A DNA stretch of 55,740 bases from Candidatus Thorarchaeota archaeon. Its GTDB lineage: Archaea > Asgardarchaeota > Thorarchaeia > Thorarchaeales > Thorarchaeaceae. The stretch is taken from positions 1 through 55,740 of the forward strand of contig JAGXOC010000006.1 in NCBI GenBank assembly GCA_019894665.1, in the 5' to 3' direction. The notes under the pieces are model-generated. The model saw only the letters and a program-made list of their open reading frames with translations. It ran no database searches and was not told where the DNA came from. Each line of letters opens with the position of its first letter. The first letter of the stretch is position 1. Positions 1 to 55,740 of the stretch are shown in pieces. Made by a program: the position numbers and the translations under genes.

Positions 1-29
1 AGAAAGAGCTCCCCGCAGAATATGCATGG

Positions 30-1232
30 ATGGTAGAATCAATTGTTGAATCTATGTCTGAGGGCAGCATCGTAAAATCGATGTTGAACTGTCGTGAATG
101 TGGAAACTCATTATCAATCAAAACAGTTGAGCTTGACAAGATGAAATACAAACTCAAGTGCAGCTGTCTGAAGGGTCACAGTGTTGATCTCTCACAACCC
201 TATGATTTGGATGAGGAGGCTATCGATGCAATAGTCGGTGGAATTTTGAAATGTAATGACTGTGATTTGGTGACAGATATTATTGACACCAAGGTCAGTG
301 GCAACAATGTTGAAGTAAGGCTCGTTTGCCCTATTCATGGTGACTTCAAGAAAGGAGTGGCTGTCGGTATCTACAAGCATGTTGAGGAACGAGACACACA
401 AATCGACAGGATGCCCTCTACTGAAGAGAGTCTCAAATGTGAGAAGTGTACATCTCCACTGACAGTTCGTGGATCAAAGGTTAGCGATGACATTGTGAGT
501 CTTAAGATGGAATGCAGGAATGGACACGGTGACACCCGACATCTTCACGTTGGTGCTGTGGAACCTGCTATAGAACGCTTCTATCATCAGTTGTACGAAT
601 GTCACAAGTGCCACAATCCCTTGAGTCTATCAAGCATTGCCGATAAGGATGACAAGTCCGAAGCAATTCTCAACTGTGATAATCATGGTGAGACTAAGGT
701 GGAGATCCCAAATGCACACGCAGCGGCAGCTCGCGATGCTTACCTCTCAAGCATGAGCATGGATGACATAGAGCGATTTCTTGAAACCCGATTGCAAACA
801 GAGCGAGCTGCTGAATATCAGATTGATCCAGATGCGGATGTTCAAGAAATGCTAGACATTGTGAACGATGTCATCGAGCAGCAGAGTTTGAAGTTCATTG
901 GTGAAAAAAGTGGAACTAAGAATGGCGAAGAATCATGGTATTATGGTAAGGCTCTAGCAGGTACTGAATACATTGTGATTGGCTCAGTTTCAAAAGAAAA
1001 CCTAACAATGCGTATATCTGTTGCCAGCGATGATGAGAACAAAATGGATATGTTACTTTCAGAAATGCGTGACAATCTTAGAGAGGTTCTACTCAGACTC
1101 CAGGCAAAGACTGGAGATACTGCACCGAAAAAGATTGAATGTGCCCAATGTGGTGCTGCACTTCCAAAACGAGCTCTTCCTGGAGAAAAAGTCATCTGTG
1201 ATCACTGTGGAACTCCTTTACACTGGAGTTGA
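30..1232 (+). CDS. Hypothetical multi-zinc-ribbon repeat protein
   Basis: 400-aa ORF. Four ~55-aa internal repeats each carry CxxC ... C-x2/3-H (LNCRECG..KCSCLKGH; LKCNDCD..VCPIHG; LKCEKCT..ECRNGHG; YECHKCH..NCDNHG). A terminal CxxC-x15-CxxC ribbon follows (CAQCG..CDHCG). The frame stays open back to nt 3, so the true start may lie upstream of the window. Confidence 0.6.
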   Translation: MVESIVESMSEGSIVKSMLNCRECGNSLSIKTVELDKMKYKLKCSCLKGHSVDLSQPYDLDEEAIDAIVGGILKCNDCDLVTDIIDTKVSGNNVEVRLVCPIHGDFKKGVAVGIYKHVEERDTQIDRMPSTEESLKCEKCTSPLTVRGSKVSDDIVSLKMECRNGHGDTRHLHVGAVEPAIERFYHQLYECHKCHNPLSLSSIADKDDKSEAILNCDNHGETKVEIPNAHAAAARDAYLSSMSMDDIERFLETRLQTERAAEYQIDPDADVQEMLDIVNDVIEQQSLKFIGEKSGTKNGEESWYYGKALAGTEYIVIGSVSKENLTMRISVASDDENKMDMLLSEMRDNLREVLLRLQAKTGDTAPKKIECAQCGAALPKRALPGEKVICDHCGTPLHWS

Positions 1233-1234
1233 AT

Positions 1235-1813
1235 CTACAACTCTCCTGTCCATGTAGCCCTTGTGTTATCAGAAACCCCAAGATGTTCTAGAACACGTTC
1301 TACAACTGAGTCCACAAGATTCTCGATAGTCTTCGGTTTTGCCCAGAACGCTGGACAGGCTGGGATGATCATCCCTCCCGCCTCTGTTACCGCTGCCATA
1401 TTCCGAATATGAATAAGATTGTACGGTGATTCCCTCGGGACAAGAATGAGCGGTCGTCTTTCTTTAAGACTGCAATCTGCAGCCCGCGAGATGAGATTGT
1501 CTGCATATCCATGAGCAATTCCTGCAAGTGTCTTCATAGAGCATGGAATAACAACCACTGAATCTAATGGGAATGTTCCACTGGCTGGACCTGCTGCGAG
1601 GTCATGTTCATTATAAACGAAATCTGCCTCTTTGGCGAGGGTTTCTGAGTCAATCCCTGTTTCATACTTGAGGGTTTCTTCACCCCACTTACTGATGATC
1701 AGGTGAACTTCATGACCGTTTGATTTCAAAGCTCTCAGTAGTCTAACTCCGTAAATTGCCCCGCTAGCTCCTGTTAAACAGACAAGGATTCGCTTCTTCA
1801 TGATTGTCACCAA
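1235..1813 (-). CDS. ubiX: Flavin prenyltransferase UbiX (UbiX/Pad1 family)
   Basis: N-terminus MKKRILVCLTGASGAIYGVRLL plus PCSMKTLAGIAHGYADNLISRAADCSLKERRPLILVPRE are typical of UbiX. The likely start is the internal MKKR. Confidence 0.85.
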   Translation of the reverse strand: MVTIMKKRILVCLTGASGAIYGVRLLRALKSNGHEVHLIISKWGEETLKYETGIDSETLAKEADFVYNEHDLAAGPASGTFPLDSVVVIPCSMKTLAGIAHGYADNLISRAADCSLKERRPLILVPRESPYNLIHIRNMAAVTEAGGMIIPACPAFWAKPKTIENLVDSVVERVLEHLGVSDNTRATWTGEL

Positions 1814-1879
1814 AGGTCCAGAATCTCAGAACTAGAACTTATGCATATACCTCTATCGAAAGCTCGTGTACATTGACTC

Positions 1880-3706
1880 TCAGAACAGAAACGCCAGGAG
1901 GATGTATAGGAGAATCGATCCACCGCCAGCCCATATTCCTGCTTTCTTGGCAATACCTGCAGCTTCAGCCACATTCTGTGTAAGAATATCAAATCCTTTC
2001 TCTCCGAAAGTCCTGAGATTACTCGCCTTACCAAATCCCAGACCAACCTTAACCGGCTGAATTCGTTCACGAGCCTTTACTGATGCTGCCGCAATGTGAT
2101 CGAGAGTTTCGTCTGGTTTGTTTCGGCCAACTGGTGGATACCCTCTGCTGGAGAGTGAGATTGCGTTCACAACGTGAGTGTCTGTTGTGATAATCTCAGC
2201 ATCATCAAATCCTTGTGCCTTGAGTAGACTCTGTGCTTGCTCTCTAAATCCTGGTTCCATGTTGTTGCCGTCAATGGAGATTAAAGCCATCTCCCGGTCA
2301 CCAAGAAGAAGAGCTATAGATATCACGCCACCCGGTCCCATTCCCTCTTTTTGACTGATATCGTCTGGAACAATCTGATGCATTCCTAACTGTACTTTGG
2401 TTCTTTCGTTATTGATGGTTGAGAAAACAGCTCCTGAAACTGTGCCAACATATTCACCTGCTTCTGGATCTCCTTGATTCACTGATATCGCACTGTCATC
2501 AATGCAATTATGCGCATCAACAACCGCTACGCCCCGAACCTGAGGTAGTCTTTCACGAATCATGTTTGCAACATCATATCCAACATCTAAGGAAATGTCG
2601 TCTGTGAAATCTGGTGCGCTTGTGCTGATTGTGAGTACGTCATTTCCAACAAACAGACTCCAAATCTTGAACTTTCCACCATCAGACCAGTGAGGTCCGG
2701 AAATGAGCTCATGGACTTCTGTTTCCTCGATGAGTCTGTCTATCTCCGCCAAAACAATCGGATAATCTTCTTTTGTGGTCAGATTTTGCTGATGCGTACA
2801 ACTTCCGTGCATGACAAAAGCTGGTATTCCATGAGTTTCCTGAATGTGTTTGATAATAACCGACGGAAGGTCACTACTTCCAATATCCCTGAAGGGGCCA
2901 GGATGTACATACTGAATCACCCCACATGCGACAGGACCCTCACCATCTCGAAAAATAAGAATCTCAACGGGAATTTCCTGAACAGTCGCGATATTTGTCA
3001 GGATCTTCTCAAGAGGTTCGGGGTTACTGGCCAAATAGTCATGACCAAATGCTCTGAGAAGTTGTGGTCCATTGATTCCAAGGTCTCTTTCAAAGGGCAC
3101 ACTAACAGCTCTGTAGATATAGTGAACAACCAGGGACGCAATAAACAACGAGCTGATGATGGGTATGTACCATAACACTGGTAATAATGGGAGTGCAGCG
3201 TTCATTGGAGCAAGCAGGAGCTCTACTGTAATCCAAAGTAGAGGCGGCATTAGGGCTGCGATGGTGTTCCTTGCAGGATGATGATCACTGAGACCATTCA
3301 CTAGGAATGCAAAAGCCATGTATGCGATTGAAACTCCCAATATCGAAAATCGGATTTCAAACACAGTTGAGGCTGCAACTGCATCTATTATACCTCCAAC
3401 CGTACTCAGGGCAATCCAGAATATCAGTCCAAATTGTACTAGTCCTGCAGTCCTTCGTCCATCTAGAGGCGAGCCTGTTTCAGTGGCTATCAAATAGAGA
3501 AGACCTGAGCCGAGGAACACCGGTGCTCCGAGGATGACCAGATAACAAAGGAATACGTCTAGAAGAAGACCCTTCACTGCACTGAGAATCAGTGAACCTG
3601 TGAGGACCAAGAGGATCATCCTGATAACTATCTGGCGATAGGGTGGAAGTTGCCAAACTTTGGTATACAATCGGACCGTTTCCTTGACCTTTGCCTTCTC
3701 TCCCAA
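1880..3706 (-). CDS. Polytopic membrane protein with a large soluble C-terminal domain (resembles the archaeal DUF2070 family)
   Basis: 608-aa ORF. The N-terminal ~220 aa form multiple hydrophobic helices, followed by a long soluble domain and a C-terminal hydrophobic helix. The DUF2070 assignment is from memory of the architecture and is unverified. Confidence 0.5.
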   Translation of the reverse strand: MGEKAKVKETVRLYTKVWQLPPYRQIVIRMILLVLTGSLILSAVKGLLLDVFLCYLVILGAPVFLGSGLLYLIATETGSPLDGRRTAGLVQFGLIFWIALSTVGGIIDAVAASTVFEIRFSILGVSIAYMAFAFLVNGLSDHHPARNTIAALMPPLLWITVELLLAPMNAALPLLPVLWYIPIISSLFIASLVVHYIYRAVSVPFERDLGINGPQLLRAFGHDYLASNPEPLEKILTNIATVQEIPVEILIFRDGEGPVACGVIQYVHPGPFRDIGSSDLPSVIIKHIQETHGIPAFVMHGSCTHQQNLTTKEDYPIVLAEIDRLIEETEVHELISGPHWSDGGKFKIWSLFVGNDVLTISTSAPDFTDDISLDVGYDVANMIRERLPQVRGVAVVDAHNCIDDSAISVNQGDPEAGEYVGTVSGAVFSTINNERTKVQLGMHQIVPDDISQKEGMGPGGVISIALLLGDREMALISIDGNNMEPGFREQAQSLLKAQGFDDAEIITTDTHVVNAISLSSRGYPPVGRNKPDETLDHIAAASVKARERIQPVKVGLGFGKASNLRTFGEKGFDILTQNVAEAAGIAKKAGIWAGGGSILLYILLAFLF

Positions 3707-3793
3707 GGTTACATCACTCGCTATTTGGCTAAATCGACGCTAGCGGTCTTATCAAACTTCCTCTACTCCTCAGATGTCACATCCGATGACTTT

Positions 3794-3844
3794 ATATCGC
3801 ATTCGATATCGAAAAATATCGTATTCGATAATCGTATCCGATAT
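3794..3844. promoter_or_regulatory. Three tandem 16-bp palindromic operator-like sites upstream of the PadR gene
   Basis: ATATCG-CATT-CGATAT (3794-3809), ATATCG-TATT-CGATAA (3816-3831) and TAATCG-TATC-CGATAT (3829-3844) lie directly 5' of the PadR start and its SD (GGTGA at 3852-3856). Confidence 0.5.
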
Positions 3845-3852
3845 TACTGAAG

Positions 3853-4398
3853 GTGAACATCATGAACGACGAAGCTCAACAAAAAGACTGTGAGCATTTA
3901 GAAATGCCACAATCTGTACCCAGAGGACTTCTTCGTCATATAATTCCACGCCTACTCACATCGCGTGATATGACTGGTACTGAGATTATGCACGCACTAC
4001 ATGATTTGACTGAGGGTGAATGGAATCCCGGTCCTGGAACCATCTATCCTATGCTTTCTTCTATGGAAGAATCTGGCATCATCAAGACTGTCAAAACCGA
4101 AGGACGGAGTAAAACCTACAGTCTTACAGAGGAGGGTCGTGAGCGCATGGTGATGATCATAAAGAAAAAGACAGTGGGTCATAAGACCCGTCTTGGACCT
4201 AGAATATGGGAGAAACTGCTTGGTCCATCAGAACGTGTTCAGTTTCACATTCATGGAACAGACCTTGCCATGGATTCATTGGAGAACATTGCAGACTCCC
4301 TGAAAACAAAGGATCGACAAAAACTACTGAAACATCTCGAGGAGATGAATGATCGAATTTCATCTCTTATTGATACTCTCAAATCTGGAGGAACATAG
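3853..4398 (+). CDS. PadR-family transcriptional regulator
   Basis: Winged-helix signature GTEIMHALHDLTEGEWNPGPGTIYPMLSSMEESGIIK..KTYSLTEEG. The track start at 3853 is GTG; the ATG at 3862 follows the SD GGTGA and is the more likely start. Confidence 0.8.
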   Translation: MNIMNDEAQQKDCEHLEMPQSVPRGLLRHIIPRLLTSRDMTGTEIMHALHDLTEGEWNPGPGTIYPMLSSMEESGIIKTVKTEGRSKTYSLTEEGRERMVMIIKKKTVGHKTRLGPRIWEKLLGPSERVQFHIHGTDLAMDSLENIADSLKTKDRQKLLKHLEEMNDRISSLIDTLKSGGT

Positions 4399-6286
4399 AT
4401 TGTCTAGAAACAACGGTGGGAAGACCATCTCAAAGAGTCCTGCGCGTTACATGCTTAGTGGACTTGCACGAAACAAGGGAGTCACAACATTTGCGTTGAT
4501 TCTCACAGTGATCTCAACACTACTCATAACAATTCCATCAATCATAATTGGAATGGCTGTGGATGAGTTACTCCAGCCTGACGGCGTCACTCCCGAACTT
4601 ACAATCTCCCCATTATTCGTCACTTACGTTTGGATAATAATCGGACTTGCCGTACTCTATATGGGACTCTACTTCCTTGTAGGCTATGTTTGGGCAATCG
4701 TCACACTTCGCTGGGAGCGAGATGCTCGTCAAGACTTCTTTGAAGCACTACAAGATTATAGTATGACATTTCATGATGAGGTAGACAGCAAACGACTCCT
4801 GTCCGTGGCTATGCAAGATATATCATGGATTCGCTTCTCTCTTAATCCAGCACTTCGTAACCTTGCCGGTGCATTCATCTCATTCGGGATTACAATAATA
4901 ATTCTGATTCAGATTGACTTCATGCCATCTCTTCAGAACTTCTTAGTATTGAACCTCGGTGGATTTTCTGTTCCGATCTACGGATTTACAGCAATCATGG
5001 TTATTGGTACTCCACTCTATATGGCATTCTCATACAGATATGCAAATGCAATTGAACCAGTACGTAGGAAACGTTCCGAAGATATGGAACAACTAACTGC
5101 AACCACTCAAGGTGTATTCTCGGGAATTGAAGTAGTTCGAGCATTTGGGAAGGAGGATTACGAGCAGGTCAAATTCCAGGATGTCAGTAAAACATACGAG
5201 AAATCGGTAGCAAAAGAAGGTCGACTAGCAGCTTTCTACATCCCTGCCCTTGTTATGATAGCAATGACTTCAATTGCGTTTCTCTATGCGTCATATGCAG
5301 TCATCAATGATGCGATCGAACCTGGAACTTTAGTCACAATAATGGCACTTCTCATGTCACTTGAAGGTCTGAATTTCATGCTTCCCCGAATGTTACTCAT
5401 GATCAGAGGAGGATATGTCAATGCTCAAAGAATTGTCGACATTCTAAACTGGAAGGAGACTCTGATCGAACCAGAGGAAGAGGTCCCCGAGATAGATTGG
5501 CTAGGTGACATCGTTTTTGAAAATGTCAGTTTCAAATATGGGGCTAATGACAACGATAATGAACACTATGCGCTGAAAGACTTCAATATCACGATACCTG
5601 GTGGTTCTCGAGTTGCTCTTATTGGAGGTCCAGGTGGCGGGAAGAGTTCAATACTGAAATTGCTTCTTCGACTTTACGATCCAACTGAGGGCACAATACG
5701 AGTGGGCAACGTAGACCTCAGAGATGTAAATACTGAAACTGTCCGAAATGTTGTTGGTCTTGTAGAACAGGACATTTTCTTATTTCGGATGAGTGTTCGA
5801 GACAATATCGCCTTTGGTCGGCACGATGCGACTCATGAGGAAATTGTTGAAGCTGCAACCCGCGCTCAGGCTGATGAATTCATAATTGAACTTCCGGAAG
5901 GATATGATTCAATGATTGGTGAGAGAGGAATGACTCTCTCTGGTGGACAAAGACAACGCCTTGCAATTGCTAGAGCTATTATTCAAGATCCAAAGATTCT
6001 CCTCTTGGACGACTCAGTAAGTGCAGTTGATGCCCAAACAGAGTTTCTCATGAGAAAGGCTTTGGAAGAAGTAATGGTCAATCGTACTAGTATCACTGTC
6101 ACTCAACGTCTCCGTACCCTTATCGAATCGGATCTTGTCATTATAGTCGACAAAGGGCAGATTATCGCTGCCGGCTGTCATGAAGACTTGCTTCGTGACT
6201 CAGATCACTACAGGAAGATATTCGAACGACTTCCTGGAGCGCAGTCAATTCTTGCAGCAGCTTCTGCTCGAGGAGGTGGTGCATAA
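4349..6286 (+). CDS. ABC exporter, fused permease/ATPase subunit (type I exporter, MsbA/MdlB-like), subunit 1
   Basis: Six-helix TMD followed by an NBD with Walker A GGPGGGKSS, signature LSGGQRQR and Walker B ILLLDDSVSAVD. The track start overlaps the PadR 3' end; a TTG at 4401 just after the PadR stop is an alternative start. Confidence 0.85.
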   Translation: MIEFHLLLILSNLEEHRLSRNNGGKTISKSPARYMLSGLARNKGVTTFALILTVISTLLITIPSIIIGMAVDELLQPDGVTPELTISPLFVTYVWIIIGLAVLYMGLYFLVGYVWAIVTLRWERDARQDFFEALQDYSMTFHDEVDSKRLLSVAMQDISWIRFSLNPALRNLAGAFISFGITIIILIQIDFMPSLQNFLVLNLGGFSVPIYGFTAIMVIGTPLYMAFSYRYANAIEPVRRKRSEDMEQLTATTQGVFSGIEVVRAFGKEDYEQVKFQDVSKTYEKSVAKEGRLAAFYIPALVMIAMTSIAFLYASYAVINDAIEPGTLVTIMALLMSLEGLNFMLPRMLLMIRGGYVNAQRIVDILNWKETLIEPEEEVPEIDWLGDIVFENVSFKYGANDNDNEHYALKDFNITIPGGSRVALIGGPGGGKSSILKLLLRLYDPTEGTIRVGNVDLRDVNTETVRNVVGLVEQDIFLFRMSVRDNIAFGRHDATHEEIVEAATRAQADEFIIELPEGYDSMIGERGMTLSGGQRQRLAIARAIIQDPKILLLDDSVSAVDAQTEFLMRKALEEVMVNRTSITVTQRLRTLIESDLVIIVDKGQIIAAGCHEDLLRDSDHYRKIFERLPGAQSILAAASARGGGA

Positions 6287-8559
6287 TGGCTATGCACGGT
6301 AGACGAGGCCCAACTGCAATGGCTGGTCAGAGACCGAAACGAAGTCGCCCAATCAGAGTCTTACTTGGTAGGATGGTACATTACCTAGGACGATTCAAAC
6401 GTATAGTCGCTATAGGTGCTGTTCTATCTCTTGGTGCAACAATTGTTGCGCTCTTTGACCCCCTGGTGCTAAAATTCGCGATCGATGAAATTCTGGTGAT
6501 AAATCCATTAATTGCAACCGTATTCTTCTTGACCACACTCTATGTGATCTTTAAGGTGACCTCTTGGATACTTAGTAGCATCAACATATGGATTCTAGCA
6601 GGTGCCCAAGCAGGATTTGTTCAGAACATCCAAGAAGATCTCTACATTAAACTACTGGGAGCTGACCTATCCTATCACAAGGGAGAACAGAGTGGAAATG
6701 TAACATCACGAGTAACATCCGATACTGTTGAACTGGGAACCGGAGTTCAAGTGATAATCGACTTCTCAAGTCAAGTGTTAATGTTGGTGTCAACTTTTCT
6801 CCTGCTACTGTGGATTGGTCCCTCCATCGCGTTGACAATACTCGTGATTCTGCCGGGCGTGGCTTTTATAGCAATCCTCTTTGGAACTGTTGGTCAAAGG
6901 ATCATGCTTGCTTCACGAAGAGCATCAGGTGCTGTTTCAGGACAAATAGCTGAAAACCTTAGTGGCATTCATGTTGCCAAGGCGTTCAACCGAGAAAAAG
7001 AACTTGCAGAAGATATGATGGAGTTGAATCAGAAATCTTACCATCATGGCTTTAGATTTATGATTTTGATGAGCGCAATGCAACCACTTGTACGCACAAT
7101 TGGTCAGCTTGCACTTGCGACAATGCTCTTCGTTGCAGGTGGTCTAGCTGTTGGTACCCTGCCCGTACTCACTATTAGTGATTTATTCCTTGGAATTATT
7201 CTGATCAATAGGTTTCTGTGGCCATTGCTGTCACTCACTATGATGTCCACTCAAGTTCAGTCCTCAATGGCTGCAATGGACCGTGTTATGGATGTTCTTG
7301 AATCTAAACCCGCTATTGCAGATGCTGATGACGCAATGCCCCTTGAGGATGAGAGTGATGGTATCCACTTCCAAGATGTGACGTTCGAATATGTGGAAGA
7401 CACACCTGTATTGAACGGTGTGAACTTTTCAATTGAACCGGGTGAAATGGTTGCTATTGTTGGCCACACCGGCGCTGGCAAGACGACTATCGCTGCGTTG
7501 GTCAATCGGTTTTACGACCCCAAAGAGGGTGGAATATTCATAGGCAGACAGGACATTCGACAAGTCACTCAGCAATCATTACACGATTCGATGTCTTTGA
7601 TACCTCAGGAACCCTATCTCTTTGATGACAGTATCTTTGAGAACATTCGTTATGGTCGTCCTGAAGCAACTGACGAAGAGATCTATGAAATCTGTAAGAT
7701 AATCGGTGCGAATGAGTTCATTGAAGTTCTTGCTGATGGATACGATACGAAGAGTATTGAAAGTGGTAAGAACCTGAGTGCAGGTCAACGTCAGATGATA
7801 ACGATTGCACGAACAATGCTAGCTGATCCGAAGATTCTCATCTTGGATGAAGCAACAAGCAGGTTAGACGCCTACAGTGAGTCGTTGGTTCAGGATGCAC
7901 AAGAACGGTTGTTCTCGAACAGGACCACTATCGTCATCGCGCATCGACTGACAACCATTGCAAATGCTTCCCGGGTCTTTGTGTTTGACCATGGAAACCT
8001 AGTAGAGAACGGTACACATGAGGAACTACTTGCTTTGAATGGTGTATTCAAGTCACTCTACGACACCTACTACGCACACCAAGGAATCGATGAGATCACA
8101 GAAGAGGTTGCAGAGGTAGCCAAGTCTGAGGTCGAAAAACATGGTGGAGAACCTCCAGCCCCCTCTGGTTCAGGAATGATGATGGGAATGGGTGGAGGCA
8201 TGGGCGCAGGAATGGGTCATGGTGGAATGGGCGGCGGCATGGGTGGAATGAGACCTTCTCCTGAGATGATTGAGAAGATGAAGGAACAGTACAAATCTGA
8301 TCCTGATTCAATTCCGCCACCAATGCGTGAGATGTTTGAGAAAATGATTGAGGCAGAAGAAATGACTGATGAAAAGAAAGAAGAAGTAGGAAAACGAGAA
8401 ATGAGTGGTCATGGTGGACCAATTGGATCGGGAAGACCTACTCCCGAGATGATTGAGAAGATGAAAGAGCAGTACAAGACTGATCCAGACTCATTGCCGC
8501 CTAATGCCCGTGAAATGATTGCAAGAAGAATCGCAGAAGATGAAAAGTCTGAAGACTGA
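6286..8559 (+). CDS. ABC exporter, fused permease/ATPase subunit 2, with ~160-aa C-terminal Gly-Met-rich repeat tail
   Basis: Start overlaps the upstream stop (TAATG). The NBD has Walker A GHTGAGKTT, signature LSAGQRQ and Walker B ILILDEATSRLD. After ..LYDTYYAHQG comes a non-ABC tail (see finding). Confidence 0.85.
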   Translation: MAMHGRRGPTAMAGQRPKRSRPIRVLLGRMVHYLGRFKRIVAIGAVLSLGATIVALFDPLVLKFAIDEILVINPLIATVFFLTTLYVIFKVTSWILSSINIWILAGAQAGFVQNIQEDLYIKLLGADLSYHKGEQSGNVTSRVTSDTVELGTGVQVIIDFSSQVLMLVSTFLLLLWIGPSIALTILVILPGVAFIAILFGTVGQRIMLASRRASGAVSGQIAENLSGIHVAKAFNREKELAEDMMELNQKSYHHGFRFMILMSAMQPLVRTIGQLALATMLFVAGGLAVGTLPVLTISDLFLGIILINRFLWPLLSLTMMSTQVQSSMAAMDRVMDVLESKPAIADADDAMPLEDESDGIHFQDVTFEYVEDTPVLNGVNFSIEPGEMVAIVGHTGAGKTTIAALVNRFYDPKEGGIFIGRQDIRQVTQQSLHDSMSLIPQEPYLFDDSIFENIRYGRPEATDEEIYEICKIIGANEFIEVLADGYDTKSIESGKNLSAGQRQMITIARTMLADPKILILDEATSRLDAYSESLVQDAQERLFSNRTTIVIAHRLTTIANASRVFVFDHGNLVENGTHEELLALNGVFKSLYDTYYAHQGIDEITEEVAEVAKSEVEKHGGEPPAPSGSGMMMGMGGGMGAGMGHGGMGGGMGGMRPSPEMIEKMKEQYKSDPDSIPPPMREMFEKMIEAEEMTDEKKEEVGKREMSGHGGPIGSGRPTPEMIEKMKEQYKTDPDSLPPNAREMIARRIAEDEKSED

Positions 8560-8562
8560 TTG

Positions 8563-9399
8563 TTAATCGGCCTCTTCCTCTTCTTCAATCACAAAGACAT
8601 CGTCTAGTCCACTCGCGGCCGCAAGGGATGCTCCTACAAGGATATAACCTTCAATGGCTGTGACGTAGTCAAAAGGTGAGCCTGGGCAGTAGTTGACAAA
8701 TCCCCAGAATAAGCTTCTGATTAGAAGCAAGAGTATACCAAAGAACATCAGAATCAATGGTCTGGCAATGAGCCCTCCTCTCAGGATCCATACAATGCCG
8801 CCAAGGATACACAATGTTATTCCAAGTCCGATAATCATGGGTACAGATACGAATGTAATGAGCAGGCTCTGAGCAGGATGAATCAGAGTCATGATCACCA
8901 CAAGAAATAGACTAGCCAACGCGGTGATGATAATTATAATGGAACTCATTTTATTACCGTTAAAGACTCCCAGAACAGAGTTCGATGATCTAAGATATCC
9001 AACGACACCTAATCCCCAAAGTAATAGTGCTGGCATCTGGACCAGCCCCACTGTAAAGTAGATATCACTTGAACTCCCAGTGATTCGTAATAGGACTCCA
9101 GCAATCTCTGAAAGGCTGAAGACCAGTAATCCAAGTGCCATCCAGACATTCATTGCGTGGAAACGGTCTTCTTTAACTAAAGACTCTCTTCCGAAGAAAT
9201 TCAGTCCTATAATTCCTAAAAGCAGTGCTATAACTGGACTAAGAGCAGCAGTCAATGTCGTGAGAAATGAAACCATTCCCATGAAGTATAATATTTCAGC
9301 AGCAATCAGAATTGCCAATCCAGTGAAAATGATAGAGGCTGCATATTTCCATCCAGATTGTGACACTATGGTTCTTGCTCCTAGCACTCCGCTATTCAT
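8563..9399 (-). CDS. Hypothetical polytopic membrane protein
   Basis: 278-aa ORF with ~8 hydrophobic segments and an acidic C-terminus (EEEEEAD). No family recognised. Confidence 0.55.
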   Translation of the reverse strand: MNSGVLGARTIVSQSGWKYAASIIFTGLAILIAAEILYFMGMVSFLTTLTAALSPVIALLLGIIGLNFFGRESLVKEDRFHAMNVWMALGLLVFSLSEIAGVLLRITGSSSDIYFTVGLVQMPALLLWGLGVVGYLRSSNSVLGVFNGNKMSSIIIIITALASLFLVVIMTLIHPAQSLLITFVSVPMIIGLGITLCILGGIVWILRGGLIARPLILMFFGILLLLIRSLFWGFVNYCPGSPFDYVTAIEGYILVGASLAAASGLDDVFVIEEEEEAD

Positions 9400-9438
9400 G
9401 GGTTCTAAAATCCAGTTTTGTATGTTGTGTTGACGTAA

Positions 9439-10632
9439 TCACACAACTAGGGTTTCCCATTCAATCTCATAGGCTGTACTTGGAAACTGCTGTTGAATTT
9501 CTTCGCGCGTATTAGCAATAATCCTATTCATCGGTTGTGCTCCAGTCAGATCTTTTACTCTTCTGGTGATAAACTGCATTATCACTCTGAACCCGTCGTT
9601 CAAAACGTCCGGTCCAATTGTTCCCTTAATGGTTGCAGCAGTGAGTGAGCTCCGCATCTCGATGTCAACGCCCTCCTCCAATGTGACGTATGCCATCCAG
9701 GGATACGTGCCAACCAACTTTTCTCTTGAAACAAGGAACACCTTCCTCATCGCGGTTATTCCAACAATTTTGGAGCATCCCTTAAGGAGAGAGTGTAGAG
9801 CAGATGTGTAACGCACTGCAACTGCATGTGCAGGAGTAACTAGTTCAATCATCTTTCGCTTCTCTAGAATAGCTACATCTTTGAGAAACCTCTTCATATC
9901 AGAGGTTCTCATTCTCTCAGCAGCAATAGAAACGGGTGTTTCACCGTCAAGTTCCGACAATGCTTTCGCAGTTTCTGGAGATAGTTTTTCATCTTCTGCT
10001 CCAGGTCTAGTTATAGATGTGGCCTGATAGATATCATCGGGCTTGACTGGATTATACACTGTGATTGCGTTCTCCCACAGTGCCTCTGCAGCTAGATTCA
10101 ATGCAACCTCAATAGGTACCTCAAGGAATTCAGCAGCATCCTTGACTGAACAAATCGATGGGATTATTCGTAAGAATGACATGACATCGGGTTTCTTGGT
10201 ATAGTGTTCCCACCCCGCGCGTACAGTAATGACAGTGTCCGGAATGATTAGATATCTAACGAACTCATCAATGACACTCTGTTCAAAACGCGTTTGAATT
10301 GCTAGGTCGATGTCAACCCATCTTAACACACTGAATTGCTCTTCAAACCGTTCAATCATTCTCTTTAGTTTGGTCCTGATTTGCGCTGAGTCTTCCTTAG
10401 TTGAAACGGCACCTAATGTCCATTCACCAAACTCTACTACAATCTTGTAATCAGTCCCTTCAAATGCTCGTGCTTGCGAGGTGATTGATTGGGTTGCCTC
10501 ATCGAAGAATGAGGTCATGGCAACAAGAAAGGAAGAAAGTAGCTGCGGGTCAAATCCTGATTCCGTGAAGTCCTTGTGATATATGCAAACTCCTGTATCT
10601 CGCTTAATGATATACAGATTATTGATATTCAT
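9439..10632 (-). CDS. Hypothetical protein with a possible roadblock/longin-like N-terminal domain
   Basis: 397-aa ORF. The N-terminus LYIIKRDTGVCIYHKDF....DPQLLSSFLVAMTSFFDE matches the pattern I associate with roadblock/longin-fold regulatory modules. The rest is unassigned. Confidence 0.5.
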   Translation of the reverse strand: MNINNLYIIKRDTGVCIYHKDFTESGFDPQLLSSFLVAMTSFFDEATQSITSQARAFEGTDYKIVVEFGEWTLGAVSTKEDSAQIRTKLKRMIERFEEQFSVLRWVDIDLAIQTRFEQSVIDEFVRYLIIPDTVITVRAGWEHYTKKPDVMSFLRIIPSICSVKDAAEFLEVPIEVALNLAAEALWENAITVYNPVKPDDIYQATSITRPGAEDEKLSPETAKALSELDGETPVSIAAERMRTSDMKRFLKDVAILEKRKMIELVTPAHAVAVRYTSALHSLLKGCSKIVGITAMRKVFLVSREKLVGTYPWMAYVTLEEGVDIEMRSSLTAATIKGTIGPDVLNDGFRVIMQFITRRVKDLTGAQPMNRIIANTREEIQQQFPSTAYEIEWETLVV

Positions 10633-10816
10633 CAGGTGTGAACCTCAATCTATTGATGGTGCCTCTAATCCTGCATCCTCTTACACCCTCGACCAAGGTC
10701 TTGGTGCGCGTATGTTCAATTGAAACTTGGTTGCTTTTGAGCCTTCTAGTGATGTATTCAACAACGTACGATTGGGCCAGAAGGTCACCCTTATAGGATG
10801 ATACACGCCAACTGGG

Positions 10817-11434
10817 ATGATTGACATGTCCGAGAAGGAAGAGCTTGGCATAGTTTGCCCCTCTTGCAATGAAGCGAACCTATTGATGCGCTCTATGCTC
10901 TATAGTATCCCTTTCTTCAACGAGCTTGCTATGTTCTCAATGGAATGTCCATCATGCAATTTCAAGCACAGCGACGTGTTTTCAGCAGAGCAGAGGAAAC
11001 CTGCGCGTTTCACGCTTCATGTTGACAAGCCTGCTCTTCTTCGTGCACGTGTAGTCCGTTCAGGTTCTGGTACTATTCGTCTTCCAGAATTTGGCATAGA
11101 TGTAGAACCGGGACCAGCGGCTGAATCTTTCATCACCAATGTTGAAGGTGTTCTTCAGAGGACAATGTCTGTTGTAGAAACTGCGATCCGTTTCACAGAC
11201 CAACCCGAAGAGAAAGCCAAAGGTGCTGAAATCTTGGCAAATATGAATCGCGCCCTTGAAGGAGAATATCCCTTCACTCTAGTGATGGAAGACCCCGCTG
11301 GTGTGAGTGGCATAATCCTTGATGACATGTCTGAGGTCGAGTATGAAGAACTCAGTATCGATGAAGCTTCACAGCTAAAGGGAGCACCGTTCTGGATTGA
11401 TACAATCCGAGAGGACTACACTGCTCAGAAATAG
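10817..11434 (+). CDS. ZPR1-type zinc-finger protein
   Basis: CPSCN-x..-IPFFNELAMFSMECPSCNFKHSDV followed by ..RVVRSGSGTIRLPEFGIDVEPG...ITNVEGVL, matching the ZPR1 zinc finger plus A-domain pattern. Confidence 0.8.
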   Translation: MIDMSEKEELGIVCPSCNEANLLMRSMLYSIPFFNELAMFSMECPSCNFKHSDVFSAEQRKPARFTLHVDKPALLRARVVRSGSGTIRLPEFGIDVEPGPAAESFITNVEGVLQRTMSVVETAIRFTDQPEEKAKGAEILANMNRALEGEYPFTLVMEDPAGVSGIILDDMSEVEYEELSIDEASQLKGAPFWIDTIREDYTAQK

Positions 11435-11449
11435 TTGTGAGCGTAAGGG

Positions 11450-11456
11450 TTAAATC
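11450..11456 (+). promoter_or_regulatory. TATA-like box upstream of tRNA-Ala
   Basis: TTAAATC is centred ~33 nt upstream of the tRNA 5' end. The spacing fits an archaeal TATA box plus a short leader. Confidence 0.3.
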
Positions 11457-11485
11457 ACTCATCCGAAAATCCTCTCGTTAGAAGT

Positions 11486-11562
11486 GGGCCGATAGATCAG
11501 CCTGGCAGATCGTCTGGTTTGCATCCAGAAGGTCGCGAGTTCAAATCTCGCTCGGTCCACCA
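11486..11562 (+). tRNA. tRNA-Ala (anticodon UGC), genomically encoded CCA
   Basis: Hand-folded cloverleaf. Acceptor GGGCCGA/TCGGTCC contains the G3:U70 Ala identity pair. D arm is GATC..GATC. Anticodon stem TCTGG/CCAGA has loop TT-TGC-AT. T arm GCGAG/CTCGC has loop TTCAAAT. Discriminator A is followed by CCA. Confidence 0.9.
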
Positions 11563-11578
11563 TTCTCTTTCTATACTT

Positions 11579-12652
11579 CTAGGTTATTCCGAGTCCAGAA
11601 CCTTTTGGAGGTTGATATTTCCCATCATCTACGACGAGCCCATGGAATGGATCAACCCTCAGAGACCCTGGAGCAATCTCATGTGGGTGGTTGAAGTTTG
11701 AACCTGAAAGGACAAGATGAACCGCAGCAGAAATTCCGATTTGGGTTTCCCATGGACTAATGATAACGCACTCAATATCATTCTCTTCTGCTAGTTTTGC
11801 GATTCTTTTCGATTGGTATATTCCCCCATGTTTGATTAGCTTCAACCCAAAGAAGTCCACAGCATCATAGTCAATCAGTGTCTGTGCATCTTTATACGTG
11901 TACACGGACTCATCTGCCATTATTGGGACACAACTTGATTTTCTGAGTTGACTGAATCCTTCATAGTCATCCACAGCTAGAGGCTGTTCTAGGTATTCAA
12001 GGTTCAAGTCTTCAGATGCTTTGAGCACTTTCAACGCTTGTTTCACAGTGTATCCTGTATTTGCGTCTGCTCGAATCTTGGCTGAATCACCCACGGTTTC
12101 CCTGACCAGTTTCAAGGTTTCAATATCTCTCTCAACATCCACTCCGACTTTGATCTTTACTGATTTCATCCCCTCACTTAGTTGATGCGCTGCCTCGTCT
12201 GCAATGGACTGAGGTGTGCCTATACCAAGCACTGCAGCAATCTCAACATGTTCACGGTATAATCCCCCAAGAAGCTGATACACAGGGACACATTGTATCT
12301 TTCCCACTAAATCATAAAGAGCAAGATCAACTCCTGTCCTTGCGGTTCCCCCCACATCCGGAAACTGGTCTGTTAATTCGTGAAAGCCTTCTTGATTTAA
12401 TGGATCCTTTCCAATTAGGAATGGAGCTAGTTTACCATCAATCTCTTCTTGTATTTTCACAGGGTCATCATCCGCAGTGAATGGTAAGGGGCAAGCTTCA
12501 CCAACTCCTGTGAATCCATTCTCAGAAGTTATCTTCACTATCACATGGTGCCTGATGGATGGTTCTTCACCATAGGTCGTTGTAAAGCCCTCGTCAGCTA
12601 AATGCGTTTCAATTGGCTCTGTTCTGACTGACGTTATTCTCATCGAAGTCAC
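11579..12652 (-). CDS. Enolase-superfamily enzyme (mandelate racemase/muconate lactonizing family, dipeptide-epimerase-like)
   Basis: KxK motif (VKIKVG), metal ligands in ..RADANTGY.., ..LEYLEQP.., ..IMADES.., and the second catalytic Lys in FGLKLIKHGG. Confidence 0.8.
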   Translation of the reverse strand: MTSMRITSVRTEPIETHLADEGFTTTYGEEPSIRHHVIVKITSENGFTGVGEACPLPFTADDDPVKIQEEIDGKLAPFLIGKDPLNQEGFHELTDQFPDVGGTARTGVDLALYDLVGKIQCVPVYQLLGGLYREHVEIAAVLGIGTPQSIADEAAHQLSEGMKSVKIKVGVDVERDIETLKLVRETVGDSAKIRADANTGYTVKQALKVLKASEDLNLEYLEQPLAVDDYEGFSQLRKSSCVPIMADESVYTYKDAQTLIDYDAVDFFGLKLIKHGGIYQSKRIAKLAEENDIECVIISPWETQIGISAAVHLVLSGSNFNHPHEIAPGSLRVDPFHGLVVDDGKYQPPKGSGLGIT

Positions 12653-12906
12653 CTGCTAACCATCGCTTCCCAAAAACTTGGCGATTGTTAAATGCGTCTG
12701 TATCCATATTGTTGGTGGAGTGAGAGTCAGATGGGAGCTGTTCGAAAAGAACCTTAACTAATGATTTGTCCAAATTTTGTGGGAAAGTAACCCTTAAAGG
12801 GGACCAACTTCGGGGAAATCGAAATAACAAGGGGTCCAGAGTGAGTACTAACTCATCCCCCCTCGATATTCGAGGTGCTGGAGGTCCTTGAAGTGGTGAA
12901 TTTAAG

Positions 12907-15300
12907 ATGCAATTATTCGAGACTTTTATTGGAATGACCTGGGTTGAACAGGCGATGATCTACACGGTCGTTCTAGCAGCTGTTGCAAGTCTCGTGTATG
13001 CCTGGTGGCTCAGGAAAGGTGTCCTTGTACAGGACAAGGGAACTGAGCAGATGCAGAAAGTATGGAATGGTATTAGAGAGGGCGCGTTGTCTTATCTGAA
13101 TAGACAGTTGAAGACAATAATCCCAATCCTTGTCGTTCTTTCGTTTCTGCTGTTTTTCACCGTATACATAACAATCCCTGAGAGAGGCACACTAGAGTTG
13201 TTTGGAATTGATCCTATTAATCCAGAATTAACTCCAGATGCCCTAGCATCAGCAAGAGTGCTTGTTGGTCTAGGTCGTTCTCTAGCGTTTGTACTTGGTG
13301 CAAGCTTCTCATTAATAGTGGGGCAGTTAGGTATGCGAATTGCGGTTGAGTCCAATATTCGCGTTGCACAGGCTACACGAGAGGGTGACGACAGGTACAA
13401 TCGTGCTCTGACAATCGCCTACCGCGGAGGAACATTCACTGGTATGTTGACCGACGGCCTTGGACTGCTGGGTGGAACTGTCATATTCATTATTTATGGC
13501 CTTGCAGCCCCTGATGCACTTCTAGGCTTTGGTCTTGGTGGTACGCTTCTTGCTCTCTTTATGAGAGTCGGTGGTGGAATCTACACCAAAGCCGCCGATG
13601 TTGGTGCAGATCTTGTTGGAAAGATTGAACAGGACTTGCCTGAAGACGATCCCCGTAATGCTGCAGTTATTGCAGATCTTGTTGGTGACAATGTCGGAGA
13701 TTGTGCTGGTATGGCTGCTGACATCTTTGAATCTTATGAGGTCACAATTGTATCCGCTTTGATTCTGGCTATTGTCATTTGGATTGAAAACGATCCTGGT
13801 CTCTTACCTGGTGGACTACTCGCAGTTGTCGTGTTTCCACTGTTCATAAGAGCCGTTGGTGTAATTTCATCAATGATTGGTACTGTGATGGTGCCAGTTT
13901 GGCCAAAGATTCTGAAGAAAAGCGCGGTCTATGCAGAAAAAGCAATGTTCCTCTCATACGAGGCATCAAGCGTATTTACCATCATCCTATCAATGCTACT
14001 CTCTTGGTTCTATGTTGGAGACCTCCGATTTGGAATTCTGATAGCTACGGGTGTACTGCTAGCTGTATCATTCAATCCCCTCACTAGTTACTTTACTTCG
14101 CTCAGGAAGCCACCTGTCCAGGAGATTGTCAAATCTTCTGACACAGGATATGCCACATTCATCCTTTCAGGTCTTGTAGCTGGAATGGAATCAACCGTTG
14201 CTGCTTTGGTTGTCATCGTAGCAACATTTGGCATTGCATGGGTAATCTTCCTAGTCCCAGTTGCTGCAGCTGTGCCCTGGTTCGTAACTGATGTTCACGG
14301 ACATCTTTGGACCCTCTACGGTATTGCTTTGATTGGTATCGGTATGCTTTCACACACTGGTAACAACGTAGCAATGGACGCCTTTGGTCCTATCAGTGAC
14401 AATGCTGCAGGCATTGGTGAGCTGTCCCCAGGTGACTTTGATGAAACCTCAAGGAAGACCATGGCTGAACTTGATGCTGTAGGCAACACTACCAAGGCTA
14501 TCACCAAGGGAGTTGCAATTGCATCAGCAGTTATTGCTGCAGTCGCCCTCTTTGAAAGTTTCGTGGTCGTGGCTGGAGTGGACCACATCTTGTTGGATGA
14601 TCCAATAGTGTTCGCAGGTGTACTACTTGGTGCCGCACTACCATGGCTATTCTCCGCATTAAACATCAAGGCTGTGACACGAGCAGCTGGCGAGATGGTC
14701 ATGGAGGTACGAAGGCAGTTTAAGATTCCAGGTATCCTTGAAGGAACGAAGACGCCTGATTATGATAGGGCTGTTGATATCTCAACAACTGCTGCACAGA
14801 AAGAACTGATCTCTCTTGCAGCTCTCACGGTATCCATTCCTATCATTGTAGGGATTCTATTCGGTGTGGCCGCACTCGGAGGATTCCTCGGCGGAATTAT
14901 CGTATCCGGTCAGTTGTTAGCTGTGTTCATGTCTAATACTGGTGGTGCTTGGGATAACGCTAAGAAAGCCATCGAGGATGAGCCAAGCGATCTTGCTAAC
15001 AATACTGGTAAGGGTTCGGAGCGTCACAAGATTGGAATCGTTGGTGACACAATCGGTGATCCACTCAAGGATACTGCTGGTCCCGCGCTCAACCCGATGA
15101 TCAAGGTGGTTAACCTACTCGCATTGATTCTTGCTCCTCTTATGGTACAGTTCCAGTTTGGAGCAGACTTCAATACGAACTTGATGCTAATTGCAGTACT
15201 CTGTGTGTTGTTCGCGATGACTATCTGGGCTATTCGCAAGAGCACTAAACCTGCTGACTTCGGCACCAGTACTACTATTGAAGTAGAAGCTGTCCAATAA
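12907..15300 (+). CDS. hppA: Membrane-integral H+-translocating pyrophosphatase (K+-independent type by motif)
   Basis: Hallmarks GGGIYTKAADVGADLVGK, DPRNAAVIADLVGDNVGDCAGMAADIFESY, GNTTKAITKG and GDTIGDPLKDTAGPALNP; ~16 TM segments. Confidence 0.95.
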   Translation: MQLFETFIGMTWVEQAMIYTVVLAAVASLVYAWWLRKGVLVQDKGTEQMQKVWNGIREGALSYLNRQLKTIIPILVVLSFLLFFTVYITIPERGTLELFGIDPINPELTPDALASARVLVGLGRSLAFVLGASFSLIVGQLGMRIAVESNIRVAQATREGDDRYNRALTIAYRGGTFTGMLTDGLGLLGGTVIFIIYGLAAPDALLGFGLGGTLLALFMRVGGGIYTKAADVGADLVGKIEQDLPEDDPRNAAVIADLVGDNVGDCAGMAADIFESYEVTIVSALILAIVIWIENDPGLLPGGLLAVVVFPLFIRAVGVISSMIGTVMVPVWPKILKKSAVYAEKAMFLSYEASSVFTIILSMLLSWFYVGDLRFGILIATGVLLAVSFNPLTSYFTSLRKPPVQEIVKSSDTGYATFILSGLVAGMESTVAALVVIVATFGIAWVIFLVPVAAAVPWFVTDVHGHLWTLYGIALIGIGMLSHTGNNVAMDAFGPISDNAAGIGELSPGDFDETSRKTMAELDAVGNTTKAITKGVAIASAVIAAVALFESFVVVAGVDHILLDDPIVFAGVLLGAALPWLFSALNIKAVTRAAGEMVMEVRRQFKIPGILEGTKTPDYDRAVDISTTAAQKELISLAALTVSIPIIVGILFGVAALGGFLGGIIVSGQLLAVFMSNTGGAWDNAKKAIEDEPSDLANNTGKGSERHKIGIVGDTIGDPLKDTAGPALNPMIKVVNLLALILAPLMVQFQFGADFNTNLMLIAVLCVLFAMTIWAIRKSTKPADFGTSTTIEVEAVQ

Positions 15301-15312
15301 AACACAACAAGT

Positions 15313-15345
15313 GGTGGCACCTAGTGCCACCCACACTCTCTTTTT
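15313..15345 (+). terminator. Stem-loop plus T-run downstream of hppA
   Basis: GGTGGCAC-cta-GTGCCACC is a perfect 8-bp hairpin (15313-15331), followed by TTTTT at 15341-15345, 13 nt after the hppA stop. Confidence 0.4.
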
Positions 15346-15444
15346 CTCAAACATTTCTTTCCGAGTCTGAAAGAACGACAACCTTTTGTTCGATTGATTG
15401 CTAAGCTACTAGCTACAATAACTGTGTGAGAGGAGCTGAACAAT

Positions 15445-16593
15445 TTGGAAGGGGAATTAATCCCAAACATACAACTCGAGGGGCATGAGTTCACAGTATG
15501 GTCTTTAGCAATAACCCCGGATGGGCTGACTATAGTTTCCGGAGGCCAAGATGCAACAATCCGTCTCTGGGATGTCACATCTGGAAAAGAGATGCACAAG
15601 TTTGTTGGACATGACGGTCCTGTTTACGGCTTAGTACTGATGCCTGATGGTAATAGATTGGTTTCTATTGCTGACAAGGACCTTGCAGTGAAAATTTGGG
15701 ATTTTGAAGCGAAAACTCTCAAGACTTCACTCGCTCCAAATTCTGCCCACATCAATACTGTTGCAGTAAGTCCAGACCAACGTTTCATCGTGACTGGCGG
15801 AGATGATGGGATAGCAAGGTTCTGGGATATTGATCGAGGAATCATGCTTCGCTATCTTGAACATTCACAGGGAATCTACTCGATAACAATCAGTCCCGAC
15901 GGACGTCATATGTTGTGTGGCAGTAAGAAAGCTCCTGCAACAGAAACCCCCGGAGTAATCTGGGTGTGGGACTTTGAGTTGGGTATTGAGCTGAAGACCC
16001 TTGAAGGGCATAAAGGCCATGTTACCGCACTTGCCATGACCGCTGATTCCAGATATGTCCTTTCAGGAGGACAGGATGGGGTTGTCCATCTCTGGGACCT
16101 AGAAACTGGTACAATGATCAAGACAATGACTGGGCATAATACTTCTATCATAATGATACATATCACTACTGATGGTCAACATGTGATCACTGGTTCAACT
16201 GATGGGACCGTTCGAGTGTGGTTACTCCGAGGCGGTGTTCTCCTACAGAACCTTACCTCAACTGAAAATGTTCATTCGATGGTAGTAACTCCTGACGGTC
16301 GACAGGTTATCACAGGATCAATGGACGGAAATGTTGAGATTTGGGACTTCGAGAAGGATAGTCCCTGGATTGACACTTCTTATGAACGTGCAGAGGAGCA
16401 GAAGGCTGAACTTGATGCATTCAGGATGTTTCAACTGAAGAAGATAATCACACGATATGACACCCTCCCTCTTCAACGGTTAGCTGTTTTGTTAAGATTT
16501 GAAAAAATGGAAGAGCTTGAGGACTGGCTCCTAGAACTTCCGCCTGAAACCCCCGTCAAGATTGATGGTCCGCTCCTCGTTATTCACAAATAA
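15445..16593 (+). CDS. WD40-repeat (beta-propeller) protein
   Basis: Seven repeats of the pattern H...V..LA.TPDG..IVSG..DGT.R.WD, then a ~70-aa non-WD C-terminal region. Non-ATG (TTG) start in the track. Confidence 0.85.
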   Translation: MEGELIPNIQLEGHEFTVWSLAITPDGLTIVSGGQDATIRLWDVTSGKEMHKFVGHDGPVYGLVLMPDGNRLVSIADKDLAVKIWDFEAKTLKTSLAPNSAHINTVAVSPDQRFIVTGGDDGIARFWDIDRGIMLRYLEHSQGIYSITISPDGRHMLCGSKKAPATETPGVIWVWDFELGIELKTLEGHKGHVTALAMTADSRYVLSGGQDGVVHLWDLETGTMIKTMTGHNTSIIMIHITTDGQHVITGSTDGTVRVWLLRGGVLLQNLTSTENVHSMVVTPDGRQVITGSMDGNVEIWDFEKDSPWIDTSYERAEEQKAELDAFRMFQLKKIITRYDTLPLQRLAVLLRFEKMEELEDWLLELPPETPVKIDGPLLVIHK

Positions 16594-16798
16594 GATGTGT
16601 GAAGATTTGCAACCACGGAGGAAGAGCAGTATTTCACAAGGGATGAGGATAACTAAAACGAGATCAGATTTAGTATTACTTGGCTCTTTATTGCAAACAC
16701 TCAGGGTATTTCTTATCTTCGTTTTCTACTGGACTCTTTGGATAAACCAGCAGGACTATATCTAGACCTTTGGAGATGGTCCAGATTCAATTGCAGTC

Positions 16799-17161
16799 GT
16801 GGCTTTTCCTTCTGTATATCTCCTACTTGCTTCCTTCATTGATATTGTAGGGTTATTTCTCCTGCGGAGTCGTCGTCCCATTGGATGGAATATTACTCTA
16901 TTAATGAGCACTTTTTGGATATTCCTCTTTGGTACTTTGATACTCTCTACTCTCACCGCTCCAACAATGTTTGACTATTTATTGGAATATAATTTGCTAT
17001 ATCTTGCTGTACTCTCTTTCTCAATAATAGAGCTATTCGTATTGCTACACCCCGAGTTTCGTAAGTACTCTAAAATAATTCGCAATGATAAACGTCGTAG
17101 TGCTATGCCTAAACTATGGAAAAAAGGGGAAGATATGTATCGTATTCTACAAGCCTACTAA
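16799..17161 (+). CDS. Hypothetical small membrane protein
   Basis: 120-aa ORF (GTG start) with three hydrophobic helices and a basic C-terminus. No homology recognised. Confidence 0.35.
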   Translation: MAFPSVYLLLASFIDIVGLFLLRSRRPIGWNITLLMSTFWIFLFGTLILSTLTAPTMFDYLLEYNLLYLAVLSFSIIELFVLLHPEFRKYSKIIRNDKRRSAMPKLWKKGEDMYRILQAY

Positions 17162-17182
17162 TTGTGTACTCATATACTCAAG

Positions 17183-17557
17183 TCAAGATGGTCCATTATT
17201 GGTTAGTATGAAGTAGCCTGCTAGCACATACTTGGATGCTAACATTACAATCTGTTTTTCATCGTCAGTCAGAGAGATTAATTCTATACCAAGACGTTCC
17301 ATCTCCCCTACAAGCTCTTCTTCATCCATCTCCTCTACGTGCTTTCTGGTATCACTTTCCAGTCTTTGCATATCCTCTCTTTGCAGCTTCACTGCTCTAT
17401 CAGTGCCAGCAATAAGATACAACATTGCAGGGCCTACCCCTATTCGTAATAATCCCTTGACCATCCGGGGTCTCTTTCTTCTCGGACCGCTTCGTGGACT
17501 TCTTTCTGATCCTCTCATGCCTATTTCATTGACCTCTGTTATCCATATAGGTTTCAA
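17183..17557 (-). CDS. Hypothetical protein
   Basis: 124-aa ORF with mixed composition (basic N-terminal part, acidic helical middle). It looks more protein-like than the Ser-rich overlapping + strand ORF 17232..17579. Confidence 0.35.
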   Translation of the reverse strand: MKPIWITEVNEIGMRGSERSPRSGPRRKRPRMVKGLLRIGVGPAMLYLIAGTDRAVKLQREDMQRLESDTRKHVEEMDEEELVGEMERLGIELISLTDDEKQIVMLASKYVLAGYFILTNNGPS

Positions 17558-17593
17558 TGTTTCTACTTTTACAAGTTAGACAGAATAAGATAG

Positions 17594-17633
17594 GAGGGTC
17601 CAGAGGTAAAAAGGGAAAGTAGGCGGTTGACCA
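17594..17633 (+). repeat. Structured-repeat family, copy A (5'-half only)
   Basis: AATAAGATAGG (17594-17604) and CCAGAGGTAAAAAGGGAAAGTAGG (17610-17633) are identical to 18978-18988 and 18996-19019. Confidence 0.6.
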
Positions 17634-17697
17634 TTGTGTTCATCTTCACTCAAGATGATTCAATAGAAATATACGCTCTGAAGTTCTTTGATTCATT

Positions 17698-18987
17698 GTG
17701 AACGGGAGAGGAGTATTCGCGATATTGGTTCTAATATCACTGTGTTCTCCATTCCTTTTGATGTCCGGATCAAGCATCCCAAATTCAGATACCGGGCTGT
17801 TTGTATCTACAAAATTCCCTTCCTTCTTGGCAAGTGAATACAATTCATCTATCGAAGTTCTGTCTGATGCTGATTTCGTCTCTCAAGAATGGCCAGGTAG
17901 TGGAACTGAGAGTTCTCCCTATCTGATTTCTAATTTGCGATTCAGTTATCCGGATCAAGAACCAATCATTATCGCGAACACACGTGCACATTTTGTTGTA
18001 CGTAATTGTGTTTTTGAGAAACAAGGAATGCCACCGCTTTACGGCAGTGTAAACGCAATTTCAATTTTCAATGCTTCAAATGGCATCATCAGAGACTGCA
18101 CAATCAGTACTACTGGTGTAGCAATTGGAGTTTCAAACTCTAGTGAAATGATGATTTTGAATAATCAGGTCAGAGATACTGAGCAAGGTTTCAACCTTGA
18201 ATCTTTGGAAAGGAGTGTCATATGCAATAACTCACTTAATTCAGGATATGTTGGATTTCATACGGATGGATTGATTAGCTGCAATATCACTAGAAACACG
18301 ATTGTAGAAACAGAGTGGGGAATCGTTCTTGGTGAGTTTTGTGTCAACAATTCCATCTCACTGAATCGTATTGGGTGGTGTGAAGAATATGCTCATGATT
18401 ATGGGTCGGGGAATATGTGGGACTCAAACAGCTGGAGCAATTGGAATGGAGTCGGACCCTACATCATCTCTGGTACAGCTGGCAGTATAGATGAATCACC
18501 CTCATTATTCGACGAAGACGTTCTTGGACCTAAAATCGAGTTTGATCATCCACCAGGGCTTTTAGACTCAAATGGGGTATTTACGTTCAGTATCATTGTT
18601 ACTGATGTGTCTGGCGTCGATTCGGTTGTGATATACATTCGAGAGACCTGGTGGGTTGGTGATGAAACTGTGCGGAGCAACTGGTCTGACTTCGCCATGC
18701 AACCGAGTGAAATTCAGAATAATTACACCTTCTCTTTCCAAACAAATGACTGTTGGAGCTTAAGTTTCATCGTCTTAGCGAACGATACACTTGGTCATTC
18801 GAGAATGAGCGATATGGATTCATTCGTAGTAAATCCACATTTTCCAACCTTTCCACCGCCTCCACCCAATTTCCAGCTCTTTATAGCTCTTGGAATTCTC
18901 TTTGTTCTCATTGTGACTGTTGTCATTAATAATCGATCTCAGAGTACTCCCTCATCTGGAATCTTGCACTCGATTAGAATAAGATAG
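17698..18987 (+). CDS. Secreted, membrane-anchored right-handed parallel beta-helix (PbH1/NosD-like) repeat protein
   Basis: N-terminal signal-like hydrophobic segment. Repeated ~22-aa units resemble PbH1 (..NCVFE.., ..IRDCTIS.., ..ILNNQVRD.., ..ICNNSLN.., ..CNITRNTIV.., ..NNSISLNRI). Pro-rich linker PPPPPN is followed by a C-terminal TM helix. Confidence 0.7.
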   Translation: MNGRGVFAILVLISLCSPFLLMSGSSIPNSDTGLFVSTKFPSFLASEYNSSIEVLSDADFVSQEWPGSGTESSPYLISNLRFSYPDQEPIIIANTRAHFVVRNCVFEKQGMPPLYGSVNAISIFNASNGIIRDCTISTTGVAIGVSNSSEMMILNNQVRDTEQGFNLESLERSVICNNSLNSGYVGFHTDGLISCNITRNTIVETEWGIVLGEFCVNNSISLNRIGWCEEYAHDYGSGNMWDSNSWSNWNGVGPYIISGTAGSIDESPSLFDEDVLGPKIEFDHPPGLLDSNGVFTFSIIVTDVSGVDSVVIYIRETWWVGDETVRSNWSDFAMQPSEIQNNYTFSFQTNDCWSLSFIVLANDTLGHSRMSDMDSFVVNPHFPTFPPPPPNFQLFIALGILFVLIVTVVINNRSQSTPSSGILHSIRIR

Positions 18988-19090
18988 GGTCAGGCCCAGA
19001 GGTAAAAAGGGAAAGTAGGTGTTTATTCCTACTTTGTAGGTATTCGCGTGGTTAGGAGGGGAGTTTGAAGCCCTCTGTGCCTGACCCTAA
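18978..19090 (+). repeat. Structured-repeat family, copy B (complete palindromic element)
   Basis: Terminal inverted repeat TAGGGTCAGGC (18985-18995) / GCCTGACCCTA (19079-19089), extended by CAGAGG/CCTCTG. Inner hairpin AAAGTAGG-tgtttatt-CCTACTTT. Conserved core TCGCGTGGTTAGGAGGGGAGTTTGAAG (19044-19070). The element begins at the stop codon of the beta-helix gene. Confidence 0.6.
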
Positions 19091-19244
19091 GAGAAAATCA
19101 TTCCATAGTATATTAAGGATTACTTTAGAGGAAATTAGAAAAATTAAGTGTGTGTCAGCTCACTTTAATCATTTTTAAACCCGAAAACACTTTTCAGCAT
19201 GCAATCCTAACCACATGATCATTGGGACCGAGGTGAGTTGAAAT

Positions 19245-20075
19245 TTGACACTTAATCGACGTGGCATAATCTTTCTTGTCATCCTACTTGTCATTGAAGC
19301 TTACGTAATCATGACTCAATGGGTTCAACCTCTAAGCTGGGGTATCGTTCCAATTACTGGGTTGAATGGAGCCATCACTTACATTTTCTTGTGGTTATTA
19401 TGGCCAATTTTCGGTGGAATAATCTTCGTTCTTGTGATGCCTCGGATATTGGGTCCACTCTTTCTCAGGATGAAGGGTGCAGTATGGAGCGACTACGTGA
19501 ACGCTTACGTAGACTTACCTCGCCCAACTCTAAAACTAACTCGAGTTATTCGAAGAGCTATCTATCTCGGTCTGTTGACAATGGGCATAGTGTCCATCTT
19601 GATCTACATCATTCCACCTACACTCCTTCTTCCCCCGGGAGCAGTTCAACCACCTATCACAGTTTTTCACATGGCCTCTATTGCAAGCATTGCGGGTCTT
19701 GTGGTTCCAATATCAATCGCATTGTGGTCATCAGGCTGGTCGTATCGGGATGCTTCACTTGTTCACTATAAGATTCCTGATGATGGGGTTGATGAACTCT
19801 ATGAGATTGAACCAATCCATCTTAGGTTCGACTCTTTCCTGAAGGGATATGCAGGGTTCTCATCTATACTATTCATCATCAATCTCGTGATAGTTCAATT
19901 CACAACCGAGGACTTCACAATGGCTCTTCTGGTTCTGTATGTATTCATGCACGTATCACTATTGACCCTGCCAGCTATATACGTTCACTCACGAATGAAT
20001 CACATGTGGCTCAGAAAGAATCTACCAAAGGCGCGTAGATTCACCAAATCTGATGTCCAAATTCTTGAAGATTGA
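19245..20075 (+). CDS. Hypothetical polytopic membrane protein
   Basis: 276-aa ORF (TTG start 7 nt after the SD GAGGTGA) with ~7 hydrophobic helices. No family recognised. Confidence 0.55.
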   Translation: MTLNRRGIIFLVILLVIEAYVIMTQWVQPLSWGIVPITGLNGAITYIFLWLLWPIFGGIIFVLVMPRILGPLFLRMKGAVWSDYVNAYVDLPRPTLKLTRVIRRAIYLGLLTMGIVSILIYIIPPTLLLPPGAVQPPITVFHMASIASIAGLVVPISIALWSSGWSYRDASLVHYKIPDDGVDELYEIEPIHLRFDSFLKGYAGFSSILFIINLVIVQFTTEDFTMALLVLYVFMHVSLLTLPAIYVHSRMNHMWLRKNLPKARRFTKSDVQILED

Positions 20076-20080
20076 ACAAC

Positions 20081-20200
20081 AATAAGAAGATAGGATCCGA
20101 TTCGGTGTATGTGTATCGTGCCAGTCGTTAGAGCTTGCACGATGTATCGCGTGGTAGGAGGGAGATTGAAGATTTATAGAAATCTACGAATCGAATCCTA
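20081..20200 (+). repeat. Structured-repeat family, copy C (complete palindromic element)
   Basis: Leader AATAAGAAGA, then terminal inverted repeat TAGGATCCGATTCG (20091-20104) / CGAATCGAATCCTA (20187-20200), 13 of 14 positions complementary. Inner hairpin ATCGTGC..GCACGAT. Core TCGCGTGGTAGGAGGGAGATTGAAG (20146-20171) matches copy B. Confidence 0.6.
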
Positions 20201-20305
20201 AACTGACCGGAAATCAACCTCATTTAAACTTAATTCATTCGGAATTATTAACCAATTAACTATTGTGTGAATTCAAATTCGAACTAGACCTCAACCTTTG
20301 TCTTG

Positions 20306-20344
20306 AAAAAATAGTGTCCACTAATGCGAGGGGTATGCCCCTTG
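20306..20344 (-). terminator. Stem-loop plus T6 downstream of the Zn-ribbon/wHTH gene
   Basis: On the minus strand, CAAGGGG-cata-CCCCTCG (20327-20344) lies just after the stop at 20349, followed by TTTTTT (complement of 20306-20311). Confidence 0.35.
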
Positions 20345-20348
20345 AGAG

Positions 20349-20720
20349 CTAGTAACCCCATTCCTGCCCTTGTCTTTGACGATACCATCTCTGTCCTTTC
20401 TTAGTGAGAGAGTATTGTCCTTGGATCTCTGATAGAAGCCCCATTTCCACCATGTTGCGAAGCACGCCGAACAGTTTGTCATCTGAGGCTCCTGTGACCT
20501 CTTGGAGTCCGGGGAAGTTCATCTTCCCATTTCTTTTCAGATGCTGAGCAATGTCGTACTTGCCAACTGATCTAGTTTCAGTTCGCACTATGATGTGGCC
20601 GCAGTTTGTGCAGAGGAGGTCTCCTTTGTTATCATCGCGGGCGACTTCCTTACTACCACAGATCGGGCAGGTCGTCTTTGAGAATCTTAGTGAACGTCGA
20701 TGTGACATAATTCCGACCAA
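20349..20720 (-). CDS. Small TFIIB-type zinc-ribbon plus winged-helix protein
   Basis: CPICGSKEVARDDNKGDLLCTNCGHII matches the TFIIB zinc-ribbon pattern. The C-terminal ..LRNMVEMGLLSEIQGQYSLTKKG.. looks like a wHTH. Confidence 0.65.
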   Translation of the reverse strand: MVGIMSHRRSLRFSKTTCPICGSKEVARDDNKGDLLCTNCGHIIVRTETRSVGKYDIAQHLKRNGKMNFPGLQEVTGASDDKLFGVLRNMVEMGLLSEIQGQYSLTKKGQRWYRQRQGQEWGY

Positions 20721-20771
20721 GTTGACCTCTTACGTTGCCTTGATAAAACTAACGAACGGACCGTGGTTTGA

Positions 20772-21290
20772 CTACTGCTTCTCTGAAACGAGGTCTCTGA
20801 AGAATGCCTCATAGTCTATCTCAAAGGGTACTCGAAGACCTAACCGCACTTTCTTTCCTGCTTGGTCAATCTCAATATATCCCTGTTTCTGCAACTCCCT
20901 CAAATCATCCATTACTCCCCTCAGGCTCTTCTTACGAAACTCCCGCACTCGGTCATAAGAGACCCAACCGCCTTCCTGATAGGCCAATGTGATGACTATG
21001 AGCAAGGTCGCAGCTAACCGATCCGGGAGCGCCGATTCTTCCTGGCTGATCTTTGACTGTATGGAAGTGTCGACGTAGAATACTCCACTCACCGGATTGT
21101 GTTTGATGGTGAGGCCAACTGGTTCCAATCGAGTATGCAATTCACCCAGGCGTCTGAACAGGATTTCTCTACCCAAATCCTCTGGGAGGCCAAGAGCATC
21201 AAGCATATCTTCTACTCCTGCACCGATGGGGTCTCCTGACCTAGTTAGGAGTTTCATAAGGATGGCATACTCGTTCATTGTGTCCAACAC
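20772..21290 (-). CDS. ScpB-like tandem winged-helix (kite) protein
   Basis: 172 aa. ILMKLLTRSGDPIGAGVEDMLDALGL...LGELHTRLEPVGLTIKHNPVSGVFYVDT and LPDRLAATLLIVITLAYQEGGWVSYDRVREFR..GVMDDLRELQKQGYIE follow the two-WH ScpB pattern (EALLF..gePl...; LS.aaLEtLAIIAY.qP.tr.ei..iRG). Confidence 0.55.
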   Translation of the reverse strand: MLDTMNEYAILMKLLTRSGDPIGAGVEDMLDALGLPEDLGREILFRRLGELHTRLEPVGLTIKHNPVSGVFYVDTSIQSKISQEESALPDRLAATLLIVITLAYQEGGWVSYDRVREFRKKSLRGVMDDLRELQKQGYIEIDQAGKKVRLGLRVPFEIDYEAFFRDLVSEKQ

Positions 21291-21310
21291 CCATGCAAAC
21301 CTGTCTGTTG

Positions 21311-21318
21311 TTTAAAAT
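21311..21318 (-). promoter_or_regulatory. TATA box for the ScpB-like gene (near-leaderless)
   Basis: The minus strand reads ATTTTAAA, centred ~24 nt upstream of the ATG at 21290. Confidence 0.35.
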
Positions 21319-21416
21319 CTGAGGGTCTCGTTTTTTCAATCAAGCAAAGGGCGCCACGTTGTTAAGTATAGTAACAATATGTGACTTCATTCTGTGACCC
21401 TCACAAGTGGCTTCGC

Positions 21417-21424
21417 TATATATA
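21417..21424 (+). promoter_or_regulatory. TATA box for the micro-ORF/MFS transcription unit
   Basis: TATATATA is centred ~36 nt upstream of the ATG at 21457, which implies a ~10-nt leader. Confidence 0.45.
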
Positions 21425-21456
21425 CCAAAACTGACGAGTATTCCTTGTGAAATATC

Positions 21457-21561
21457 ATGGCTCTAACAACTAACTCTCGCAAATCATCCGAGTTGAAGAA
21501 TAAGAAGTCCGTCTTTAGCACTGACGCTATCTCCTACGCATACGTCACTGTTGTAAGGTGA
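21457..21561 (+). CDS. Micro-ORF 1 (34 aa), paralog family
   Basis: Hand translation: MALTTNSRKSSELKNKKSVFSTDAISYAYVTVVR*. It shares N-terminal T(T/N)NSR and C-terminal (T/A)(D/E)A(I/L/V)..(A/T)Y..(V)RR with micro-ORFs 2 and 3. It is below the 60-aa track cutoff. Confidence 0.4.
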   Translation: MALTTNSRKSSELKNKKSVFSTDAISYAYVTVVR

Positions 21562-21576
21562 AGTGTTTGAACAATC

Positions 21577-21667
21577 TTCTGAGACATCTGAACTGGCTTT
21601 TGGTTGATCCAGTCGTGGCCCAGCGTGGTCATCCGATGGTCACAGATGTGGTCAGTTCGTCTCAGAA
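21577..21667 (+). other. Long interrupted hairpin carrying four phased GTGGYC(A) repeats
   Basis: TTCTGAGAC (21577-21585) pairs with GTCTCAGAA (21659-21667), and GAACTG (21590-21595) pairs with CAGTTC (21653-21658). The interior holds GTGGCC (21615), GTGGTC (21625), ATGGTCA (21636) and GTGGTCA (21648), spaced 10-12 nt apart. Confidence 0.45.
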
Positions 21668-21710
21668 ACAGCATATCCTGTGACCAGCCTATAGGAACGT
21701 GTGAAAGATA

Positions 21711-21821
21711 ATGAAATCAACTAACAATTCCCGATTGTTTCGTCTTGTCGACGAGACTCGATTCACTCACGTACAATCTGCTGAAGCACTGGCTTATGCA
21801 TACGCTACAGTAAGAAGGTGA
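21711..21821 (+). CDS. Micro-ORF 2 (36 aa), paralog family
   Basis: Hand translation: MKSTNNSRLFRLVDETRFTHVQSAEALAYAYATVRR*. Its stop lies in AAGGTGAAG, which serves as the SD for micro-ORF 3, 4 nt downstream. Confidence 0.4.
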   Translation: MKSTNNSRLFRLVDETRFTHVQSAEALAYAYATVRR

Positions 21822-21825
21822 AGAA

Positions 21826-21924
21826 ATGGCACTCGCAAAGATACAAGGAATTCCTCGTGTTTGGCAGAAGACTAAGACTGTCGTAACCACTGACGCAGTG
21901 GCTAGGACCTACTTTAGGAGATAA
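21826..21924 (+). CDS. Micro-ORF 3 (32 aa), paralog family
   Basis: Hand translation: MALAKIQGIPRVWQKTKTVVTTDAVARTYFRR*. It ends 5 nt before the MFS ATG, and its last codons contain the MFS SD (AGGAG). Confidence 0.4.
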   Translation: MALAKIQGIPRVWQKTKTVVTTDAVARTYFRR

Positions 21925-21929
21925 TTCAG

Positions 21930-23270
21930 ATGACTGAAGTTGTTAACATTGAAGAAACAGAGACGCAGGATGATCCAAAGGGATTCAGAGTAGTACTTGC
22001 TCATCGTGATTTCTCATTACTATGGTCTGGTCAATTAGTCTCTAACATTGGTACAGCAATCGCTTCACTAGCACTCATGTTCTATGCGTATGCCCTGACT
22101 GGGTCTGCTATGGCAATGGCAGTTTTAGCTATAGCTCAGACACTTCCAGTTGTCGCTTTTGCTGGTCCAATCGGTGTTTACATCGATCGATGGAACCGAA
22201 AGAAGATCATGGTCGCTTCTGATGTTGTCCGCGCAGTCGCGATTCTCCTCATTCCTCTGACAATATACTTCCCCTCTTTCATGCCCACAATCTATTGGGT
22301 TTACTTGATCACATTTCTCTACGCTACTGCTAATGCGTGGTTCTTTCCCGCAAGGAGTGCATCAATCCCCAATCTCGTCGAAGGCGATGAGTTGGTCGCA
22401 GCCAACTCTCTATCTCAGATGACATTTCAGGTTGTTCAGTTAGTAGTCCCCCCACTTGGTGGGATCCTTGTTGCATTCCTTGCACCTAATTACTTCCTAG
22501 CATTCGCTATCAACTCTGCAGCTTTCGTGTTCTCCGCATTTGCACTTCGAGGAATCACAACGAATCTCATCCCTAACCGTGTTTCTGATGACAAGGAGTC
22601 GCTGATGGCTCAGATGAAGCAGGGTGCTCGATATGTGATTGGTAATTCGATTCTCTCATTCCTCTTCGTATTTGCAATGCTCCTCGCGGGCTCATCAGGC
22701 ATCCTGAATGCACTGATTATGCCATACCTTGGAGGTGAGCTCGGTCTAGGTTCCGCTCAACTCGGTCTTGTCTTAAGCGCAGGTGCGGCCTCAGGAGCTT
22801 TAGCCGCAGTGTACTTTAGTCGCAAGAAGGAGCTTGAGAAACCTCTCTATCTCGTCACAACAGCTGGGCTCCTCGCAGGCGTTGCTATCTTTGCACTTGT
22901 CCTTGCATTTGACTTGGTGACTGTTATGTTGTCATGGGCAATGATTGGTGCAGTGGATGTCATTCTTAACATTCCACTTACTGTCCTTATGCAGGAACTT
23001 GTTGAAGATGAGCTGCGCGGTCGTGTCTTTGCACTTCTCAGTGTGGCATTCACAGCAGTGCAAGTTGTTGGAATGGGCATAGGTGGCGTCTGGGCTGAGG
23101 CTGTTGGATCAACAGGTCCTCCAATGATTGGTGCTGCCCTTGCGCTTGCAATCGTTTCATTAATTGGTTTCCTAGTAGTTGCTAAGCTGAACCTTCACGC
23201 AGGTCTTTCAAAACCAAGTGATGAAGTACCAGAAAACGAAGAGGAACTTCTAGTTGAGGTACCTGCTTGA
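21930..23270 (+). CDS. MFS transporter (EntS/DUF894-like efflux type)
   Basis: 446 aa with ~12 TM segments. N-terminal FRVVLAHRDFSLLWSGQLVSNIGTAIASLALMFYAY and the ..DRWNRKKIM.. loop are typical of this MFS subgroup. Confidence 0.85.
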   Translation: MTEVVNIEETETQDDPKGFRVVLAHRDFSLLWSGQLVSNIGTAIASLALMFYAYALTGSAMAMAVLAIAQTLPVVAFAGPIGVYIDRWNRKKIMVASDVVRAVAILLIPLTIYFPSFMPTIYWVYLITFLYATANAWFFPARSASIPNLVEGDELVAANSLSQMTFQVVQLVVPPLGGILVAFLAPNYFLAFAINSAAFVFSAFALRGITTNLIPNRVSDDKESLMAQMKQGARYVIGNSILSFLFVFAMLLAGSSGILNALIMPYLGGELGLGSAQLGLVLSAGAASGALAAVYFSRKKELEKPLYLVTTAGLLAGVAIFALVLAFDLVTVMLSWAMIGAVDVILNIPLTVLMQELVEDELRGRVFALLSVAFTAVQVVGMGIGGVWAEAVGSTGPPMIGAALALAIVSLIGFLVVAKLNLHAGLSKPSDEVPENEEELLVEVPA

Positions 23271-23288
23271 TCCATCAAGCAGACCTCC

Positions 23289-23300
23289 TTTCTTTTTCTT
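23289..23300 (+). terminator. T-rich tract after the MFS gene
   Basis: TTTCTTTTTCTT starts 19 nt after the MFS stop, consistent with archaeal oligo-T termination. It overlaps the convergent ScpA-like 3' end. Confidence 0.3.
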
Positions 23301-23967
23301 AAGTTGTGTCAACATCTGACACTGAGGGTCTCCAGATCTCTCGTGTTTCAGGATTATAGTGTAACTGCCCCTTGGAGACCAAGATTACTACATAGAGGAA
23401 GTGTTTGAGAAACAAATCAAACTCTTCATTCATCACAAGATCATCGAACTTGATTTTCTTGTCCTCTGAAATTGTTGCTAGGAATCGTTCCAAATCCTCA
23501 AGAAAGACAGAATCTTCAGTATCGAAAGCAAATCCATTTGGTAGTGTCGTGATCTTGGGAATTGGATCTTCAGGGGGCTCTCTTGACATTGCCTCAATCA
23601 GCGTCAGAATTCGATTGAGTGCATCTCCAAGTGAATCTTGCTCTAGATGTCCTATGACAACTGGTTGTTTCATAGTCACCAACTTTGCGAGATTCCTCAT
23701 GGACAGCTCCTTAAGTCGGCTCACATAGATTTCGGGGGCTGCGAGTATTCGGGCAAGTTCTTGAACGCGATTGACCTTTGTACTCAGAATCTCATTCAAC
23801 ATCTCATCAATGTCAATCCGGCTGTCAATCTTGGCAGCCAATTCTTGAAGGTCTTTGTATGCTTGAGTCAATCGGAGTTCAAGTGGATCAATCTCACCTG
23901 TACGAACAGCTTGCACCATGTTGAAGACACTCTCGGCAAGACTTTCGTTTTCACTCACGACTATCAC
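23299..23967 (-). CDS. Kleisin (ScpA-like) subunit
   Basis: GTG start 3 nt after the SMC stop. N-terminal ..GEIDPLELRLTQAYKDLQEL.. and C-terminal winged-helix-like ..FLKHFLYVVILVSKGQLHYNPETREIW follow the ScpA N- and C-terminal patterns. Confidence 0.6.
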   Translation of the reverse strand: MIVVSENESLAESVFNMVQAVRTGEIDPLELRLTQAYKDLQELAAKIDSRIDIDEMLNEILSTKVNRVQELARILAAPEIYVSRLKELSMRNLAKLVTMKQPVVIGHLEQDSLGDALNRILTLIEAMSREPPEDPIPKITTLPNGFAFDTEDSVFLEDLERFLATISEDKKIKFDDLVMNEEFDLFLKHFLYVVILVSKGQLHYNPETREIWRPSVSDVDTT

Positions 23968-23970
23968 TCT

Positions 23971-26900
23971 CTACTGAGTCTTGAACTTGGGGCTCTCGAT
24001 TATTAGCGAGGGTTCAACACTATTTGGTGAAACGACACCCAATATTTTGTCAGCATGTTTAAGCAAGTGTGTACTTTTGGCTGGAGTGAGCAGAATGAAC
24101 TGGCTACGCCGGGACGCATCATGAAACAGGCGACTAACAAGTTCTGTGTTTGTTGCGTCTAGAAATGTATCAACTTCATCCATAACGTACACCGGTGCAG
24201 GATTGAACCTCTGCAATGCAAGTATCAGGCTAATTGCAATTAGGGACCTTTCTCCACCAGATCCCGCGCTGATATCACCAAAGCCCTCCGTTTTGATTCT
24301 TGATTTGAATTCCACTCCATATTTTCCATCTCTGAGAGCAAGCTCGAATCTGACACTGCCTGGGAATTGTACTCGCCCCAAAACCTCGTTCACACCCTTC
24401 TCCACCTTTCGAAGAGTTTCATTCATTCCGTTGTGATATTGCTCTCTGATGTTCTGTACTGCAGACTCTGCTTCATCCAGTTCCTCGCCTAGCTCAGCCA
24501 CACGTTTAACAAGTTCTCTTAGCCTGCCCTTCAATTGGGTCTCTGTATGAGCCACAGTTTCCGAAACATCCTGATAGTCATCTAGGATATGTCTAAGTTT
24601 TACGAGTTCGCTCCTAACAAGGTCGATACCTCTGATGTTATCAGGTCTGCTTTTTCCTTCAATTTCCTGTTCAACTAATTCAAGATCATACTCTAGGTTT
24701 GTCAGTTGCCTTTTTGATTGCAAGACCTCAACCCTACGGGTTTTCACAAGTAGATTCAGTTCAATCAGTCGCTCACTCAATGTGCGTGATGTCTTCCTAA
24801 TCTCTGCAAGTTCCTCTCTGATCTTTGTTTGTCCTTTCTTTGTTTCCTCTCTTCCAGTACGCATGACCTCTATCTTATCAAGAATTGAGGATGCTGCATT
24901 CTTTGACTCTTTGATATCCTTACGCAAGTCAGTGAGGCTATCAGATTGCATTGTGATACTCTCTCTGATTCTCTTCAGTTCCTGACGTTTGAGATCTTCA
25001 TCCCTCTCAGAGGCATGTGCTTTGTTGTCGACCTTCGTCAGGTCACTCTGAAGACGTCGGTACTTTGTTCGGATTGCAGACTCCTGTCCTACCAATCTGC
25101 TTCGTTCAGGAGGTTGTGTGCTGTCTAGTTTTCTGAGGTCTCTCTCAGACTTACCATAGTCCCGTTGAAGATCTTTCAGCTCATCATCAATAGATACTAT
25201 TCGTTCTCCAAGCTCTGGTATGCTCTCGTTGAGTTTCCGTCGACGTTCCCATGTTGCCCCCCAACGGGTCATCTGACTGATCAGGTCCATGGTTTCTTCT
25301 CGTTCATTCGAGAGTGTTTCCAATCTAGTCATGATATCTGTAACGCGTTTACGTTCTACTGTGAGATCCTTCTCGATTTTTGCCAAACGAGTCTGAAGTG
25401 GAGCCGTAGAGACCATTCCCGATGGCTCACTCTTTGGATGACTGACAATCCGCGCGTCATCAGGAATTGTCACAGAACCATCCCTAGTGACCGTTCGTAT
25501 ATTCTGTTTCGTAGCAAGTCGTGACGCTGTTTGAGAGTTCTTCACTAGAACGAAATCGCCGAATACTCTGCGTAAGAGGGATTGTGCCTCCGTATCTGCT
25601 GAGAGCCGATTCCAGAGCCAATCCTCGACACCAGCCCCTTGAGGTAACTCAGGTCTCTCTTGTACGCTCTCCTCTTTCAAGAGAATTATCGGGGACGGAG
25701 CCTCCTCTTTGTTTCGTAGCTTGAGTAGTAATTGATAATCAGAAGAATCCGTTGTGACAAATCCCAGTGGGAGGTTTCCTGAGAGGACTCCTTCCACAGC
25801 AGCCGCGATTTCATCATCAGCTGTGAATAAACTGATGAGTGGTCCATACACTGTTTCCAAATTGTGCCCTGAAATTGCTTCACTGAGATTTCTGACTGAT
25901 TCAGGTATGCGTTTTGAGGTTTCAGATAGTCTAATCTTGATGTCGTCAATCTCTTTCTGGAGTTGAGAAACCAAACTCGTTTTTCTGAATCGTTCCTCAT
26001 TGAGAGACGCAATTTCTCGCTCTAGTTGAGACTTCTTTCCTGCAAGTTCTTTCTCATCTGTCTTTTCGATCTTATCCCATACGTGGGACCATTTGCTCTC
26101 CATTGCTTGGAGCTCAGCTTCTTCTATCTGGAGTCTTTCACGTAGACTTCTCATAAGTAGGTCCTTGCCCTCTAACTCAGCCTGGAGTGCTTTGTAGAGC
26201 CCATGTGCTTCTGCTCTCTTCGTGTTCCATTCAGCAAAGGCTGCGAGCTCATCCCCTATTCGTGCTCGTTCATCTTCCAATTCGCTGAGTTCTTCACGTA
26301 GTATCTTCTGTTGGTCCATGTATTGTTCTCGTGCCGCGGACACACGTTCTAAATCCTCACTGAGCTTCTCCTCTGTTCGTTTCTCAGCCCTTACGTTGTT
26401 CTCAAGCTGACGAAGTTCTACTACATGCTTCTTAGAATCCCCTTCAAGCCTAGCAATGTTTCGTTCTTCTTCCTCAATCTTTGCATCTATTCTACCCAGT
26501 TCTGTCTGGAGCCCTGAAAGTTTGGTTTCAAGTTCTGTGCTTTCTTCTTCTTGTTCCGAAATATGGCCTTCAATCTCCCTCTGCTCTTCTATCACACCTA
26601 CAAGACCTGATTCCTTTGTTTCAATCTCATCCTTTACCTGCTGAATTCTGGTTGAAAGGTCATCGAAACTAGCCCACTTCAATTCCTGCCCCAAATCTCT
26701 TTCCTGATCTTGTAGGGCTCTCTTCTTCTCAAGCCTAGAGAGATCATGTTGCAGCAACTCAAGTTCTCGCTCTACTATCTTAGACTCCGTTAGAGCTGCA
26801 TCGAGTTTCTGACGACTCTGAAAAACTTCAGTCTCTTGTAATCTAATTCTATCCCGAAGTACATCAAGTCCCGTTCCCTCTTCTACGAGTCGTCTGACCT

Positions 26901-27339
26901 CAAAGGGATCCATTTCTCGTATTGCATTGATTCTTTCCTGAGGCATGAAAACCAAAGGATTGTCACTATCAAGTCCGAGAGCCCCAATCATCTGCTTATG
27001 CTCAACCGCCTTGATTCGTCGTCCATCTGCATAAGCTCTAGGGATACCATCTCTATCAATACGTCTCAGAAACTTTCTACTTTGCCCATTCACCTTTACG
27101 GTGATCTCAACCTCCGCCGTGCTTGCGCCGTGTCGGATGAAATCGCTCCACTTACTATATCGGTTCTCTCTTTGATTCGAACCAAGTGCGAATTTCAAAG
27201 CGTGGAAGATGGATGTCTTTCCTGAACCATTTGGTCCAGCGAGTACTGTGAGACCTTTATCGAACTCAGCTGTTCCTGCGTAAAAGGACAGAAAATTTCC
27301 CAATCTTACTGATTCAATATTTACCTTGGTTTCACTCAT
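23971..27339 (-). CDS. SMC-family ATPase, divergent (SMC5/6-like hallmark residues)
   Basis: 1122 aa. Walker A GPNGSGKTS, long Glu/Lys/Leu-rich coiled coils, a central hinge (..VYGPLISLFTADDEIAAAVEGVLSGNLPLGFVTTDSSDYQLL..), signature SGGERSL, Walker B VYVMDEVDTFLD and C-terminal SQFILLTP. Confidence 0.85.
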   Translation of the reverse strand: MSETKVNIESVRLGNFLSFYAGTAEFDKGLTVLAGPNGSGKTSIFHALKFALGSNQRENRYSKWSDFIRHGASTAEVEITVKVNGQSRKFLRRIDRDGIPRAYADGRRIKAVEHKQMIGALGLDSDNPLVFMPQERINAIREMDPFEVRRLVEEGTGLDVLRDRIRLQETEVFQSRQKLDAALTESKIVERELELLQHDLSRLEKKRALQDQERDLGQELKWASFDDLSTRIQQVKDEIETKESGLVGVIEEQREIEGHISEQEEESTELETKLSGLQTELGRIDAKIEEEERNIARLEGDSKKHVVELRQLENNVRAEKRTEEKLSEDLERVSAAREQYMDQQKILREELSELEDERARIGDELAAFAEWNTKRAEAHGLYKALQAELEGKDLLMRSLRERLQIEEAELQAMESKWSHVWDKIEKTDEKELAGKKSQLEREIASLNEERFRKTSLVSQLQKEIDDIKIRLSETSKRIPESVRNLSEAISGHNLETVYGPLISLFTADDEIAAAVEGVLSGNLPLGFVTTDSSDYQLLLKLRNKEEAPSPIILLKEESVQERPELPQGAGVEDWLWNRLSADTEAQSLLRRVFGDFVLVKNSQTASRLATKQNIRTVTRDGSVTIPDDARIVSHPKSEPSGMVSTAPLQTRLAKIEKDLTVERKRVTDIMTRLETLSNEREETMDLISQMTRWGATWERRRKLNESIPELGERIVSIDDELKDLQRDYGKSERDLRKLDSTQPPERSRLVGQESAIRTKYRRLQSDLTKVDNKAHASERDEDLKRQELKRIRESITMQSDSLTDLRKDIKESKNAASSILDKIEVMRTGREETKKGQTKIREELAEIRKTSRTLSERLIELNLLVKTRRVEVLQSKRQLTNLEYDLELVEQEIEGKSRPDNIRGIDLVRSELVKLRHILDDYQDVSETVAHTETQLKGRLRELVKRVAELGEELDEAESAVQNIREQYHNGMNETLRKVEKGVNEVLGRVQFPGSVRFELALRDGKYGVEFKSRIKTEGFGDISAGSGGERSLIAISLILALQRFNPAPVYVMDEVDTFLDATNTELVSRLFHDASRRSQFILLTPAKSTHLLKHADKILGVVSPNSVEPSLIIESPKFKTQ

Positions 27340-28413
27340 TTATTGTCGTCCCATTATTCTATGAAGTCTATCGCTGCTCTTTTTGGCTCTGAGAAGACGA
27401 GTCAATCGGTCCTCAGCAGAACCGGTCAGAAGGAAAGGATGTCGACTCAGAAACTCACGATCTTTCACAGACAGGGGCAATCCTTCATTTAGGACCTCTA
27501 TCACACGTTGAGTTTCGGCATAGTCATCACCCACTGCCATCATGTAAAGTTGGTCCAGAAAGTTGTCTGGATATTCCTCACTCAATTTGCTTAATTCTGG
27601 CTGTCGAGTGCCCCTAGTTTTTCTGATTAATGATTCGAGGAACCTTGAGTCTCCGAAAGCTGCTACTCTGCTTTGCTCAATGAGTTCCTCAACCTTTTCT
27701 CTTGGCATCTCCCCACCTTCACCTGTCTCTTGCATGTAAAGGCTTAATGCAAGGTGGTTCACATCTGAGAAGCCCCACCCATCGGTGAGTTCTGCAATAA
27801 CCGACACATCAAAGTCTTCTCGGTCCTTCAAGACTTGTTCAAGAACACGGATTCTGTCATCGATAGATGTGCCTTCCACGATGTACGTTCTATCAAACAG
27901 TGCTAGTAGCTCTCTATCTACCAGTTCCGGTCTAGTTGTGGCTGCAATGGTGATCACTTCTTCCTTGCTCCAATCTGTGCTTGTGATCTCATCTTGAAGT
28001 ACAACTGATTGAACTGAGTCTCTAGGTGCAAGAAACTCAAGTTTCTCGATGTAGAGCAATGCTGGTGAATTTCTTCGAGCGAACTCAAACCCCTCTCTTA
28101 GTGCATCATTACTCCTTTTGTTCTCGTCAAGAACTCCTTCCATCTTGAAACGAATGATTTTGATTGGGATTTCCCGTGCAAGAAAATGTGGAAATGCACC
28201 AAAGTCACTACCAGGTGGTCCAACGAGAAGGACTCTTCCCCCAAATTCCATCCCTCTCTCGACCATCTTTGCCTTTAGGACATCGTACCGTCTGAGCAAA
28301 TGGAGATACTCCATGGCAAAATTCACCAATGAGTATTGACTCACACGTTCTACTGGTACTTGTTCGGGAGTGGTAAGGGTGACGGTTTCAATGAATTCTT
28401 TTTCTTCGCCCAA
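27340..28413 (-). CDS. AAA+ fold protein with degenerate Walker A and Walker B (predicted pseudo-ATPase)
   Basis: The classic AAA layout is conserved (GRVLLVGPPG..., ..VITIAATTRPELVDRELLALFDR.., ..LTDGWGFSDV..). However, the P-loop reads GPPGSDFGA (no GKT; nt 28195-28221) and Walker B reads LLYIEKLE (no DE; nt 28036-28059). Its TAA stop directly abuts the SMC ATG. Confidence 0.7.
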   Translation of the reverse strand: MGEEKEFIETVTLTTPEQVPVERVSQYSLVNFAMEYLHLLRRYDVLKAKMVERGMEFGGRVLLVGPPGSDFGAFPHFLAREIPIKIIRFKMEGVLDENKRSNDALREGFEFARRNSPALLYIEKLEFLAPRDSVQSVVLQDEITSTDWSKEEVITIAATTRPELVDRELLALFDRTYIVEGTSIDDRIRVLEQVLKDREDFDVSVIAELTDGWGFSDVNHLALSLYMQETGEGGEMPREKVEELIEQSRVAAFGDSRFLESLIRKTRGTRQPELSKLSEEYPDNFLDQLYMMAVGDDYAETQRVIEVLNEGLPLSVKDREFLSRHPFLLTGSAEDRLTRLLRAKKSSDRLHRIMGRQ

Positions 28414-28486
28414 CTTTCAACCCCACTGACTGCTGGCTTCTCGGTCGTTCGTCTGAAGGCATATTACGTCTTCGGACGGGGTATAA

Positions 28487-28499
28487 TTTCGCGCCGTTC
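28487..28499 (-). promoter_or_regulatory. Shared GC-rich 13-mer, copy 1, adjacent to a TATA-like box upstream of the AAA-like/SMC operon
   Basis: The minus strand reads GAACGGCGCGAAA followed by TTATAC, ~75 nt upstream of the ATG at 28413. The 13-mer is identical to 29625-29637. Confidence 0.35.
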
Positions 28500-28549
28500 G
28501 ATACTGACCTGATGGGGTCATCATATCATTGGGCAACTGGGATTGTGCA

Positions 28550-29518
28550 TCATGAACTCCCTTGTTCATTCTCTCCATGACTAGATTTTAGTCTAGAGGA
28601 TAGTATCCAAACTGGCACACCAATCAATAACCAGATAATGGCATCTCCAATTGTAGCTAGGATGTAGTTAGCACCACCGGGATCCAACCAGATGTGTCCT
28701 AATGTCATCATTTTGACTAGGGGAAAAATCAGTAGAAATCCAAATAATCTCTGGAGCGATATTGCGTCCACTCTGGTTGCATATCTTGGACCTATGACCC
28801 CCCCCACTATCATTCCCAATCCCATTGCCAGTCCATAATATAGGACCGTGGTCATGCTTTCAGTTTGTGCCAGAACTAGGTAATTCATCACTGAACCTGC
28901 TGAGGAGGTGAATATCATAGTGAACATCGATGTCGCAGCTGCCATTATCATCGGAAATTCTAGTATGATACATAGCACTGGAACAATGATAGTCCCCCCA
29001 CCTAATCCGAGCAGACCTGCTGAAATACCGGCCACGAATGTCGCCGAGATGGATAGAACCATTTTTCTCCTGCTCAGTTGTGAAAAACTCAAGCACCTCA
29101 TTTGGCTAATGGATTGTTCTTTGTTATCTCGCTGAGACAATAGTAGTTTCAATGCAACCGGGAATAGAGCTACGCCAAACACAAGTTGTAAGATATGCGC
29201 ATGTGCCACAATGGTTCTTAGAACAACCCCCACATAGGATCCTGGTACAGTGGCAATGACTAAAATTCCACCAATTCGGAAATTGATTGGTCGCGGAGTT
29301 TGTCGATAATATACGATTGTACAAACAACTGAAATGAAAAGTGCTGAAAGCAGAGATGCCGCAGATGCCAGCTCAGCACTTAGTGCGAAAATTATGATCA
29401 GAATTGGAGTCTTGAATGCTCCACCACTTATCCCCGTCATTGATGCGATGATTCCCATTCCAACTGAGATTAGAACAATAAAAGTGAATTCAACTATCAG
29501 CTGCTGCACAGGAATCAC
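28550..29518 (-). CDS. TauE/SafE (DUF81) family anion permease
   Basis: Two internal halves each carry the family motif (MTGISGGAFKTPILII and LGLGGGTIIVPVLCII); ~8 TM helices. Confidence 0.8.
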   Translation of the reverse strand: MIPVQQLIVEFTFIVLISVGMGIIASMTGISGGAFKTPILIIIFALSAELASAASLLSALFISVVCTIVYYRQTPRPINFRIGGILVIATVPGSYVGVVLRTIVAHAHILQLVFGVALFPVALKLLLSQRDNKEQSISQMRCLSFSQLSRRKMVLSISATFVAGISAGLLGLGGGTIIVPVLCIILEFPMIMAAATSMFTMIFTSSAGSVMNYLVLAQTESMTTVLYYGLAMGLGMIVGGVIGPRYATRVDAISLQRLFGFLLIFPLVKMMTLGHIWLDPGGANYILATIGDAIIWLLIGVPVWILSSRLKSSHGENEQGSS

Positions 29519-29624
29519 CCCTAGTACAATTATCCTCTATCTGCCCGCATCAAATACCTCCCCTAGCCGCGCTGAAGCTCCTTTTGTACCTTGTTAATAG
29601 TTGGTTTGAGTCTACTGTGATTAC

Positions 29625-29637
29625 TTTCGCGCCGTTC
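29625..29637 (-). promoter_or_regulatory. Shared GC-rich 13-mer, copy 2, in the TauE / MoxR-like divergent intergenic region
   Basis: The minus strand reads GAACGGCGCGAAA followed by GTAATC, ~107 nt upstream of the TauE ATG (29518) and 46 nt upstream of the MoxR-like start. Confidence 0.3.
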
Positions 29638-29682
29638 TGTGCTATGTTCATAACGGTTAAGACAGACAATTTATCGTGGTAG

Positions 29683-31401
29683 GTGGTTCCAATGAGTGCG
29701 AGTGAGAAACTTCGAGAGCAAGTATTGAATGTCATATCTACGGTTGAGAGTAGGGGTCTCTTCGTACACTCCTCAGACCTTGAAATCAAATACAACGCAT
29801 CAGGATCAAGTAAGAAATCTGTAAAGACAACCAGATTGCCCTTGATTGTAGGTTCCTGTGTGCTGAATGCCCTTGTTCCCCGGTCTGCTATGCTCCTAGT
29901 GGGTGGCCATGGCGGTGGAAAGACAACACTTGTGAAACTGCTAGGTAGAATGATGACGGGAAGGTCTCTCGATGATGTTGAGGATGGCATACTACGCGCG
30001 CACCCCCAGATTACAGAAGAAAAAATGGTCGCCACACTAAAGCCAGGACCCCTAATGAAAGAGGGAGTTGAGGTAGTTGTCTGGCGCCGCTTTATCACTG
30101 ACTTCTGGAAGATAATCGATGAGGTAAACAGACTCACACCACATGCTCAAAATATTCTGCTATCTCTCTTAGCAGAGGGAGAGGTGAAGTACTACGATGA
30201 GATCAAGCGGTGTGAGGAATACTGTCTTTATGCAACTCTGAACCCTGCGGATGCAGGGACATTCGAAATAGGTCCTCCTTTTCTAGATAGATTTGGAATG
30301 GCAGTTCCCATAACAATGCCAACTGTGAATGACTTGGAACTTATTCTTGCAGCTCGTGATGAGCGACTCTTTGGATATGACGAGCTCTGGCAAGTTCCCG
30401 CAATGCTCACGGAAGAGAATCTGCTAACAATTTGGAACCTGGCTGACAAGGTGCATGTATCGACTGACGCATCCGAGTTCATGCGATCAGTTGTGAGAGA
30501 GTTCGGAGCGTGTATCCGTGCTGACAAGAGCCAGTCCTCAGGTTTCACAGTTGAGACCGGCCTCTGCGATGGGTGCCACTTTAGCACTACGAAGAGTGTC
30601 TGCAATAAGGTGATCATTCCCTTGAGTGTACGAGCTGCTAAAGATCTCAATAGATACTCAAAGGCCGCTGCATGGCTAGTGGGCGCGCAGGAGGTGACGG
30701 TAGAGATTGTCAAGTCTCTGGCTCCTCTTGTCTTCTGGCATCGCACTCGACTTGTGAGGGATGAACTTGAACGGTCTCCCTATTACGGTGATGTCTATGC
30801 CTATACCAAGCATCTCGTGGAACTAGCTGCATCTAGATTTGCTCAGAGAGCCCCTGCGATCGCTATTATGGACAAGCTGAAGCAGGGTCAAGAAACAAAG
30901 GATGCAATGGAAGAACTCAAGGAAATGGCAAAGAGTGATCTACTAGTTCGTCTTGATTATACTGCTTTTGCGAAAGAGTTGAGAAAGTCTGGATACACAA
31001 AGACCGTGAAGGATATCGATAAGGGGATTAAAGGTCGTGATGTTGAACAACTGACTAGGATACACGATGGCTTACTTGCGGATACAGAGTTTCCAAACAG
31101 GAGCATGCTTCTGAAACAGGTATCAGATGCCCTTCATAGACTCACCCTGACACAATTTGCCATAACCTTTGAACAGTGGCAAGACCTCTGGACGACGATT
31201 AGTCTGCAATTTCCAAAACTGACAAGCGTGCTGAAAGAAACCCTCACTCCTCCCAAGAGAAAGATTGTGAGAACTGATGGGCTTACTGTCGTCATCTATA
31301 CAACTGGTGACTCTCCAGAGTCAGCTGTGTTTCTTGAGATATCCGGTGGAACTGACGCTCTGAATCTGAAGAAAGAGATTGAGAACCAGATAGGAGTGTA
31401 A
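29683..31401 (+). CDS. MoxR-like AAA+ ATPase with a long C-terminal extension
   Basis: Walker A LLVGGHGGGKTTL, Walker B WKIIDEVNRLTPHAQNILLSLLAEGEV, sensor region CLYATLNP...PFLDRFGM. About 250 extra C-terminal residues. The ATG at 29692 (after the SD AGGTGG) is the likely start. Confidence 0.75.
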   Translation: MVPMSASEKLREQVLNVISTVESRGLFVHSSDLEIKYNASGSSKKSVKTTRLPLIVGSCVLNALVPRSAMLLVGGHGGGKTTLVKLLGRMMTGRSLDDVEDGILRAHPQITEEKMVATLKPGPLMKEGVEVVVWRRFITDFWKIIDEVNRLTPHAQNILLSLLAEGEVKYYDEIKRCEEYCLYATLNPADAGTFEIGPPFLDRFGMAVPITMPTVNDLELILAARDERLFGYDELWQVPAMLTEENLLTIWNLADKVHVSTDASEFMRSVVREFGACIRADKSQSSGFTVETGLCDGCHFSTTKSVCNKVIIPLSVRAAKDLNRYSKAAAWLVGAQEVTVEIVKSLAPLVFWHRTRLVRDELERSPYYGDVYAYTKHLVELAASRFAQRAPAIAIMDKLKQGQETKDAMEELKEMAKSDLLVRLDYTAFAKELRKSGYTKTVKDIDKGIKGRDVEQLTRIHDGLLADTEFPNRSMLLKQVSDALHRLTLTQFAITFEQWQDLWTTISLQFPKLTSVLKETLTPPKRKIVRTDGLTVVIYTTGDSPESAVFLEISGGTDALNLKKEIENQIGV

Positions 31402-31407
31402 TCTTCA

Positions 31408-33129
31408 TTGTCGAGAGCTTCTGCAGATGCCCCTCACAAACACGGGCTCATGGAAGTAGCTCGACGTGCTTGGGAGCAGGCTCTCATTGACTTCTATCAT
31501 CCGCCTCTTCCAGAACCAGAGATCGAGAATGAGTTCGAATCTGCGAGTTTCTTCTACATTGACTCCGAGAGCTGGACAGTCCATCTCAATACAGCAGGGG
31601 TTCCTCTTCATATGGATGCAAACGAAGCCGAGCCATATCTGAGGTCTGTCTGCCATCATGAGATTCAGCATTATCTTCTATGTCCCTACGACGGAGTGAC
31701 TAATGGGCTGATGTTTGCTGCAGCCAGGAGGAAGGTCAATGATGCTACGGCAATGTTCGTATGCAACTTGTTTGCGGACCTTGTGGTTGACTCTAAACTT
31801 CTCAAACAGTTTCCATCTTTGACGCATAGTCGCATCAATGCATCGATCCATGAATCTGCGATGAGGGTCAGGGAACATAGCCCTCTTTGGATCTTGATTG
31901 TAGCAAGCTACCGTGCAATGTGGGGTTTTCCCATACCTGCTCTAGCTAGTGTTGATCAACCCACCTCAGAGGCGGCCACAGCAATTGCTAATGTTGCTCG
32001 AAAATCAATTGATACTGAAAAACTGTGGCCAAAAGCCTGCGAGAAGATTGCGGAGATCATTACGGTTTGGATGCCGGAGGATGATGATGAGCAATTGCCT
32101 GGATGTGGCACAGTAGGGTCAGGGACTGAAGGAGATATCACGACCATTATGGTGCCATTAGATGTCGATACCATGATGGGTAGTCCAATTGAAGTAAGAA
32201 ATGGAGACCTAGCGCGAAAGTGTTTACAAAACGACTCGCCCTCTGACATGGAGGCTGAGATGGAAGAATTAGCTGTAGAGGTTGAACAGCGTGGCGGAAA
32301 TCTAGCGGACCTGGATGGAGTGTATCTCACCGCCGGTTATGGAAACCCTCGGGAGTCTTGGATACGATTCTGGTATCGTGCAAAAGCGAGAGGATTGCTA
32401 CGATTCGATGTTGACGAGCGGAAATTCTCTGGTCTTGCTCCTCTTACACCTCAGGTCTGGAGACTGGGTGATCCCATAGAAGAGTTGGACATCGTGCAGT
32501 CACTTCAAGCCTTTCCAGTTCTCATTCCTAACCTGTCCACACGTAAATGGTTGAAAGTGACCTCAGAGGGGTTGGAACAATCAAAATCTCTTCCTGACAT
32601 GCTCCTTGTGATTGACTCTAGTGGTTCAATGACATGGGGTGTGACCTCCAAGACTATCCGGGGTCCCTATCATACCGCACTAGTGGCAGCTTTTGCAGCT
32701 ATGGACGTGGCGTTGCGAAGGGGTTCCAGAGTAGCCACAATCAATTTCTCAAGTGGTAGTTTATCGAGCAAATGGTCAACCGCCAAAACCGAGGTGGAAC
32801 GTGTCCTCCTTGCCTACCAGGGTGGAGGCACAGTTGCTCCTGTGAAGAAGATTACCGTGGTTTGTGAAGCCGCCGAGTCAAAGGTCATGGTGCTTATGAT
32901 GACCGATGCTGAGATCGCTAACTGGGACAAGTTTGTTGAGTCTGTTCGTAATCTATCTATTCGCGGCCACAAGCTGTACTTGTTTCACATCAGTGGAAGT
33001 AGTGGGAAGAATAAGAGTAAGACACAGCATGCCCTTGAAGATGTTGGAGCAGTTGTGTATCCAATCAAGTCTGTAAAGGATTTGCCCGGTCTTGTGGTTA
33101 GAGAAGTTCGCAATGTGTATGGTTCATAA
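31408..33129 (+). CDS. HExxH metallopeptidase-like domain plus VWA domain protein (DUF2201/COG3864-like)
   Basis: HHEIQH (HExxH at nt 31657-31671) in the N-terminal domain. VWA MIDAS motif LLVIDSSGSMTW with later ..VLMMTDAE.. in the C-terminal domain. Located 6 nt downstream of the MoxR-like gene. Confidence 0.75.
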   Translation: MSRASADAPHKHGLMEVARRAWEQALIDFYHPPLPEPEIENEFESASFFYIDSESWTVHLNTAGVPLHMDANEAEPYLRSVCHHEIQHYLLCPYDGVTNGLMFAAARRKVNDATAMFVCNLFADLVVDSKLLKQFPSLTHSRINASIHESAMRVREHSPLWILIVASYRAMWGFPIPALASVDQPTSEAATAIANVARKSIDTEKLWPKACEKIAEIITVWMPEDDDEQLPGCGTVGSGTEGDITTIMVPLDVDTMMGSPIEVRNGDLARKCLQNDSPSDMEAEMEELAVEVEQRGGNLADLDGVYLTAGYGNPRESWIRFWYRAKARGLLRFDVDERKFSGLAPLTPQVWRLGDPIEELDIVQSLQAFPVLIPNLSTRKWLKVTSEGLEQSKSLPDMLLVIDSSGSMTWGVTSKTIRGPYHTALVAAFAAMDVALRRGSRVATINFSSGSLSSKWSTAKTEVERVLLAYQGGGTVAPVKKITVVCEAAESKVMVLMMTDAEIANWDKFVESVRNLSIRGHKLYLFHISGSSGKNKSKTQHALEDVGAVVYPIKSVKDLPGLVVREVRNVYGS

Positions 33130-33234
33130 TTTTGTAATTCAACACGCAATACCCAACCCAAACGCTTATCTCTGTCATCCAATCGCATCGCAGGTCAGTC
33201 GGAGTATACCGAGTCCTCTCGAGGCAGTGATTCC

Positions 33235-34077
33235 ATGTATGAGATCCTCTTCAAAAAGGTTCTGAATCCAGTCACGAAGATGATGGTGGTTGATGCACCC
33301 GACATTGCTAAGGTGTGCAAGCCCGGTCAGTTCGTGATGATACGAGTCGATGAGACCGGAGAACGTTTTCCACTTACTATTGCTGATTTTGATCGTGAGA
33401 AGGGAACAATTACTATTGTCTTTCAAGAGGTTGGAAAATCTACTCTCCTCCTTGGAAGCCTAAACAAAGGCGATAAGATTCTCGATTTTGTCGGCCCTCT
33501 TGGTAAACCTTCCCCAACTGAGAAAAAGTACGGTACTGTTGTTGCGATAGGTGGTGGGTGTGGAAGCGCGATTGTGTTTCCTGTAGCCAGAGCCTTCAAG
33601 GAGGCGGGTAACCATCTCATCACTATCAATGGCGCAAAGAGTATGGACCTACTTCTCTATCGTGATGAAATGAACAGGATCAGTGATGAGACCTTTGAAA
33701 CAACTGATGATGGTACCTGTGGTACACATGGGTTTGTGACGAATGTTTTGGCTGACCTGATCGCAGAAGGTCGCCAGATTGACCTTGTTTTTGCAGTGGG
33801 TCCAGTTCCCATGATGAAGTTCGTAGCGAAGACCACTGAAGCAAAGAAGATACACACGTTAGTGAGTCTCAACAGCATAATGGTTGATGGCACTGGAATG
33901 TGTGGTGCTTGTCGGGTCAATGTTGGCGGACAGATGAAATTCGCTTGTGTAGATGGACCAGAATTTAATGGTCATGAGGTCGACTTCGATGAGCTCATGG
34001 GACGTTTGCATGCGTATAGGGAGCAAGAGGCTGTTTCTGAAAAACTGTGGGCTGAAGAACATGGAGGTGCTGAGTGA
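33235..34077 (+). CDS. Ferredoxin-NADP+ reductase-like FAD/[2Fe-2S] subunit (NfnA/SudB/PyrK-like)
   Basis: ..PGQFVMIRVDETGERFPLTIAD.., ..VVAIGGGCGSA.., and the C-terminal Cys cluster MVDGTGMCGACRV....FACVDGPEF. Confidence 0.75.
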   Translation: MYEILFKKVLNPVTKMMVVDAPDIAKVCKPGQFVMIRVDETGERFPLTIADFDREKGTITIVFQEVGKSTLLLGSLNKGDKILDFVGPLGKPSPTEKKYGTVVAIGGGCGSAIVFPVARAFKEAGNHLITINGAKSMDLLLYRDEMNRISDETFETTDDGTCGTHGFVTNVLADLIAEGRQIDLVFAVGPVPMMKFVAKTTEAKKIHTLVSLNSIMVDGTGMCGACRVNVGGQMKFACVDGPEFNGHEVDFDELMGRLHAYREQEAVSEKLWAEEHGGAE

Positions 34078-35510
34078 TGGCAGAGAAAGACGGACAAGCC
34101 CCCACTAAGAAGCGTGAGAGACCACCTCCGACGAAAAAGGTACCCATGCCTGAGCAGGATCCACTTGTGAGAGCCAAGAATTTCCAAGAAGTTGCTCTTG
34201 GCTACACCGCTGAACAAGCGGTAGAAGAGGCCGAGAAGTGTCTACAGTGTCGCAATCCGAAGTGTATCAGCGGTTGTCCAGTAGAAGTTTCAATCAAGGA
34301 GTTTGTTGAACTCGTCAGAGAGAAGAAATTCATGGAGGCTGCTCTAAAAATCAAGGAGACCAACAGTCTTCCAGCTGTCTGTGGTCGTGTCTGTCCTCAG
34401 GAAACTCAGTGCGAAGCACCCTGCATCTATGGTATCCGAAACGAGGCCATTGCAATTGGTCGTCTTGAAAGATTTGTTTCAGACTATGCAAGAGCACACG
34501 GTGAACCACTACCAAAGCTTCCCAAGAAAAATGGAAAGAAGATTGCTGTTATTGGCTCTGGTCCTGCGGGTTTGACCTGTGCAGGTGACCTTGTGAAGAT
34601 CGGTTATGATGTCACTATCTTTGAGGCATTCCACAAACCTGGTGGTGTGCTCATCTATGGCATCCCTGAGTTCAGATTGCCAAAGGACATAGTCATGGCT
34701 GAGGTAGAGTATCTCGAGAAACTTGGTGTGGAAATAAAGTACAACTATGTGGTTGGAAAAATCAGAACCGTTCTTGACTTAATGAATGAAGATGATTATG
34801 ATGCAGTTTTTCTTGGTACAGGTGCTGGTGCTCCGAACTTCATGAGAATTCCAGGAATGAACCTTGTCACTGTGTTCTCAGCAAACGAGTTCCTGACGAG
34901 AGTTAACCTGATGAAGGCTTACGAATTTCCCAAGTATGACACTCCTGTTCGAATTGGAAACCGGGTAGCAGTCATTGGTGGCGGTAACGTTGCTATGGAT
35001 GCAGCAAGAACATCTCTCAGACTTGGAGCTGCAGAGGTCAATATTGTCTATAGACGATCTCGAGATGAACTCCCAGCTCGTCTGGAAGAGGTACACCATG
35101 CTGAAGAGGAAGGAGTCAATTTCCGTCTTCTCACAAATCCCACAGAGGTTATTGGGAATGAGAGGGGTGAAGTTATAGGAATGCAGTGTATCAGGATGGA
35201 GCTCGGTGAGCCAGACGACTCGGGAAGGAGACGCCCTGTTCCTATTGAAGGGTCCGAGTTCATAATCGATGTTGACACCGTGATTGTCGCTATCGGGAAC
35301 TCGCCCAATCCGATTATTCCACAGACAACTCCCGGTCTTGAGGTTTCTCGATGGGGTACCATTGTCATTGACGAAGAATCTGGAATGTCCTCCCTTCCAG
35401 GTGTCTTCGCTGGAGGCGACATTGTCACAGGTGCTGCAACAGTCATCAGTGCAATGGGTGCTGGAAAGCGAGCTGCTCGAGGAATTCACAAGTATCTGGG
35501 TGGTGAATAG
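34074..35510 (+). CDS. NADPH-dependent oxidoreductase, GltD/NfnB/SudA-like subunit
   Basis: Overlaps the upstream stop by 4 nt. Two Fe-S motifs (CLQCRNPKCISGCPV; CGRVCPQETQCEAPC), FAD site KIAVIGSGPAGLTCAG and NAD(P) site RVAVIGGGNVAMDAAR. Confidence 0.85.
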   Translation: MMAEKDGQAPTKKRERPPPTKKVPMPEQDPLVRAKNFQEVALGYTAEQAVEEAEKCLQCRNPKCISGCPVEVSIKEFVELVREKKFMEAALKIKETNSLPAVCGRVCPQETQCEAPCIYGIRNEAIAIGRLERFVSDYARAHGEPLPKLPKKNGKKIAVIGSGPAGLTCAGDLVKIGYDVTIFEAFHKPGGVLIYGIPEFRLPKDIVMAEVEYLEKLGVEIKYNYVVGKIRTVLDLMNEDDYDAVFLGTGAGAPNFMRIPGMNLVTVFSANEFLTRVNLMKAYEFPKYDTPVRIGNRVAVIGGGNVAMDAARTSLRLGAAEVNIVYRRSRDELPARLEEVHHAEEEGVNFRLLTNPTEVIGNERGEVIGMQCIRMELGEPDDSGRRRPVPIEGSEFIIDVDTVIVAIGNSPNPIIPQTTPGLEVSRWGTIVIDEESGMSSLPGVFAGGDIVTGAATVISAMGAGKRAARGIHKYLGGE

Positions 35511-35546
35511 AACTTCTCTGGAGCTCTTAATGAGCTCCTTAGAACT

Positions 35547-36227
35547 TTATTTTTCTACTACGATCTCACAGAACACACTGGATTGGTCTACCTCTACAAT
35601 TTCAGCTTTGAGAGATAAAGAAGAAGCCAGTTTCCTGAAATCTTCTTCTCGAAATGTTGTAGCTCTGAATCCATCCTTGCATACAATGATTCCATTACCT
35701 GTTTCTTCCCAATCGATTTCTCCCAGAAGTCCCATCTCTGATTGTATTTTGAACCATTCAAGTCTGTGGTTCCAAAAGAAGTCTGAGTAACTTGAGAATA
35801 GGCAGGACCCTCCATTTCTGGTCACTCGGATAGATTCCATTACAAGCTCCTTTGGTTCAACTTTGAATGCAGAAATTCCGTTCTGAATGCAGATGGTCTT
35901 GTCGAAGCTATTGTCATGAAATCCAAGAGTCCGGGCGTCCATCTGAGACAAATGACACTTAGACATTTTTCGAAATGAGTCATTGGCTAACTCAAGACTA
36001 TCCTTTGAAGTATCAATGCCAACTAGTGTGTGAGATGATTGCAGAAGGTGTTTGAGAAAACGACCATAACCACATCCCAGTTCAAGCACTTTGTCAGTTG
36101 GGCCAATGCGTGTCAGGACATGCTCTATTTCCACTTCTAGGTATTTAATCACCCGTGGAGGAGCAACATCATAGCATTGTTTGAGTCTGTTTGATGAGAG
36201 CTTTGATGTGTAATAGTCATCCGTCAA
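35547..36227 (-). CDS. Class I SAM-dependent methyltransferase
   Basis: Motif I VLELGCGYGRF, with later ..FDKTICIQNG.. and ..RVTRNGG.. matching the Rossmann methyltransferase layout. Confidence 0.75.
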   Translation of the reverse strand: MTDDYYTSKLSSNRLKQCYDVAPPRVIKYLEVEIEHVLTRIGPTDKVLELGCGYGRFLKHLLQSSHTLVGIDTSKDSLELANDSFRKMSKCHLSQMDARTLGFHDNSFDKTICIQNGISAFKVEPKELVMESIRVTRNGGSCLFSSYSDFFWNHRLEWFKIQSEMGLLGEIDWEETGNGIIVCKDGFRATTFREEDFRKLASSLSLKAEIVEVDQSSVFCEIVVEK

Positions 36228-36340
36228 TCAAGTTCTTTTCTTTGAGCTAATCCAAAACTGATGAGTTTTACGGCATGAGAATGTATTGATATAGGGAGGC
36301 ATCCACAAGAAACCTAGTCCCAATTTGAGCGTGAAAGGAT

Positions 36341-37855
36341 ATGGAGAAGGATCCGATTACCACTGAGGAAATGCGTATTCTTGAGCTGAATGCCCAATAT
36401 CTTGGTGTAACTCACAGTATGTTGATGCAGAATGCTGGGCGTGAGGTAGCTCGAATTGTCACAAAGACCTCGAAGGTTGAAAACAAGCACATTGCAATTC
36501 TATGTGGTCTCGGGGGAAATGGAGGGGATGGCATTGTTGCAGCGAGGTATCTTGATGAAGCGGGAGCCTATGTGGATGTTTATCTGCTTGGTGACGAGAA
36601 AGCTATCCGAAACAAAGACGCGCTCCTTAACTGGGAGATTCTAAACAACCTTCATGAAATCCTGATTTCCGAGTTACCCACTGAATCTGCTGTGAAATCT
36701 TGTAGAGCAATCAAAGAGGCTGATATCCTAATTGATGGTATCATGGGGTTCGGACTTCGCTCCAAACTAAGAGAACCTTTGCTTACAGCTGTAAAGATGA
36801 TCAATAAATCTACTGCGACAAAGTACTCAATTGACATTCCCAGTGGTATTGATTCGGAGACTGGAGTTGTTCATGGTGTGGCAGTAAAGGCTGACCACAC
36901 AATTGCTCTTCATGCTCCCAAGATTGGAATGACCAAAGCCAAAGAGTTCGTTGGGAAACTACATGTTGTTTCGATTGGTATTCCTAAGGAGGCCAAGTAT
37001 AACTGTGGACTTGGCGATCTACAACCCTTCAAACAACTACGAGACCTCCACTCAAAGAAGGGAGACTTTGGTCGAGTTCTAGTAGTTGGAGGGAGTGATG
37101 TCTACTCAGGAGCGCCCGCCCTCGCTGGGATGGCAGCACTCAGGACCGGTGTTGATCTTGTAAGTGTTCTAGCTCCAGAGCCTGTTGTTTCAGCTATTAG
37201 ATCGTATAGTCCAAATCTAATGGTGACAAGTTTAGGAACTCAGATTCTTCTCCCTGAAACGGTAGAGAGTGTCATTGAGCATGCAAAAAATAATCATGTT
37301 GTAGCCCTTGGTCCTGGCTTAGGTCTTGAGCAACAGACCAAGGTAGCCGTGACCTCCATTGTGGAGCAACTGGTCAAATTGGAAACACCTCTAGTTCTCG
37401 ATGCTGATGGTCTCAAAGCCATGGCATCATCTGAACTCAAGCTAAATCCGGTTCTGACTGTGATGACGCCTCACTGGGGTGAGCTGTCCATTCTGATGGA
37501 TGAGGATTTGGGCGATGATACATCTCTACGGAATAGAGTTGACCAAGCAGTCGCCTGTGCTAAGAAATTCAACTCAACCATCCTTCTCAAAGGTTCAGTT
37601 GATGTTATAGCAGAGCCTAATGGACGATTCAAATTGAATAGGACTGGAACCTCTGCAATGACTGTGGGTGGAACCGGTGATGTGCTGACTGGCATTGTTG
37701 CCGCCCTGTTAGCAACTGACGAATCAGCATTCTATGCTGCAGCTGCAGCAGCATTTATCTCAGGGGTTGCTGGAGAGATGGCTTTTGATGAACGCGGCGA
37801 TCATATTGTCGCAACTGACTGCATTGAAAATATTCATCGCGTATTTGATATGTGA
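36341..37855 (+). CDS. nnr: Bifunctional NAD(P)H-hydrate repair enzyme (epimerase plus ADP-dependent dehydratase)
   Basis: N-terminal YjeF_N (..AILCGLGGNGGDGIVAARYL..) fused to the carbohydrate-kinase-like domain (..KKGDFGRVLVVGGSDVYSGAPALAGMAALRTGVDLV.. and ..GGTGDVLTGIVAALLA..). Confidence 0.85.
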   Translation: MEKDPITTEEMRILELNAQYLGVTHSMLMQNAGREVARIVTKTSKVENKHIAILCGLGGNGGDGIVAARYLDEAGAYVDVYLLGDEKAIRNKDALLNWEILNNLHEILISELPTESAVKSCRAIKEADILIDGIMGFGLRSKLREPLLTAVKMINKSTATKYSIDIPSGIDSETGVVHGVAVKADHTIALHAPKIGMTKAKEFVGKLHVVSIGIPKEAKYNCGLGDLQPFKQLRDLHSKKGDFGRVLVVGGSDVYSGAPALAGMAALRTGVDLVSVLAPEPVVSAIRSYSPNLMVTSLGTQILLPETVESVIEHAKNNHVVALGPGLGLEQQTKVAVTSIVEQLVKLETPLVLDADGLKAMASSELKLNPVLTVMTPHWGELSILMDEDLGDDTSLRNRVDQAVACAKKFNSTILLKGSVDVIAEPNGRFKLNRTGTSAMTVGGTGDVLTGIVAALLATDESAFYAAAAAAFISGVAGEMAFDERGDHIVATDCIENIHRVFDM

Positions 37856-37869
37856 TAGGGCAACTTATC

Positions 37870-38871
37870 CTACGATTGAATGACTGGCATCTGGTCAAGA
37901 AGATCCTTTGAAATCTTTCTGTTCTCTTCATTGATGGGTATCCAGACAATACCCACATCGGGTTGACCATAGAGTACAGCCGAATCATCTGGGGCAAGCA
38001 GGACAGCTGGAAAGCCCATCAGGTCTTCTTCCCCTTCCACATAGATCAGTGAGTTTGATTCGTCATGAATCGCGGTGTCTATTACAGACCATGCTTCAGG
38101 ATAAATCACTGCTGCTGGATTGAATATTTTGTAGACTCGTTCAGCTGAGAATTGACCTTCAAAGGGACCCCTCTTTGTTATGCCGTCTACTATCATGACC
38201 TTCGGTGTATATCCTTCCTTCAGTATCGTGCTGGCAGTCACATCTCCCACTGCAATAACACATGTTGGTGACTCCTCTCGAATCTTACTTACAACACGTT
38301 TCTCAGGAGGTCCATCTTTTGCTGCGAAAACCTCTCCTTTTGGACTTTTCAAACCAGCTCTACCTTCGAGTTGGAGTTTTCTAGGTGGTTCTTTTGTACC
38401 TCTGAGGCGTCGCCCTTCCCTGTCTATCTCTCCTAGCCTGATTCTGGCAGATGCTAGTTTTTCCCCATCATATGCAAGAACGGGCTTCAGATACTCTATC
38501 GTGTCACTTACTCCCATCGTCTCTTTTCGGACGTTTAGTGGACCTGATTCAATCACAGCACAACAGGGGCCCTCATACATAACGAAAGTAGCGTCTCCTT
38601 CAATTGACAGTAGTTCGTCAATTTTCGTGATGGCCTTAACTGAAATTACATCATCAAGTTTGACTCCTTGAATGTACTCCCTAAGATTCCTCTCACGGAT
38701 ATCAATTGGTTGGATGAGAGCTTGGAGTTTAAGTCCCTGGCCAACAAGCTCACCACCTGTGACGCAAGCAACAGGGTCTGGCATCTTAGAAAGTTTGTCG
38801 ATCATGACTTGATGATTGATATGAAACCGGTCGAACAAGTTGAGACCCCAAGTACTAGACATCTGTTTCAC
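37870..38871 (-). CDS. Fusion of archaeal-type phosphopantetheine adenylyltransferase and GTP-dependent dephospho-CoA kinase (DUF359) domains
   Basis: The N-terminal half has ..LFDRFHINHQVMI.. (degenerate HxGH) and ..PVLAYDGEKLASARIRLGEIDREGR (archaeal PPAT C-terminal motif). The C-terminal half has ..CVIAVGDVTASTILKEGYTPKVMIVDGITKRGPF.. (DUF359/DPCK motif). Confidence 0.65.
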   Translation of the reverse strand: MKQMSSTWGLNLFDRFHINHQVMIDKLSKMPDPVACVTGGELVGQGLKLQALIQPIDIRERNLREYIQGVKLDDVISVKAITKIDELLSIEGDATFVMYEGPCCAVIESGPLNVRKETMGVSDTIEYLKPVLAYDGEKLASARIRLGEIDREGRRLRGTKEPPRKLQLEGRAGLKSPKGEVFAAKDGPPEKRVVSKIREESPTCVIAVGDVTASTILKEGYTPKVMIVDGITKRGPFEGQFSAERVYKIFNPAAVIYPEAWSVIDTAIHDESNSLIYVEGEEDLMGFPAVLLAPDDSAVLYGQPDVGIVWIPINEENRKISKDLLDQMPVIQS

Positions 38872-38938
38872 ACCGGTCTTTCAACCATTGGAACACTTAA
38901 TATCCTTGTTTAATCTCGGCCCCACATAATAGAGATAA

Positions 38939-39679
38939 GTGGCAAAAGTGAAACTACTAGCAGTTGCAGATGTTCATAGCCCAAGGTATCTTGAAGAGTT
39001 TGTGAAAGATCTTGGTCAACATGAGCGCCCAGATGCGTTCCTGTTTGCAGGGGATATGATAAATCGCGGCAATGCAGAGGAGTACAAAAACGTACTAGAC
39101 ACAATTGAGAAGATATTAGGCACCTCTTTCCCAGTCATTGGTTGTTTTGGAAATGAAGAGTACAGTGAGGTTCGCAAGGACATCGTTTCCATTGTAGGAG
39201 ATCGAATGATTCTCCTAGATGAGAAATCATACGTTTTGGAATCCAATGGTCTGACAGTTGGGATCGTTGGAACACAGGGGTCTCTGGACAAGGCGACGAG
39301 CTGGCAACGCAGAAATATCCCAAGTGTGAAAGGAGTGTTTGAGAGAAGAGCGAAGAGAGCTGCGTCACTCTTGAAGAAGATGAAGGACAAAGTGGACCAT
39401 CGGATTCTCTTGATGCACTATAGTCCCTGCCTTGAAACCTGCGAGGGTGAGGAAACTAAGGCGTTCTCATGGATGGGGAGCAGAAAATTCTACAGTGTGG
39501 TTGTTGAACATCAACCAGATCTTGTGATTCATGGACATGTTCACAACTCAACTAGACATGAAGTGACAATAGGGGCTTCTTTTATCAGGAACGTTTCATT
39601 TCCCGCTGTAGGATCCATCACGGAATTGAACGTCTGGGATACAAAAAAGACCCGAAGGATTGAGTATGAGTCCTGTTAA
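38939..39679 (+). CDS. Calcineurin-like metallophosphoesterase, paralog 1
   Basis: Motifs LLAVADVHSP, FLFAGDMINRG, GCFGNEEY, LLMHYSP and IHGHVHN. GTG start. Confidence 0.75.
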   Translation: MAKVKLLAVADVHSPRYLEEFVKDLGQHERPDAFLFAGDMINRGNAEEYKNVLDTIEKILGTSFPVIGCFGNEEYSEVRKDIVSIVGDRMILLDEKSYVLESNGLTVGIVGTQGSLDKATSWQRRNIPSVKGVFERRAKRAASLLKKMKDKVDHRILLMHYSPCLETCEGEETKAFSWMGSRKFYSVVVEHQPDLVIHGHVHNSTRHEVTIGASFIRNVSFPAVGSITELNVWDTKKTRRIEYESC

Positions 39680-40340
39680 GCTTGCCACTATTGCAGATGT
39701 TCATAGTCCAAAGTTCTTGAATGAGTTTAAAACTGCACTCTCGAATTGTACACCGCCAGATCTCTTTTTGTTTGCAGGGGATATGGTTAATCGTGGTAAG
39801 GTGAACGAATACTCCAATGTCTTAGACACCGTAGAATCGCAGTTGGGTTCAGACTTTCCAATCTTAGCTTGCTTCGGTAATGAAGATCCACTAGACATTC
39901 GGGATGAACTTAATCTTACGACGAAAGATAGACTCACTTTCCTTGATGAGAGATCAATCACTCTCACCCTTTCTGGTTCTAGAATTGCGATAGTGGGGAT
40001 GTCTTCGTTCAGTGCGGAGCTCCTTAATGCCCAATCAAGCGCAGCTGCAGAGATGCGAACCATCTTCGAGGAACGTGCATTACAGCTCTCACGACTACTT
40101 CAAGATGCATCTAGTTCATCAGACTACCTTATTCTCTTGATGCACTTTAGCCCACTTCGCGAAACCAATCCAACTGAATTCTCCTGGTGGGTATCAAGGG
40201 CCGTGGAAACCTATCCACCTAATCTCATTATTCACGGACACATCCATAATTCAATCAGAAATAAAGTAGAGATAGGAGCCACGACCATAAGGAATGTGGC
40301 TCTACCTGCAATTGGTTCAATCACAGAACTTAATCTTTGA
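39660..40340 (+). CDS. Calcineurin-like metallophosphoesterase, paralog 2
   Basis: Same motif set (LATIADVHSP, FLFAGDMVNRG, ACFGNEDP, LLMHFSP, IHGHIHN). The likely start is the ATG at 39666, overlapping paralog 1 by 14 nt. Confidence 0.75.
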   Translation: MSMSPVKLATIADVHSPKFLNEFKTALSNCTPPDLFLFAGDMVNRGKVNEYSNVLDTVESQLGSDFPILACFGNEDPLDIRDELNLTTKDRLTFLDERSITLTLSGSRIAIVGMSSFSAELLNAQSSAAAEMRTIFEERALQLSRLLQDASSSSDYLILLMHFSPLRETNPTEFSWWVSRAVETYPPNLIIHGHIHNSIRNKVEIGATTIRNVALPAIGSITELNL

Positions 40341-40342
40341 AA

Positions 40343-40768
40343 TTATACTTCATGTCCTGTGACTTTCATTGTGGGTTCAAACTTGTATCCATACATAATG
40401 ACACCACTCTGTCCGAATTCCTTGATTTTTCGGAAACATGCACGGACTCTCATCCCGATTTCCACATTCTCTGGATCAACATTCACAATCTGAGTCGTGA
40501 GTCGAGTGCCTTCATCCAGTTCGACCTGGGCAATCACATATGGCATCTGTCGCTTGAAATCGTCAGGTGCTTGACGGACAACAGCAAATGAATAGATTGA
40601 CCCCAATCCTTTGAATTGATAATCCACAAGCTTCCCCTTTCTCCTGCATGTTGGACAGACCGGACGTGGCGGGAAAAAGTGTGTTTCACAGGTCTCACAT
40701 TTGTTGCCCTGGATGTTGTAGATTGACTTTATTCGTCTCCAGATTTGCGCTACTCCATGTTCTGCCAT
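40343..40768 (-). CDS. DUF35 OB-fold/zinc-ribbon protein (scaffold of the archaeal thiolase/HMG-CoA synthase complex)
   Basis: Zn ribbon CETCETHFFPPRPVCPTCRRKG followed by an OB fold. It is the last gene of the HMGCS-thiolase-DUF35 operon. Confidence 0.8.
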   Translation of the reverse strand: MAEHGVAQIWRRIKSIYNIQGNKCETCETHFFPPRPVCPTCRRKGKLVDYQFKGLGSIYSFAVVRQAPDDFKRQMPYVIAQVELDEGTRLTTQIVNVDPENVEIGMRVRACFRKIKEFGQSGVIMYGYKFEPTMKVTGHEV

Positions 40769-40774
40769 CTTTAA

Positions 40775-41935
40775 TCATCTCCCTAGAATGTGTGCAATAG
40801 AAGTTGCACCCGTGCCCCCGATGTTCACTGCGAGTCCTTTCTCAGCTCCATCGACCTGGCGTTTTTCTGCATCGCCACGGAGCTGTAAGGCTAGCTCAAC
40901 AATCTGCGCCACACCTGTCGCACCAATTGGATGACCTCTTGCTTTCAGTCCACCCGAAGTATTGACAGGGAATTTTCCTCCTATTTGTGTGATACCTTCT
41001 TCAATTACCTTTCCGCCCTCTCCTTTCTTGGCTATACCGACATCCTCAGTCAGGATAATCTCCCCAATTGAGAAACTGTCGTGAAGCTCGAAAACGTCAA
41101 TGTCCTTGAGTTCAAGATTGGCTTCTTTGAGTGCGGATCTTGTAGAGTTCACAACTGCATTCATTGTTGTGATTGATTGTCTGTCATGTAGCGCTAGTGT
41201 GTCACCAGACTGTTCTGATGATTCAATGAAGACTGGTGTGTCAGTATACTTTTTCGCAAGGTCTTCTCTACACATTACAAGACCTGCAGCACCATCGGTT
41301 ATTGGTGCTGAGTGAAGTACTCTCAGAGGATCTGCAAGTAAGCCCGATTTCATTACAACCTCAATAGGAACAGCTCTCTGGAACTGGGCCCATTCGTTGT
41401 GCGCCGCATTAGCGTGATTCTTCACTGTCGGCATTGCAAGCTGTTCTTCAGTTGTCCCATACTCTTTCATGTGTCGTCGCGCCATGAATGCATAGAGCGC
41501 TGGAAATGTTGCTCCGAACATTCCCTCCCATTCCCAGTCTGAGGCCACTGAGATGGTGTTCATTGCCTCTGTCTGGTTCACATCACTCATCTTCTCCGCA
41601 CCCAGAACAAGCATTACATCATGCTCACCAGATTTGATGGCCATGTATGCGTGTCGAACAGCAGCTCCTCCGCTGGCGCATGCAGCCTCGACACTGTAGG
41701 CTGGCATATCTCCAAGACCTCCAATATCTGCAGCCTGTGCACCGAGGTGTTCTTGTCCTGTGAACCTGCCTGCACTCATGTTGCCAATAACCAATCCATC
41801 AATATCAGCTCCTCTCACACCAGAATCAAAGATTGAGTACATTCCCGCCTCAAGTGTGATATCTACAAGGCTCTTATCCCACAGTTCACCAAACTTACAC
41901 ATTCCAACTCCAATAATAGCTACTCTGTTACTCAT
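40775..41935 (-). CDS. Acetyl-CoA acetyltransferase (archaeal thiolase)
   Basis: Active-site Cys context YSVEAACASGGAAV, C-terminal ..NTSGGLKARGHPIGATGVAQ.. and ..GLAVNIGGTGA... Confidence 0.9.
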   Translation of the reverse strand: MSNRVAIIGVGMCKFGELWDKSLVDITLEAGMYSIFDSGVRGADIDGLVIGNMSAGRFTGQEHLGAQAADIGGLGDMPAYSVEAACASGGAAVRHAYMAIKSGEHDVMLVLGAEKMSDVNQTEAMNTISVASDWEWEGMFGATFPALYAFMARRHMKEYGTTEEQLAMPTVKNHANAAHNEWAQFQRAVPIEVVMKSGLLADPLRVLHSAPITDGAAGLVMCREDLAKKYTDTPVFIESSEQSGDTLALHDRQSITTMNAVVNSTRSALKEANLELKDIDVFELHDSFSIGEIILTEDVGIAKKGEGGKVIEEGITQIGGKFPVNTSGGLKARGHPIGATGVAQIVELALQLRGDAEKRQVDGAEKGLAVNIGGTGATSIAHILGR

Positions 41936-41950
41936 CGTGATATCTCCTCC

Positions 41951-42988
41951 TTAACCCTTGATCTTGCGTCGATATTTGGCGTATGTTGCGTAGTTCACAT
42001 ACGTCTTTCGTTCAATATAATCGTCGACGGTCGGAACTTCTCCACGTCGCTCTTCAATAGCATCCTCAACCGTGATAGAGAATGCGTCGCTCCCAGCTCC
42101 TGAACCATAAGCGACCATGCATATTTTGGAGCCTGATTTTGCAATATCTAGAACTCTAGCAAGTCCGATCATGGCTGAGGCCGAGTAGGTGTTTCCAATC
42201 TGGCGAACAACAAGACTATCCTCCAATTTCTCTGGAGGTACTTTGAGCTGCGCTCCCATTGCTATTGGGAATTTACCATTTGGCATATGAAAAACAAAGT
42301 AGTCATAATCATCAACATTTGTTTTTGTCTTCTTGAAGAGTAACTTAGCTCCTTCACCAACATGCCTGAAGTAAGCAGGCTCGCCTGTGAAACGTGCACC
42401 ATGGCTTGGGAAGTCCTCTCCCTCACGCCTCCAGAAGTCTGGAGTGTCCGTTGTGAATGATGCAGTGTCTTCAATTGTGGCGATGACATCTTTCATTCCG
42501 ATTATGAAAGCTGCACCACCTGCTGCAGCAGAATATTCCAAAGCATCACCTGGTCTTCCTTGAGCGGTATCAGCCCCGATTGCAAGTCCCAGTTTAACCA
42601 TCTTTGATGTAGCAAGACCCATACAAGTCTGAATCGCTGCCGTTCCTGCTTTGCAGGCAAACTCAAAATCTGCACAAGTCATGTCATGAGAGCACCCGAT
42701 AGCTTCAGCCACAATTGTGCCTGTTGGTTTGACAGCATATGGGTGGGACTCCGAACCAACATAGACGGCTCCAATGTCCGTTGGATCAATTTCAGATCTC
42801 TTGATGGCGTTCCTAGCTGCCTCTACTGAAATAGTGGCCACATCTTCATCCGGCCCTGGTACAGACTTTTCGAATACACCAAGTCCTTTTCCTATTCTTG
42901 CACTATCTTCACCCCAGACTTCTGCAATGTCTGAAGTTTTTATTCGATAGCGTGGTACGTATACTCCGTAACCAACAATACCAACCAT
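41951..42988 (-). CDS. Hydroxymethylglutaryl-CoA synthase (archaeal type)
   Basis: [16 protein letters not shown].., catalytic Cys context ..[12 protein letters not shown].., ..[11 protein letters not shown].. and ..[13 protein letters not shown]... Confidence 0.9.
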
Positions 42989-43030
42989 AGTAGTTATCTC
43001 CTCAAATTATTCATTCGCTAAATGTCGAAC

Positions 43031-43037
43031 TTATATA
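43031..43037 (-). promoter_or_regulatory. TATA box for the HMGCS-thiolase-DUF35 operon
   Basis: The minus strand reads TATATAA ~46 nt upstream of the ATG at 42988. An SD (GAGGAGAT) lies at 42996-43003. Confidence 0.35.
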
Positions 43038-43290
43038 CGTCGCTAGTCTACGTTCTATTTCTGGGGTCAAATACCCCATATGAAGCTTATTGTCCGGCCT
43101 CCAAAGATATTACGGCACTCGTCGAATGTTGTCTTCTGCCTTTGGAGGATGCCGACGAGCATCTGTGCCATAATCTACTATTTATGCATAGCGAATGAGC
43201 AACGCTGAATGTTGAATGTGTGATAGTAGTTTGCCGATTATTTCTGCTGCTGATTGAATTAACCCTATAAGGTCAGATGAGAATTATGTT

Positions 43291-43497
43291 ATGGTGAGAA
43301 AATTGTCAGACACAATCAGCAAGCCTCGTATCAGAAAGCTCATTGTCACAGAACCAAAGACTGTGGCTGAACTTTTTCTTGATCTGGAGCTTTCAGATGA
43401 ACATGTTGTCCTTATTGGTGGTAAGCGGGTTACCCTTGATCATCAAATACAGGAGAATGATAATGTAGTTGTCCTACCACGTATTGCCGGAGGATGA
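43291..43497 (+). CDS. ThiS/MoaD-family beta-grasp (ubiquitin-like) protein ending in Gly-Gly
   Basis: 68 aa. ..VVLIGGKRVTLDHQIQENDNVVVLPRIAGG* matches the ThiS/MoaD/SAMP C-terminal pattern. Confidence 0.7.
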   Translation: MVRKLSDTISKPRIRKLIVTEPKTVAELFLDLELSDEHVVLIGGKRVTLDHQIQENDNVVVLPRIAGG

Positions 43498-44937
43498 ACT
43501 CTCTCGTCTTTTTAGAAACATCCTCACTGATCCTAAATCTATCAGTATGCCCCGTTTTTTATCCTGAACATTAGGCATTTGAATCTCACATGCTATTTCA
43601 TCGAGTACATCCTGGACTTTTCTTGCTACTTTCTTCTTACTCAAGTAGCTGAAGCCATCAACATGCTCGATGACAGACTCAAGGATTGCTTTCGAGGAAC
43701 CTGAGCTATATTGGGTTGCACTCTTCGGCGCTAGTGCAATTTCTACTGGCACTCCTAAGAGCTGGGCAAGCTCCCTGAATATGACCTTTCTCTGGGGTGT
43801 TCCATCAGGGCTCATTTTCCATTCGACCGGAACAGAGAGTGAATTGTGTACGAAAAGCTGGTCCAGATAAGGAAAGAAGCTCTCCACTCCATGAGCTGCA
43901 ATAGCCCGATCATCACGTTCTATGTTGGTCTCATGCGTGATTGACACTTCTTTCCACAGTTGTTCCGCCAATGAGTCAGGTCCTTTCTCAGTGTAGGTCT
44001 TGACATGTTTTGCGTACCCCGCGAAGAGTTCATCCGGTCCCTGACCTGATACGACAGTGGTGCAACCTTCCTCCGCTGCTTTCTTTGATGCTAGGTAGAA
44101 TGGAAGTGCAATCTCAACGTCCATCTGTCTGCTTGTTTCAATTGAATAGATGACCTCGGGAAGAGTTTCCCAGATGATCTCTGAATTCAACTCTACTGTA
44201 TGCAATGGTAGACCCAATCGCGTGGCTGCTTCAGTGGCCGCAGTGTCATCGTGAGCCCCTTTTGATCTTGTAGTCACAAGGATGGTGTTCTCACACTGCC
44301 TGGCTGCTAGAACTGCCACAAGTGAACTGTCCACGCCTCCTGAGAATAAGACCCCACAAGCGGTGTCTCTCCCAAGTCTTTGGAACGAATCTAGTAATGC
44401 CTTTCTAAGAACATCAAGTGTTTCTTCTCTTGAAGCTTCTGTCTTTGTTGGTTTATCTAAGGACGCAAATCTCTCTGAAACGAGGTTACCATCCCATGAG
44501 TGAGTAATTCCTTGACCAGGCTCCAACACTTGCAAAGATGTTATGTCTATATTCCAGAGACTCTTCCTCTCAGAGGCGAATGCAAAGAGATTCTCAGTGG
44601 TTCCATAATAGAGTGCTCTCGTGCCATCCAATGATCTCAGCAGACTTACTCCTCTGTTGTCAACGATGACCGCTGCAACTCCGAATATCGCGGATATGGA
44701 TGTCACATCATCTGATTCTTCGGAGAAAGCAATATCTTCATTTCTGTCAATGATGAAGAGTTCATCTTCCGTATTCTGAAATGAACGAGATCCCACAATC
44801 AAACATCGAGCATTATTATGAGTCATAGTATGAAAGGATTCACATTTTCGATGCCTAATCGTCTCTGACATCTTCTTAAGCAATGAATCTGCATCGTTTC
44901 TCTTGCTGGTGATAAGTAAACCTGCAATGCCTGCCAT
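43474..44937 (-). CDS. Asparagine synthetase B-like PP-loop adenylating enzyme lacking the N-terminal Cys nucleophile
   Basis: PP-loop GVLFSGGVDSSLVAVLA and ..VVSGQGPDELFAGY... The N-terminus reads MAGIAG instead of the canonical MCGIAG. Confidence 0.8.
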   Translation of the reverse strand: MAGIAGLLITSKRNDADSLLKKMSETIRHRKCESFHTMTHNNARCLIVGSRSFQNTEDELFIIDRNEDIAFSEESDDVTSISAIFGVAAVIVDNRGVSLLRSLDGTRALYYGTTENLFAFASERKSLWNIDITSLQVLEPGQGITHSWDGNLVSERFASLDKPTKTEASREETLDVLRKALLDSFQRLGRDTACGVLFSGGVDSSLVAVLAARQCENTILVTTRSKGAHDDTAATEAATRLGLPLHTVELNSEIIWETLPEVIYSIETSRQMDVEIALPFYLASKKAAEEGCTTVVSGQGPDELFAGYAKHVKTYTEKGPDSLAEQLWKEVSITHETNIERDDRAIAAHGVESFFPYLDQLFVHNSLSVPVEWKMSPDGTPQRKVIFRELAQLLGVPVEIALAPKSATQYSSGSSKAILESVIEHVDGFSYLSKKKVARKVQDVLDEIACEIQMPNVQDKKRGILIDLGSVRMFLKRRESSSSGNTW

Positions 44938-45350
44938 TATGTCTGCACTTCATGAAGCATTACTTGCTTTACACCGGAAATTCCTTGCAGACGCTCATCC
45001 AGTTTGCCAACTTCAACGTTCAGCTGCTGGGGTGTGAAATAGCATTCGTAGAAACATTGGTCGGCAGCTTGACAGATCCCACTAGTGAACAGAATATCTT
45101 CCAGACCCACTTCCATGAAGACCATTGTCAGTTCTTCAAGAAAGCTCTTGCTGAGTTTCTCAATGACGAGCTTGAGATACAACACACTACTGCCATCAAC
45201 AGGATACAACTTAACATTCCCATCTTTGACAACGAGAATTGCCAGACCATATTTGTGGCCAATTTTATCAACAAATTCCGCTGGCAGAGTGATGGTGTCA
45301 CCCTTTTCGATTTTCAGTACTCTTGCCTGCGTCATGTCACCCTTAGTCAA
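44937..45350 (-). CDS. Small protein with an AbrB/SpoVT-like N-terminal domain and a possible ACT-like C-terminal domain
   Basis: ..ARVLKIEKGDTITLPAEFVDKIGHKYGLAILVVKDGNVKLYP resembles the swapped-hairpin AbrB pattern. The stop overlaps the AsnB-like start (TAATG). Confidence 0.45.
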   Translation of the reverse strand: MTKGDMTQARVLKIEKGDTITLPAEFVDKIGHKYGLAILVVKDGNVKLYPVDGSSVLYLKLVIEKLSKSFLEELTMVFMEVGLEDILFTSGICQAADQCFYECYFTPQQLNVEVGKLDERLQGISGVKQVMLHEVQT

Positions 45351-45424
45351 TCTATTCTGCCTCCGGACAGTTACCTGCCATCATATCTTGTGGTGATTAT
45401 ATCTCTTGCGGGGGCTGCCAATAA

Positions 45425-47014
45425 TCAGTTTCCTCTACGAAACCAGCTCCGAATTTTCGCTAAAGCTTCTATCTCAGGCTTTTCCACAACTCGGAGAGTC
45501 CATTTTGTTTCATCCATGCTTGAAAATTCAAGAAAAGCAACTTCTCCCTCAGAACGAATTTTCTCCATCTCTTGTAATCTGCCATTTAGCCATGCTTTCT
45601 TTGAGACTGGCATCCGTGCCGTTGCCATATCAAAGAGTGCAGGATGTAGATCAAAGATCAGGGCGCGTTCCTTCATGTATTCAAGAACACCTTCTTGAAG
45701 TGCTTGATTTATTTTTTCTCGGTCAGTAAAGAATGATGCCGCTACTGACATGTTAGGATATTTCTCAGGTATGTTGAGTGCGAACCTGAATGATTGACTG
45801 AACTTGGAAAGATGTGTTGCTGCATCAAGGAAAAGAACGGTCTTTGGTTTCCCCTCAAACTCATCTTCTGATATATCCAATTCAGATCCAGTAAACGCCT
45901 CCTCCTGGCCGATTACAGATTGAATCAACTGGTCTGTGACAGGTGGAAGGTCACCCTCCTCAATGGTTTCGACTGATTCATAGGAGAGCGCGTCACTTTC
46001 CCACTCCTCATCCTTCTTCCCCTTCTTCTCTTCTTCCGGTTTTTTCTTGGGGCGTCTGTGGGGAGGTATGTATCCTATCTCCTCTACAAGGTGTTGTAGA
46101 ACTAGTGGGAGAAATAGATCATAGAGTGTTCCACGAGTTTCAAGAATGATTAATACTGGTTTGAAAGATGCAACAGCCTCGACAAGACCTGAGTTGAACT
46201 CAGGGGATTCATCGAAGAATCGCTTGAGTTTCTCTTCGGAGTACCCTCTCTTCACTCGGTCGGTCCACTCTAAATAGACGTCCTTGACTTCCTGTTTTCT
46301 ACGATCTTTGACCAAGCTCATGAACTTGCCCAGATACCTGACGCCACGAGACACGGCTGTGGCAGGGCTAATGAACACAGTCATCATCCCCACGGCCTCA
46401 CCTGCATAATCACTTGCTTCAGTGCTTCGGATTTTGCCCATGACCTCTTCAGTGAGCGATGGAGGTCCCAGTTTCTCCACAAGAACTTCAATCATTCCTG
46501 CATAGTCTTCAAATGAGGCATCCCCCGGCCCAACTCGTTCACCAACAGGTGATGCGTCTGACAGAACCTCAGCAAACACGTTTGGTCTCTTGACGAGCCA
46601 ATTCAGAGGAATCCGTAAAGATGAATATTCATGAAGCCATTGCCTATCGGACTCTTTCGGTCCAAAATAGAACTTTGAAGAATCAGGAAAGAGACCATCG
46701 AAAATCTCCATGAACTGGTCAAAACCAGCTCTTGTACTCAGACCCATCTCATCTTTTTCCATGGCATCAACAACGAAGACAAGACCCGTTTCCTTATCTT
46801 TTACCATTCTTGCCATTGTCAACATGACTTGTTTTGGTGAAAGGTAGAGGAGATCACTCTCTGCAAATGGCGCATCATAGAACGAGAAAAAACCCAATCG
46901 TCTCCATGGTTTTCTAGACAAGTCTGCATTAGCAAGATGTGAGAACCATTCATACCCGCGCTTGTATCTAGGAACTGATTCATCATCTATTTCTGAGGGG
47001 GCCATATGATACAC
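45425..47014 (-). CDS. Hypothetical protein (no family recognised)
   Basis: 529-aa ORF with ordinary globular composition and one Lys/Glu-rich insert (..RRPKKKPEEEKKGKKDEEWES..). Confidence 0.5.
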   Translation of the reverse strand: MYHMAPSEIDDESVPRYKRGYEWFSHLANADLSRKPWRRLGFFSFYDAPFAESDLLYLSPKQVMLTMARMVKDKETGLVFVVDAMEKDEMGLSTRAGFDQFMEIFDGLFPDSSKFYFGPKESDRQWLHEYSSLRIPLNWLVKRPNVFAEVLSDASPVGERVGPGDASFEDYAGMIEVLVEKLGPPSLTEEVMGKIRSTEASDYAGEAVGMMTVFISPATAVSRGVRYLGKFMSLVKDRRKQEVKDVYLEWTDRVKRGYSEEKLKRFFDESPEFNSGLVEAVASFKPVLIILETRGTLYDLFLPLVLQHLVEEIGYIPPHRRPKKKPEEEKKGKKDEEWESDALSYESVETIEEGDLPPVTDQLIQSVIGQEEAFTGSELDISEDEFEGKPKTVLFLDAATHLSKFSQSFRFALNIPEKYPNMSVAASFFTDREKINQALQEGVLEYMKERALIFDLHPALFDMATARMPVSKKAWLNGRLQEMEKIRSEGEVAFLEFSSMDETKWTLRVVEKPEIEALAKIRSWFRRGN

Positions 47015-47083
47015 CTAAGGACCGGGTTTATTCGACCCTCTAAGGCTGTTTGCTTCGCTGTTGAGATAAAGCTATTGTATCTA

Positions 47084-48283
47084 TCAATCTGCTCTCACAG
47101 CTAGAACTGCAAGAACAAGAGCAACCACAACAATTCCTACTATTACTAAGGTTCTCCACTCAAAACCAGTTCCACCAGGAGAATTGGGGTCCTCTGATGC
47201 TGAAAGGATACTGAGTGCTCCATCGAAATCAGCCATGCTCAATATTTCACATGCGTAGCCGGAATAGATGAGCTTGCCAGTGCTAAATCCTGGTGCAATC
47301 GCAAAACTGCCATCTAGCGATTGACAATTCAGAATGAAGGATTCAGCCGCTGAAATATTGACAGTAGTGAATGCGGTGAGAGTTTCCAGTGCTTTAAAGC
47401 CAAAGTAGGTGCTTTGCAGATTAGGTTCCAAAGTACCATTGCCTTCCTCAAAACCACCGATGAATTCCGGTCGTTCGTGATCCAGAATTTGGCGTGATTG
47501 TAACCATGACAGTATGTTTACAGAATCAGGAACAGCTGCAAATGGATCCAATGCTCTGTAGGCCAATACAGCTGCTGTAGTAGCAGTGACACCTGCTAAC
47601 TCTGAATTAGGATGGAGCATGTATGCAACACCATTCTTGCAGCTCTCAATCCACTCAACTGTTGCAGTTTCGTTTTGCAACCAGTTCCAAGCATTCTCCA
47701 ACGGATACAACGTGTCGATTAGCCTGATAGACATTAATGCGTAGGCTGTTGACAGCAAATCTGGAGATGCTCCGGTTTCAATACCAAAACCTCCAGAAGC
47801 AGTCTGGGTTTTATTTATCCAGAGAAGGTTTGATGTGGCATTGATGCTATAGTCCTCTGTCCCTGGAATATCACTCTGTTCCATCAGGATCTCCCAAGTC
47901 ACGAGGCCTCTGTAATTGCCTCCGTTAGTAACTGGTCCTAAGAGGTAGTCGCTAAAACCTCCGAACCTTGGTTCTTCATCCTCATCTCCAGTGAACCATT
48001 GGTGTGTTACTATAAAGTTCATGACCGTCGTGACAGAGATTGGCGGAGGTCGATTATCAATAGTGCCCACTTCATTCATGATGCTGATAGCACCATAAGT
48101 TGGATCGACCCGTGTAACTCCTTCACCTGGTATTGAATAACCCCCTCTGACAGTATCGTATCTGCCGTTCATATATGACATAAGAGAGTCATATCGACTT
48201 GCTGCAGCAACCGGCTGCGCTGTAAAAGCAAGCAGTACAAAGGTGAATGCGAGTGCAATTGCTATGACTTTGACCCTTTTCAT
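47084..48283 (-). CDS. Secreted, C-terminally anchored protein with prenyltransferase/terpene-cyclase-like alpha-alpha toroid repeats
   Basis: Signal peptide MKRVKVIAIALAFTFVLLAFTAQPVAA. Repeats of the type GGF....g..PDLLSTAYAL / GGFEEGNGTLEPNLQSTYFG / DGSFAIAPG. C-terminal TM helix. Confidence 0.55.
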   Translation of the reverse strand: MKRVKVIAIALAFTFVLLAFTAQPVAAASRYDSLMSYMNGRYDTVRGGYSIPGEGVTRVDPTYGAISIMNEVGTIDNRPPPISVTTVMNFIVTHQWFTGDEDEEPRFGGFSDYLLGPVTNGGNYRGLVTWEILMEQSDIPGTEDYSINATSNLLWINKTQTASGGFGIETGASPDLLSTAYALMSIRLIDTLYPLENAWNWLQNETATVEWIESCKNGVAYMLHPNSELAGVTATTAAVLAYRALDPFAAVPDSVNILSWLQSRQILDHERPEFIGGFEEGNGTLEPNLQSTYFGFKALETLTAFTTVNISAAESFILNCQSLDGSFAIAPGFSTGKLIYSGYACEILSMADFDGALSILSASEDPNSPGGTGFEWRTLVIVGIVVVALVLAVLAVRAD

Positions 48284-48409
48284 AATTACATCACGGTCAA
48301 TCTAAATGTCACTGAGGCTCGCCTCAGCGCGTTGAGCATCGGAAAGGAGAGCGGTTATTAACGTTTCCCCACAACAAAGGATGTACTAGATTTTGAAGTC
48401 CGGAAATCA

Positions 48410-49363
48410 CTATGCATAGCCAATGGGACCTCTCTGTATCTTCCTGATGTATGCATATGCTGAGTCCGCTGCAATAGCACCGTGACCAACAGCTACCGCA
48501 ATCTGTTTCATAGACTCAACAACGTCGCCTGCTGCAAAGACTCCTTGTATATTTGTTGACTGTTTCGCACAGAACAGGATTTCTCCACGGTCATTTGTTT
48601 CCACACCAATACTCTTTGCTAGAGAGCTCTCTGGATTAGACCCAAGCGCAACGAACGCACCGTCCACGGATAGGGTTCGTTCTTCTCCGGTCTTCACGTT
48701 TTCTAGAAGTAGTTCATTGACAAGGTCATCGCCCCGAATCTCCTTGACAATTGTATCCCAAAGTATCTCCACACTGGAATTGAATATATAATCCTGAATG
48801 ATCTTCTCAGCCCTCAGTTCATCCCTTCTATGGATAAGATAGACTTTACCGACGACTTCTGAGAGATATAGTGCCTCGGTGACTGCTGTGTTTCCACCCC
48901 CCACTACAGCAACCGTCTTGTCTCGGAAGAGTGGTCCATCGCAGGTGGCACAATATGAAACTCCCCGGCCAGTAAGTTGGCCTTCTCCAGGCACATTGAG
49001 GTGTTTGTGACCTCCACCTGTTGCGAAAATTATCGCTTTGGCTCTGTAGACTCCACGTCGAGTTTCGAGGAGAAAGTCTCCATCATCTCCTTCTCTCGAT
49101 ATATTCTTGACCTCTGTGATCTCTCTGACGAATGCTCCACATTTCTTGACCTGCTCTTTCATCTTGGTCGCAAGTTCCAGTCCTACAACAAATGTGTAAC
49201 CCGGATAGTTCTCAATACCCGGACTTGTGGCCTGTGCTCCCCCAAGGACCTTAGATTCCAAAAGTAATATCTTGAGCCCATATCGTGCTCCGTATATGGC
49301 TGCTGTCATCCCTGCAGGGCCGCCACCGATAACAATGAGTTCCCAGTTCAAGTCCTCTGTCAA
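48410..49363 (-). CDS. trxB: Thioredoxin-disulfide reductase
   Basis: FAD site VIGGGPAGMTAA, redox-active CATCDG, NADPH site VAVVGGGNTAVTEALYL, and C-terminal GVFAAGDV. Confidence 0.9.
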   Translation of the reverse strand: MTEDLNWELIVIGGGPAGMTAAIYGARYGLKILLLESKVLGGAQATSPGIENYPGYTFVVGLELATKMKEQVKKCGAFVREITEVKNISREGDDGDFLLETRRGVYRAKAIIFATGGGHKHLNVPGEGQLTGRGVSYCATCDGPLFRDKTVAVVGGGNTAVTEALYLSEVVGKVYLIHRRDELRAEKIIQDYIFNSSVEILWDTIVKEIRGDDLVNELLLENVKTGEERTLSVDGAFVALGSNPESSLAKSIGVETNDRGEILFCAKQSTNIQGVFAAGDVVESMKQIAVAVGHGAIAADSAYAYIRKIQRGPIGYA

Positions 49364-49419
49364 TCTGCTGTCTCCGTCGTTTGGTCCCGGGTATAGTATC
49401 CTGTTTTCTTTATTCTGGC

Positions 49420-50292
49420 TTAATCTTTCTTTCCTGTGCGGACGGAAATTGCAAGGTGTTCGAGGTAATCCACTGATATTTCACACTCCGGCTTGATCTC
49501 CAAACGATTAATTGGTTTCAATAAATCTGAAATCCTTCTAAAGGTCACCTCTCTTATCGGGAGGCTGCCTCGATTCGTCAGATATGCTGCTTTTCTGAAT
49601 CTCTCAGGGTCGTAAGTGAAGATGTGTGCAGGACTTATCAGAAGAACTGCATCGACACGCTCTAACCCATCCCAAGGCCATGCAGCATCATTGAACCCTT
49701 CTATTAGAACAACATCTGCAGATTTCTCTACTTCGGTGAAAGAATCTGATACATGTTTTTCAAAGTTCAATCTTTCAAACTCTTGGACTTCCTTGAGATT
49801 GTTGACGGAAAGAATGCCTGCACCCCTCGTCAGCATCCCGACCTCTTCCTGCTTTATGATCAGGCGCTCTTCTTCCACAAGCCTCTGCGCAACTAGAACA
49901 GTTGTGTCAATTCCAGAAGCATCTGGACGACTAAATCGTTCCATTGTGAGAATCGAACTTGCTCCTGCGATGCCCAATGTGTTCGTCATGTTCTGCAATG
50001 GCTTTTCTAACCTCATTGGAACAAACAGATTATGAACAGGATTAGCCAGCTCAATGGGACTCTTTGGATTCAAGAACTTCCGAACTTTCATTGCGTCTAT
50101 GGAAGCTAGTACACCGTTCTGTAGACACGTCTTCGTATGCTCGTGGTTGTACCAGTAGTTGTGTCCACTCAGAGGTTTGAAATACTCAATAGAATGACCT
50201 TCCTCAGATAGAGATCTAATCAATCGGATAGCAAACTGCGTCTTCCCAGAGTCGAAGCTATTCATTCCGACAAGTAAGATACGCTTGGTCAT
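49420..50292 (-). CDS. BioD-like (dethiobiotin-synthetase-fold) P-loop protein, function unknown
   Basis: N-terminal ILLVGMNSFDSGKTQFAIRLIRSL....EYFKPLSG resembles the BioD/AAA_26 P-loop and KP..sG pattern. The rest is unassigned. Confidence 0.45.
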   Translation of the reverse strand: MTKRILLVGMNSFDSGKTQFAIRLIRSLSEEGHSIEYFKPLSGHNYWYNHEHTKTCLQNGVLASIDAMKVRKFLNPKSPIELANPVHNLFVPMRLEKPLQNMTNTLGIAGASSILTMERFSRPDASGIDTTVLVAQRLVEEERLIIKQEEVGMLTRGAGILSVNNLKEVQEFERLNFEKHVSDSFTEVEKSADVVLIEGFNDAAWPWDGLERVDAVLLISPAHIFTYDPERFRKAAYLTNRGSLPIREVTFRRISDLLKPINRLEIKPECEISVDYLEHLAISVRTGKKD

Positions 50293-50359
50293 TCTAATGA
50301 ACCCCGTTGAAAAAGAAATGAGTGGAGCCTCGCGGCTCCAAAATTGTTTTGGTCTGATA

Positions 50360-52018
50360 TTACATCATTCCGGGCATTCCGCCCATTCCACCAGGCATGC
50401 CACCCATACCACCAGCACCCGGTGGTGGACCAGCAGAAGCCCTAGCAGCGATGACATCATCAATCCTGAGGATCATCTGTGCTGCTTCAGCGGCGGCACG
50501 GATTGCTTGACTCTTGACTCGTGTTGGTTCAATAACACCAGCCTTCATCATGTCAGAAGTCCTACCCTTCATCACATCAACACCGAACCAGAGACCAGTC
50601 GCCTTGGAGTGGTCCTTGTTCAGGTCAGCAATGAGGTCAATGGGATCATGACCGCCATTCTCAGTGAGTGTCTTAGGAATGACAAGTAGTGACTCAGCGA
50701 ATGCTTCTATAGCTAACTGCTCACGGCCACCGACTTCGTTGGCATATGCCTCAAGTCTCTTGGAAATCTCGGCCTCTATTGAACCACCGCCAGCAACGTA
50801 AGTTGAATCCTCAACAACATTCCTCACAACACAGAGTGCGTCGTGAATTGCTCTGTCGGCTTCGTCAACAACATGTTCAGTACCACCGCGAATCACGATT
50901 GATACGGCTTTTGGATCCTTGCAGTCTTTGACGTAAACGAGCTTATCATCAGCAATTCTGACCTCTTCGACGGTTCCAGCTGAACCCAAGTAGGTCTTAT
51001 CCAACTCATCAAGGCTTGTGGCTATCTTTGCGCCTGTGGCCTTGCCGAGCTTCTCAAGAGTGCTCTTCTTAGCCCTGCGGACTGCCATGATTCCAGCCTT
51101 AGCGAGGAAGTGCTGTGCAACATCATCAATACCTTTCTGGCAGACGAGTACGTTTGCGCCGCTTGCGACAATCTTGTCAACCATGCTTGTGAGCATGCGT
51201 TCTTCCTCATCGAGGAATGCTTTGATCTGCTCAGGACTGTCGATCCTGATCTCTGCATCAAACTCGGTCTTCTCGACCTCGATAGCTGCGTTGACAAGAG
51301 CAATCTTTGCTCCCAAGACCTTCCTTGGCATTGAAGCATGAACTATTTCCTTGTCAATGACCATACCCTTGACGAGTTCGGTCTCGCCTAGGCTCTTGCC
51401 CTTCTTCTTGATAATCTCGATCATATCGATGTCAGCTTTCGGACCATCATCGGTCTTCTCAGTAATTTGAAGTACTGCGTCAACAGCAATCTTTGCGAAG
51501 AGGTCCCTAGAACCTACGACTGATTTGCTGTTCATCGATGTTGCAGCGATGCCGGTCAAAATCTTTTTGTCCATGCCAACCATCGATACTGAAATATCCT
51601 TGAGTATCGCTGAAGCCTTTTCGGCTGCTTTGTGATAACCGCCAACAATTATTGTTGGGTGAATCTTCATTTCCAACAAATCTTGTGCTCTCTTCAGGAG
51701 CTCTCCAGCTATGACAACGGATGTTGTTGTGCCGTCACCGGTCTCCTGATCTTGGCTCTTCGCCACTTCCACGAGCATCTTTGCTGCTGGGTGCTGTACA
51801 TCAATCTCTTTCAGGATTGAAGCGCCATCGTTTGTGATAGTCACGTCTCCCAGACTGTCCACGAGCATTTTATCCATGCCGCGCGGGCCAAGAGTGGATT
51901 TCACAGCATCAGATATTACAATACCCGCCATGATGTTGTTTTCTTGTGCGGACTTGCCGCGTGTTCTTGAAGTCCCTTCTTTGAGAATATAGATGGGTGT
52001 TCCAGACAACTGTGCCAT
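50360..52018 (-). CDS. ths: Thermosome subunit (group II chaperonin)
   Basis: ..[28 protein letters not shown].., ..GDGTTT.., ..VAGGG.., and a C-terminal GGM tail [20 protein letters not shown]. Confidence 0.95.
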
Positions 52019-52091
52019 TTTATTTTCACCTTATGGTTTGCTTCAGTACTATTCTAATTCCTAGGATAGAATAGTGTACTGTTCATTATGC

Positions 52092-52146
52092 AAAACTGTA
52101 CATGCACTTCGGCATATACTTCTAAGAAAACTGTGCATGAACTTCG
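52092..52146. promoter_or_regulatory. Two 20-nt direct repeats in the thermosome upstream region
   Basis: AAAACTGTACATGCACTTCG (52092-52111) and AAAACTGTGCATGAACTTCG (52127-52146) match at 18 of 20 positions with a 35-nt register. The second abuts TTTTTAAAG (TATA-like on either strand). Confidence 0.45.
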
Positions 52147-52253
52147 TTTTTAAAGCTTGGCAAAGGCCACCATCACTGGATTCTCGAAGTACAAATCTCT
52201 TACTTTCAAAGGGCTTATCTGAATGCAAAGGTTGGATACAATGAGGGTCTGTA

Positions 52254-52814
52254 ATGACAACAGATGAGTTTTCAACTGAGCCGGAACTTTATGGAGTAAG
52301 CCCAGGAATCATAAGGATGATTATGATTATTGTTACAGTATTCTCTCCTCTCGGTTTCATTCCAATGAATTATGGCATGTTTGGGGTCTTCAACATGCTG
52401 CCTGGGATATATGGGCTTTTCTGGATAATCGTAAATCCTTTCTCCTATCTTCCTTTGTGTCTGTTCAATATTCTCTATGTTCGTCAATTAGTGAGATACT
52501 ACCAAGCCAAAAGTTCCAGAGATAGTGTTCATCTGATCGGCCTCTTGAGCATCATGCTACCCACAGTAATCATCTTGTATGTTTCCGGGATGTTGGGTAG
52601 TTTTGCAATCCTTTATCCCATTCCTTTGCAATTCTTAATCGGTCTGGTTATCATGCGCAGAATTGAAGGTCCTGAAGTCATTTCGCCTTGGTCTGGTATG
52701 CGGCTAGACCTGTCATGGTGGAAGCGGCGGCGACCAAAACGTAAAGATGACTGGGATCCCTTCGAGGAGAAGACGAAGGCTTCAGTGAAAGATGATTGGA
52801 TCGAAGATGAATGA
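52254..52814 (+). CDS. Hypothetical membrane protein, paralog 1
   Basis: 186 aa with 4-5 TM helices. It shares TEPELYGVSPGIIRMIMIIVTVFSPLGF and NILYVRQLVRYYQAKSSRDSV blocks with the next gene. Confidence 0.55.
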   Translation: MTTDEFSTEPELYGVSPGIIRMIMIIVTVFSPLGFIPMNYGMFGVFNMLPGIYGLFWIIVNPFSYLPLCLFNILYVRQLVRYYQAKSSRDSVHLIGLLSIMLPTVIILYVSGMLGSFAILYPIPLQFLIGLVIMRRIEGPEVISPWSGMRLDLSWWKRRRPKRKDDWDPFEEKTKASVKDDWIEDE

Positions 52815-52914
52815 GTCCAACCGTAGCGAGGAAAGTATACAATCACTGGATTCTTTTCAGTCGAAAAAGAAAAAAGACCATTAAGAAAGAAGAATGGCGT
52901 GAGGGGAAGATAGT

Positions 52915-53418
52915 ATGGCTGATGTAAGAGCCTCTGAACCAGAATTAGTAGGTGTCAGTCCCACAGTGATTGCCTTCTTCATGACAATAGTCACATTGAT
53001 GGTACCACTAGGATTCTTCACCTCAAACGTGATTGTTCTTTTCGACTGGTATATAGGTCCCGGCGTCTATGCCCTTTTTTGGGCTTTTGGACATACACCT
53101 GGCTCTTGGGGCATCATACCCTTTCATTTCTTCTCACCTACGTTCTTGAAATTAGCATTCACTCTCGGAATTTTCAACATCCTCTATGTTGTTCAGATTG
53201 TTAGATATTATCAAGGAAAGGTTTCAAAGAATAGTGTCATAATGGTTGGTATCATCAGTCTTGCCTACCCTACAGTGTTTGCACTGGTATCTACAGCAAT
53301 AAGCCTACCATTAGTCATGGTAGGGGTTGTCTGGCCAATTCCTGCACAATTTCTAGTTGGCCTGATATTCATATTCATGCTTCCCGGACCTGAACCCGAA
53401 AGCACTCCAATTGAGTAA
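52915..53418 (+). CDS. Hypothetical membrane protein, paralog 2
   Basis: 167 aa. SEPELVGVSPTVIAFFMTIVTLMVPLGF and NILYVVQIVRYYQGKVSKNSV blocks parallel paralog 1. Confidence 0.55.
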   Translation: MADVRASEPELVGVSPTVIAFFMTIVTLMVPLGFFTSNVIVLFDWYIGPGVYALFWAFGHTPGSWGIIPFHFFSPTFLKLAFTLGIFNILYVVQIVRYYQGKVSKNSVIMVGIISLAYPTVFALVSTAISLPLVMVGVVWPIPAQFLVGLIFIFMLPGPEPESTPIE

Positions 53419-55210
53419 CATATCAGTCCCTAGCAAAGGACATAAGAATGACAGGAACGCTCGAAGAATAATACGGGAGTGTCTAGTTCATATGGACATT
53501 ACATTCAACATTGGTGGAGAAGCCGGTCAAGGCATTGACACGATCGGAGACCTACTAGCCCAGGTCTTTGTCCAATCAGGCTTCTATACCTTCACGATAA
53601 AGGATTTTGAATCACGAATCCGCGGAGGATATAATTTCACTCAGATTCGAGTCAGTGACCGACCAATCCACGCACCAGTGGATTACATCGATGTAATAGT
53701 TGCTCTCTCTCGAGATGCAGTTGTTGGTGTGCGTGACAAACTTGTGGAGGAGGGTGTGATCATCTTCGATGAATCAATAGAGTTTGATGATCTTGAGGCA
53801 TGTCATTTCCCTGCTCCACTCGAAAAAACAGCCAAAGAGGTTGGTGGCAATATACGAATGATGAATGCTGCTGCTCTGGGTGCAATTTTGTCAGTCATCA
53901 AATTTCCATTCAAGCTTGCTGAAGATGTGCTGAACGCGATCTTCGGAAGAAAAGGAGAGAAGGTGGTTGCTGGAAACGTTGCAGTGGCAAAGGCACTTTA
54001 TGATCTGACCACTGAGAATTTTACAGGCACTTGCCGCTACAACCTTGACACTTTAGAGGCTGGACCATGCAAAGATAAGTTGATGCTCACCGGAAACCGA
54101 GCTCTTGCTCTCGGTGCCATTGCTGCAAACCTGAAATGGATATCTGCATATCCAATGAGCCCATCCACTTCGCTTTTCATGGACCTTGTTTCATACTCCA
54201 GAGACCTGAATATTGGTACTTTGCAGACCGAAGATGAACTAGCAGCGATTTGCATGGCCATTGGAGCATCATTTGCAGGAGCTCGTTCAATGGTCACAAC
54301 ATCTGGAGGTGGTTTTGCGCTTATGACCGAGGCAGTAGGTCTTTCTGCAATGGCAGAAGTTCCTGTTGTGATATACAATGCGCAGAGACCAGGACCCAGC
54401 ACTGGATTACCCACCCGTACAGAGCAGGCTGATCTATTCTTCATGGCATTTGCAGGTCAAGGAGAGTTCCCGCGAATCATGCTTGCACCAAAGGATCCGT
54501 TAGAAGCTTTTGATGTTGCAACTAGGGCGTTTAATTTAGCTGATAAGTTTCAGATACCTGTGATGATTCTCGGTGATCAGTATTTTGCTGACTCGGTCAT
54601 GAATGTCCCCAGGATTGATGTTTCTAGTGTCAAGGTGGATCGTGGGAAACTTGCCAAGATTGGTCCTGACTCCACCTACAAGACATACTTACTAACAGAC
54701 GATGGAGTATCTCCCAAGGCATTTCCCGGAGATGAAGGTAAGACGATCGTGGCTTCAGGCAATGTTCATCGTGAGGATGGTCACATCGTCGAAGACATAG
54801 ATATGCGAACCAAAATGGTGGCCAAGCTCATGAATAAGCTGCCAGCTATAATGGAGTCGCTGAACCCACCGGAGCTCTATGGCGATGAGGATGCTGAAAT
54901 CACACTTCTCACTTGGGGGTCAACATGGGGAGCTGCTAATGAAGCGATGCAAATTCTGAAAGATGCTGGTATATCAATCAACCAGCTTCATTTCTGTGAC
55001 ATCTATCCCCTACGGACTGACAAATTGAGGAAAGTCCTAAGTAAATCAAAACAAATCGTTTCAGTTGAGCAGAATGTTACATCACAATTTGCTCAATTGG
55101 TCAAGATGGCTACTGGTATCACAGTCCATCACTATGTCAACAAGTATGATGGGCGACCTATGACTGCAAGATGGATTGTTAATGAGATTAAGGAGGCTGG
55201 TATCAAATGA
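53411..55210 (+). CDS. 2-oxoacid:ferredoxin oxidoreductase, fused gamma/alpha subunit
   Basis: The gamma-like N-terminus is FNIGGEAGQGIDTIGDLLA..F..IRGGYNFTQIRV. The alpha domain is GNRALALGAIAANLKWISAYPMSPSTSL and ..TTSGGGFALMTEA... The likely start is the internal MDITFN (~53483). Confidence 0.85.
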   Translation: MSNISVPSKGHKNDRNARRIIRECLVHMDITFNIGGEAGQGIDTIGDLLAQVFVQSGFYTFTIKDFESRIRGGYNFTQIRVSDRPIHAPVDYIDVIVALSRDAVVGVRDKLVEEGVIIFDESIEFDDLEACHFPAPLEKTAKEVGGNIRMMNAAALGAILSVIKFPFKLAEDVLNAIFGRKGEKVVAGNVAVAKALYDLTTENFTGTCRYNLDTLEAGPCKDKLMLTGNRALALGAIAANLKWISAYPMSPSTSLFMDLVSYSRDLNIGTLQTEDELAAICMAIGASFAGARSMVTTSGGGFALMTEAVGLSAMAEVPVVIYNAQRPGPSTGLPTRTEQADLFFMAFAGQGEFPRIMLAPKDPLEAFDVATRAFNLADKFQIPVMILGDQYFADSVMNVPRIDVSSVKVDRGKLAKIGPDSTYKTYLLTDDGVSPKAFPGDEGKTIVASGNVHREDGHIVEDIDMRTKMVAKLMNKLPAIMESLNPPELYGDEDAEITLLTWGSTWGAANEAMQILKDAGISINQLHFCDIYPLRTDKLRKVLSKSKQIVSVEQNVTSQFAQLVKMATGITVHHYVNKYDGRPMTARWIVNEIKEAGIK

Positions 55211-55740
55211 TAACCCCCGAACAACTTGAAGGACCACAGAAAGTGACATGGTGTACTGGATGTGGAAACTTTGGTATCCTCGCAGCTCTCAAGAAAGTAG
55301 TTATTGAACTGGATATCCCAGTTCATAATCTAGTGATCTCATCAGGTATCGGCTGCTCCAGTAAGATTCCCCATTACATTGGAGGACTGAACAGTTTTCA
55401 TACGCTTCACGGACGACCAATTCCTGTTGCAACTGGTATCCACATGGCAAATAAGGATCTAAAAGTAATTGTACATACAGGCGATGGCGATGGTCTTGGT
55501 GAGGGACTCAGTCACTTTGTGCATGCTGCTAGAAGGAATGTGAACCTAGCTGTGTTTATTCACAACAATGGTGTCATGGGTCTAACAAAAGGGCAGTTCT
55601 CACCTTCTGCTCCAAGAGGATATGTGTCAAACACCTCACCCCCACCACCAGGTGCTCCGATGGAGCCTACAAATCCAATCGCCCAAGCTATCACCTCTGG
55701 TGCCACATTTGCAGCCCGTGGTTTCTCTGGTGATCAGAAA
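55207..55740 (+). CDS. 2-oxoacid:ferredoxin oxidoreductase beta (TPP-binding) subunit, 3'-truncated by the window edge
   Basis: Absent from the ORF track because no stop lies in the window. The ATG overlaps the alpha stop (ATGA). Hand translation: MITPEQLEGPQKVTWCTGCGNFGIL...SSGIGCSSK...HTGDGDGLGEGLSHFVHAARRNVNLAVFIHNNGVMGLTKGQFSP.., open to nt 55740. Confidence 0.8.
   Translation, partial: MITPEQLEGPQKVTWCTGCGNFGILAALKKVVIELDIPVHNLVISSGIGCSSKIPHYIGGLNSFHTLHGRPIPVATGIHMANKDLKVIVHTGDGDGLGEGLSHFVHAARRNVNLAVFIHNNGVMGLTKGQFSPSAPRGYVSNTSPPPPGAPMEPTNPIAQAITSGATFAARGFSGDQK

Follow-up and report, generated by a model that had tools for sequence, protein, structure and literature searches.

Elements B and C, in the 55,740-nt stretch of Candidatus Thorarchaeota DNA analysed here (the window), are two paralogous minus-strand genes for a small structured RNA of ~110-125 nt, a member of a previously undescribed family (Table 1). 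The family has no Rfam counterpart and is well supported by covariation, by its promoter, by synteny across the class and by a copy borne on an apparent mobile element. A fuller account, in which the minus-strand RNA would display an invariant core and act in trans, and the 3' end of the B gene would serve as an insertion site, is in our view probable on balance. Among known archaea, the Asgard archaea stand nearest to eukaryotes and, to our knowledge, their non-coding RNAs are almost uncharted.

Table 1. Coordinates of the B and C genes, their promoters, copy A and neighbouring features in the window
Feature	Position	Strand	Basis or remark
C-type small RNA gene	20075..20201	-	sequence; covariance model R1, 125 bits
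C, P1 5' strand	20199→20186	-	
C, P3 hairpin	20184→20171	-	
C, conserved core CUUCAAUCUCCCUCCUACCACGCGAU	20171→20146	-	
C, variable P2 hairpin	20143→20115	-	
C, ACACAUACAC linker	between P2 hairpin and P1 3' strand	-	
C, P1 3' strand	20105→20091	-	
C, pyrimidine-rich tail UCUUCUUAUUGUUGUU	20090→20075	-	
C, TATA box TTTAAAT	20222..20228	-	ends 22-23 nt before first P1 base
C, distal A/T-rich box TTAATTGGTTAATAATT (TTAATTTT in relatives)	20244..20259	-	~20-25 nt upstream of TATA box
Hairpin AGGGGCAUACCCCU + T6 run	20306..20342	-	sequence
B-type small RNA gene	18976..19091	-	sequence; nhmmer 102 bits
B, P1 5' strand UAGGGUCAGGCACAGAGG	19089→19072	-	
B, core GCUUCAAACUCCCCUCCUAACCACGCGAAUA	19071→19041	-	
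B, P2 hairpin CCUAC-AAA-GUAGG	19040→19028	-	
B, conserved strand CCUACUUUCCCUUUUUA	within 19027→19003	-	
B, P1 3' strand	19002→18985	-	
B, tail UCUUAUUCU	18984→18976	-	
B, TATA box CCTTAATATA (RNA sense)	19109..19118	-	19-20 nt before P1
B, distal A/T box CTTAATTTTTCT	19137..19148	-	upstream of promoter; upstream alignment
Copy A, CCUACUUUCCCUUUUUACCUCUGG-ACCCUCC-UAUCUUAUUCU	17582..17623	-	3'-terminal ~42 nt of B-type gene
Inserted segment, 1.39 kb	17624..18975	+	between direct repeats; without counterpart here in L002 and others
NosD-like parallel beta-helix gene of insert	17698-18987	+	Pfam NosD 1.8e-11
Small protein gene, 111-124 aa	17183..17557 (start 17518 or 17557)	-	
Membrane-protein gene	19245..20075	+	between C 3' end and B promoter

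The sequence-only reading had described A, B and C as three related palindromic elements; all three exist, with every listed sequence feature present and with shared motifs far beyond chance. The 24-mer common to A and B (CCAGAGGTAAAAAGGGAAAGTAGG) has exactly two occurrences, 17600-17623 and 18996-19019, and the core TCGCGTGGT(T)AGGAGGG likewise two, at 19044 and 20147, none being expected by chance in either case; the opening motif AATAAGA(N0-4)TAGG occurs at 17584, 18978 and 20081, against an expectation of 0.09. B and C have the terminal inverted repeats attributed to them, and both fold closed. B is also detected by the C-built covariance model R1 (41.6 bits, E = 3.6e-9), and the second conserved strand, CCUACUUUCCCU, is present in it. 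With E <= 10 as the cut-off, the window scan against Rfam 15 still gave no match to A, B or C, and Rfam and tRNA searches gave none for the family in seven other loci or in the divergent L057 and L058 copies; the sole tRNA in the window (Rfam, ARAGORN) is a tRNA-Ala at 11486.

The 5' and 3' ends of the RNA would form a long closing helix that holds a large loop or junction open, with a near-invariant, unpaired C/U-rich core displayed in the loop and with variable hairpins as optional decorations. Across 30 distinct C-type homologues, 96% of cells in the consensus helices are paired, compared with 19-56% when the partners are slid; compensatory changes occur in 13 of the 23 pairs, and 0 of 500 shuffles match the C-type values on any covariation measure. 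The proposal of a small non-coding RNA family under structural selection is supported, with the qualification that the RNA strand is the minus and not the plus strand. In B, P1 covaries, and the P2 stem takes the form of at least eight unrelated sequences among relatives. The internal hairpin originally assigned to B, AAAGTAGG/CCTACTTT, is an alternative fold possible in some genomes only; what the relatives conserve is CCUAC/GUAGG, adjoining the core. Optional hairpins interrupt the core at three different points in variants, and where an extra internal hairpin is present CUCCC is paired by G-runs. No significant fold was obtained for the A region (z = +0.84), and the partner CTACTTT proposed for it sits at 17563-17569, not at 17573-17579.

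The RNA strand is assigned to the minus strand because of the G·U and A·C counts, the position of the promoter and the U-rich tails. Single-sequence minimum free energies do not tell the two strands apart. The RNAalifold consensus energies are -24.8 (minus) versus -9.1 (plus) for C and -23.1 versus -15.7 for B, and consensus pairs of the 30 distinct C-type sequences, read in the minus sense, comprise 565 Watson-Crick, 62 G·U and 10 A·C. Upstream of C, an alignment of 30 distinct copies is gap-free, with a spacer of variable sequence and a TATA position, at constant distance, occupied by TTTATTAA, TTTAATAAA or TTTAAAT; the B TATA box is invariant and in register in 27 of 27 distinct B copies, again with a variable spacer and no gaps. 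Taking both genes together, the box ends 19-23 nt ahead of P1 in every one of these copies. The distal A/T boxes of both genes keep their positions in the respective upstream alignments. The tails are pyrimidine/U-rich and contain T5-T7 in some genomes, e.g. T6 in L021, and the tRNA-Ala gene of the window has a similar layout and trailer. Both kinds of feature by which archaeal small-RNA genes are recognised, i.e. a fixed TATA/BRE position (expected at ~-25 to -30) together with a termination signal, and a structure with compensatory changes, are found in B and C, which would be transcribed from these promoters.

Immediately upstream of the C TATA box is a purine-rich, BRE-like stretch. Between the C promoter and the Zn-ribbon/wHTH gene (20349-20720) stands a hairpin followed by a T6 run, which by its sequence is likely to be the terminator of that gene; in distant loci this region is still conserved down to ~20304.

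The leading suggestion had been that B and C belong to the plus strand, as 3'-UTR, terminator or stability elements for the beta-helix and membrane-protein genes, B beginning at the stop codon of the former and C 6 nt past that of the latter in the window; the plus strands of B and C do also give hairpin-closed folds. However, plus-strand helices would have 62 A·C mismatches versus 10 G·U, the plus-strand RNAalifold consensus is far worse, there is no U tract after B or C on that strand, and the constant spacing of the TATA box fits minus-strand transcription only. Moreover, in five loci (L015, L022, L017, L023 and L021) B and C are adjacent, with no plus-strand gene before them. We regard this explanation as very improbable; the annotation is corrected in that the '3'-UTR palindromes' are opposite-strand genes.

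A scan for the core pattern in 185,579 species genomes (596 Gb) matched 24 DNA stretches, all but three titled Thorarchaeota, with at most two copies per genome; of the remaining three, one is titled Promethearchaeota (L024) and two are MAGs of an 'uncultured archaeon'. Each of the Thorarchaeota loci fetched has the pair in a single syntenic place, between a WD40 gene and the Zn-ribbon/wHTH gene; the latter is constantly linked to B/C and is part of an SMC-ScpA/ScpB-like operon. Divergent lineages have a single B-like copy in the same place, the simplest version (L057) being an 18-bp stem around a 57-nt loop with all of the conserved sequence, and a mobile-element-like contig (L031) carries a minimal copy, comprising stem and core without the 3' part, in surroundings that include wHTH and MCM-like genes. 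Neither nhmmer nor the covariance model found further copies in the window or in ~370 kb of related loci. The spacer between C and B is empty (~200 nt) in the five loci named above and otherwise holds variable cargo, with unrelated genes in L009, L001 and L011; no C fragments border it.

These results bear on the possibility that the elements are a MITE-like family of mobile palindromes, which would be consistent with their terminal inverted repeats, their positions at gene boundaries and the presence of three copies within 2.6 kb of the window. It is, however, barely credible, in that the 596-Gb scan found copies in Thorarchaeota-type MAGs only, never more than two per genome, in a strictly syntenic position throughout the class and with no others in the window or the related loci. 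The inverted termini show the covariation and G·U bias of an RNA helix, and what lies outside the helix is the conserved tail on one side and the variable promoter spacer on the other, with no target-site duplication.

Almost every copy has the core, CUUCAA(A/U)CUCCC(C)UCCUA(A)CCACGCGA(A)U, without change. The core is unpaired in the consensus folds; it includes AUCUCC and CCUCCU, the latter being the anti-Shine-Dalgarno sequence of the 16S rRNA 3' end. The displayed core is presumably the working part of the RNA, and a trans-acting role is proposed because it contains CCUCCU; our best guess, made from the sequence, is that the RNA would present an anti-Shine-Dalgarno-like loop in trans. Its partners would then be either mRNAs, at their purine-rich, Shine-Dalgarno-like stretches, or the proteins by which the 16S 3' end is recognised. 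In these loci AGGAGA and GGAGAT are enriched 10-fold and 9.4-fold, respectively, upstream of start codons and are the top Shine-Dalgarno-like hexamers, a few unrelated low-count hexamers scoring higher. A search of the window gave no convincing complementary target of the core, the 26-30 invariant nucleotides of which exceed what Shine-Dalgarno pairing alone requires.

The invariance of the core sequence could alternatively reflect a double-stranded DNA site for a protein (wHTH/Zn-ribbon or SMC-associated), or a replication-origin box, and the constant linkage to the Zn-ribbon/wHTH gene of the SMC-ScpA/ScpB-like operon, the conserved A/T-rich boxes close by and the location of the L031 copy among wHTH and MCM-like genes would all fit such a role. 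The flanking helices with compensatory changes and G·U bias, the optional hairpins that the core takes at three points and the fixed promoter geometry argue against it, and we consider it highly unlikely.

The elements might also be cis-regulatory leaders, riboswitch-like or sequestering a Shine-Dalgarno sequence, of a downstream minus-strand gene. A gene for a protein of 111-124 aa follows B or its fragment in the same direction in many Thorarchaeota, the minimal L031 copy stops 12 nt before a strong Shine-Dalgarno sequence and ATG, and Shine-Dalgarno-like sequences are complementary to the core. This is nevertheless quite improbable: downstream of C lies either a convergent gene or B, and in no case a co-directional ORF; in deep-branching genomes B leads into the convergent WD40 gene; a terminator-like tail ends both RNAs; and in the window all that remains of B in front of the small gene is the 42-nt fragment, while a TATA-like box belonging to the small gene lies near its start codon.

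Copy A is a fragment of a B-type gene, without the 5' half, the core or the promoter. It matches the B end at 42 of 46 positions in a pairwise alignment, forming a direct repeat with 18976-19019, and with nhmmer corresponds to positions 60-107 of the B profile only; its flank matches that of the intact B in L002, where the arrangement is uninterrupted. It does not lie behind a plus-strand gene, the preceding plus-strand ORF (17232-17579) being a low-complexity artefact and the real gene there being the minus-strand gene for the 111-124-aa protein. Copy A would be the duplicated end of the B gene, left on the far side of the 1.39-kb insert. The beta-helix protein encoded by this insert begins with a signal peptide and is anchored in the membrane by its C terminus, and the stop codon of its gene lies within the antisense of the B tail.

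The arrangement recurs in that B 3' fragments are found 0.4-2.2 kb downstream of an intact B in six genomes (the window, L011, L008, L007/L032, L005 and L019), in each of which the direct repeat of the 3' end bounds an insert absent in relatives. All of the fragments end at the tail and start near the 3' half of P2, and each resembles the resident B of the same genome. The cargo varies by genome and, where ORFs were read (the window, L011 and L008), encodes a membrane-anchored surface protein; the inserted genes carry TATA-like boxes of their own, unlike the co-oriented, promoterless cassettes of integrons. The window, L005 and L008 all have beta-helix cargo; a single old event may therefore lie behind some of the six cases. 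The 3'-terminal ~45 nt of B thus looks like a chromosomal insertion site, as at the 3' ends of tRNA genes, and would be served by a putative recombinase. No recombinase domains were found in the 30 window ORFs scanned between 30 and 37855, Pfam finds a NosD-like domain alone in the window insert, and no recombinase-like ORF stood out on reading those of the L011 and L008 inserts. Presence/absence polymorphism was not seen among conspecific contigs, because all of them carry the insert.

We consider it unlikely that the main role of the elements is in DNA recombination, as attC-like sites for cassette capture, with a structure that serves recombination and not an RNA function. The part of that earlier proposal which stands is that direct repeats, copy A and the B 3' end, surround an inserted gene, and that such single-gene inserts recur in six genomes; the part which does not is that A is a third element rather than a gene fragment. 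Lineage-variable cargo beside both elements, and imperfect palindromes in which structure is kept as the stem sequence varies, are consistent with such sites. By contrast, the G·U/A·C asymmetry suggests selection on RNA of one strand (although attC sites also act as folded single strands), the invariant 26-30-nt core, fixed promoter and U-rich tail would be superfluous, the duplication covers only the 3' ~45 nt and not the whole element, R''/R' core motifs, an integrase, attI and an array are all missing, and the elements are conserved also where cargo is absent.

A more elaborate and unlikely possibility combines three roles: the class-specific RNA would mimic the 16S 3' end as a decoy or regulator for translation initiation or for factors of small-subunit maturation; a mobile element would encode a stripped-down mimic that interferes with the same process; and the 3' end of the gene would be a docking site for a cassette-style system, with its recombinase in trans, that shuffles surface-protein genes. 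The invariant loop resembles the mRNA-binding tail of the ribosome, and the B/C RNA offers a specific candidate through which an Asgard lineage may control translation by RNA. The locus is a marker for Thorarchaeota genomes, and the B 3' end a defined hotspot of surface-protein gene swapping, the repeat scars of which should be useful in the hunt for a recombinase.

Comparison with Y RNA/YrlA and 6S RNA, stem-closed 'display' RNAs that serve as decoys, is by analogy only. As in those RNAs, an end helix closes a large conserved loop and the gene has its own promoter; the B/C loop sequence, however, is unrelated, there is no Rfam hit at E <= 10, and no Ro/TROVE gene was seen near B or C.

Integrons have been reported in Archaea, and B and C resemble attC sites in being ~100-nt imperfect palindromes at gene boundaries in which structure is kept over stem sequence; the single-gene inserts with a repeat boundary similarly recall integron cassettes. 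By contrast with attC, they lack the R''/L''-L'/R' organisation, GTTRRRY cores, IntI, attI, Pc and an array, only the 3' part of B is repeated, and both have a promoter, terminator features and an invariant core. No AAC...GTT cores of the attC R'' (RYYYAAC) and R' (GTTRRRY) type are visible in either, the ends of which read TAGG...CCTA / AATAAGA.

Small RNAs whose loops are C-rich and anti-Shine-Dalgarno include sRNA41 of Methanosarcina mazei and, with UCCC motifs, the Firmicute RsaE/RoxS. The B/C RNA is likewise small, with helix-displayed, unpaired CUCCC and CCUCCU complementary to GGAGG-type sites. It differs in having no sequence or Rfam relationship to them, in its far longer invariant stretch (26-30 nt), of which CCACGCGA follows no Shine-Dalgarno logic, and in that a mobile-element-like contig also bears a minimal copy of the family.

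Genes for tRNA and tmRNA are attachment sites of integrative elements; SSV1, for example, integrates into a Sulfolobus tRNA-Arg gene through a ~44-bp att that matches the 3' part of this gene exactly. The B RNA does not belong to the tRNAs, ARAGORN and Rfam being negative for it, and, unlike elements at such sites, its inserts are tiny (0.4-2.2 kb) and without a recombinase, no free attP element having been seen. As at such sites, B is a gene of the small stable-RNA type that has a promoter to itself and ends in a short trailer, its 3'-terminal ~40-55 nt are repeated beyond the inserted DNA with the gene left intact, the repeats resemble the resident B gene, and the cargo varies from genome to genome.

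B and C constitute a conserved pair of structured small RNA genes with their own predicted promoters, each displaying an invariant sequence. Their functional strand is the minus strand, on which three independent lines of evidence (pairing, promoter and ends) agree. The sequence-only reading had described ~110-nt palindromic repeats on the plus strand, and a noncoding RNA family with structure under selection was among its proposals; compensatory pairing is confirmed, but the strand is minus rather than plus. All three elements, A, B and C, are present as it described (reading of 17400-20500), with the 24-mer common to A and B occurring exactly twice in 55.7 kb and the core TCGCGTGGT(T)AGGAGGG twice in the window (chance expectation none in both cases), and the lead motif AATAAGA(N0-4)TAGG three times in the window versus 0.09 expected. 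The AATAAGA(AGA)TAGG form of that motif, taken to be the start of each element, is real but, because the functional strand is minus, it is the reverse complement of the RNA 3' tail. A small plus strand ORF (AGGAGG then UUG; 41 codons in B, 11 in C) was also considered and rejected, because neither its length nor its frame is kept.

Consensus folding with RNAalifold gives -24.8 kcal/mol for C on the minus strand versus -9.1 on the plus, and -23.1 versus -15.7 kcal/mol for B, with helix-closed folds for both. When 30 distinct C-type sequences were aligned to R1, a covariance model built on C-type copies, 96% of helix cells were standard pairs, versus 19-56% with the partners slid, changes on both sides were seen in 13 of 23 pairs, and none of 500 shuffles reached any of the covariation measures. 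The consensus pairs of these sequences comprise 565 Watson-Crick, 62 G·U and 10 A·C pairs; read on the plus strand, the 62 G·U pairs thus become 62 mismatches. The closing helix (P1) of B is biased alike, with G·U or U·G variants at 7 of 15 pairs, and at least eight unrelated sequences serve as the stem of B's inner hairpin, P2. The discrimination between strands uses consensus pair counts only and not per-sequence minimum free energies, comparison of which is uninformative (RNA sense favoured in 13/27 and 14/30).

In the RNA sense, the 75-80 nt upstream of every distinct copy (27 of B, 30 of C) form gap-free alignments. An invariant box, CTTAATATA in B and TTTATTAA, TTTAATAAA or TTTAAAT in C, ends 19-23 nt ahead of the first base of the closing helix, with a spacer sequence that is free to vary. 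As read from sequence, box and fixed spacing have the geometry of a putative archaeal TATA/BRE promoter; the constant spacing has no explanation in the plus orientation. Ahead of the C promoter, the upstream Zn-ribbon gene ends in a hairpin plus T6. A conserved pyrimidine/U-rich tail, AUCUU(A/C)UUCU..., comes after each RNA; in some genomes this tail is a plain T5-T7 run, e.g. CCUAACAUUUUUUCA in L021. The tRNA-Ala gene of the window has a similar layout, with a TATA-like box ~29 nt upstream and a pyrimidine-rich trailer, UUCUCUUUCUAUACUUCU. A distal A/T-rich box (Table) is found at all B and C loci, even those without a divergent gene; separately, many Thorarchaeota genes look leaderless, a TATA-like box lying ~25-35 nt ahead of their start codon.

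Table. Coordinates of the RNA genes, related copies and other features
Feature	Location	Strand	Details
Copy A	window 17582-17623		truncated B-type gene end
Beta-helix surface-protein gene	window 17698-18987	+	
B RNA	window 18976-19091	-	5' to 3': longer P1 (~16 bp), core GCUUCAAACUCCCCUCCUAACCACGCGAAUA, hairpin P2, second invariant strand CCUACUUUCCCU, P1', tail
C RNA	window 20075-20201	-	5' to 3': P1 (12-13 bp), small hairpin P3, core CUUCAAUCUCCCUCCUACCACGCGAU, variable hairpin P2, linker, P1', tail
Distal A/T-rich box TTAATTTT	window 19137-19148 and 20244-20259	-	~20-25 nt upstream of TATA box
tRNA-Ala (UGC)	window 11486-11562	+	stand-alone, outside any rRNA operon
14-nt perfect complement to C-type core (GAGGGAGATTGAAG)	window 26568-26581	-	inside SMC ORF
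Divergent B-like RNAs	L056:2150-2308, L057:5708-5815, L058:~5505-5612		
Minimal stem-loop copy of RNA core	L031:6239-6327	+	contig Ga0180007_10005956
Adjacent paralogous genes	window 38939-39679 and 39660-40340	+	direct repeats, 72-79% identity, 727-nt period
68-nt direct repeat	window 8251-8318 and 8434-8501	+	85% identical, 183 nt apart; in C-terminal extension of ABC-transporter gene (6286-8559)

That R1, built on C, also detects B (E = 3.6e-9) shows the two RNAs to be homologous. One clade has ACACACACAC as the C linker and others have YUUGAUYU, and the core tolerates insertions at three points, i.e. after CAAUCUC (L030), after CUUCAA(A) (L010, L026, L037) and between CCUCC(UA) and ACCACGCGA (L004/L041, L025/L036, L021), the last forming a hairpin whose base pairs CUCCC with a G run. 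Further loci were retrieved by way of Zn-ribbon protein homologues; among them, divergent lineages carry only one RNA, B-like and in the same place immediately following the Zn-ribbon gene, which makes C a later duplicate. The covariance model missed the L058 copy. NCBI labels one of these divergent lineages as Lokiarchaeota. The core of the divergent copies is AUAUCUCCCC(C)UCCUA(A)CC(C)ACGCGAAUA, with CCUACUUUCUCU kept. The L057 RNA, which has no internal hairpins, carries all of the conserved sequence in a 57-nt loop closed by an 18-bp stem; the essential design is a long stem displaying an unpaired pyrimidine-rich sequence. Mimicry of a T-loop or tRNA 3' half (UUCAAAC...CCA) was rejected, the divergent copies having AUCAUAUC in place of UUCAAAC. 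In the C-type copy at L007:5043-5140 (identical in L032), ~21 nt are missing, taking away most of P3 together with the C-rich half of the core. Decay of the copy or an error of assembly may account for this; the same genome has an intact B.

The core pattern, scanned against 185,579 prokaryotic species represented by a single genome each, returned 24 DNA stretches, all but three titled Thorarchaeota (the others being one Promethearchaeota record, L024, and two 'uncultured archaeon' MAGs), with one B-type and/or one C-type copy per genome. BLAST of the window against the loci shows a strictly syntenic gene order of WD40 gene, B, C, Zn-ribbon/wHTH gene and 172-aa neighbour. In L058:1-5381, counterparts of the 172-aa and 123-aa (Zn-ribbon/wHTH) proteins end a co-directional AAA-SMC-214 aa-170 aa-126 aa block, an arrangement which suggests an SMC/ScpA/ScpB-like operon; in the window (20349-27339, minus strand) the block contiguous in L058 is interrupted by an MFS transporter gene (21930-23270, plus strand). 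The genes earlier seen as bracketed by the elements prove to be lineage-specific additions, since B and C are adjacent with an empty gap of ~200 nt in five lineages (L015, L022, L017, L023, L021). In the window this C-B spacer (19092-20080) holds a 276-aa membrane protein, and elsewhere unrelated genes (L009:6045-7415, L001:305-1841, L011:2317-3172).

A mobile MITE-like palindrome, as was also proposed, is excluded, since neither nhmmer profiles nor the covariance model detected additional copies, whether in the window or in ~370 kb of related DNA; the copies present are syntenic, with at most one B and one C per genome. No known Rfam family matches A, B or C; searches of the window, seven short loci and two divergent copies gave only noise at gathering and permissive thresholds, and ARAGORN made no tRNA-like call at any of the three elements. 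Known Rfam families, tRNA, MITE, integron attC and intrinsic terminators each fail on a defining feature. Searches of the literature for Asgard/Thorarchaeota noncoding RNAs gave no description of the B/C RNA, and we regard it as a new family within a broadly familiar type of RNA.

Copy A is a derivative of B. By nhmmer it aligns to B profile positions 60-107 only, corresponding to the last ~42 nt of a B-type gene (conserved strand, P1 3' half and tail), and it has no core, 5' half, promoter or significant fold (z = +0.84 for the region). The CTACTTT reported upstream of A exists, at 17563-17569 rather than 17573-17579. The plus strand ORF 17232-17579, which stops just short of A, would encode low-complexity sequence; the minus strand ORF overlapping it is a real gene, being protein-like, conserved in relatives and called in public assemblies. 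A and the B end (18976-19019) are direct repeats 1394 nt apart, and the sequence beyond A (gtctaactt...) lies directly 3' of intact B in the insert-free L002 (Thorarchaeota AB_25); the beta-helix gene thus sits in an insertion at the B 3' end, with the gene end duplicated. Like arrangements, with inserts of 0.4-2.2 kb, occur in L011 (repeat identity 51/53), L008, L007/L032, L005 and L019. Every B fragment ends at the tail, starts within ~10 nt of the P2 3' half and resembles its own resident B. The cargo varies: L011 has an unrelated 407-aa repeat protein with a C-terminal anchor, and L008 has a membrane protein alongside a beta-helix homologue.

Inserts flanked by B fragments bear the apparent signature of site-specific integration at the 3' end of a stable RNA gene, a process familiar from tRNA genes. 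The proposal of recombination sites delimiting gene cassettes is partly borne out, in that A and the B end are direct repeats flanking an insert, in a pattern that recurs elsewhere, but A is a fragment only. Neither the inserts nor those parts of the window that were annotated contain a recombinase. Comparison of strains revealed no presence/absence polymorphism, the five conspecific contigs being 99.8-100% identical and alike in layout wherever they extend to the insert; a single old event may explain the cargo common to the window, L005 and L008. The C-B spacer differs from the inserts 3' of B in having no flanking repeat or C fragments.

A metagenome scan with the core gave more Thorarchaeota pairs and one different context, contig L031; matches in L027, L029 and L043 were rejected as GC-rich chance hits without stems, and viral contigs (IMG/VR) gave no match to the core pattern. 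The L031 copy (R1 score 26.8 bits, E = 8e-5) consists of a loop containing CUUCAAACUCCCUCCUAACCACGCGAAUA closed by 16 bp of stem, whose G·U pairs have the same sense; it sits between small ORFs of wHTH and Zn-ribbon type, and 12 nt separate its end from the Shine-Dalgarno (SD) sequence and ATG that begin an 87-aa ORF. Just upstream, a second CUUCAAAC is able to pair with the SD of that ORF. Along with many small wHTH/Zn-ribbon ORFs, L031 has genes for a UvsW-type helicase, a DNA methyltransferase, an MCM-like AAA ATPase and a subtilase; cellular housekeeping genes are absent, and the contig's proteins show no homology to the window's neighbouring genes. L031 looks like a mobile element or virus. 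That it carries the stem and core alone argues that the core itself is the functional unit. The unusual traits of the family are its class-wide invariance, its tandem paralogy, this minimal copy on a mobile-element-like contig and the use of a 3' end as an insertion hotspot for surface-protein genes.

The RNA probably acts in trans through its displayed sequence. CCUCCU(A) is the universal anti-SD end of 16S rRNA, and the core contains both CCUCCU(A) and AUCUCC; upstream of ATG starts across the Thorarchaeota loci overall (356 kb), AGGAGA and GGAGAT are the most enriched SD-like hexamers, above GAGGTG in count and enrichment. These matches favour an anti-SD-like decoy or regulator, a role which we hold tentatively, as a substantial but minority possibility; such an RNA would bind purine-rich ribosome-binding regions, or proteins recognising the 16S 3' end. 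However, the 26-30 invariant nt, including CCACGCGA, are more than SD pairing requires, and a search of the window for complementary targets gave no target, the isolated 14-mer complement (Table) probably being due to chance. The main alternative, within the same overall picture, is that the RNA is a protein-binding scaffold.

Among known systems, tRNA and tmRNA genes are the closest functional analogues of the B gene as an insertion target, and C-rich anti-SD small RNAs such as M. mazei sRNA41 or RsaE are the closest analogues of the loop chemistry.

Follow-up and report, generated by a model that had tools for sequence, protein, structure and literature searches.

Is the stretch of 639 nt (21291-21929) that precedes an MFS transporter gene in a Candidatus Thorarchaeota genome really empty, as the public gene call on identical DNA suggests by listing no gene in it? 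The original prediction, made on the window (the whole stretch of 55,740 nt that was analysed), had placed in this apparently empty region of about 640 nt a strong box followed by three micro-ORFs chained to the transporter, and our recheck bore out its coordinates and translations. All the features described here lie on the plus strand. The box, TATATATA, is found at 21417-21424. ORF1 (21457-21561, 34 residues, MALTTNSRKSSELKNKKSVFSTDAISYAYVTVVR) is a long peptide that we call the P1 type, ORF2 (21711-21821, 36 residues) is a P1-like paralog, and ORF3 (21826-21924, 32 residues) is a short peptide of the Ps type. The MFS gene (21930-23270) encodes a 12-TMS-type transporter of 446 residues and of the DHA3 / MFS_3 kind, with acidic tails at both the N- and the C-terminus.

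The chain itself is as had been described, with gaps of 4 nt (21822-21825) between ORF2 and ORF3 and of 5 nt (21925-21929) between ORF3 and the pump, and with the predicted SD of each downstream cistron inside the end of the preceding ORF. AGGTGA at 21816-21821, within the end of ORF2, would serve ORF3, and AGGAG at 21916-21920, within the two terminal Arg codons of ORF3, would serve the MFS gene. The string at the end of ORF2 recurs at the end of ORF1 (21556-21561); both AGGTGA copies consist of an Arg codon and the TGA stop, and the AGGT core of the ORF1 copy is invariant in a 20-locus alignment. This copy would serve an additional frame, ORFx (21567-21683), which was absent from the original prediction, as was an ultraconserved promoter (21369-21456). 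The extended operon in the window is made of ORF1, ORFx, ORF2, ORF3 and the DHA3 MFS pump.

Three ATG-ORFs of at least 30 residues in 513 nt would arise by chance with p = 0.04. Regarding the proposal that the three are paralogs, local alignments within the window against 20,000 shuffles agree with it, giving p = 2.5e-4 for ORF1 and ORF2 and p = 1e-3 for ORF1 and ORF3; the similarity of ORF2 and ORF3 was not significant (p = 0.28). The N-terminus that had been read as 'T(T/N)NSR' in all three holds for ORF1 and ORF2 only, and ORF3 has 'MAL' alone in common with ORF1. As for the C-terminal motif, its ST[DE]A..YAY module is conserved, whereas the final R or RR cannot be told apart from the SD that the following cistron needs: the terminal codons overlap this SD (AGG-TGA and AGG-AGA) and are explained by it. 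On whether the micro-ORFs are more than chance, we judge the comparison with related sequences to be decisive.

An HMM of the family found 76 instances in 36 related loci, all of them on the pump strand and just upstream of the pump, and no further instance elsewhere in the 55.7-kb window. Family members precede every Thorarchaeota pump ortholog that has upstream sequence, and the suspected coupling to the MFS gene proved tight and ancestral across these orthologs; distant pump homologs in other phyla showed no coupled micro-ORFs. The reading frames are kept in about 70 loci. One conserved Ser is written with six codons belonging to both codon families (AGY and TCN), the conserved Ala, Thr, Tyr and Arg use two to five synonymous codons each, and both CGN and AGG codons are used for the conserved Arg11 of ORF3. 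Furthermore, pN/pS is 0.41-0.62 in frame versus 0.8-1.6 in shifted frames, and dN/dS is 0.12-0.32 for the peptides versus 0.09-0.15 for the pump. The codon diversity and the dN/dS values sustain the earlier impression that the peptide sequence is conserved and not the RNA alone. Judged by these comparisons, all three micro-ORFs are genuine protein-coding genes, and they belong to a family of 27-37-residue peptides that is restricted to Thorarchaeota and undescribed until now.

The basic unit of the family is a long P1 gene followed within a few nucleotides by a short Ps gene. The P1 consensus is MALxTNxR..KNK..ST[DE]A[ILV]xYAY..VR and the Ps consensus is MALAK...STxA[IV]xxxY[FL]RR. Conservation is strongest at the N-terminus and in the last 14 or so residues, the middle being variable; the conserved polar residues include N6, R8, K14 and N15, and the distance from 'ST' to the stop varies between 12 and 14 residues. 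The first eight codons of ORF1 are conserved at synonymous sites too (GCT in 24/24, AAG in 23/23). ORF2 is the fastest-diverging subfamily and ends in ...STMRC in other clades. ORF3 is the ortholog of the short partner in stand-alone pairs; among the 20 aligned P3 loci, 17 have it at -104 to -6 relative to the pump start, and in the other three it is offset or near the match edge. Operons carry from one to four copies, and there are several loci per genome.

The peptides are basic (pI 10.0-11.6, net charge +3 to +6) and hydrophilic (GRAVY -0.2 to -0.8), and contain no hydrophobic stretch that could form a transmembrane helix as in subunits of the AcrZ, MgtS or KdpF type. AlphaFold2 predicts a helix, with its highest confidence over the conserved ST[DE]A..YAY module. 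The original prediction did not recognise the family, and no library that we tried matched it: profile searches of Pfam, NCBIfam, PADLOC, PHROGs and PDB gave no family matches (the best PDB match, a MAPK11 helix with E = 0.6, is at chance level), a library of 1.84 billion proteins gave no matches beyond the family itself, and the IMG/VR viral contig collection contained no relative. The public records for family members read only "hypothetical protein", and literature searches, literal peptide strings included, returned no description of the family. A PqqA-like E-x-x-x-Y motif was dropped as a lead, given that it occurs in the P1 type only and no pqq genes were found.

Every operon of the family is headed by a nearly invariant promoter of about 90 nt, GT[CA]AC-N5-GTGAC-N8-GTGACC followed by TATATATA, which together with its operator is more strongly conserved than the proteins. 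In the window the operator-like tripartite motif occupies 21369-21399, upstream of the TATA box, and reads TA-GTAAC (21371-21375), N5, GTGAC (21381-21385), N8, GTGACC (21394-21399). The first half-site is GTCAC in most other loci, which yields the palindrome GTCAC-N5-GTGAC. The motif is nearly invariant in about 60 loci, stand-alone ones included. The pattern GT[CA]AC-N5-GTGAC-N7-9-GTG[AT]C has a single match in the window and 67 matches in 509 kb of fetched DNA, and 67/67 stand before a P1 gene. A transcription factor probably binds there. The predicted core promoter at 21407-21425, GTGGCTTCGC-TATATATA-C, joins a BRE-like stretch to the TATA box; it is the sole exact match in the window and is invariant across loci, and archaeal TATA geometry suggests that it acts as a promoter, with transcription starting about 26-27 nt after the TATA centre. 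A predicted short 5' leader, GTGAAATATC (21447-21456), conserved in all loci, would then precede ORF1. The string TGTGAAAnATnATG recurs before ORF2 (21700-21713). We discarded a C/D-box or k-turn reading of CTGA...GTGAAAT, which is a poor match and lies upstream of the predicted transcription start.

The nearest operator that we can compare is the glycolytic motif of Thermococcales, TATCAC-N5-GTGATA, which is the operator of TrmBL1 (PMC4706686). Both are palindromes with inner half-sites TCAC and GTGA and an identical 5-nt spacer, and both lie upstream of the BRE/TATA region. Nevertheless, the outer positions differ (8/12 match), the Thorarchaeota operator has an extra third site, GTGACC, the Thermococcales are unrelated to its hosts, and its cognate factor is only postulated.

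Between ORF1 and ORF2, ORFx opens with TTG and runs for 38 codons across a conserved element to a TGA inside GTGACC. It is open in 20/20 loci from a conserved TTG/ATG column. We nevertheless rejected it as a conserved protein, because two frame classes read the conserved nucleotides differently, by clade, because locus L016 is frameshifted yet open, and because its dN/dS of 0.2-0.9, with depressed dS, reaches about 0.9. ORFx appears to be a translated spacer over a TGGTCA-repeat element. This element (21626-21686) comprises three TGGTCA copies at 21626, 21637 and 21649 (spacing 11 and 12 nt), GTCTCAGAAA, CATATCC and an inverted GTGACCA (21680-21686); it has the CTGTGACC motif in common with the promoter operator, and all loci in which it is found have an MFS gene downstream. 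Rfam has no family for 21291-21960 at gathering thresholds, with only chance-level matches at E up to 10. RNAalifold over 21562-21710 in 20 loci gave -9.1 kcal/mol with a covariation term of 0.05; 12 of the 13 pairs show no compensatory change on both sides, eight of them being wholly invariant, and a TCTGAGA/TCTCAGA stem is broken in the clade of L008, L010, L059 and L060. We dropped an RNA structure for this spacer as a lead, the fold being weak and without covariation. The element was also considered as a degenerate copy of the ORF1 promoter, and rejected, only the 14-nt TGTGAAAnATnATG stretch aligning (p = 0.06).

The family is not confined to this pump. We gathered 37 metagenomic loci with the pattern ST[DE]A[ILV][AST]YAY, and only 10 of them have a pump of the window type downstream. 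In at least 18, a long and short pair is followed by more than 1.7 kb of DNA without a tblastn match to the window pump, and in the 12 of these whose ORFs were listed no MFS-like gene lies downstream. The contexts of stand-alone loci include genes for aEF1A, desulfoferrodoxin and lipoate ligase; some such loci end in a hairpin and a T-tract, and in others a third small-ORF family, Q, comes next. In another locus type the peptides and the ORFx element precede two MFS_1 genes without BLASTP similarity to the window pump. P1 and Ps units are autonomous small operons, all under the same almost invariant operator-bearing promoter, and the genomic contexts in which they occur are of at least three kinds, one metagenome having yielded three types. 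MFS pumps have been recruited to them at least twice, and therefore the peptides have a clear genetic partner.

The window pump scores 116.9 bits against PF07690 (gathering threshold 33.4) and 97.4 bits against PF05977 (threshold 27), reaches 218.9 bits against NCBIfam TIGR00900 (2.A.1.21), below the cut-off of 319.6, and falls far below the cut-offs of the Mef and EntS models. By these profile scores it is related to the DHA3 / MFS_3 group and is not an equivalog of any named pump. The second linked transporter type matched only the general MFS_1 model.

What, then, do the peptides do? Our tentative first choice is that they are leaderless, trans-acting cationic peptides and that the pump either exports them or shields the cell against them. 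The data favour a trans-acting peptide over a leader, and fit an exported cargo as well as an intracellular partner; both the stand-alone pump-less pairs and the peptides before unrelated MFS_1 genes count here, the former supporting action in trans and the latter a functional link to MFS pumps. Because each SD sits in the stop region of the cistron before it, no pump would be made except from transcripts, and by ribosomes, that also make the peptides. A dedicated transcription factor reading the GTCAC-N5-GTGAC/GTGACC sites would switch the whole regulon, the ORFx element would fix the share of expression that continues beyond ORF1 into the distal genes, the peptides would be the products acting in trans, and the pump would be their dedicated partner, most likely an exporter or a self-protection device. 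This logic may be likened to that of multi-peptide leaderless bacteriocins, or of the PSMs, with their transporters.

The multiplicity and pairing of the peptides would likewise suit a secreted multi-peptide system, with its typical 3-4 peptides of 27-34 residues and a pI of about 11 (PMC6131525); the feature list of the multi-peptide leaderless bacteriocins covers lengths of about 27-44 residues (PMC6131525). Aureocin A70, garvicin KS and the cereucins are encoded by two to four tandem paralogous leaderless genes, the leaderless bacteriocins (27-34 residues, pI about 10-11, charge +4 to +5) are comparable to our peptides, and they too have a dedicated function in export or immunity encoded close by, here a presumed one (PMC6131525). 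However, aureocin A70 and garvicin KS are hydrophobic or Trp-rich, with GRAVY of +0.4 to +0.7 against -0.2 to -0.8 here (PMC6131525). LmrB, which exports the leaderless bacteriocin LsbB, is of the ABC type (PMC6131525), whereas the partner here is an MFS pump. Furthermore, there is no sequence similarity to the leaderless bacteriocins, antimicrobial activity of the Thorarchaeota peptides is only hypothetical, and the family is archaeal, phylum-wide and present at several loci.

The PSMs of staphylococci are also encoded at several loci by tandem leaderless genes for peptides of about 20-44 residues; a single regulator recognises conserved sites in the promoter of every locus, and the Pmt exporter also protects the producer. 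The Thorarchaeota system resembles them in its multi-locus tandem leaderless peptides, its common promoter sites and its link to a putative exporter, but the PSMs are amphipathic and act on membranes, their exporter is of the ABC type and is encoded separately, and there is no homology.

Several observations count against the export or protection reading. To our knowledge, the cargo of MFS pumps consists of small solutes and of peptides that are short or modified, and does not include unmodified peptides of 3.5-4 kDa. The peptides are hydrophilic with conserved polar residues. They are retained throughout the phylum and evolve at the rate of ordinary proteins, unlike bacteriocins and pheromones, which as a rule are patchily distributed and change fast. 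At most peptide loci the available 2.4 kb contain no transporter, and no immunity protein is recognisable.

A possible alternative, to which we also give some weight, places the peptides in an efflux or stress regulon as small proteins that remain in the cytoplasm and bind a conserved cellular target or the pump, for example its acidic cytoplasmic tails; the pumps would expel a small-molecule stressor, and the same transcription factor would sense this compound. The phylum-wide conservation with dN/dS of 0.12-0.32, the invariant polar residues, the hydrophilicity and the many loci with no transporter nearby would all fit. The transporters linked to the peptides are MFS in both types, that of the window falls in a drug/H+ antiporter-like family, and palindromic operators are typical of ligand-sensing repressors. 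The pump tails are acidic in most lineages (the N-tail has a net charge of -1 to -4, except for +1 in two deep-clade loci, and the C-tail of -1 to -9) versus +3 to +6 for the peptides; nevertheless, this argument is purely compositional and binding is only postulated. MntS with MntP and SgrT with PtsG are examples of small soluble proteins that act on transporters. They offer an analogy, being hydrophilic, of about 40 residues and in the same regulon as the transporter, although they are single-copy, lack translational coupling to the transporter and share no homology with our peptides. Tandem multiplication with several loci per genome, which is unusual for regulators, also speaks against such an intracellular role.

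The original prediction also raised regulatory leader peptides, an option that we now consider unlikely. As cis-acting uORFs, the micro-ORFs would work through their nascent peptides, either by ligand sensing in the ribosome tunnel or by stalling at the stops, and the junctions with SD inside the stop would gate re-initiation up to the pump, by analogy with the nascent-peptide sensor leaders SpeFL (34 residues), TnaC and the Erm and Mef leader peptides. Like these, ours have about 30-35 residues, a conserved C-terminal part, Arg as the last codon before the stop and a place directly upstream of a transporter or efflux gene. Peptides of 27-37 residues fit wholly in the exit tunnel, the strongly conserved last 14 or so residues and N-terminus are the part inside it, the stop-to-start gaps are 4-5 nt with the SD within the last codons, and ORFx, always open and free in sequence, looks like a classic translated leader. 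The pump also falls in the DHA3 group, which includes Mef(A), a pump under the control of a leader peptide. However, the option is weakened because the family is not specific to the leader region of this pump: the same peptides form stand-alone operons, some with a terminator-like hairpin, and precede unrelated MFS_1 genes, and whereas a leader ORF is expected only upstream of the gene it regulates, at least 18 pump-less pairs lack a gene downstream that they could regulate. Arrest peptides would not be expected to occur as tandem paralogs, the motif lies at a variable distance from the stop, the terminal Arg codons are accounted for by the SD, and stalling is only hypothetical here. We know of no nascent-peptide sensor leader in archaea.

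Rather speculative, and in our opinion improbable, is that the long and short pairs are secreted Thorarchaeota signalling peptides, quorum-sensing-like or partner-directed, switched by one factor at the operator and released by MFS pumps. If true, Asgard archaea would have their first known ribosomal-peptide communication system, and here an MFS pump would export unmodified peptides of 3.5-4 kDa.

We hold to be highly improbable the RiPP-like option of the original prediction, in which the peptides would be RiPP or cofactor precursors, modified by enzymes encoded elsewhere and exported by the pump as a finished product. Small tandem paralogous peptides do adjoin an exporter and contain conserved Ser, Thr and Tyr, but they have no Cys, and their conserved ends and variable middle are the opposite of a conserved leader and variable core. 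No modification enzyme is conserved nearby in any locus type; the neighbours are SMC/kleisin-like, aEF1A, desulfoferrodoxin, hemerythrin, lipoate ligase and other genes, none of them common to the locus types. Finally, that the ORFs are untranslated and merely reflect a repeated RNA or DNA element, for which the nucleotide-level conservation of the ORF1 5' end and the ORFx region could be adduced, is effectively refuted on sequence grounds by the codon diversity, the frame-specific pN/pS, the dN/dS and the frames kept in about 70 loci, and Rfam has no match.

No known group is more closely related to eukaryotes than the Asgard archaea, whose small proteins have hardly been explored. Here a phylum-wide, multi-copy peptide family without homolog or annotation was missed by standard gene callers, and its regulatory signature, the promoter of approximately 90 nt with its operator, is unusually well defined. 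Micro-gene operons of several cistrons can thus lie concealed in Asgard MAGs, in upstream DNA that looks 'empty'. Should the peptides prove to be exported, MFS pumps would have a wider range of cargo than is now known; should they act as nascent-chain sensors, they would be the first such system described in archaea, as far as we know. The family can be approached experimentally in three ways: with synthetic peptides, with a DNA bait that would capture the regulator, and by expressing the peptides together with the pump.

Two minor resemblances concern C-termini. The Q-peptide C-terminus (EVLxLEAT) recalls the pump C-tail (..EVLLEVPT, ..LLVEVPA), and a few deep-clade tails look similar; two-way profile searches were not significant (E = 7.8 and E above 100), and we rejected this candidate, as we dropped a resemblance of the Q-peptide to the pump N-terminus. 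Regarding the family itself, a subset of the short peptides ends in L/M/I-Y-R, which recalls the HbYX C-terminus of proteasome activators, while most of them end in RR.

The three tandem micro-ORFs 5' of the MFS transporter gene are members of a micro-protein family of an Asgard lineage that is real, conserved and so far without annotation; it has a reproducible link to efflux pumps and is accompanied by a striking regulatory signature. On reading positions 21200-23400 together with the ORF listing, we recovered the ORFs of the original prediction with the same coordinates, translations, gaps and Shine-Dalgarno (SD) strings: ORF1 (21457-21561), ORF2 (21711-21821) and ORF3 (21826-21924), all on the forward strand, as are the TATATATA box at 21417-21424 and the pump gene (21930-23270). 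ORF2 and ORF3 are separated by 4 nt, and ORF3 and the pump gene by 5 nt. The SD AGGTGA consists of the last Arg codon and TGA stop of ORF1 (21556-21561) and again of ORF2 (21816-21821), and AGGAG (21916-21920) lies within the last two codons of ORF3, both for Arg. Annotation has missed the micro-ORFs: in the public gene call for this DNA, the stretch from the divergent gene upstream to the pump carries no gene. The predicted common 'TTNSR' start is found in ORF1 and ORF2 but not in ORF3. Within the window alone, similarity exceeded that of shuffles for ORF1 and ORF2 (p = 2.5e-4) and for ORF1 and ORF3 (p = 1e-3), but not for ORF2 and ORF3.

The gene behind them encodes an MFS transporter, as proposed (PF07690, 116.9 bits; PF05977 MFS_3, 97.4 bits). 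Its nearest curated model is TIGR00900/DHA3, with a score of 218.9, below the cut-off of 319.6, and the Mef and EntS models match it only distantly. Among the orthologs compared (L003-L037), most lineages have a pump with acidic cytoplasmic tails (21930-22001 and 23205-23267 in the window), the net charge being -1 to -4 for the N-tail and -1 to -9 for the C-tail; two deep-clade loci with an N-tail of +1 are the exception. The extreme C-terminus is kept as hhhE[VA]x[AVT].

Regarding the peptides, it is their sequence that is conserved, beyond the RNA. In orthologous alignments the conserved Ser of 'ST[DE]A' is encoded by AGC, AGT, TCA, TCC, TCG and TCT, Arg11 of the ORF3 orthologs by CGT, CGC, CGA, CGG and AGG, and the conserved Ala, Thr and Tyr by 2-4 codons each. 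Codon position 3 varies most, pN/pS is 0.41-0.62 in frame versus 0.8-1.6 in both shifted frames, and Nei-Gojobori dN/dS among close relatives is 0.12-0.32 for ORF1+2+3 and 0.09-0.15 for the pump. Because conserved residues use varied synonymous codons and the substitution rates are frame-specific, an RNA-only repeat is refuted as the source of the similarity. The terminal Arg codons (AGG in 24 of 25 ORF1 orthologs, AGG-AGA in ORF3) also provide the SD for the cistron that follows, and therefore the C-terminal R/RR cannot be counted as pure peptide conservation. The first eight ORF1 codons are frozen at synonymous sites too (GCT 24/24, AAG 23/23), which points to a further constraint on the nucleotides at the mRNA 5' end.

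Orthologs of the pump number in the hundreds (56-90% identity) and are labelled Thorarchaeota or Promethearchaeota where named. We took 36 orthologous loci from species-representative genomes, and every locus with upstream DNA has one to four family members directly 5' of the pump, as ORFs of 26-40 aa with an ATG start. A family HMM made from 20 of them was searched against the window and all 36 loci, translated in six frames; it gave 76 instances, all on the pump strand and just 5' of the pump, with no further instance in the 55.7-kb window or the locus flanks. A three-peptide profile searched against 1.84 billion representative proteins recovered about 16 tiny proteins, all of this family and called 'hypothetical protein' or unnamed at source. 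The peptides had no match in Pfam, NCBIfam, PADLOC, PHROGs or the PDB, no member was found in viral contigs, and we found no description of the family in the literature. Most members end in RR or VR; the short peptides of L064, L065, L066, L069, L071, L072, L074, L080 and L081 end instead in L/M/I-Y-R, which has the form of the HbYX motif, the docking signal of proteasome activators for the 20S core.

These are autonomous, conserved small-protein genes, arranged in long-plus-short pairs with a common promoter. Scanning metagenomes for ST[DE]A[ILV][AST]YAY, back-translated, gave 37 loci, of which 10 have the same pump downstream and two (L077 and L082) a different MFS gene. In at least 18 of the remaining loci, over 1.7 kb of DNA downstream has no tblastn match to this pump, so the family is not a feature of the pump's leader only; none of the 12 pump-less loci whose downstream ORFs were listed has an MFS-like gene. 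The stand-alone loci always open with a long, P1-type peptide (33-37 aa), like ORF1; 8-12 nt further on comes its short partner (27-31 aa, MALAK...ISTxAIxHAYxYR(R)), the counterpart of ORF3. Some lie behind aEF1A and the gene of a 140-aa membrane protein, others between genes for a desulfoferrodoxin and a Zn-ribbon protein, beside lipoate-protein ligase and GHMP kinase, or in further contexts. A single metagenome holds a pump-linked (L084), an aEF1A-linked (L083) and a desulfoferrodoxin-linked locus (L071); since the P1 sequences of L083 and L084 are almost identical, both are probably from one genome, which would then have several peptide loci.

In some stand-alone loci a hairpin and T-tract stand right behind the second peptide. 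In the aEF1A-adjacent ones (L055:2683-2740; also L056, L063, L070, L073 and L083) a GC-containing hairpin, e.g. GAGATAG-TTTC-TATCTC, and a T-rich tract are immediately 3' of the last peptide's stop, which predicts a transcript of ~250 nt. In 14 stand-alone loci the third ORF is of the Q family (34-40 aa, ending EVLxLEAT), which is unrelated to the peptide pair and absent from the window. Q peptides are hydrophilic and start a few nt past the short-peptide stop (e.g. L071:2705-2812; range L061-L081, L086). A few deep-clade pump tails (..SEVALEAVT, ..TEVLLEVPT) look like Q-peptide ends, but profile searches both ways were not significant.

The ~90 nt 5' of the first peptide gene (21369-21456, forward strand) are almost invariant in about 60 loci, including the stand-alone ones and deep clades whose pumps are just 56-65% identical. 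The consensus is TA-GT[CA]AC-N5-GTGAC-TyCnTyyT-GTGACCC-..-AAGTGGCTTCGC-TATATATA-CTAAATCTGAGCAGTAtTTCTTGTGAAATATC-ATG. Its tripartite motif has 67 matches in the 509 kb of DNA that was fetched, each of them before a P1 gene, and one in the window. We infer that a dedicated transcription factor may read this operator, and the TATA geometry would place the transcription start near 21447, with a 10-nt leader. The TrmBL1 operator, TATCAC-N5-GTGATA (PMC4706686), has the same inner half-sites and 5-nt spacer as the promoter palindrome, a possible lead rather than an identification.

The peptide genes are chained polycistronically to MFS pumps in two independent arrangements. In L077, L082, L088 and L089 (e.g. 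L088:5650-9464) the order is canonical promoter, P1a, second promoter, P1b, ORFx-like element, Cys-rich small ORF and two MFS_1 genes (482 and 503 aa). The spacer ahead of P1b contains a TATA and differs from the canonical one, the ORFx-like element is a TGGTCAC element, the Cys-rich ORF has 40 aa (MRSETTPIDAAACVECAVFAFKGTLTSVVFHGCHERRCLY), and the two MFS_1 genes are mutually paralogous. Because BLASTP shows no similarity between these transporters and the window pump (E = 0.16), and micro-ORFs are not coupled to the latter's distant homologs in Thermotogae, Bathyarchaeia and other groups, the association arose at least twice within this lineage, which argues for a functional tie.

Between ORF1 and ORF2 there is a conserved forward-strand block of TGGTCA repeats (21626, 21637 and 21649), followed 3' by GTCTCAGAAA, CATATCC and an inverted GTGACCA (21680-21686). 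It gave 27 nhmmer matches (about 24 distinct sequences), all at loci with an MFS gene downstream; it has no Rfam match, and no covariation was found. A fourth open frame, ORFx (21567-21683, forward strand), crosses the block; its SD and its TTG/ATG start are both conserved. It is open in 20/20 loci, in two different frames over the conserved nucleotides depending on the clade, and also in a frameshifted variant, L016. There (L016:2627-2782) a one-nucleotide deletion extends ORFx to a TGA overlapping the ATG (ATGA) of the ORF2 ortholog; it could be a genuine variant in which translational coupling is preserved, or else an assembly error. Since there are two frames, a frameshifted variant that stays open and a dN/dS of up to about 0.9 with depressed dS, selection appears to act on the nucleotides and the act of translation and not on the protein. 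CTGTGACC is common to this element and the promoter operator. The element might tune, via DNA or RNA, the share of expression that reaches the distal cistrons from ORF1.

The peptides have a charge of +3 to +6, a pI of 10-11.6, a GRAVY of -0.2 to -0.8 (hydrophilic) and no Cys. AlphaFold2, on the three-sequence alignment, predicts a single helix (mean pLDDT 70, highest at 83 over residues 21-30, the conserved module), a weak line of evidence.

Tandem leaderless peptides with a partner transporter are a kind already known from bacteria, and phenol-soluble modulins have a parallel organisation. So do the multi-peptide leaderless bacteriocins, with 3-4 peptides of 27-34 aa and a pI of about 11 (PMC6131525). 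New here are the peptide family, the MFS partnership, the operator and the ORFx element; the function we infer. By this analogy we tentatively favour leaderless, trans-acting peptides, which the pump would export or against which it would shield the producer. Against this stand the hydrophilic peptides, the phylum-wide conservation at ordinary rates and the lack of a nearby transporter at most loci; moreover, MFS pumps are not known to transport unmodified 4-kDa peptides. Almost as likely, these are small proteins that stay inside the cell as part of an efflux or stress regulon and might dock on the acidic tails of the pump. Cis-acting leader or arrest peptides, attractive for the peptide lengths and cistron junctions, are contradicted by the stand-alone loci and tandem paralogy and seem unlikely. 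RiPP precursors, having no enzyme association, are very improbable. Non-coding repeats are refuted, with practically no chance left.

Regarding the neighbourhood, the operon is flanked by a 172-aa winged-helix-like gene (20772-21290) and a 222-aa gene (23299-23967), followed by SMC (23971-27339), all on the reverse strand. The 172-aa and 222-aa genes may be ScpB-like and ScpA-like respectively, and neither has a Pfam match above threshold. The operon is wedged between them in most Thorarchaeota loci, the L023-L030 clade excepted. The sole Rfam or ARAGORN match in the window is a tRNA-Ala (TGC) at 11486-11562 on the forward strand. The gene set of the public contig also lacks a 123-aa ORF on the reverse strand (20349-20720), whose product combines a TFIIB-type zinc ribbon (PF08271, E = 1.9e-8) with a winged-helix-like C-terminus. 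Its identity among Thorarchaeota loci, 72-94%, is above the pump's, and it could be a candidate regulator.

Follow-up and report, generated by a model that had tools for sequence, protein, structure and literature searches.

A catalytically degenerate AAA-family gene upstream of a divergent SMC in Thorarchaeota and other Asgard archaea

Results

Gene content of the locus

We analyzed a 55,740-nucleotide stretch of contig JAGXOC010000006.1 (hereafter the window) from Candidatus Thorarchaeota archaeon (GenBank assembly GCA_019894665.1). Three tightly packed minus-strand genes encode a 357-aa AAA-like protein (27340–28413), a 1122-aa SMC (23971–27339) and a 222-aa kleisin-like protein (23299–23967). 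The AAA-like gene starts with TTG, and its homologues begin at the same N-terminus (MGEE..). Its TAA stop abuts the ATG of the SMC, and the TAG of the SMC is followed by 3 nt and then by the GTG of the third gene. A further minus-strand gene (20772–21290) encodes a 172-aa kite, followed by a 123-aa protein with a TFIIB-type Zn-ribbon and a winged helix (20349–20720, minus strand; Pfam Zn_Ribbon_TF, E 2e-8). The observation made in the initial sequence-only reading is thus confirmed, as the open reading frames, the junctions and the motifs lie exactly as it described them.

Kleisin and kite genes are separated in the window by a plus-strand MFS transporter gene (21930–23270). This gene is found between kleisin and kite in loci L003–L024 of our numbered set but is absent there in L001, L025–L037, L041, L043 and others, and is hence an insertion specific to the window's sub-clade and not part of the system. 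Likewise, a minus-strand TauE/SafE permease gene (28550–29518; Pfam TauE) upstream of the AAA-like gene is present only in about 12 loci of this sub-clade (L004–L014 and L018, while several loci of L003–L024 lack it) and does not belong to the system either. Beyond it, on the plus strand, lie genes for a 572-aa MoxR-type AAA+ ATPase (29683–31401; Pfam AAA_5, E 9e-12) with an intact Walker A (GGHGGGKT) and for a 573-aa protein combining an HExxH N-domain with a C-terminal VWA domain (31408–33129). In an alignment of the latter family, H84-E85-x-x-H88 (31657–31671) is invariant, as are the residues of the complete MIDAS site, D403-x-S405-x-S407 (32614–32628) plus T475 and D500. VWA or VWA_2 was found in 16 of 17 members, while the N-domain has no Pfam or PDB hit.

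The AAA-like protein lacks every catalytic motif

Pfam assigns the first protein to AAA (PF00004, E 2e-10), and a profile comparison with the PDB retrieves NVL, p97 and Cdc48 (E about 1e-26). Its AF2 model (pLDDT 85.8) has FtsH, p97-D2, PAN and Msp1 as top Foldseek hits, in line with a classic-clade AAA fold. In the alignment to p97 and NVL, GPPGSDFG (residues 65–72; 28198–28221, minus strand) lies on GPPGxGKT (GPPGCGKT in p97/NVL), such that Gly becomes Asp and Lys becomes Phe, and LLYIEKLE (residues 119–126; 28036–28059, minus strand) lies on hhhhDExD, with E123 and K124, which are variable within the family, at the D-E positions. The sensor-1 Asn, the Arg fingers and the aromatic pore loop are also gone. 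In 52 family members G65, D70 and F71 are invariant and G68 is nearly invariant. Of 183 homologues, nearly all of the named ones are Thorarchaeota.

The best-conserved part of the protein is an approximately 80-aa C-terminal helical domain (residues 279–357; 27343–27579, minus strand; YPDNFLDQLY...RLTRLLRAKKSSDRLHRIMGRQ), with a column identity of 0.82 compared to 0.66 for the AAA module. This domain is the hallmark of the family across Asgard lineages and was recognized in Jord, Baldr, Hod, Loki and other proteins, yet searches of Pfam and the PDB returned no match.

SMC, kleisin-like protein and kite

The SMC contains SMC_N (E 1e-37) and SMC_hinge (E 3e-9), and Walker A, Q-loop, signature motif, Walker B and hinge are intact. 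It is not a canonical archaeal Smc: it scores far below the equivalog cut-offs (TIGR02169, 288 bits against 729; a second model, 240 against 567), and the distinct, Asgard-specific SMC clade to which it belongs separates from 40 canonical SMC representatives in 40 of 40 neighbor-joining bootstraps. The strings GSGKTSI and DFIRHG are present, as are QFILLTP (residues 1080–1086; 24082–24102, minus strand; within SQFILLTP) and the signature motif SGGERS (residues 1027–1032; 24244–24261, minus strand), where canonical SMCs have QFIVV[ST][HL][RN] and SGGEK, respectively. Both QFILLTP and SGGERS occur in human SMC6 (PDB 9lwi_A; RQFILLTPQ). However, the clade profile scores higher against SMC1–4 (241–275 bits) than against SMC5/6 (188–200 bits), so that overall similarity does not favor SMC5/6.

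The third gene is plausibly a kleisin. It always lies between SMC and kite, and the only PDB hit of the family profile is the C-terminal winged helix of P. furiosus ScpA (4i99_C) at the matching C-terminal position, albeit with E=1; the same region aligns weakly to B. subtilis ScpA. The assignment hence rests on position, size and two statistically insignificant matches, the protein has no Pfam hit, and no family member hits Pfam ScpA even at E<=10. For the 172-aa protein, the AF2 model (pLDDT 74) shows two winged-helix domains, and the top nine Foldseek PDB hits are all kites (JetB, Nse1/Nse3, ScpB, MAGE-G1/NSE1), although no family member hits Pfam ScpB even at E<=10.

Conservation of the gene order

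The order AAA–SMC–kleisin–kite holds in all 56 Thorarchaeota species loci where both genes could be called, with an AAA-to-SMC gap of 0–22 nt, which shows that the tight packing is not due to chance. The SMC-to-kleisin gap is −32 to +17 nt in 45 of 46 loci, and the kite directly follows the kleisin (−16 to +8 nt) in 16 Thor loci. The Zn-ribbon protein gene is conserved 42–122 nt downstream of the kite in Thorarchaeota and in context L062, and its product has the highest minimum identity of the cluster's proteins across the loci (67–92%). MoxR is present in all Thor loci with enough flank, divergent from the AAA-like gene, and where the permease is missing the spacer between the two is 130–300 nt. 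The neighborhood is core and housekeeping and is syntenic with a complete Thor chromosome.

The order also holds in 10 of 10 other Asgard contexts, from Jord, Baldr, Hod, Lokiarchaeum ossiferum, Sigyn-like, 'Odin'-labelled and further lineages, where an AAA-family gene lies immediately upstream of the SMC (homology confirmed by hmmsearch, E 1e-11 to 1e-65) and the kite, where it could be read, follows the kleisin by up to 13 nt. Eight of these AAA genes are catalytically dead, some without any recognizable P-loop (AEEGMMAE in Jord, ADPRSMID in Baldr). Two, in contexts L067 and L070, keep a complete catalytic motif set and look fully active, so that the ancestor was probably a working ATPase; the C-terminal domain of the L070 protein, however, did not align to the family profile. 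In Baldr and Jord (contexts L061 and L063), the MoxR and HExxH-VWA genes are co-directional with the operon and overlap or nearly abut. The AAA–SMC link persists where MoxR-VWA is absent (Hod, Loki, Odin-like, L066, L068, L070 and L071). With MoxR-VWA adjacency absent in 6 of 10 non-Thor contexts, and L062 having MoxR without a VWA gene, this pair cannot be a universal part of the system. Apart from these 10 single look-ups, most of the conservation evidence comes from one class (Thorarchaeia), where synteny is generally high and the DHODB/GltD, YjeF and DUF359 neighbors are conserved as well.

Discussion

With this in mind, the interpretation given in the sequence-only reading is partly supported. 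Its proposals that the AAA protein is a conserved pseudo-ATPase and an obligate operon partner of the SMC, that the SMC is not canonical, that the third gene is a kleisin (plausibly so), that the 172-aa protein is a kite and that no such partner has been described are supported; in our literature search, no paper linked an AAA or MoxR protein to an Asgard SMC complex. By contrast, the kite is not a separate gene that merely lies nearby, since ancestrally it directly follows the kleisin as the fourth gene of the operon, and it is not ScpB-like at the sequence level. Nor is the AAA partner always inactive. The conserved MoxR and HExxH-VWA neighbors and the Zn-ribbon/wHTH gene had been missed. 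As to the proposed relation to SMC5/6, the shared motifs and a published phylogeny that found only SMC5/6-related SMCs in the one Thorarchaeon it sampled stand against the higher profile scores towards SMC1–4.

We thus propose, with moderate confidence, that the window carries the Thorarchaeota version of an Asgard-wide operon of AAA-family, SMC, kleisin and kite genes, followed in Thor by the Zn-ribbon/wHTH gene. The SMC looks catalytically competent from its motifs and, with its kleisin and tandem-winged-helix kite, should form an ordinary tripartite DNA-entrapping ring, a paralogue distinct from canonical Smc-ScpAB. In this view, the first gene descends from a working classic-clade AAA ATPase that carried the family-specific C-terminal helical domain, and in Thor and most other lineages Walker A, Walker B, sensor-1, the Arg finger and the pore loop have been lost while the protein stays under purifying selection. 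The most likely role in Thor is that of a non-enzymatic accessory subunit or adaptor of the SMC complex, which would dock through its conserved C-terminal domain and regulate loading, unloading or head engagement. In Thor, Baldr and Jord, the MoxR ATPase and its HExxH-VWA(MIDAS) co-factor may supply ATP-driven remodelling in trans, resembling MoxR-vWA ternary systems in which the third component is an inactive NTPase (the remodelling principle and such systems are described in PMC9976466 and PMC7159879). Whereas gene order, conservation, motif loss, folds and clade separation are established by our analysis, physical association, for which there is no direct evidence, the adaptor role and an involvement of MoxR-VWA are inferred, the function from gene context only.

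Among alternatives, it remains possible, though unlikely, that the pseudo-AAA protein is the third component of the MoxR-VWA chaperone system and sits next to the SMC operon only through inherited synteny, without a role in SMC function. The MoxR and HExxH-VWA genes that flank the gene in all Thor loci, their position directly preceding the AAA gene on the same strand in Baldr and Jord, the generally high synteny of this region of Thor genomes and ternary systems with an inactive NTPase or a classic-clade AAA (FtsH) as third component (PMC7159879) speak in favor of this reading. Yet in Hod, Loki, Sigyn-like, 'Odin'-labelled, L066, L068 and L070 contexts the AAA gene still abuts the SMC with no MoxR or VWA gene nearby, the AAA–SMC junction is the tightest in the cluster (overlapping in several other lineages), and in Thor the MoxR gene is on the opposite strand.

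Slightly more doubtful is an SMC-based defence system against foreign DNA (Wadjet- or Lamassu-like), in which the AAA, MoxR and VWA-peptidase proteins would act as sensor or effector parts. MoxR-vWA ternary modules with inactive NTPases are typical of conflict systems (PMC7159879), eukaryotic SMC5/6 and bacterial Wadjet restrict extrachromosomal DNA (PMC10586767), and PADLOC gave weak hits to LmuB, mad3 and IetA. However, these hits are generic ATPase similarities, there is no JetA/B/D or LmuA partner, and the kleisin, kite, MoxR and VWA proteins have no relevant defence-family hit, the only one for the kleisin being a marginal Cas9 match (E 0.006). Moreover, the cluster sits at a fixed position among housekeeping genes in the Thor loci recovered (one locus per record), and the SMC has full-length arms and a hinge.

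A canonical archaeal condensin that has merely diverged quickly, with an unrelated housekeeping pseudo-enzyme upstream, is improbable as well. The best single-sequence PDB hits of the SMC are indeed Pyrococcus Smc heads (94–99 bits), TIGR02169 aligns end to end, the only PDB hit of the kleisin is P. furiosus ScpA, and the highest query-normalised TM-score of the kite is with ScpB 4i98_C. Against this stand the scores below the equivalog cut-offs, the lack of Pfam ScpA and ScpB hits, motif states that differ consistently from canonical SMCs, the bootstrap separation, and published work reporting two distinct SMC operons in Asgard and TACK archaea. Least likely is that the Thor protein still binds or hydrolyses nucleotide through non-canonical residues as an active remodeller, for although the retained AAA fold and P-loop glycines and the invariant D70/F71 suggest a pocket still under selection, the Walker A Lys and Thr, the Walker B acidic pair, the sensor-1 Asn, the Arg fingers and the pore-loop aromatic are all missing, and other lineages have no recognizable P-loop at all.

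The closest known systems are the archaeal SMC5/6-related SMC-kleisin-kite operons of TACK and Asgard archaea (van Hooff et al., bioRxiv 10.1101/2024.01.07.573240; Yoshinaga & Inagaki 2021), which share the order SMC, kleisin, kite, an Asgard host, a kleisin and kite too divergent for ScpA/ScpB profiles, and motif states common to SMC6 (SGGERS, hhhTP and no Asn after GKS). The one Thorarchaeon of that study has only SMC5/6-related SMCs, but the present clade could not be equated with the one so named. That work does not mention any AAA, MoxR or VWA gene (the main text never uses the term AAA), while the operon described here always starts with an AAA-family gene. Canonical prokaryotic Smc-ScpAB condensin has the same head, coiled coil and hinge architecture, a kleisin with a C-terminal winged helix, a tandem winged-helix kite and an operon organization, but the present system scores below the NCBIfam cut-offs, has no ScpA or ScpB sequence match, differs in the Walker A+1, signature and C-terminal motifs, forms a separate clade and has an additional AAA-family first gene.

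MoxR-vWA ternary systems with an inactive NTPase or FtsH as third component (Kaur, Burroughs, Iyer & Aravind 2020, PMC7159879) and MoxR/VWA remodellers such as NorQ/NorD and CbbQ/CbbO share a MoxR (AAA_5) with intact motifs, a VWA protein with a complete MIDAS site, a catalytically dead AAA+ protein encoded alongside and a peptidase-like motif fused to the VWA protein. Those systems are bacterial conflict systems or enzyme-maturation chaperones and none involves an SMC (the term does not occur in PMC7159879), whereas here the module is linked to a core chromosomal SMC operon and is missing in several lineages that keep the AAA–SMC pair. Finally, inactive AAA modules of classic-clade ATPases, such as the FtsHi subunits of the Ycf2-FtsHi motor (8xku/8xkv, among our Foldseek hits), likewise retain the classic AAA fold as a scaffold after loss of catalysis. 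Those are domains or subunits of hexameric motors that also contain active AAA modules of the same clade, while here we find a stand-alone, single-module protein with a novel C-terminal domain, encoded next to an SMC.

Gene arrangement and the AAA-like protein

The three minus-strand ORFs lie exactly where the sequence-only reading placed them, at 27340-28413 (357 aa), 23971-27339 (1122 aa) and 23299-23967 (222 aa), so that the observation itself holds. The TAA stop of the first gene abuts the SMC ATG, and the SMC TAG is followed by AGA and then GTG. Pfam finds AAA (PF00004, E 2e-10) in the first protein, and SMC_N (residues 8-1104, E 1e-37) and SMC_hinge (residues 496-609, E 3e-9) in the second, but nothing in the third or in the 172-aa protein encoded at 20772-21290. 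Homologues place the source in Thorarchaeota (Thor), an Asgard archaeal class. The rest of the window is housekeeping (H+-pyrophosphatase, thermosome, thiolase and HMG-CoA synthase, YjeF), and the window is syntenic with a complete Thor chromosome, CP070761.1. Rfam and tRNA scans of the window found only one tRNA-Ala, unrelated to the locus, and four sizeable ORFs, at 30-1232, 8563-9399, 9439-10632 and 45425-47014 (400, 278, 397 and 529 aa), have no Pfam hit at E<=1e-5.

By its sequence, the AAA-like protein is a true pseudo-ATPase under selection. A family profile matches the D1/D2 modules of NVL, p97 and Cdc48 (E about 1e-26), and in this alignment GPPG[ST]DF (GPPGSDFG in the window) lies on the Walker A motif GPPGxGK[ST], so that Gly becomes Asp and Lys becomes Phe, while LLYIEKLE lies on hhhhDExD. 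Furthermore, the sensor-1 Asn is Thr (TTRP in place of TNRP), the SRH arginines are gone (LALFDR in place of R.GRFD), and there is no aromatic-hydrophobic-Gly pore loop. In 52 family members, G65, D70 and F71 are invariant and G68 is nearly invariant, whereas the Walker B positions vary. The AF2 model (pLDDT 85.8) nevertheless shows the α/β core and helical lid of a classic-clade AAA fold, with FtsH, p97-D2, PAN and Msp1 as top Foldseek hits, and carries an extra helical C-terminal region. This C-terminal domain (residues 279-357) is the best-conserved part of the protein, with a column identity of 0.82 against 0.66 for the AAA core, yet it matches nothing in PDB or Pfam.

The operon in Thorarchaeota

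A scan of one genome per GTDB species returned 58 loci, of which those with an organism name are almost all labelled Thorarchaeota. In every locus with enough flank, genes for a VWA protein and a MoxR ATPase are divergently transcribed from an operon that reads pseudo-AAA, SMC, kleisin, kite and Zn-ribbon/wHTH protein. The AAA-to-SMC gap is 0-22 nt in 56 of 56 loci and the SMC-to-kleisin gap is -32 to +17 nt in 45 of 46 loci. The kleisin-to-kite gap is -16 to +8 nt in 16 of 36 loci and 320-3353 nt in the remaining 20, where the junction is split by insertions, mostly an MFS gene. In the window this MFS gene lies at 21930-23270 (+), and it separates kleisin and kite only in the window's sub-clade (Thor loci L003-L024). 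A second transporter gene of the TauE/SafE type, at 28550-29518 (-), was likewise inserted into the conserved cluster and is present in about a dozen loci of that sub-clade. One of the loci, L018, retains only a remnant of the MFS gene, which suggests gain followed by decay. Directly upstream of this MFS_3 'secretion effector'-type transporter, at 21458-21931 (+), lie three tandem micro-ORFs of about 32-36 aa (MALTTNSRKSS...ISYAYVTVVR, MKSTNNSRLF...LAYAYATVRR and MALAKIQGIP...VARTYFRR), which share a C-terminal Y-x-Y/F-x-T/R-V/R-R-like motif and could be exported-peptide precursors or leader peptides.

The operon is thus larger than the sequence-only reading had recognized, and the 172-aa gene, described there as a ScpB-like gene lying nearby, is ancestrally its fourth gene. 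The AF2 model of the 172-aa protein (pLDDT 74) has two winged-helix units, each H-H-H-β-β, and its top nine structural neighbours in PDB are all kites (JetB, Nse1/Nse3, ScpB and MAGE-G1/NSE1; Foldseek E 5e-5 to 3e-4). The gene is adjacent to the kleisin in 16 Thor loci and in the other Asgard contexts where the gene after the kleisin could be read. Foldseek cannot separate a ScpB-like from a Nse1/3-like kite, as the hits to Nse1/Nse3 (7dg2_C, 5hvq_D) are no better than those to ScpB or JetB. A profile search of PDB gave nothing, none of 25 family members hits Pfam ScpB (PF04079), MAGE or Nse1 at E<=10, and hhalign against a B. subtilis ScpB sequence that was not retrieved from a database was not significant.

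The kleisin label is less secure. It rests on position and size, on the only PDB hit of the family profile, which is the C-terminal winged helix of P. furiosus ScpA at the equivalent place (E=1), and on a similarly placed but insignificant hhalign alignment (E 0.84) to B. subtilis ScpA, again with a sequence that was not retrieved from a database. None of 25 members hits Pfam ScpA (PF02616) or Nse4_C at E<=10.

The gene downstream of the kite, at 20349-20720 (-), encodes a 123-aa protein with a TFIIB-type Zn ribbon and a C-terminal winged helix. It always lies 42-122 nt downstream of the kite in Thorarchaeota and in L062, one of the non-Thor contexts described below, and has the highest minimum identity of the cluster's proteins across the loci (67-92%). 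It could be a DNA-targeting factor or a regulator of the operon.

The AAA-SMC pair across the Asgard archaea

An exhaustive search of cluster representatives with the SMC showed a graded series of relatives scoring about 140-430 bits, above a plateau of ordinary SMCs at about 100-130 bits. Named members are Baldrarchaeia, Jordarchaeales, Hodarchaeota, Sigynarchaeum, Helarchaeota, Lokiarchaeum ossiferum and an 'Odin'-labelled bin. Lineage names for the non-Thor contexts should be treated with caution, since taxon labels of several MAG records are inconsistent: a kite 76% identical to the Thor one is labelled Odinarchaeota, and Thor-like loci are labelled Hod-, Hermod- or Promethearchaeota. The conservation of the neighbourhood had been named beforehand as a test, and we looked up ten of these genomic contexts. 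In all ten, the gene immediately upstream of the SMC is homologous to the Thor pseudo-AAA (hmmsearch E 1e-11 to 1e-65, mostly through the C-terminal domain), with a gap of at most 31 nt and often an overlap, and small kleisin- and kite-sized genes follow the SMC.

Eight of the ten AAA-family proteins have no recognisable P-loop, for example AEEGMMAE in Jord, ADPRSMID in Baldr and SLPGEPIQ in L062. In contrast, two related Asgard lineages (L067:5862-6977 and L070:1485-2615) keep GPPGTGKT, hhhhDEFD, ATN, RRRFD and a YLGE pore loop in the position occupied by the dead protein elsewhere, and so form a natural active/inactive comparison set, as judged from motifs. A metagenome scan for more active-type relatives returned only one irrelevant weak hit. 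The Promethearchaeota-labelled member (L068:256-2127) is 623 aa long and is swollen by low-complexity Lys/Glu/Asn-rich inserts, including a tandem 'SNIEDKAE' repeat, while keeping the C-terminal domain. The simplest reading is an ancestral active AAA ATPase dedicated to this SMC operon, with catalysis lost in most descendants.

MoxR and VWA neighbours

The 572-aa MoxR protein (AAA_5) has an intact Walker A motif (GGHGGGKT). Its 573-aa neighbour, encoded at 31408-33129 (+) and found also at 3552-5177 and 3314-5095 of the Asgard contexts L061 and L063, has a C-terminal VWA domain with a complete MIDAS site (D403, S405, S407, T475 and D500). The N-terminal domain of about 370 aa has an invariant HExxH...C.P.D motif but no Pfam or PDB match. 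As only the invariant HExxH suggests a peptidase, this may be an undescribed metallopeptidase-like domain fused to a MIDAS-competent VWA domain. While the pair is divergent from the operon in Thor, in Baldrarchaeia and Jordarchaeales it directly precedes the pseudo-AAA on the same strand, with overlapping or near-abutting genes. It is absent from the Hod, Loki, Sigyn-like, Odin-like and active-AAA contexts, and L062 has MoxR without a VWA gene.

Affinity of the SMC

The SMC has a split ABC-type head, a long coiled coil and a hinge, and the invariant or nearly invariant columns G35, G38, G40, K41, Q134, S1027, G1029, D1054 and E1055 include the Walker A, Q-loop, signature and Walker B/D-loop motifs. 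It is not a canonical Smc, as it scores 288 bits against a TIGR02169 cut-off of 729 and 240 bits against a TIGR02168 cut-off of 567. The clade has GK[ST]-[SAT] without Asn, DFI[RH]xG, SGG[EQ]R[ST] and Q-hhh-TP, whereas canonical SMCs have GKSN, SGGEK and QFIVV[ST][HL][RN]. On 489 head and hinge columns, the window SMC plus 27 relatives separate from 40 canonical representatives in 40/40 NJ bootstraps, in a tree without eukaryotic anchors.

The sequence-only reading had pointed to strings characteristic of eukaryotic SMC5/SMC6, which is partly verified: human SMC6 (PDB 9lwi_A) has LSGGERSFST...RQFILLTPQ, and yeast Smc6 has SGGEKS...QTIIITPQ. Van Hooff et al. report that TACK and Asgard archaea carry two SMC-kleisin-kite operons, one condensin/cohesin-related and one SMC5/6-related. 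The published 'SMC5/6-related' SMC of Prometheoarchaeum syntrophicum is NZ_CP042905.1_495. The one Thorarchaeon they sampled has two SMC5/6-related SMCs and no other SMC type, in SMC and kleisin sets that were downsampled, and this published table is the only basis here for judging whether a second, canonical SMC is present. Raw similarity, however, does not favour SMC5/6: in PDB searches the window SMC scores best against Pyrococcus Smc heads, its N-terminal half scores best against Rad50, and the clade profile scores SMC2 at 275, SMC3 at 272, SMC4 at 252 and SMC1 at 241 bits, above SMC5 at 200 and SMC6 at 188 bits. We therefore call it an Asgard-specific SMC paralogue, which is probably, but not demonstrably, the published 'SMC5/6-related' one. 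No genes for the Nse2 SUMO ligase or the Nse5/Nse6 loader subunits were seen in the operon or its flanks, though without a dedicated search.

Proposed role of the AAA-family protein

What the analysis establishes is that the SMC has all ATPase motifs and is co-encoded with a kleisin-like and a kite protein, so that a tripartite ring is expected, and that the AAA-family protein is invariably co-encoded first, is catalytically dead in Thor as judged from its motifs, and is conserved, especially in its C-terminal domain. That this protein is an accessory subunit or adaptor, which binds the SMC complex through the C-terminal domain and modulates loading, unloading or head engagement, is an inference, which we regard as the most likely reading and in which it would be the remnant of an ancestral AAA remodeller. 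It is likewise inferred that MoxR and HExxH-VWA, where linked, may supply ATP-driven remodelling, or even proteolysis, in trans. All functional statements rest on gene context and on sequence or structure inference. Altogether, the interpretation offered by the sequence-only reading, an inactive AAA+ partner of a divergent SMC with SMC5/6-like hallmarks, is supported in part.

Of the alternatives, all of which we regard as unlikely, the one that survives best is that the pseudo-AAA belongs to the MoxR-VWA system alone, but this is weakened by the seven contexts that keep the AAA-SMC pair without MoxR-VWA. A Wadjet- or Lamassu-like defence system is weakened by the fixed core-genome position and by PADLOC, which gives only partial generic ATPase hits for the SMC and IetA-like hits for the AAA, none for the kite, MoxR and VWA proteins, and only a marginal Cas9 hit (E 0.006) for the kleisin, without matches to JetABCD or LmuABC families with their cognate partners. 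A canonical condensin was rejected on the NCBIfam cut-offs, the Pfam ScpA/ScpB negatives, the motif states and the NJ split. Residual ATPase activity of the Thor AAA is the least likely, given the missing motifs.

A more far-reaching possibility, which we consider unlikely on present evidence, is that the AAA-family protein, together with MoxR and the HExxH-VWA(MIDAS) protein where present, is a dedicated ATP-driven loader, unloader or ring-opening module for an SMC5/6-related ring in the archaeal relatives of eukaryotes. In this view, the VWA MIDAS site would capture the complex, MoxR, or the still-active AAA in some lineages, would remodel it, and the HExxH domain might cleave the kleisin, which would be a prokaryotic analogue of separase-type ring opening. 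In most lineages, the original AAA motor would have been reduced to a dead adaptor.

Significance and relation to known systems

SMC complexes of Asgard archaea are the nearest prokaryotic models for the origin of cohesin, condensin and SMC5/6, and how these rings are loaded, unloaded and regulated outside eukaryotes is largely unknown. A fourth, AAA-derived gene invariably linked to one Asgard SMC paralogue implies an accessory factor that current descriptions of archaeal SMC operons, which list only SMC, kleisin and kite, omit. The natural series from active to dead AAA and the optional MoxR and HExxH-VWA partners give directly testable hypotheses, and the same operon is carried by the cultured Lokiarchaeia. 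The protein is also a clean example of a pseudo-enzyme kept for more than a class-level time span.

Full-text searches found no paper connecting an AAA+, MoxR or VWA protein with an Asgard or other archaeal SMC complex, and the most relevant study, that of van Hooff et al., does not mention one. MoxR hexamers with VWA/MIDAS adaptors remodel specific target complexes (PMC9976466), and ternary MoxR-vWA systems with an inactive NTPase or an FtsH-type AAA as third component are known in bacteria, although never with an SMC (PMC7159879). In Thor, Baldr and Jord, the locus has the components of such a ternary system, namely a MoxR AAA_5 ATPase with intact motifs and a VWA protein with MIDAS, encoded together with a third component. 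In summary, while the SMC-kleisin-kite operon itself is known, the conserved AAA-derived first gene, its active-to-dead series, its novel C-terminal domain and the MoxR/HExxH-VWA association appear to be new.
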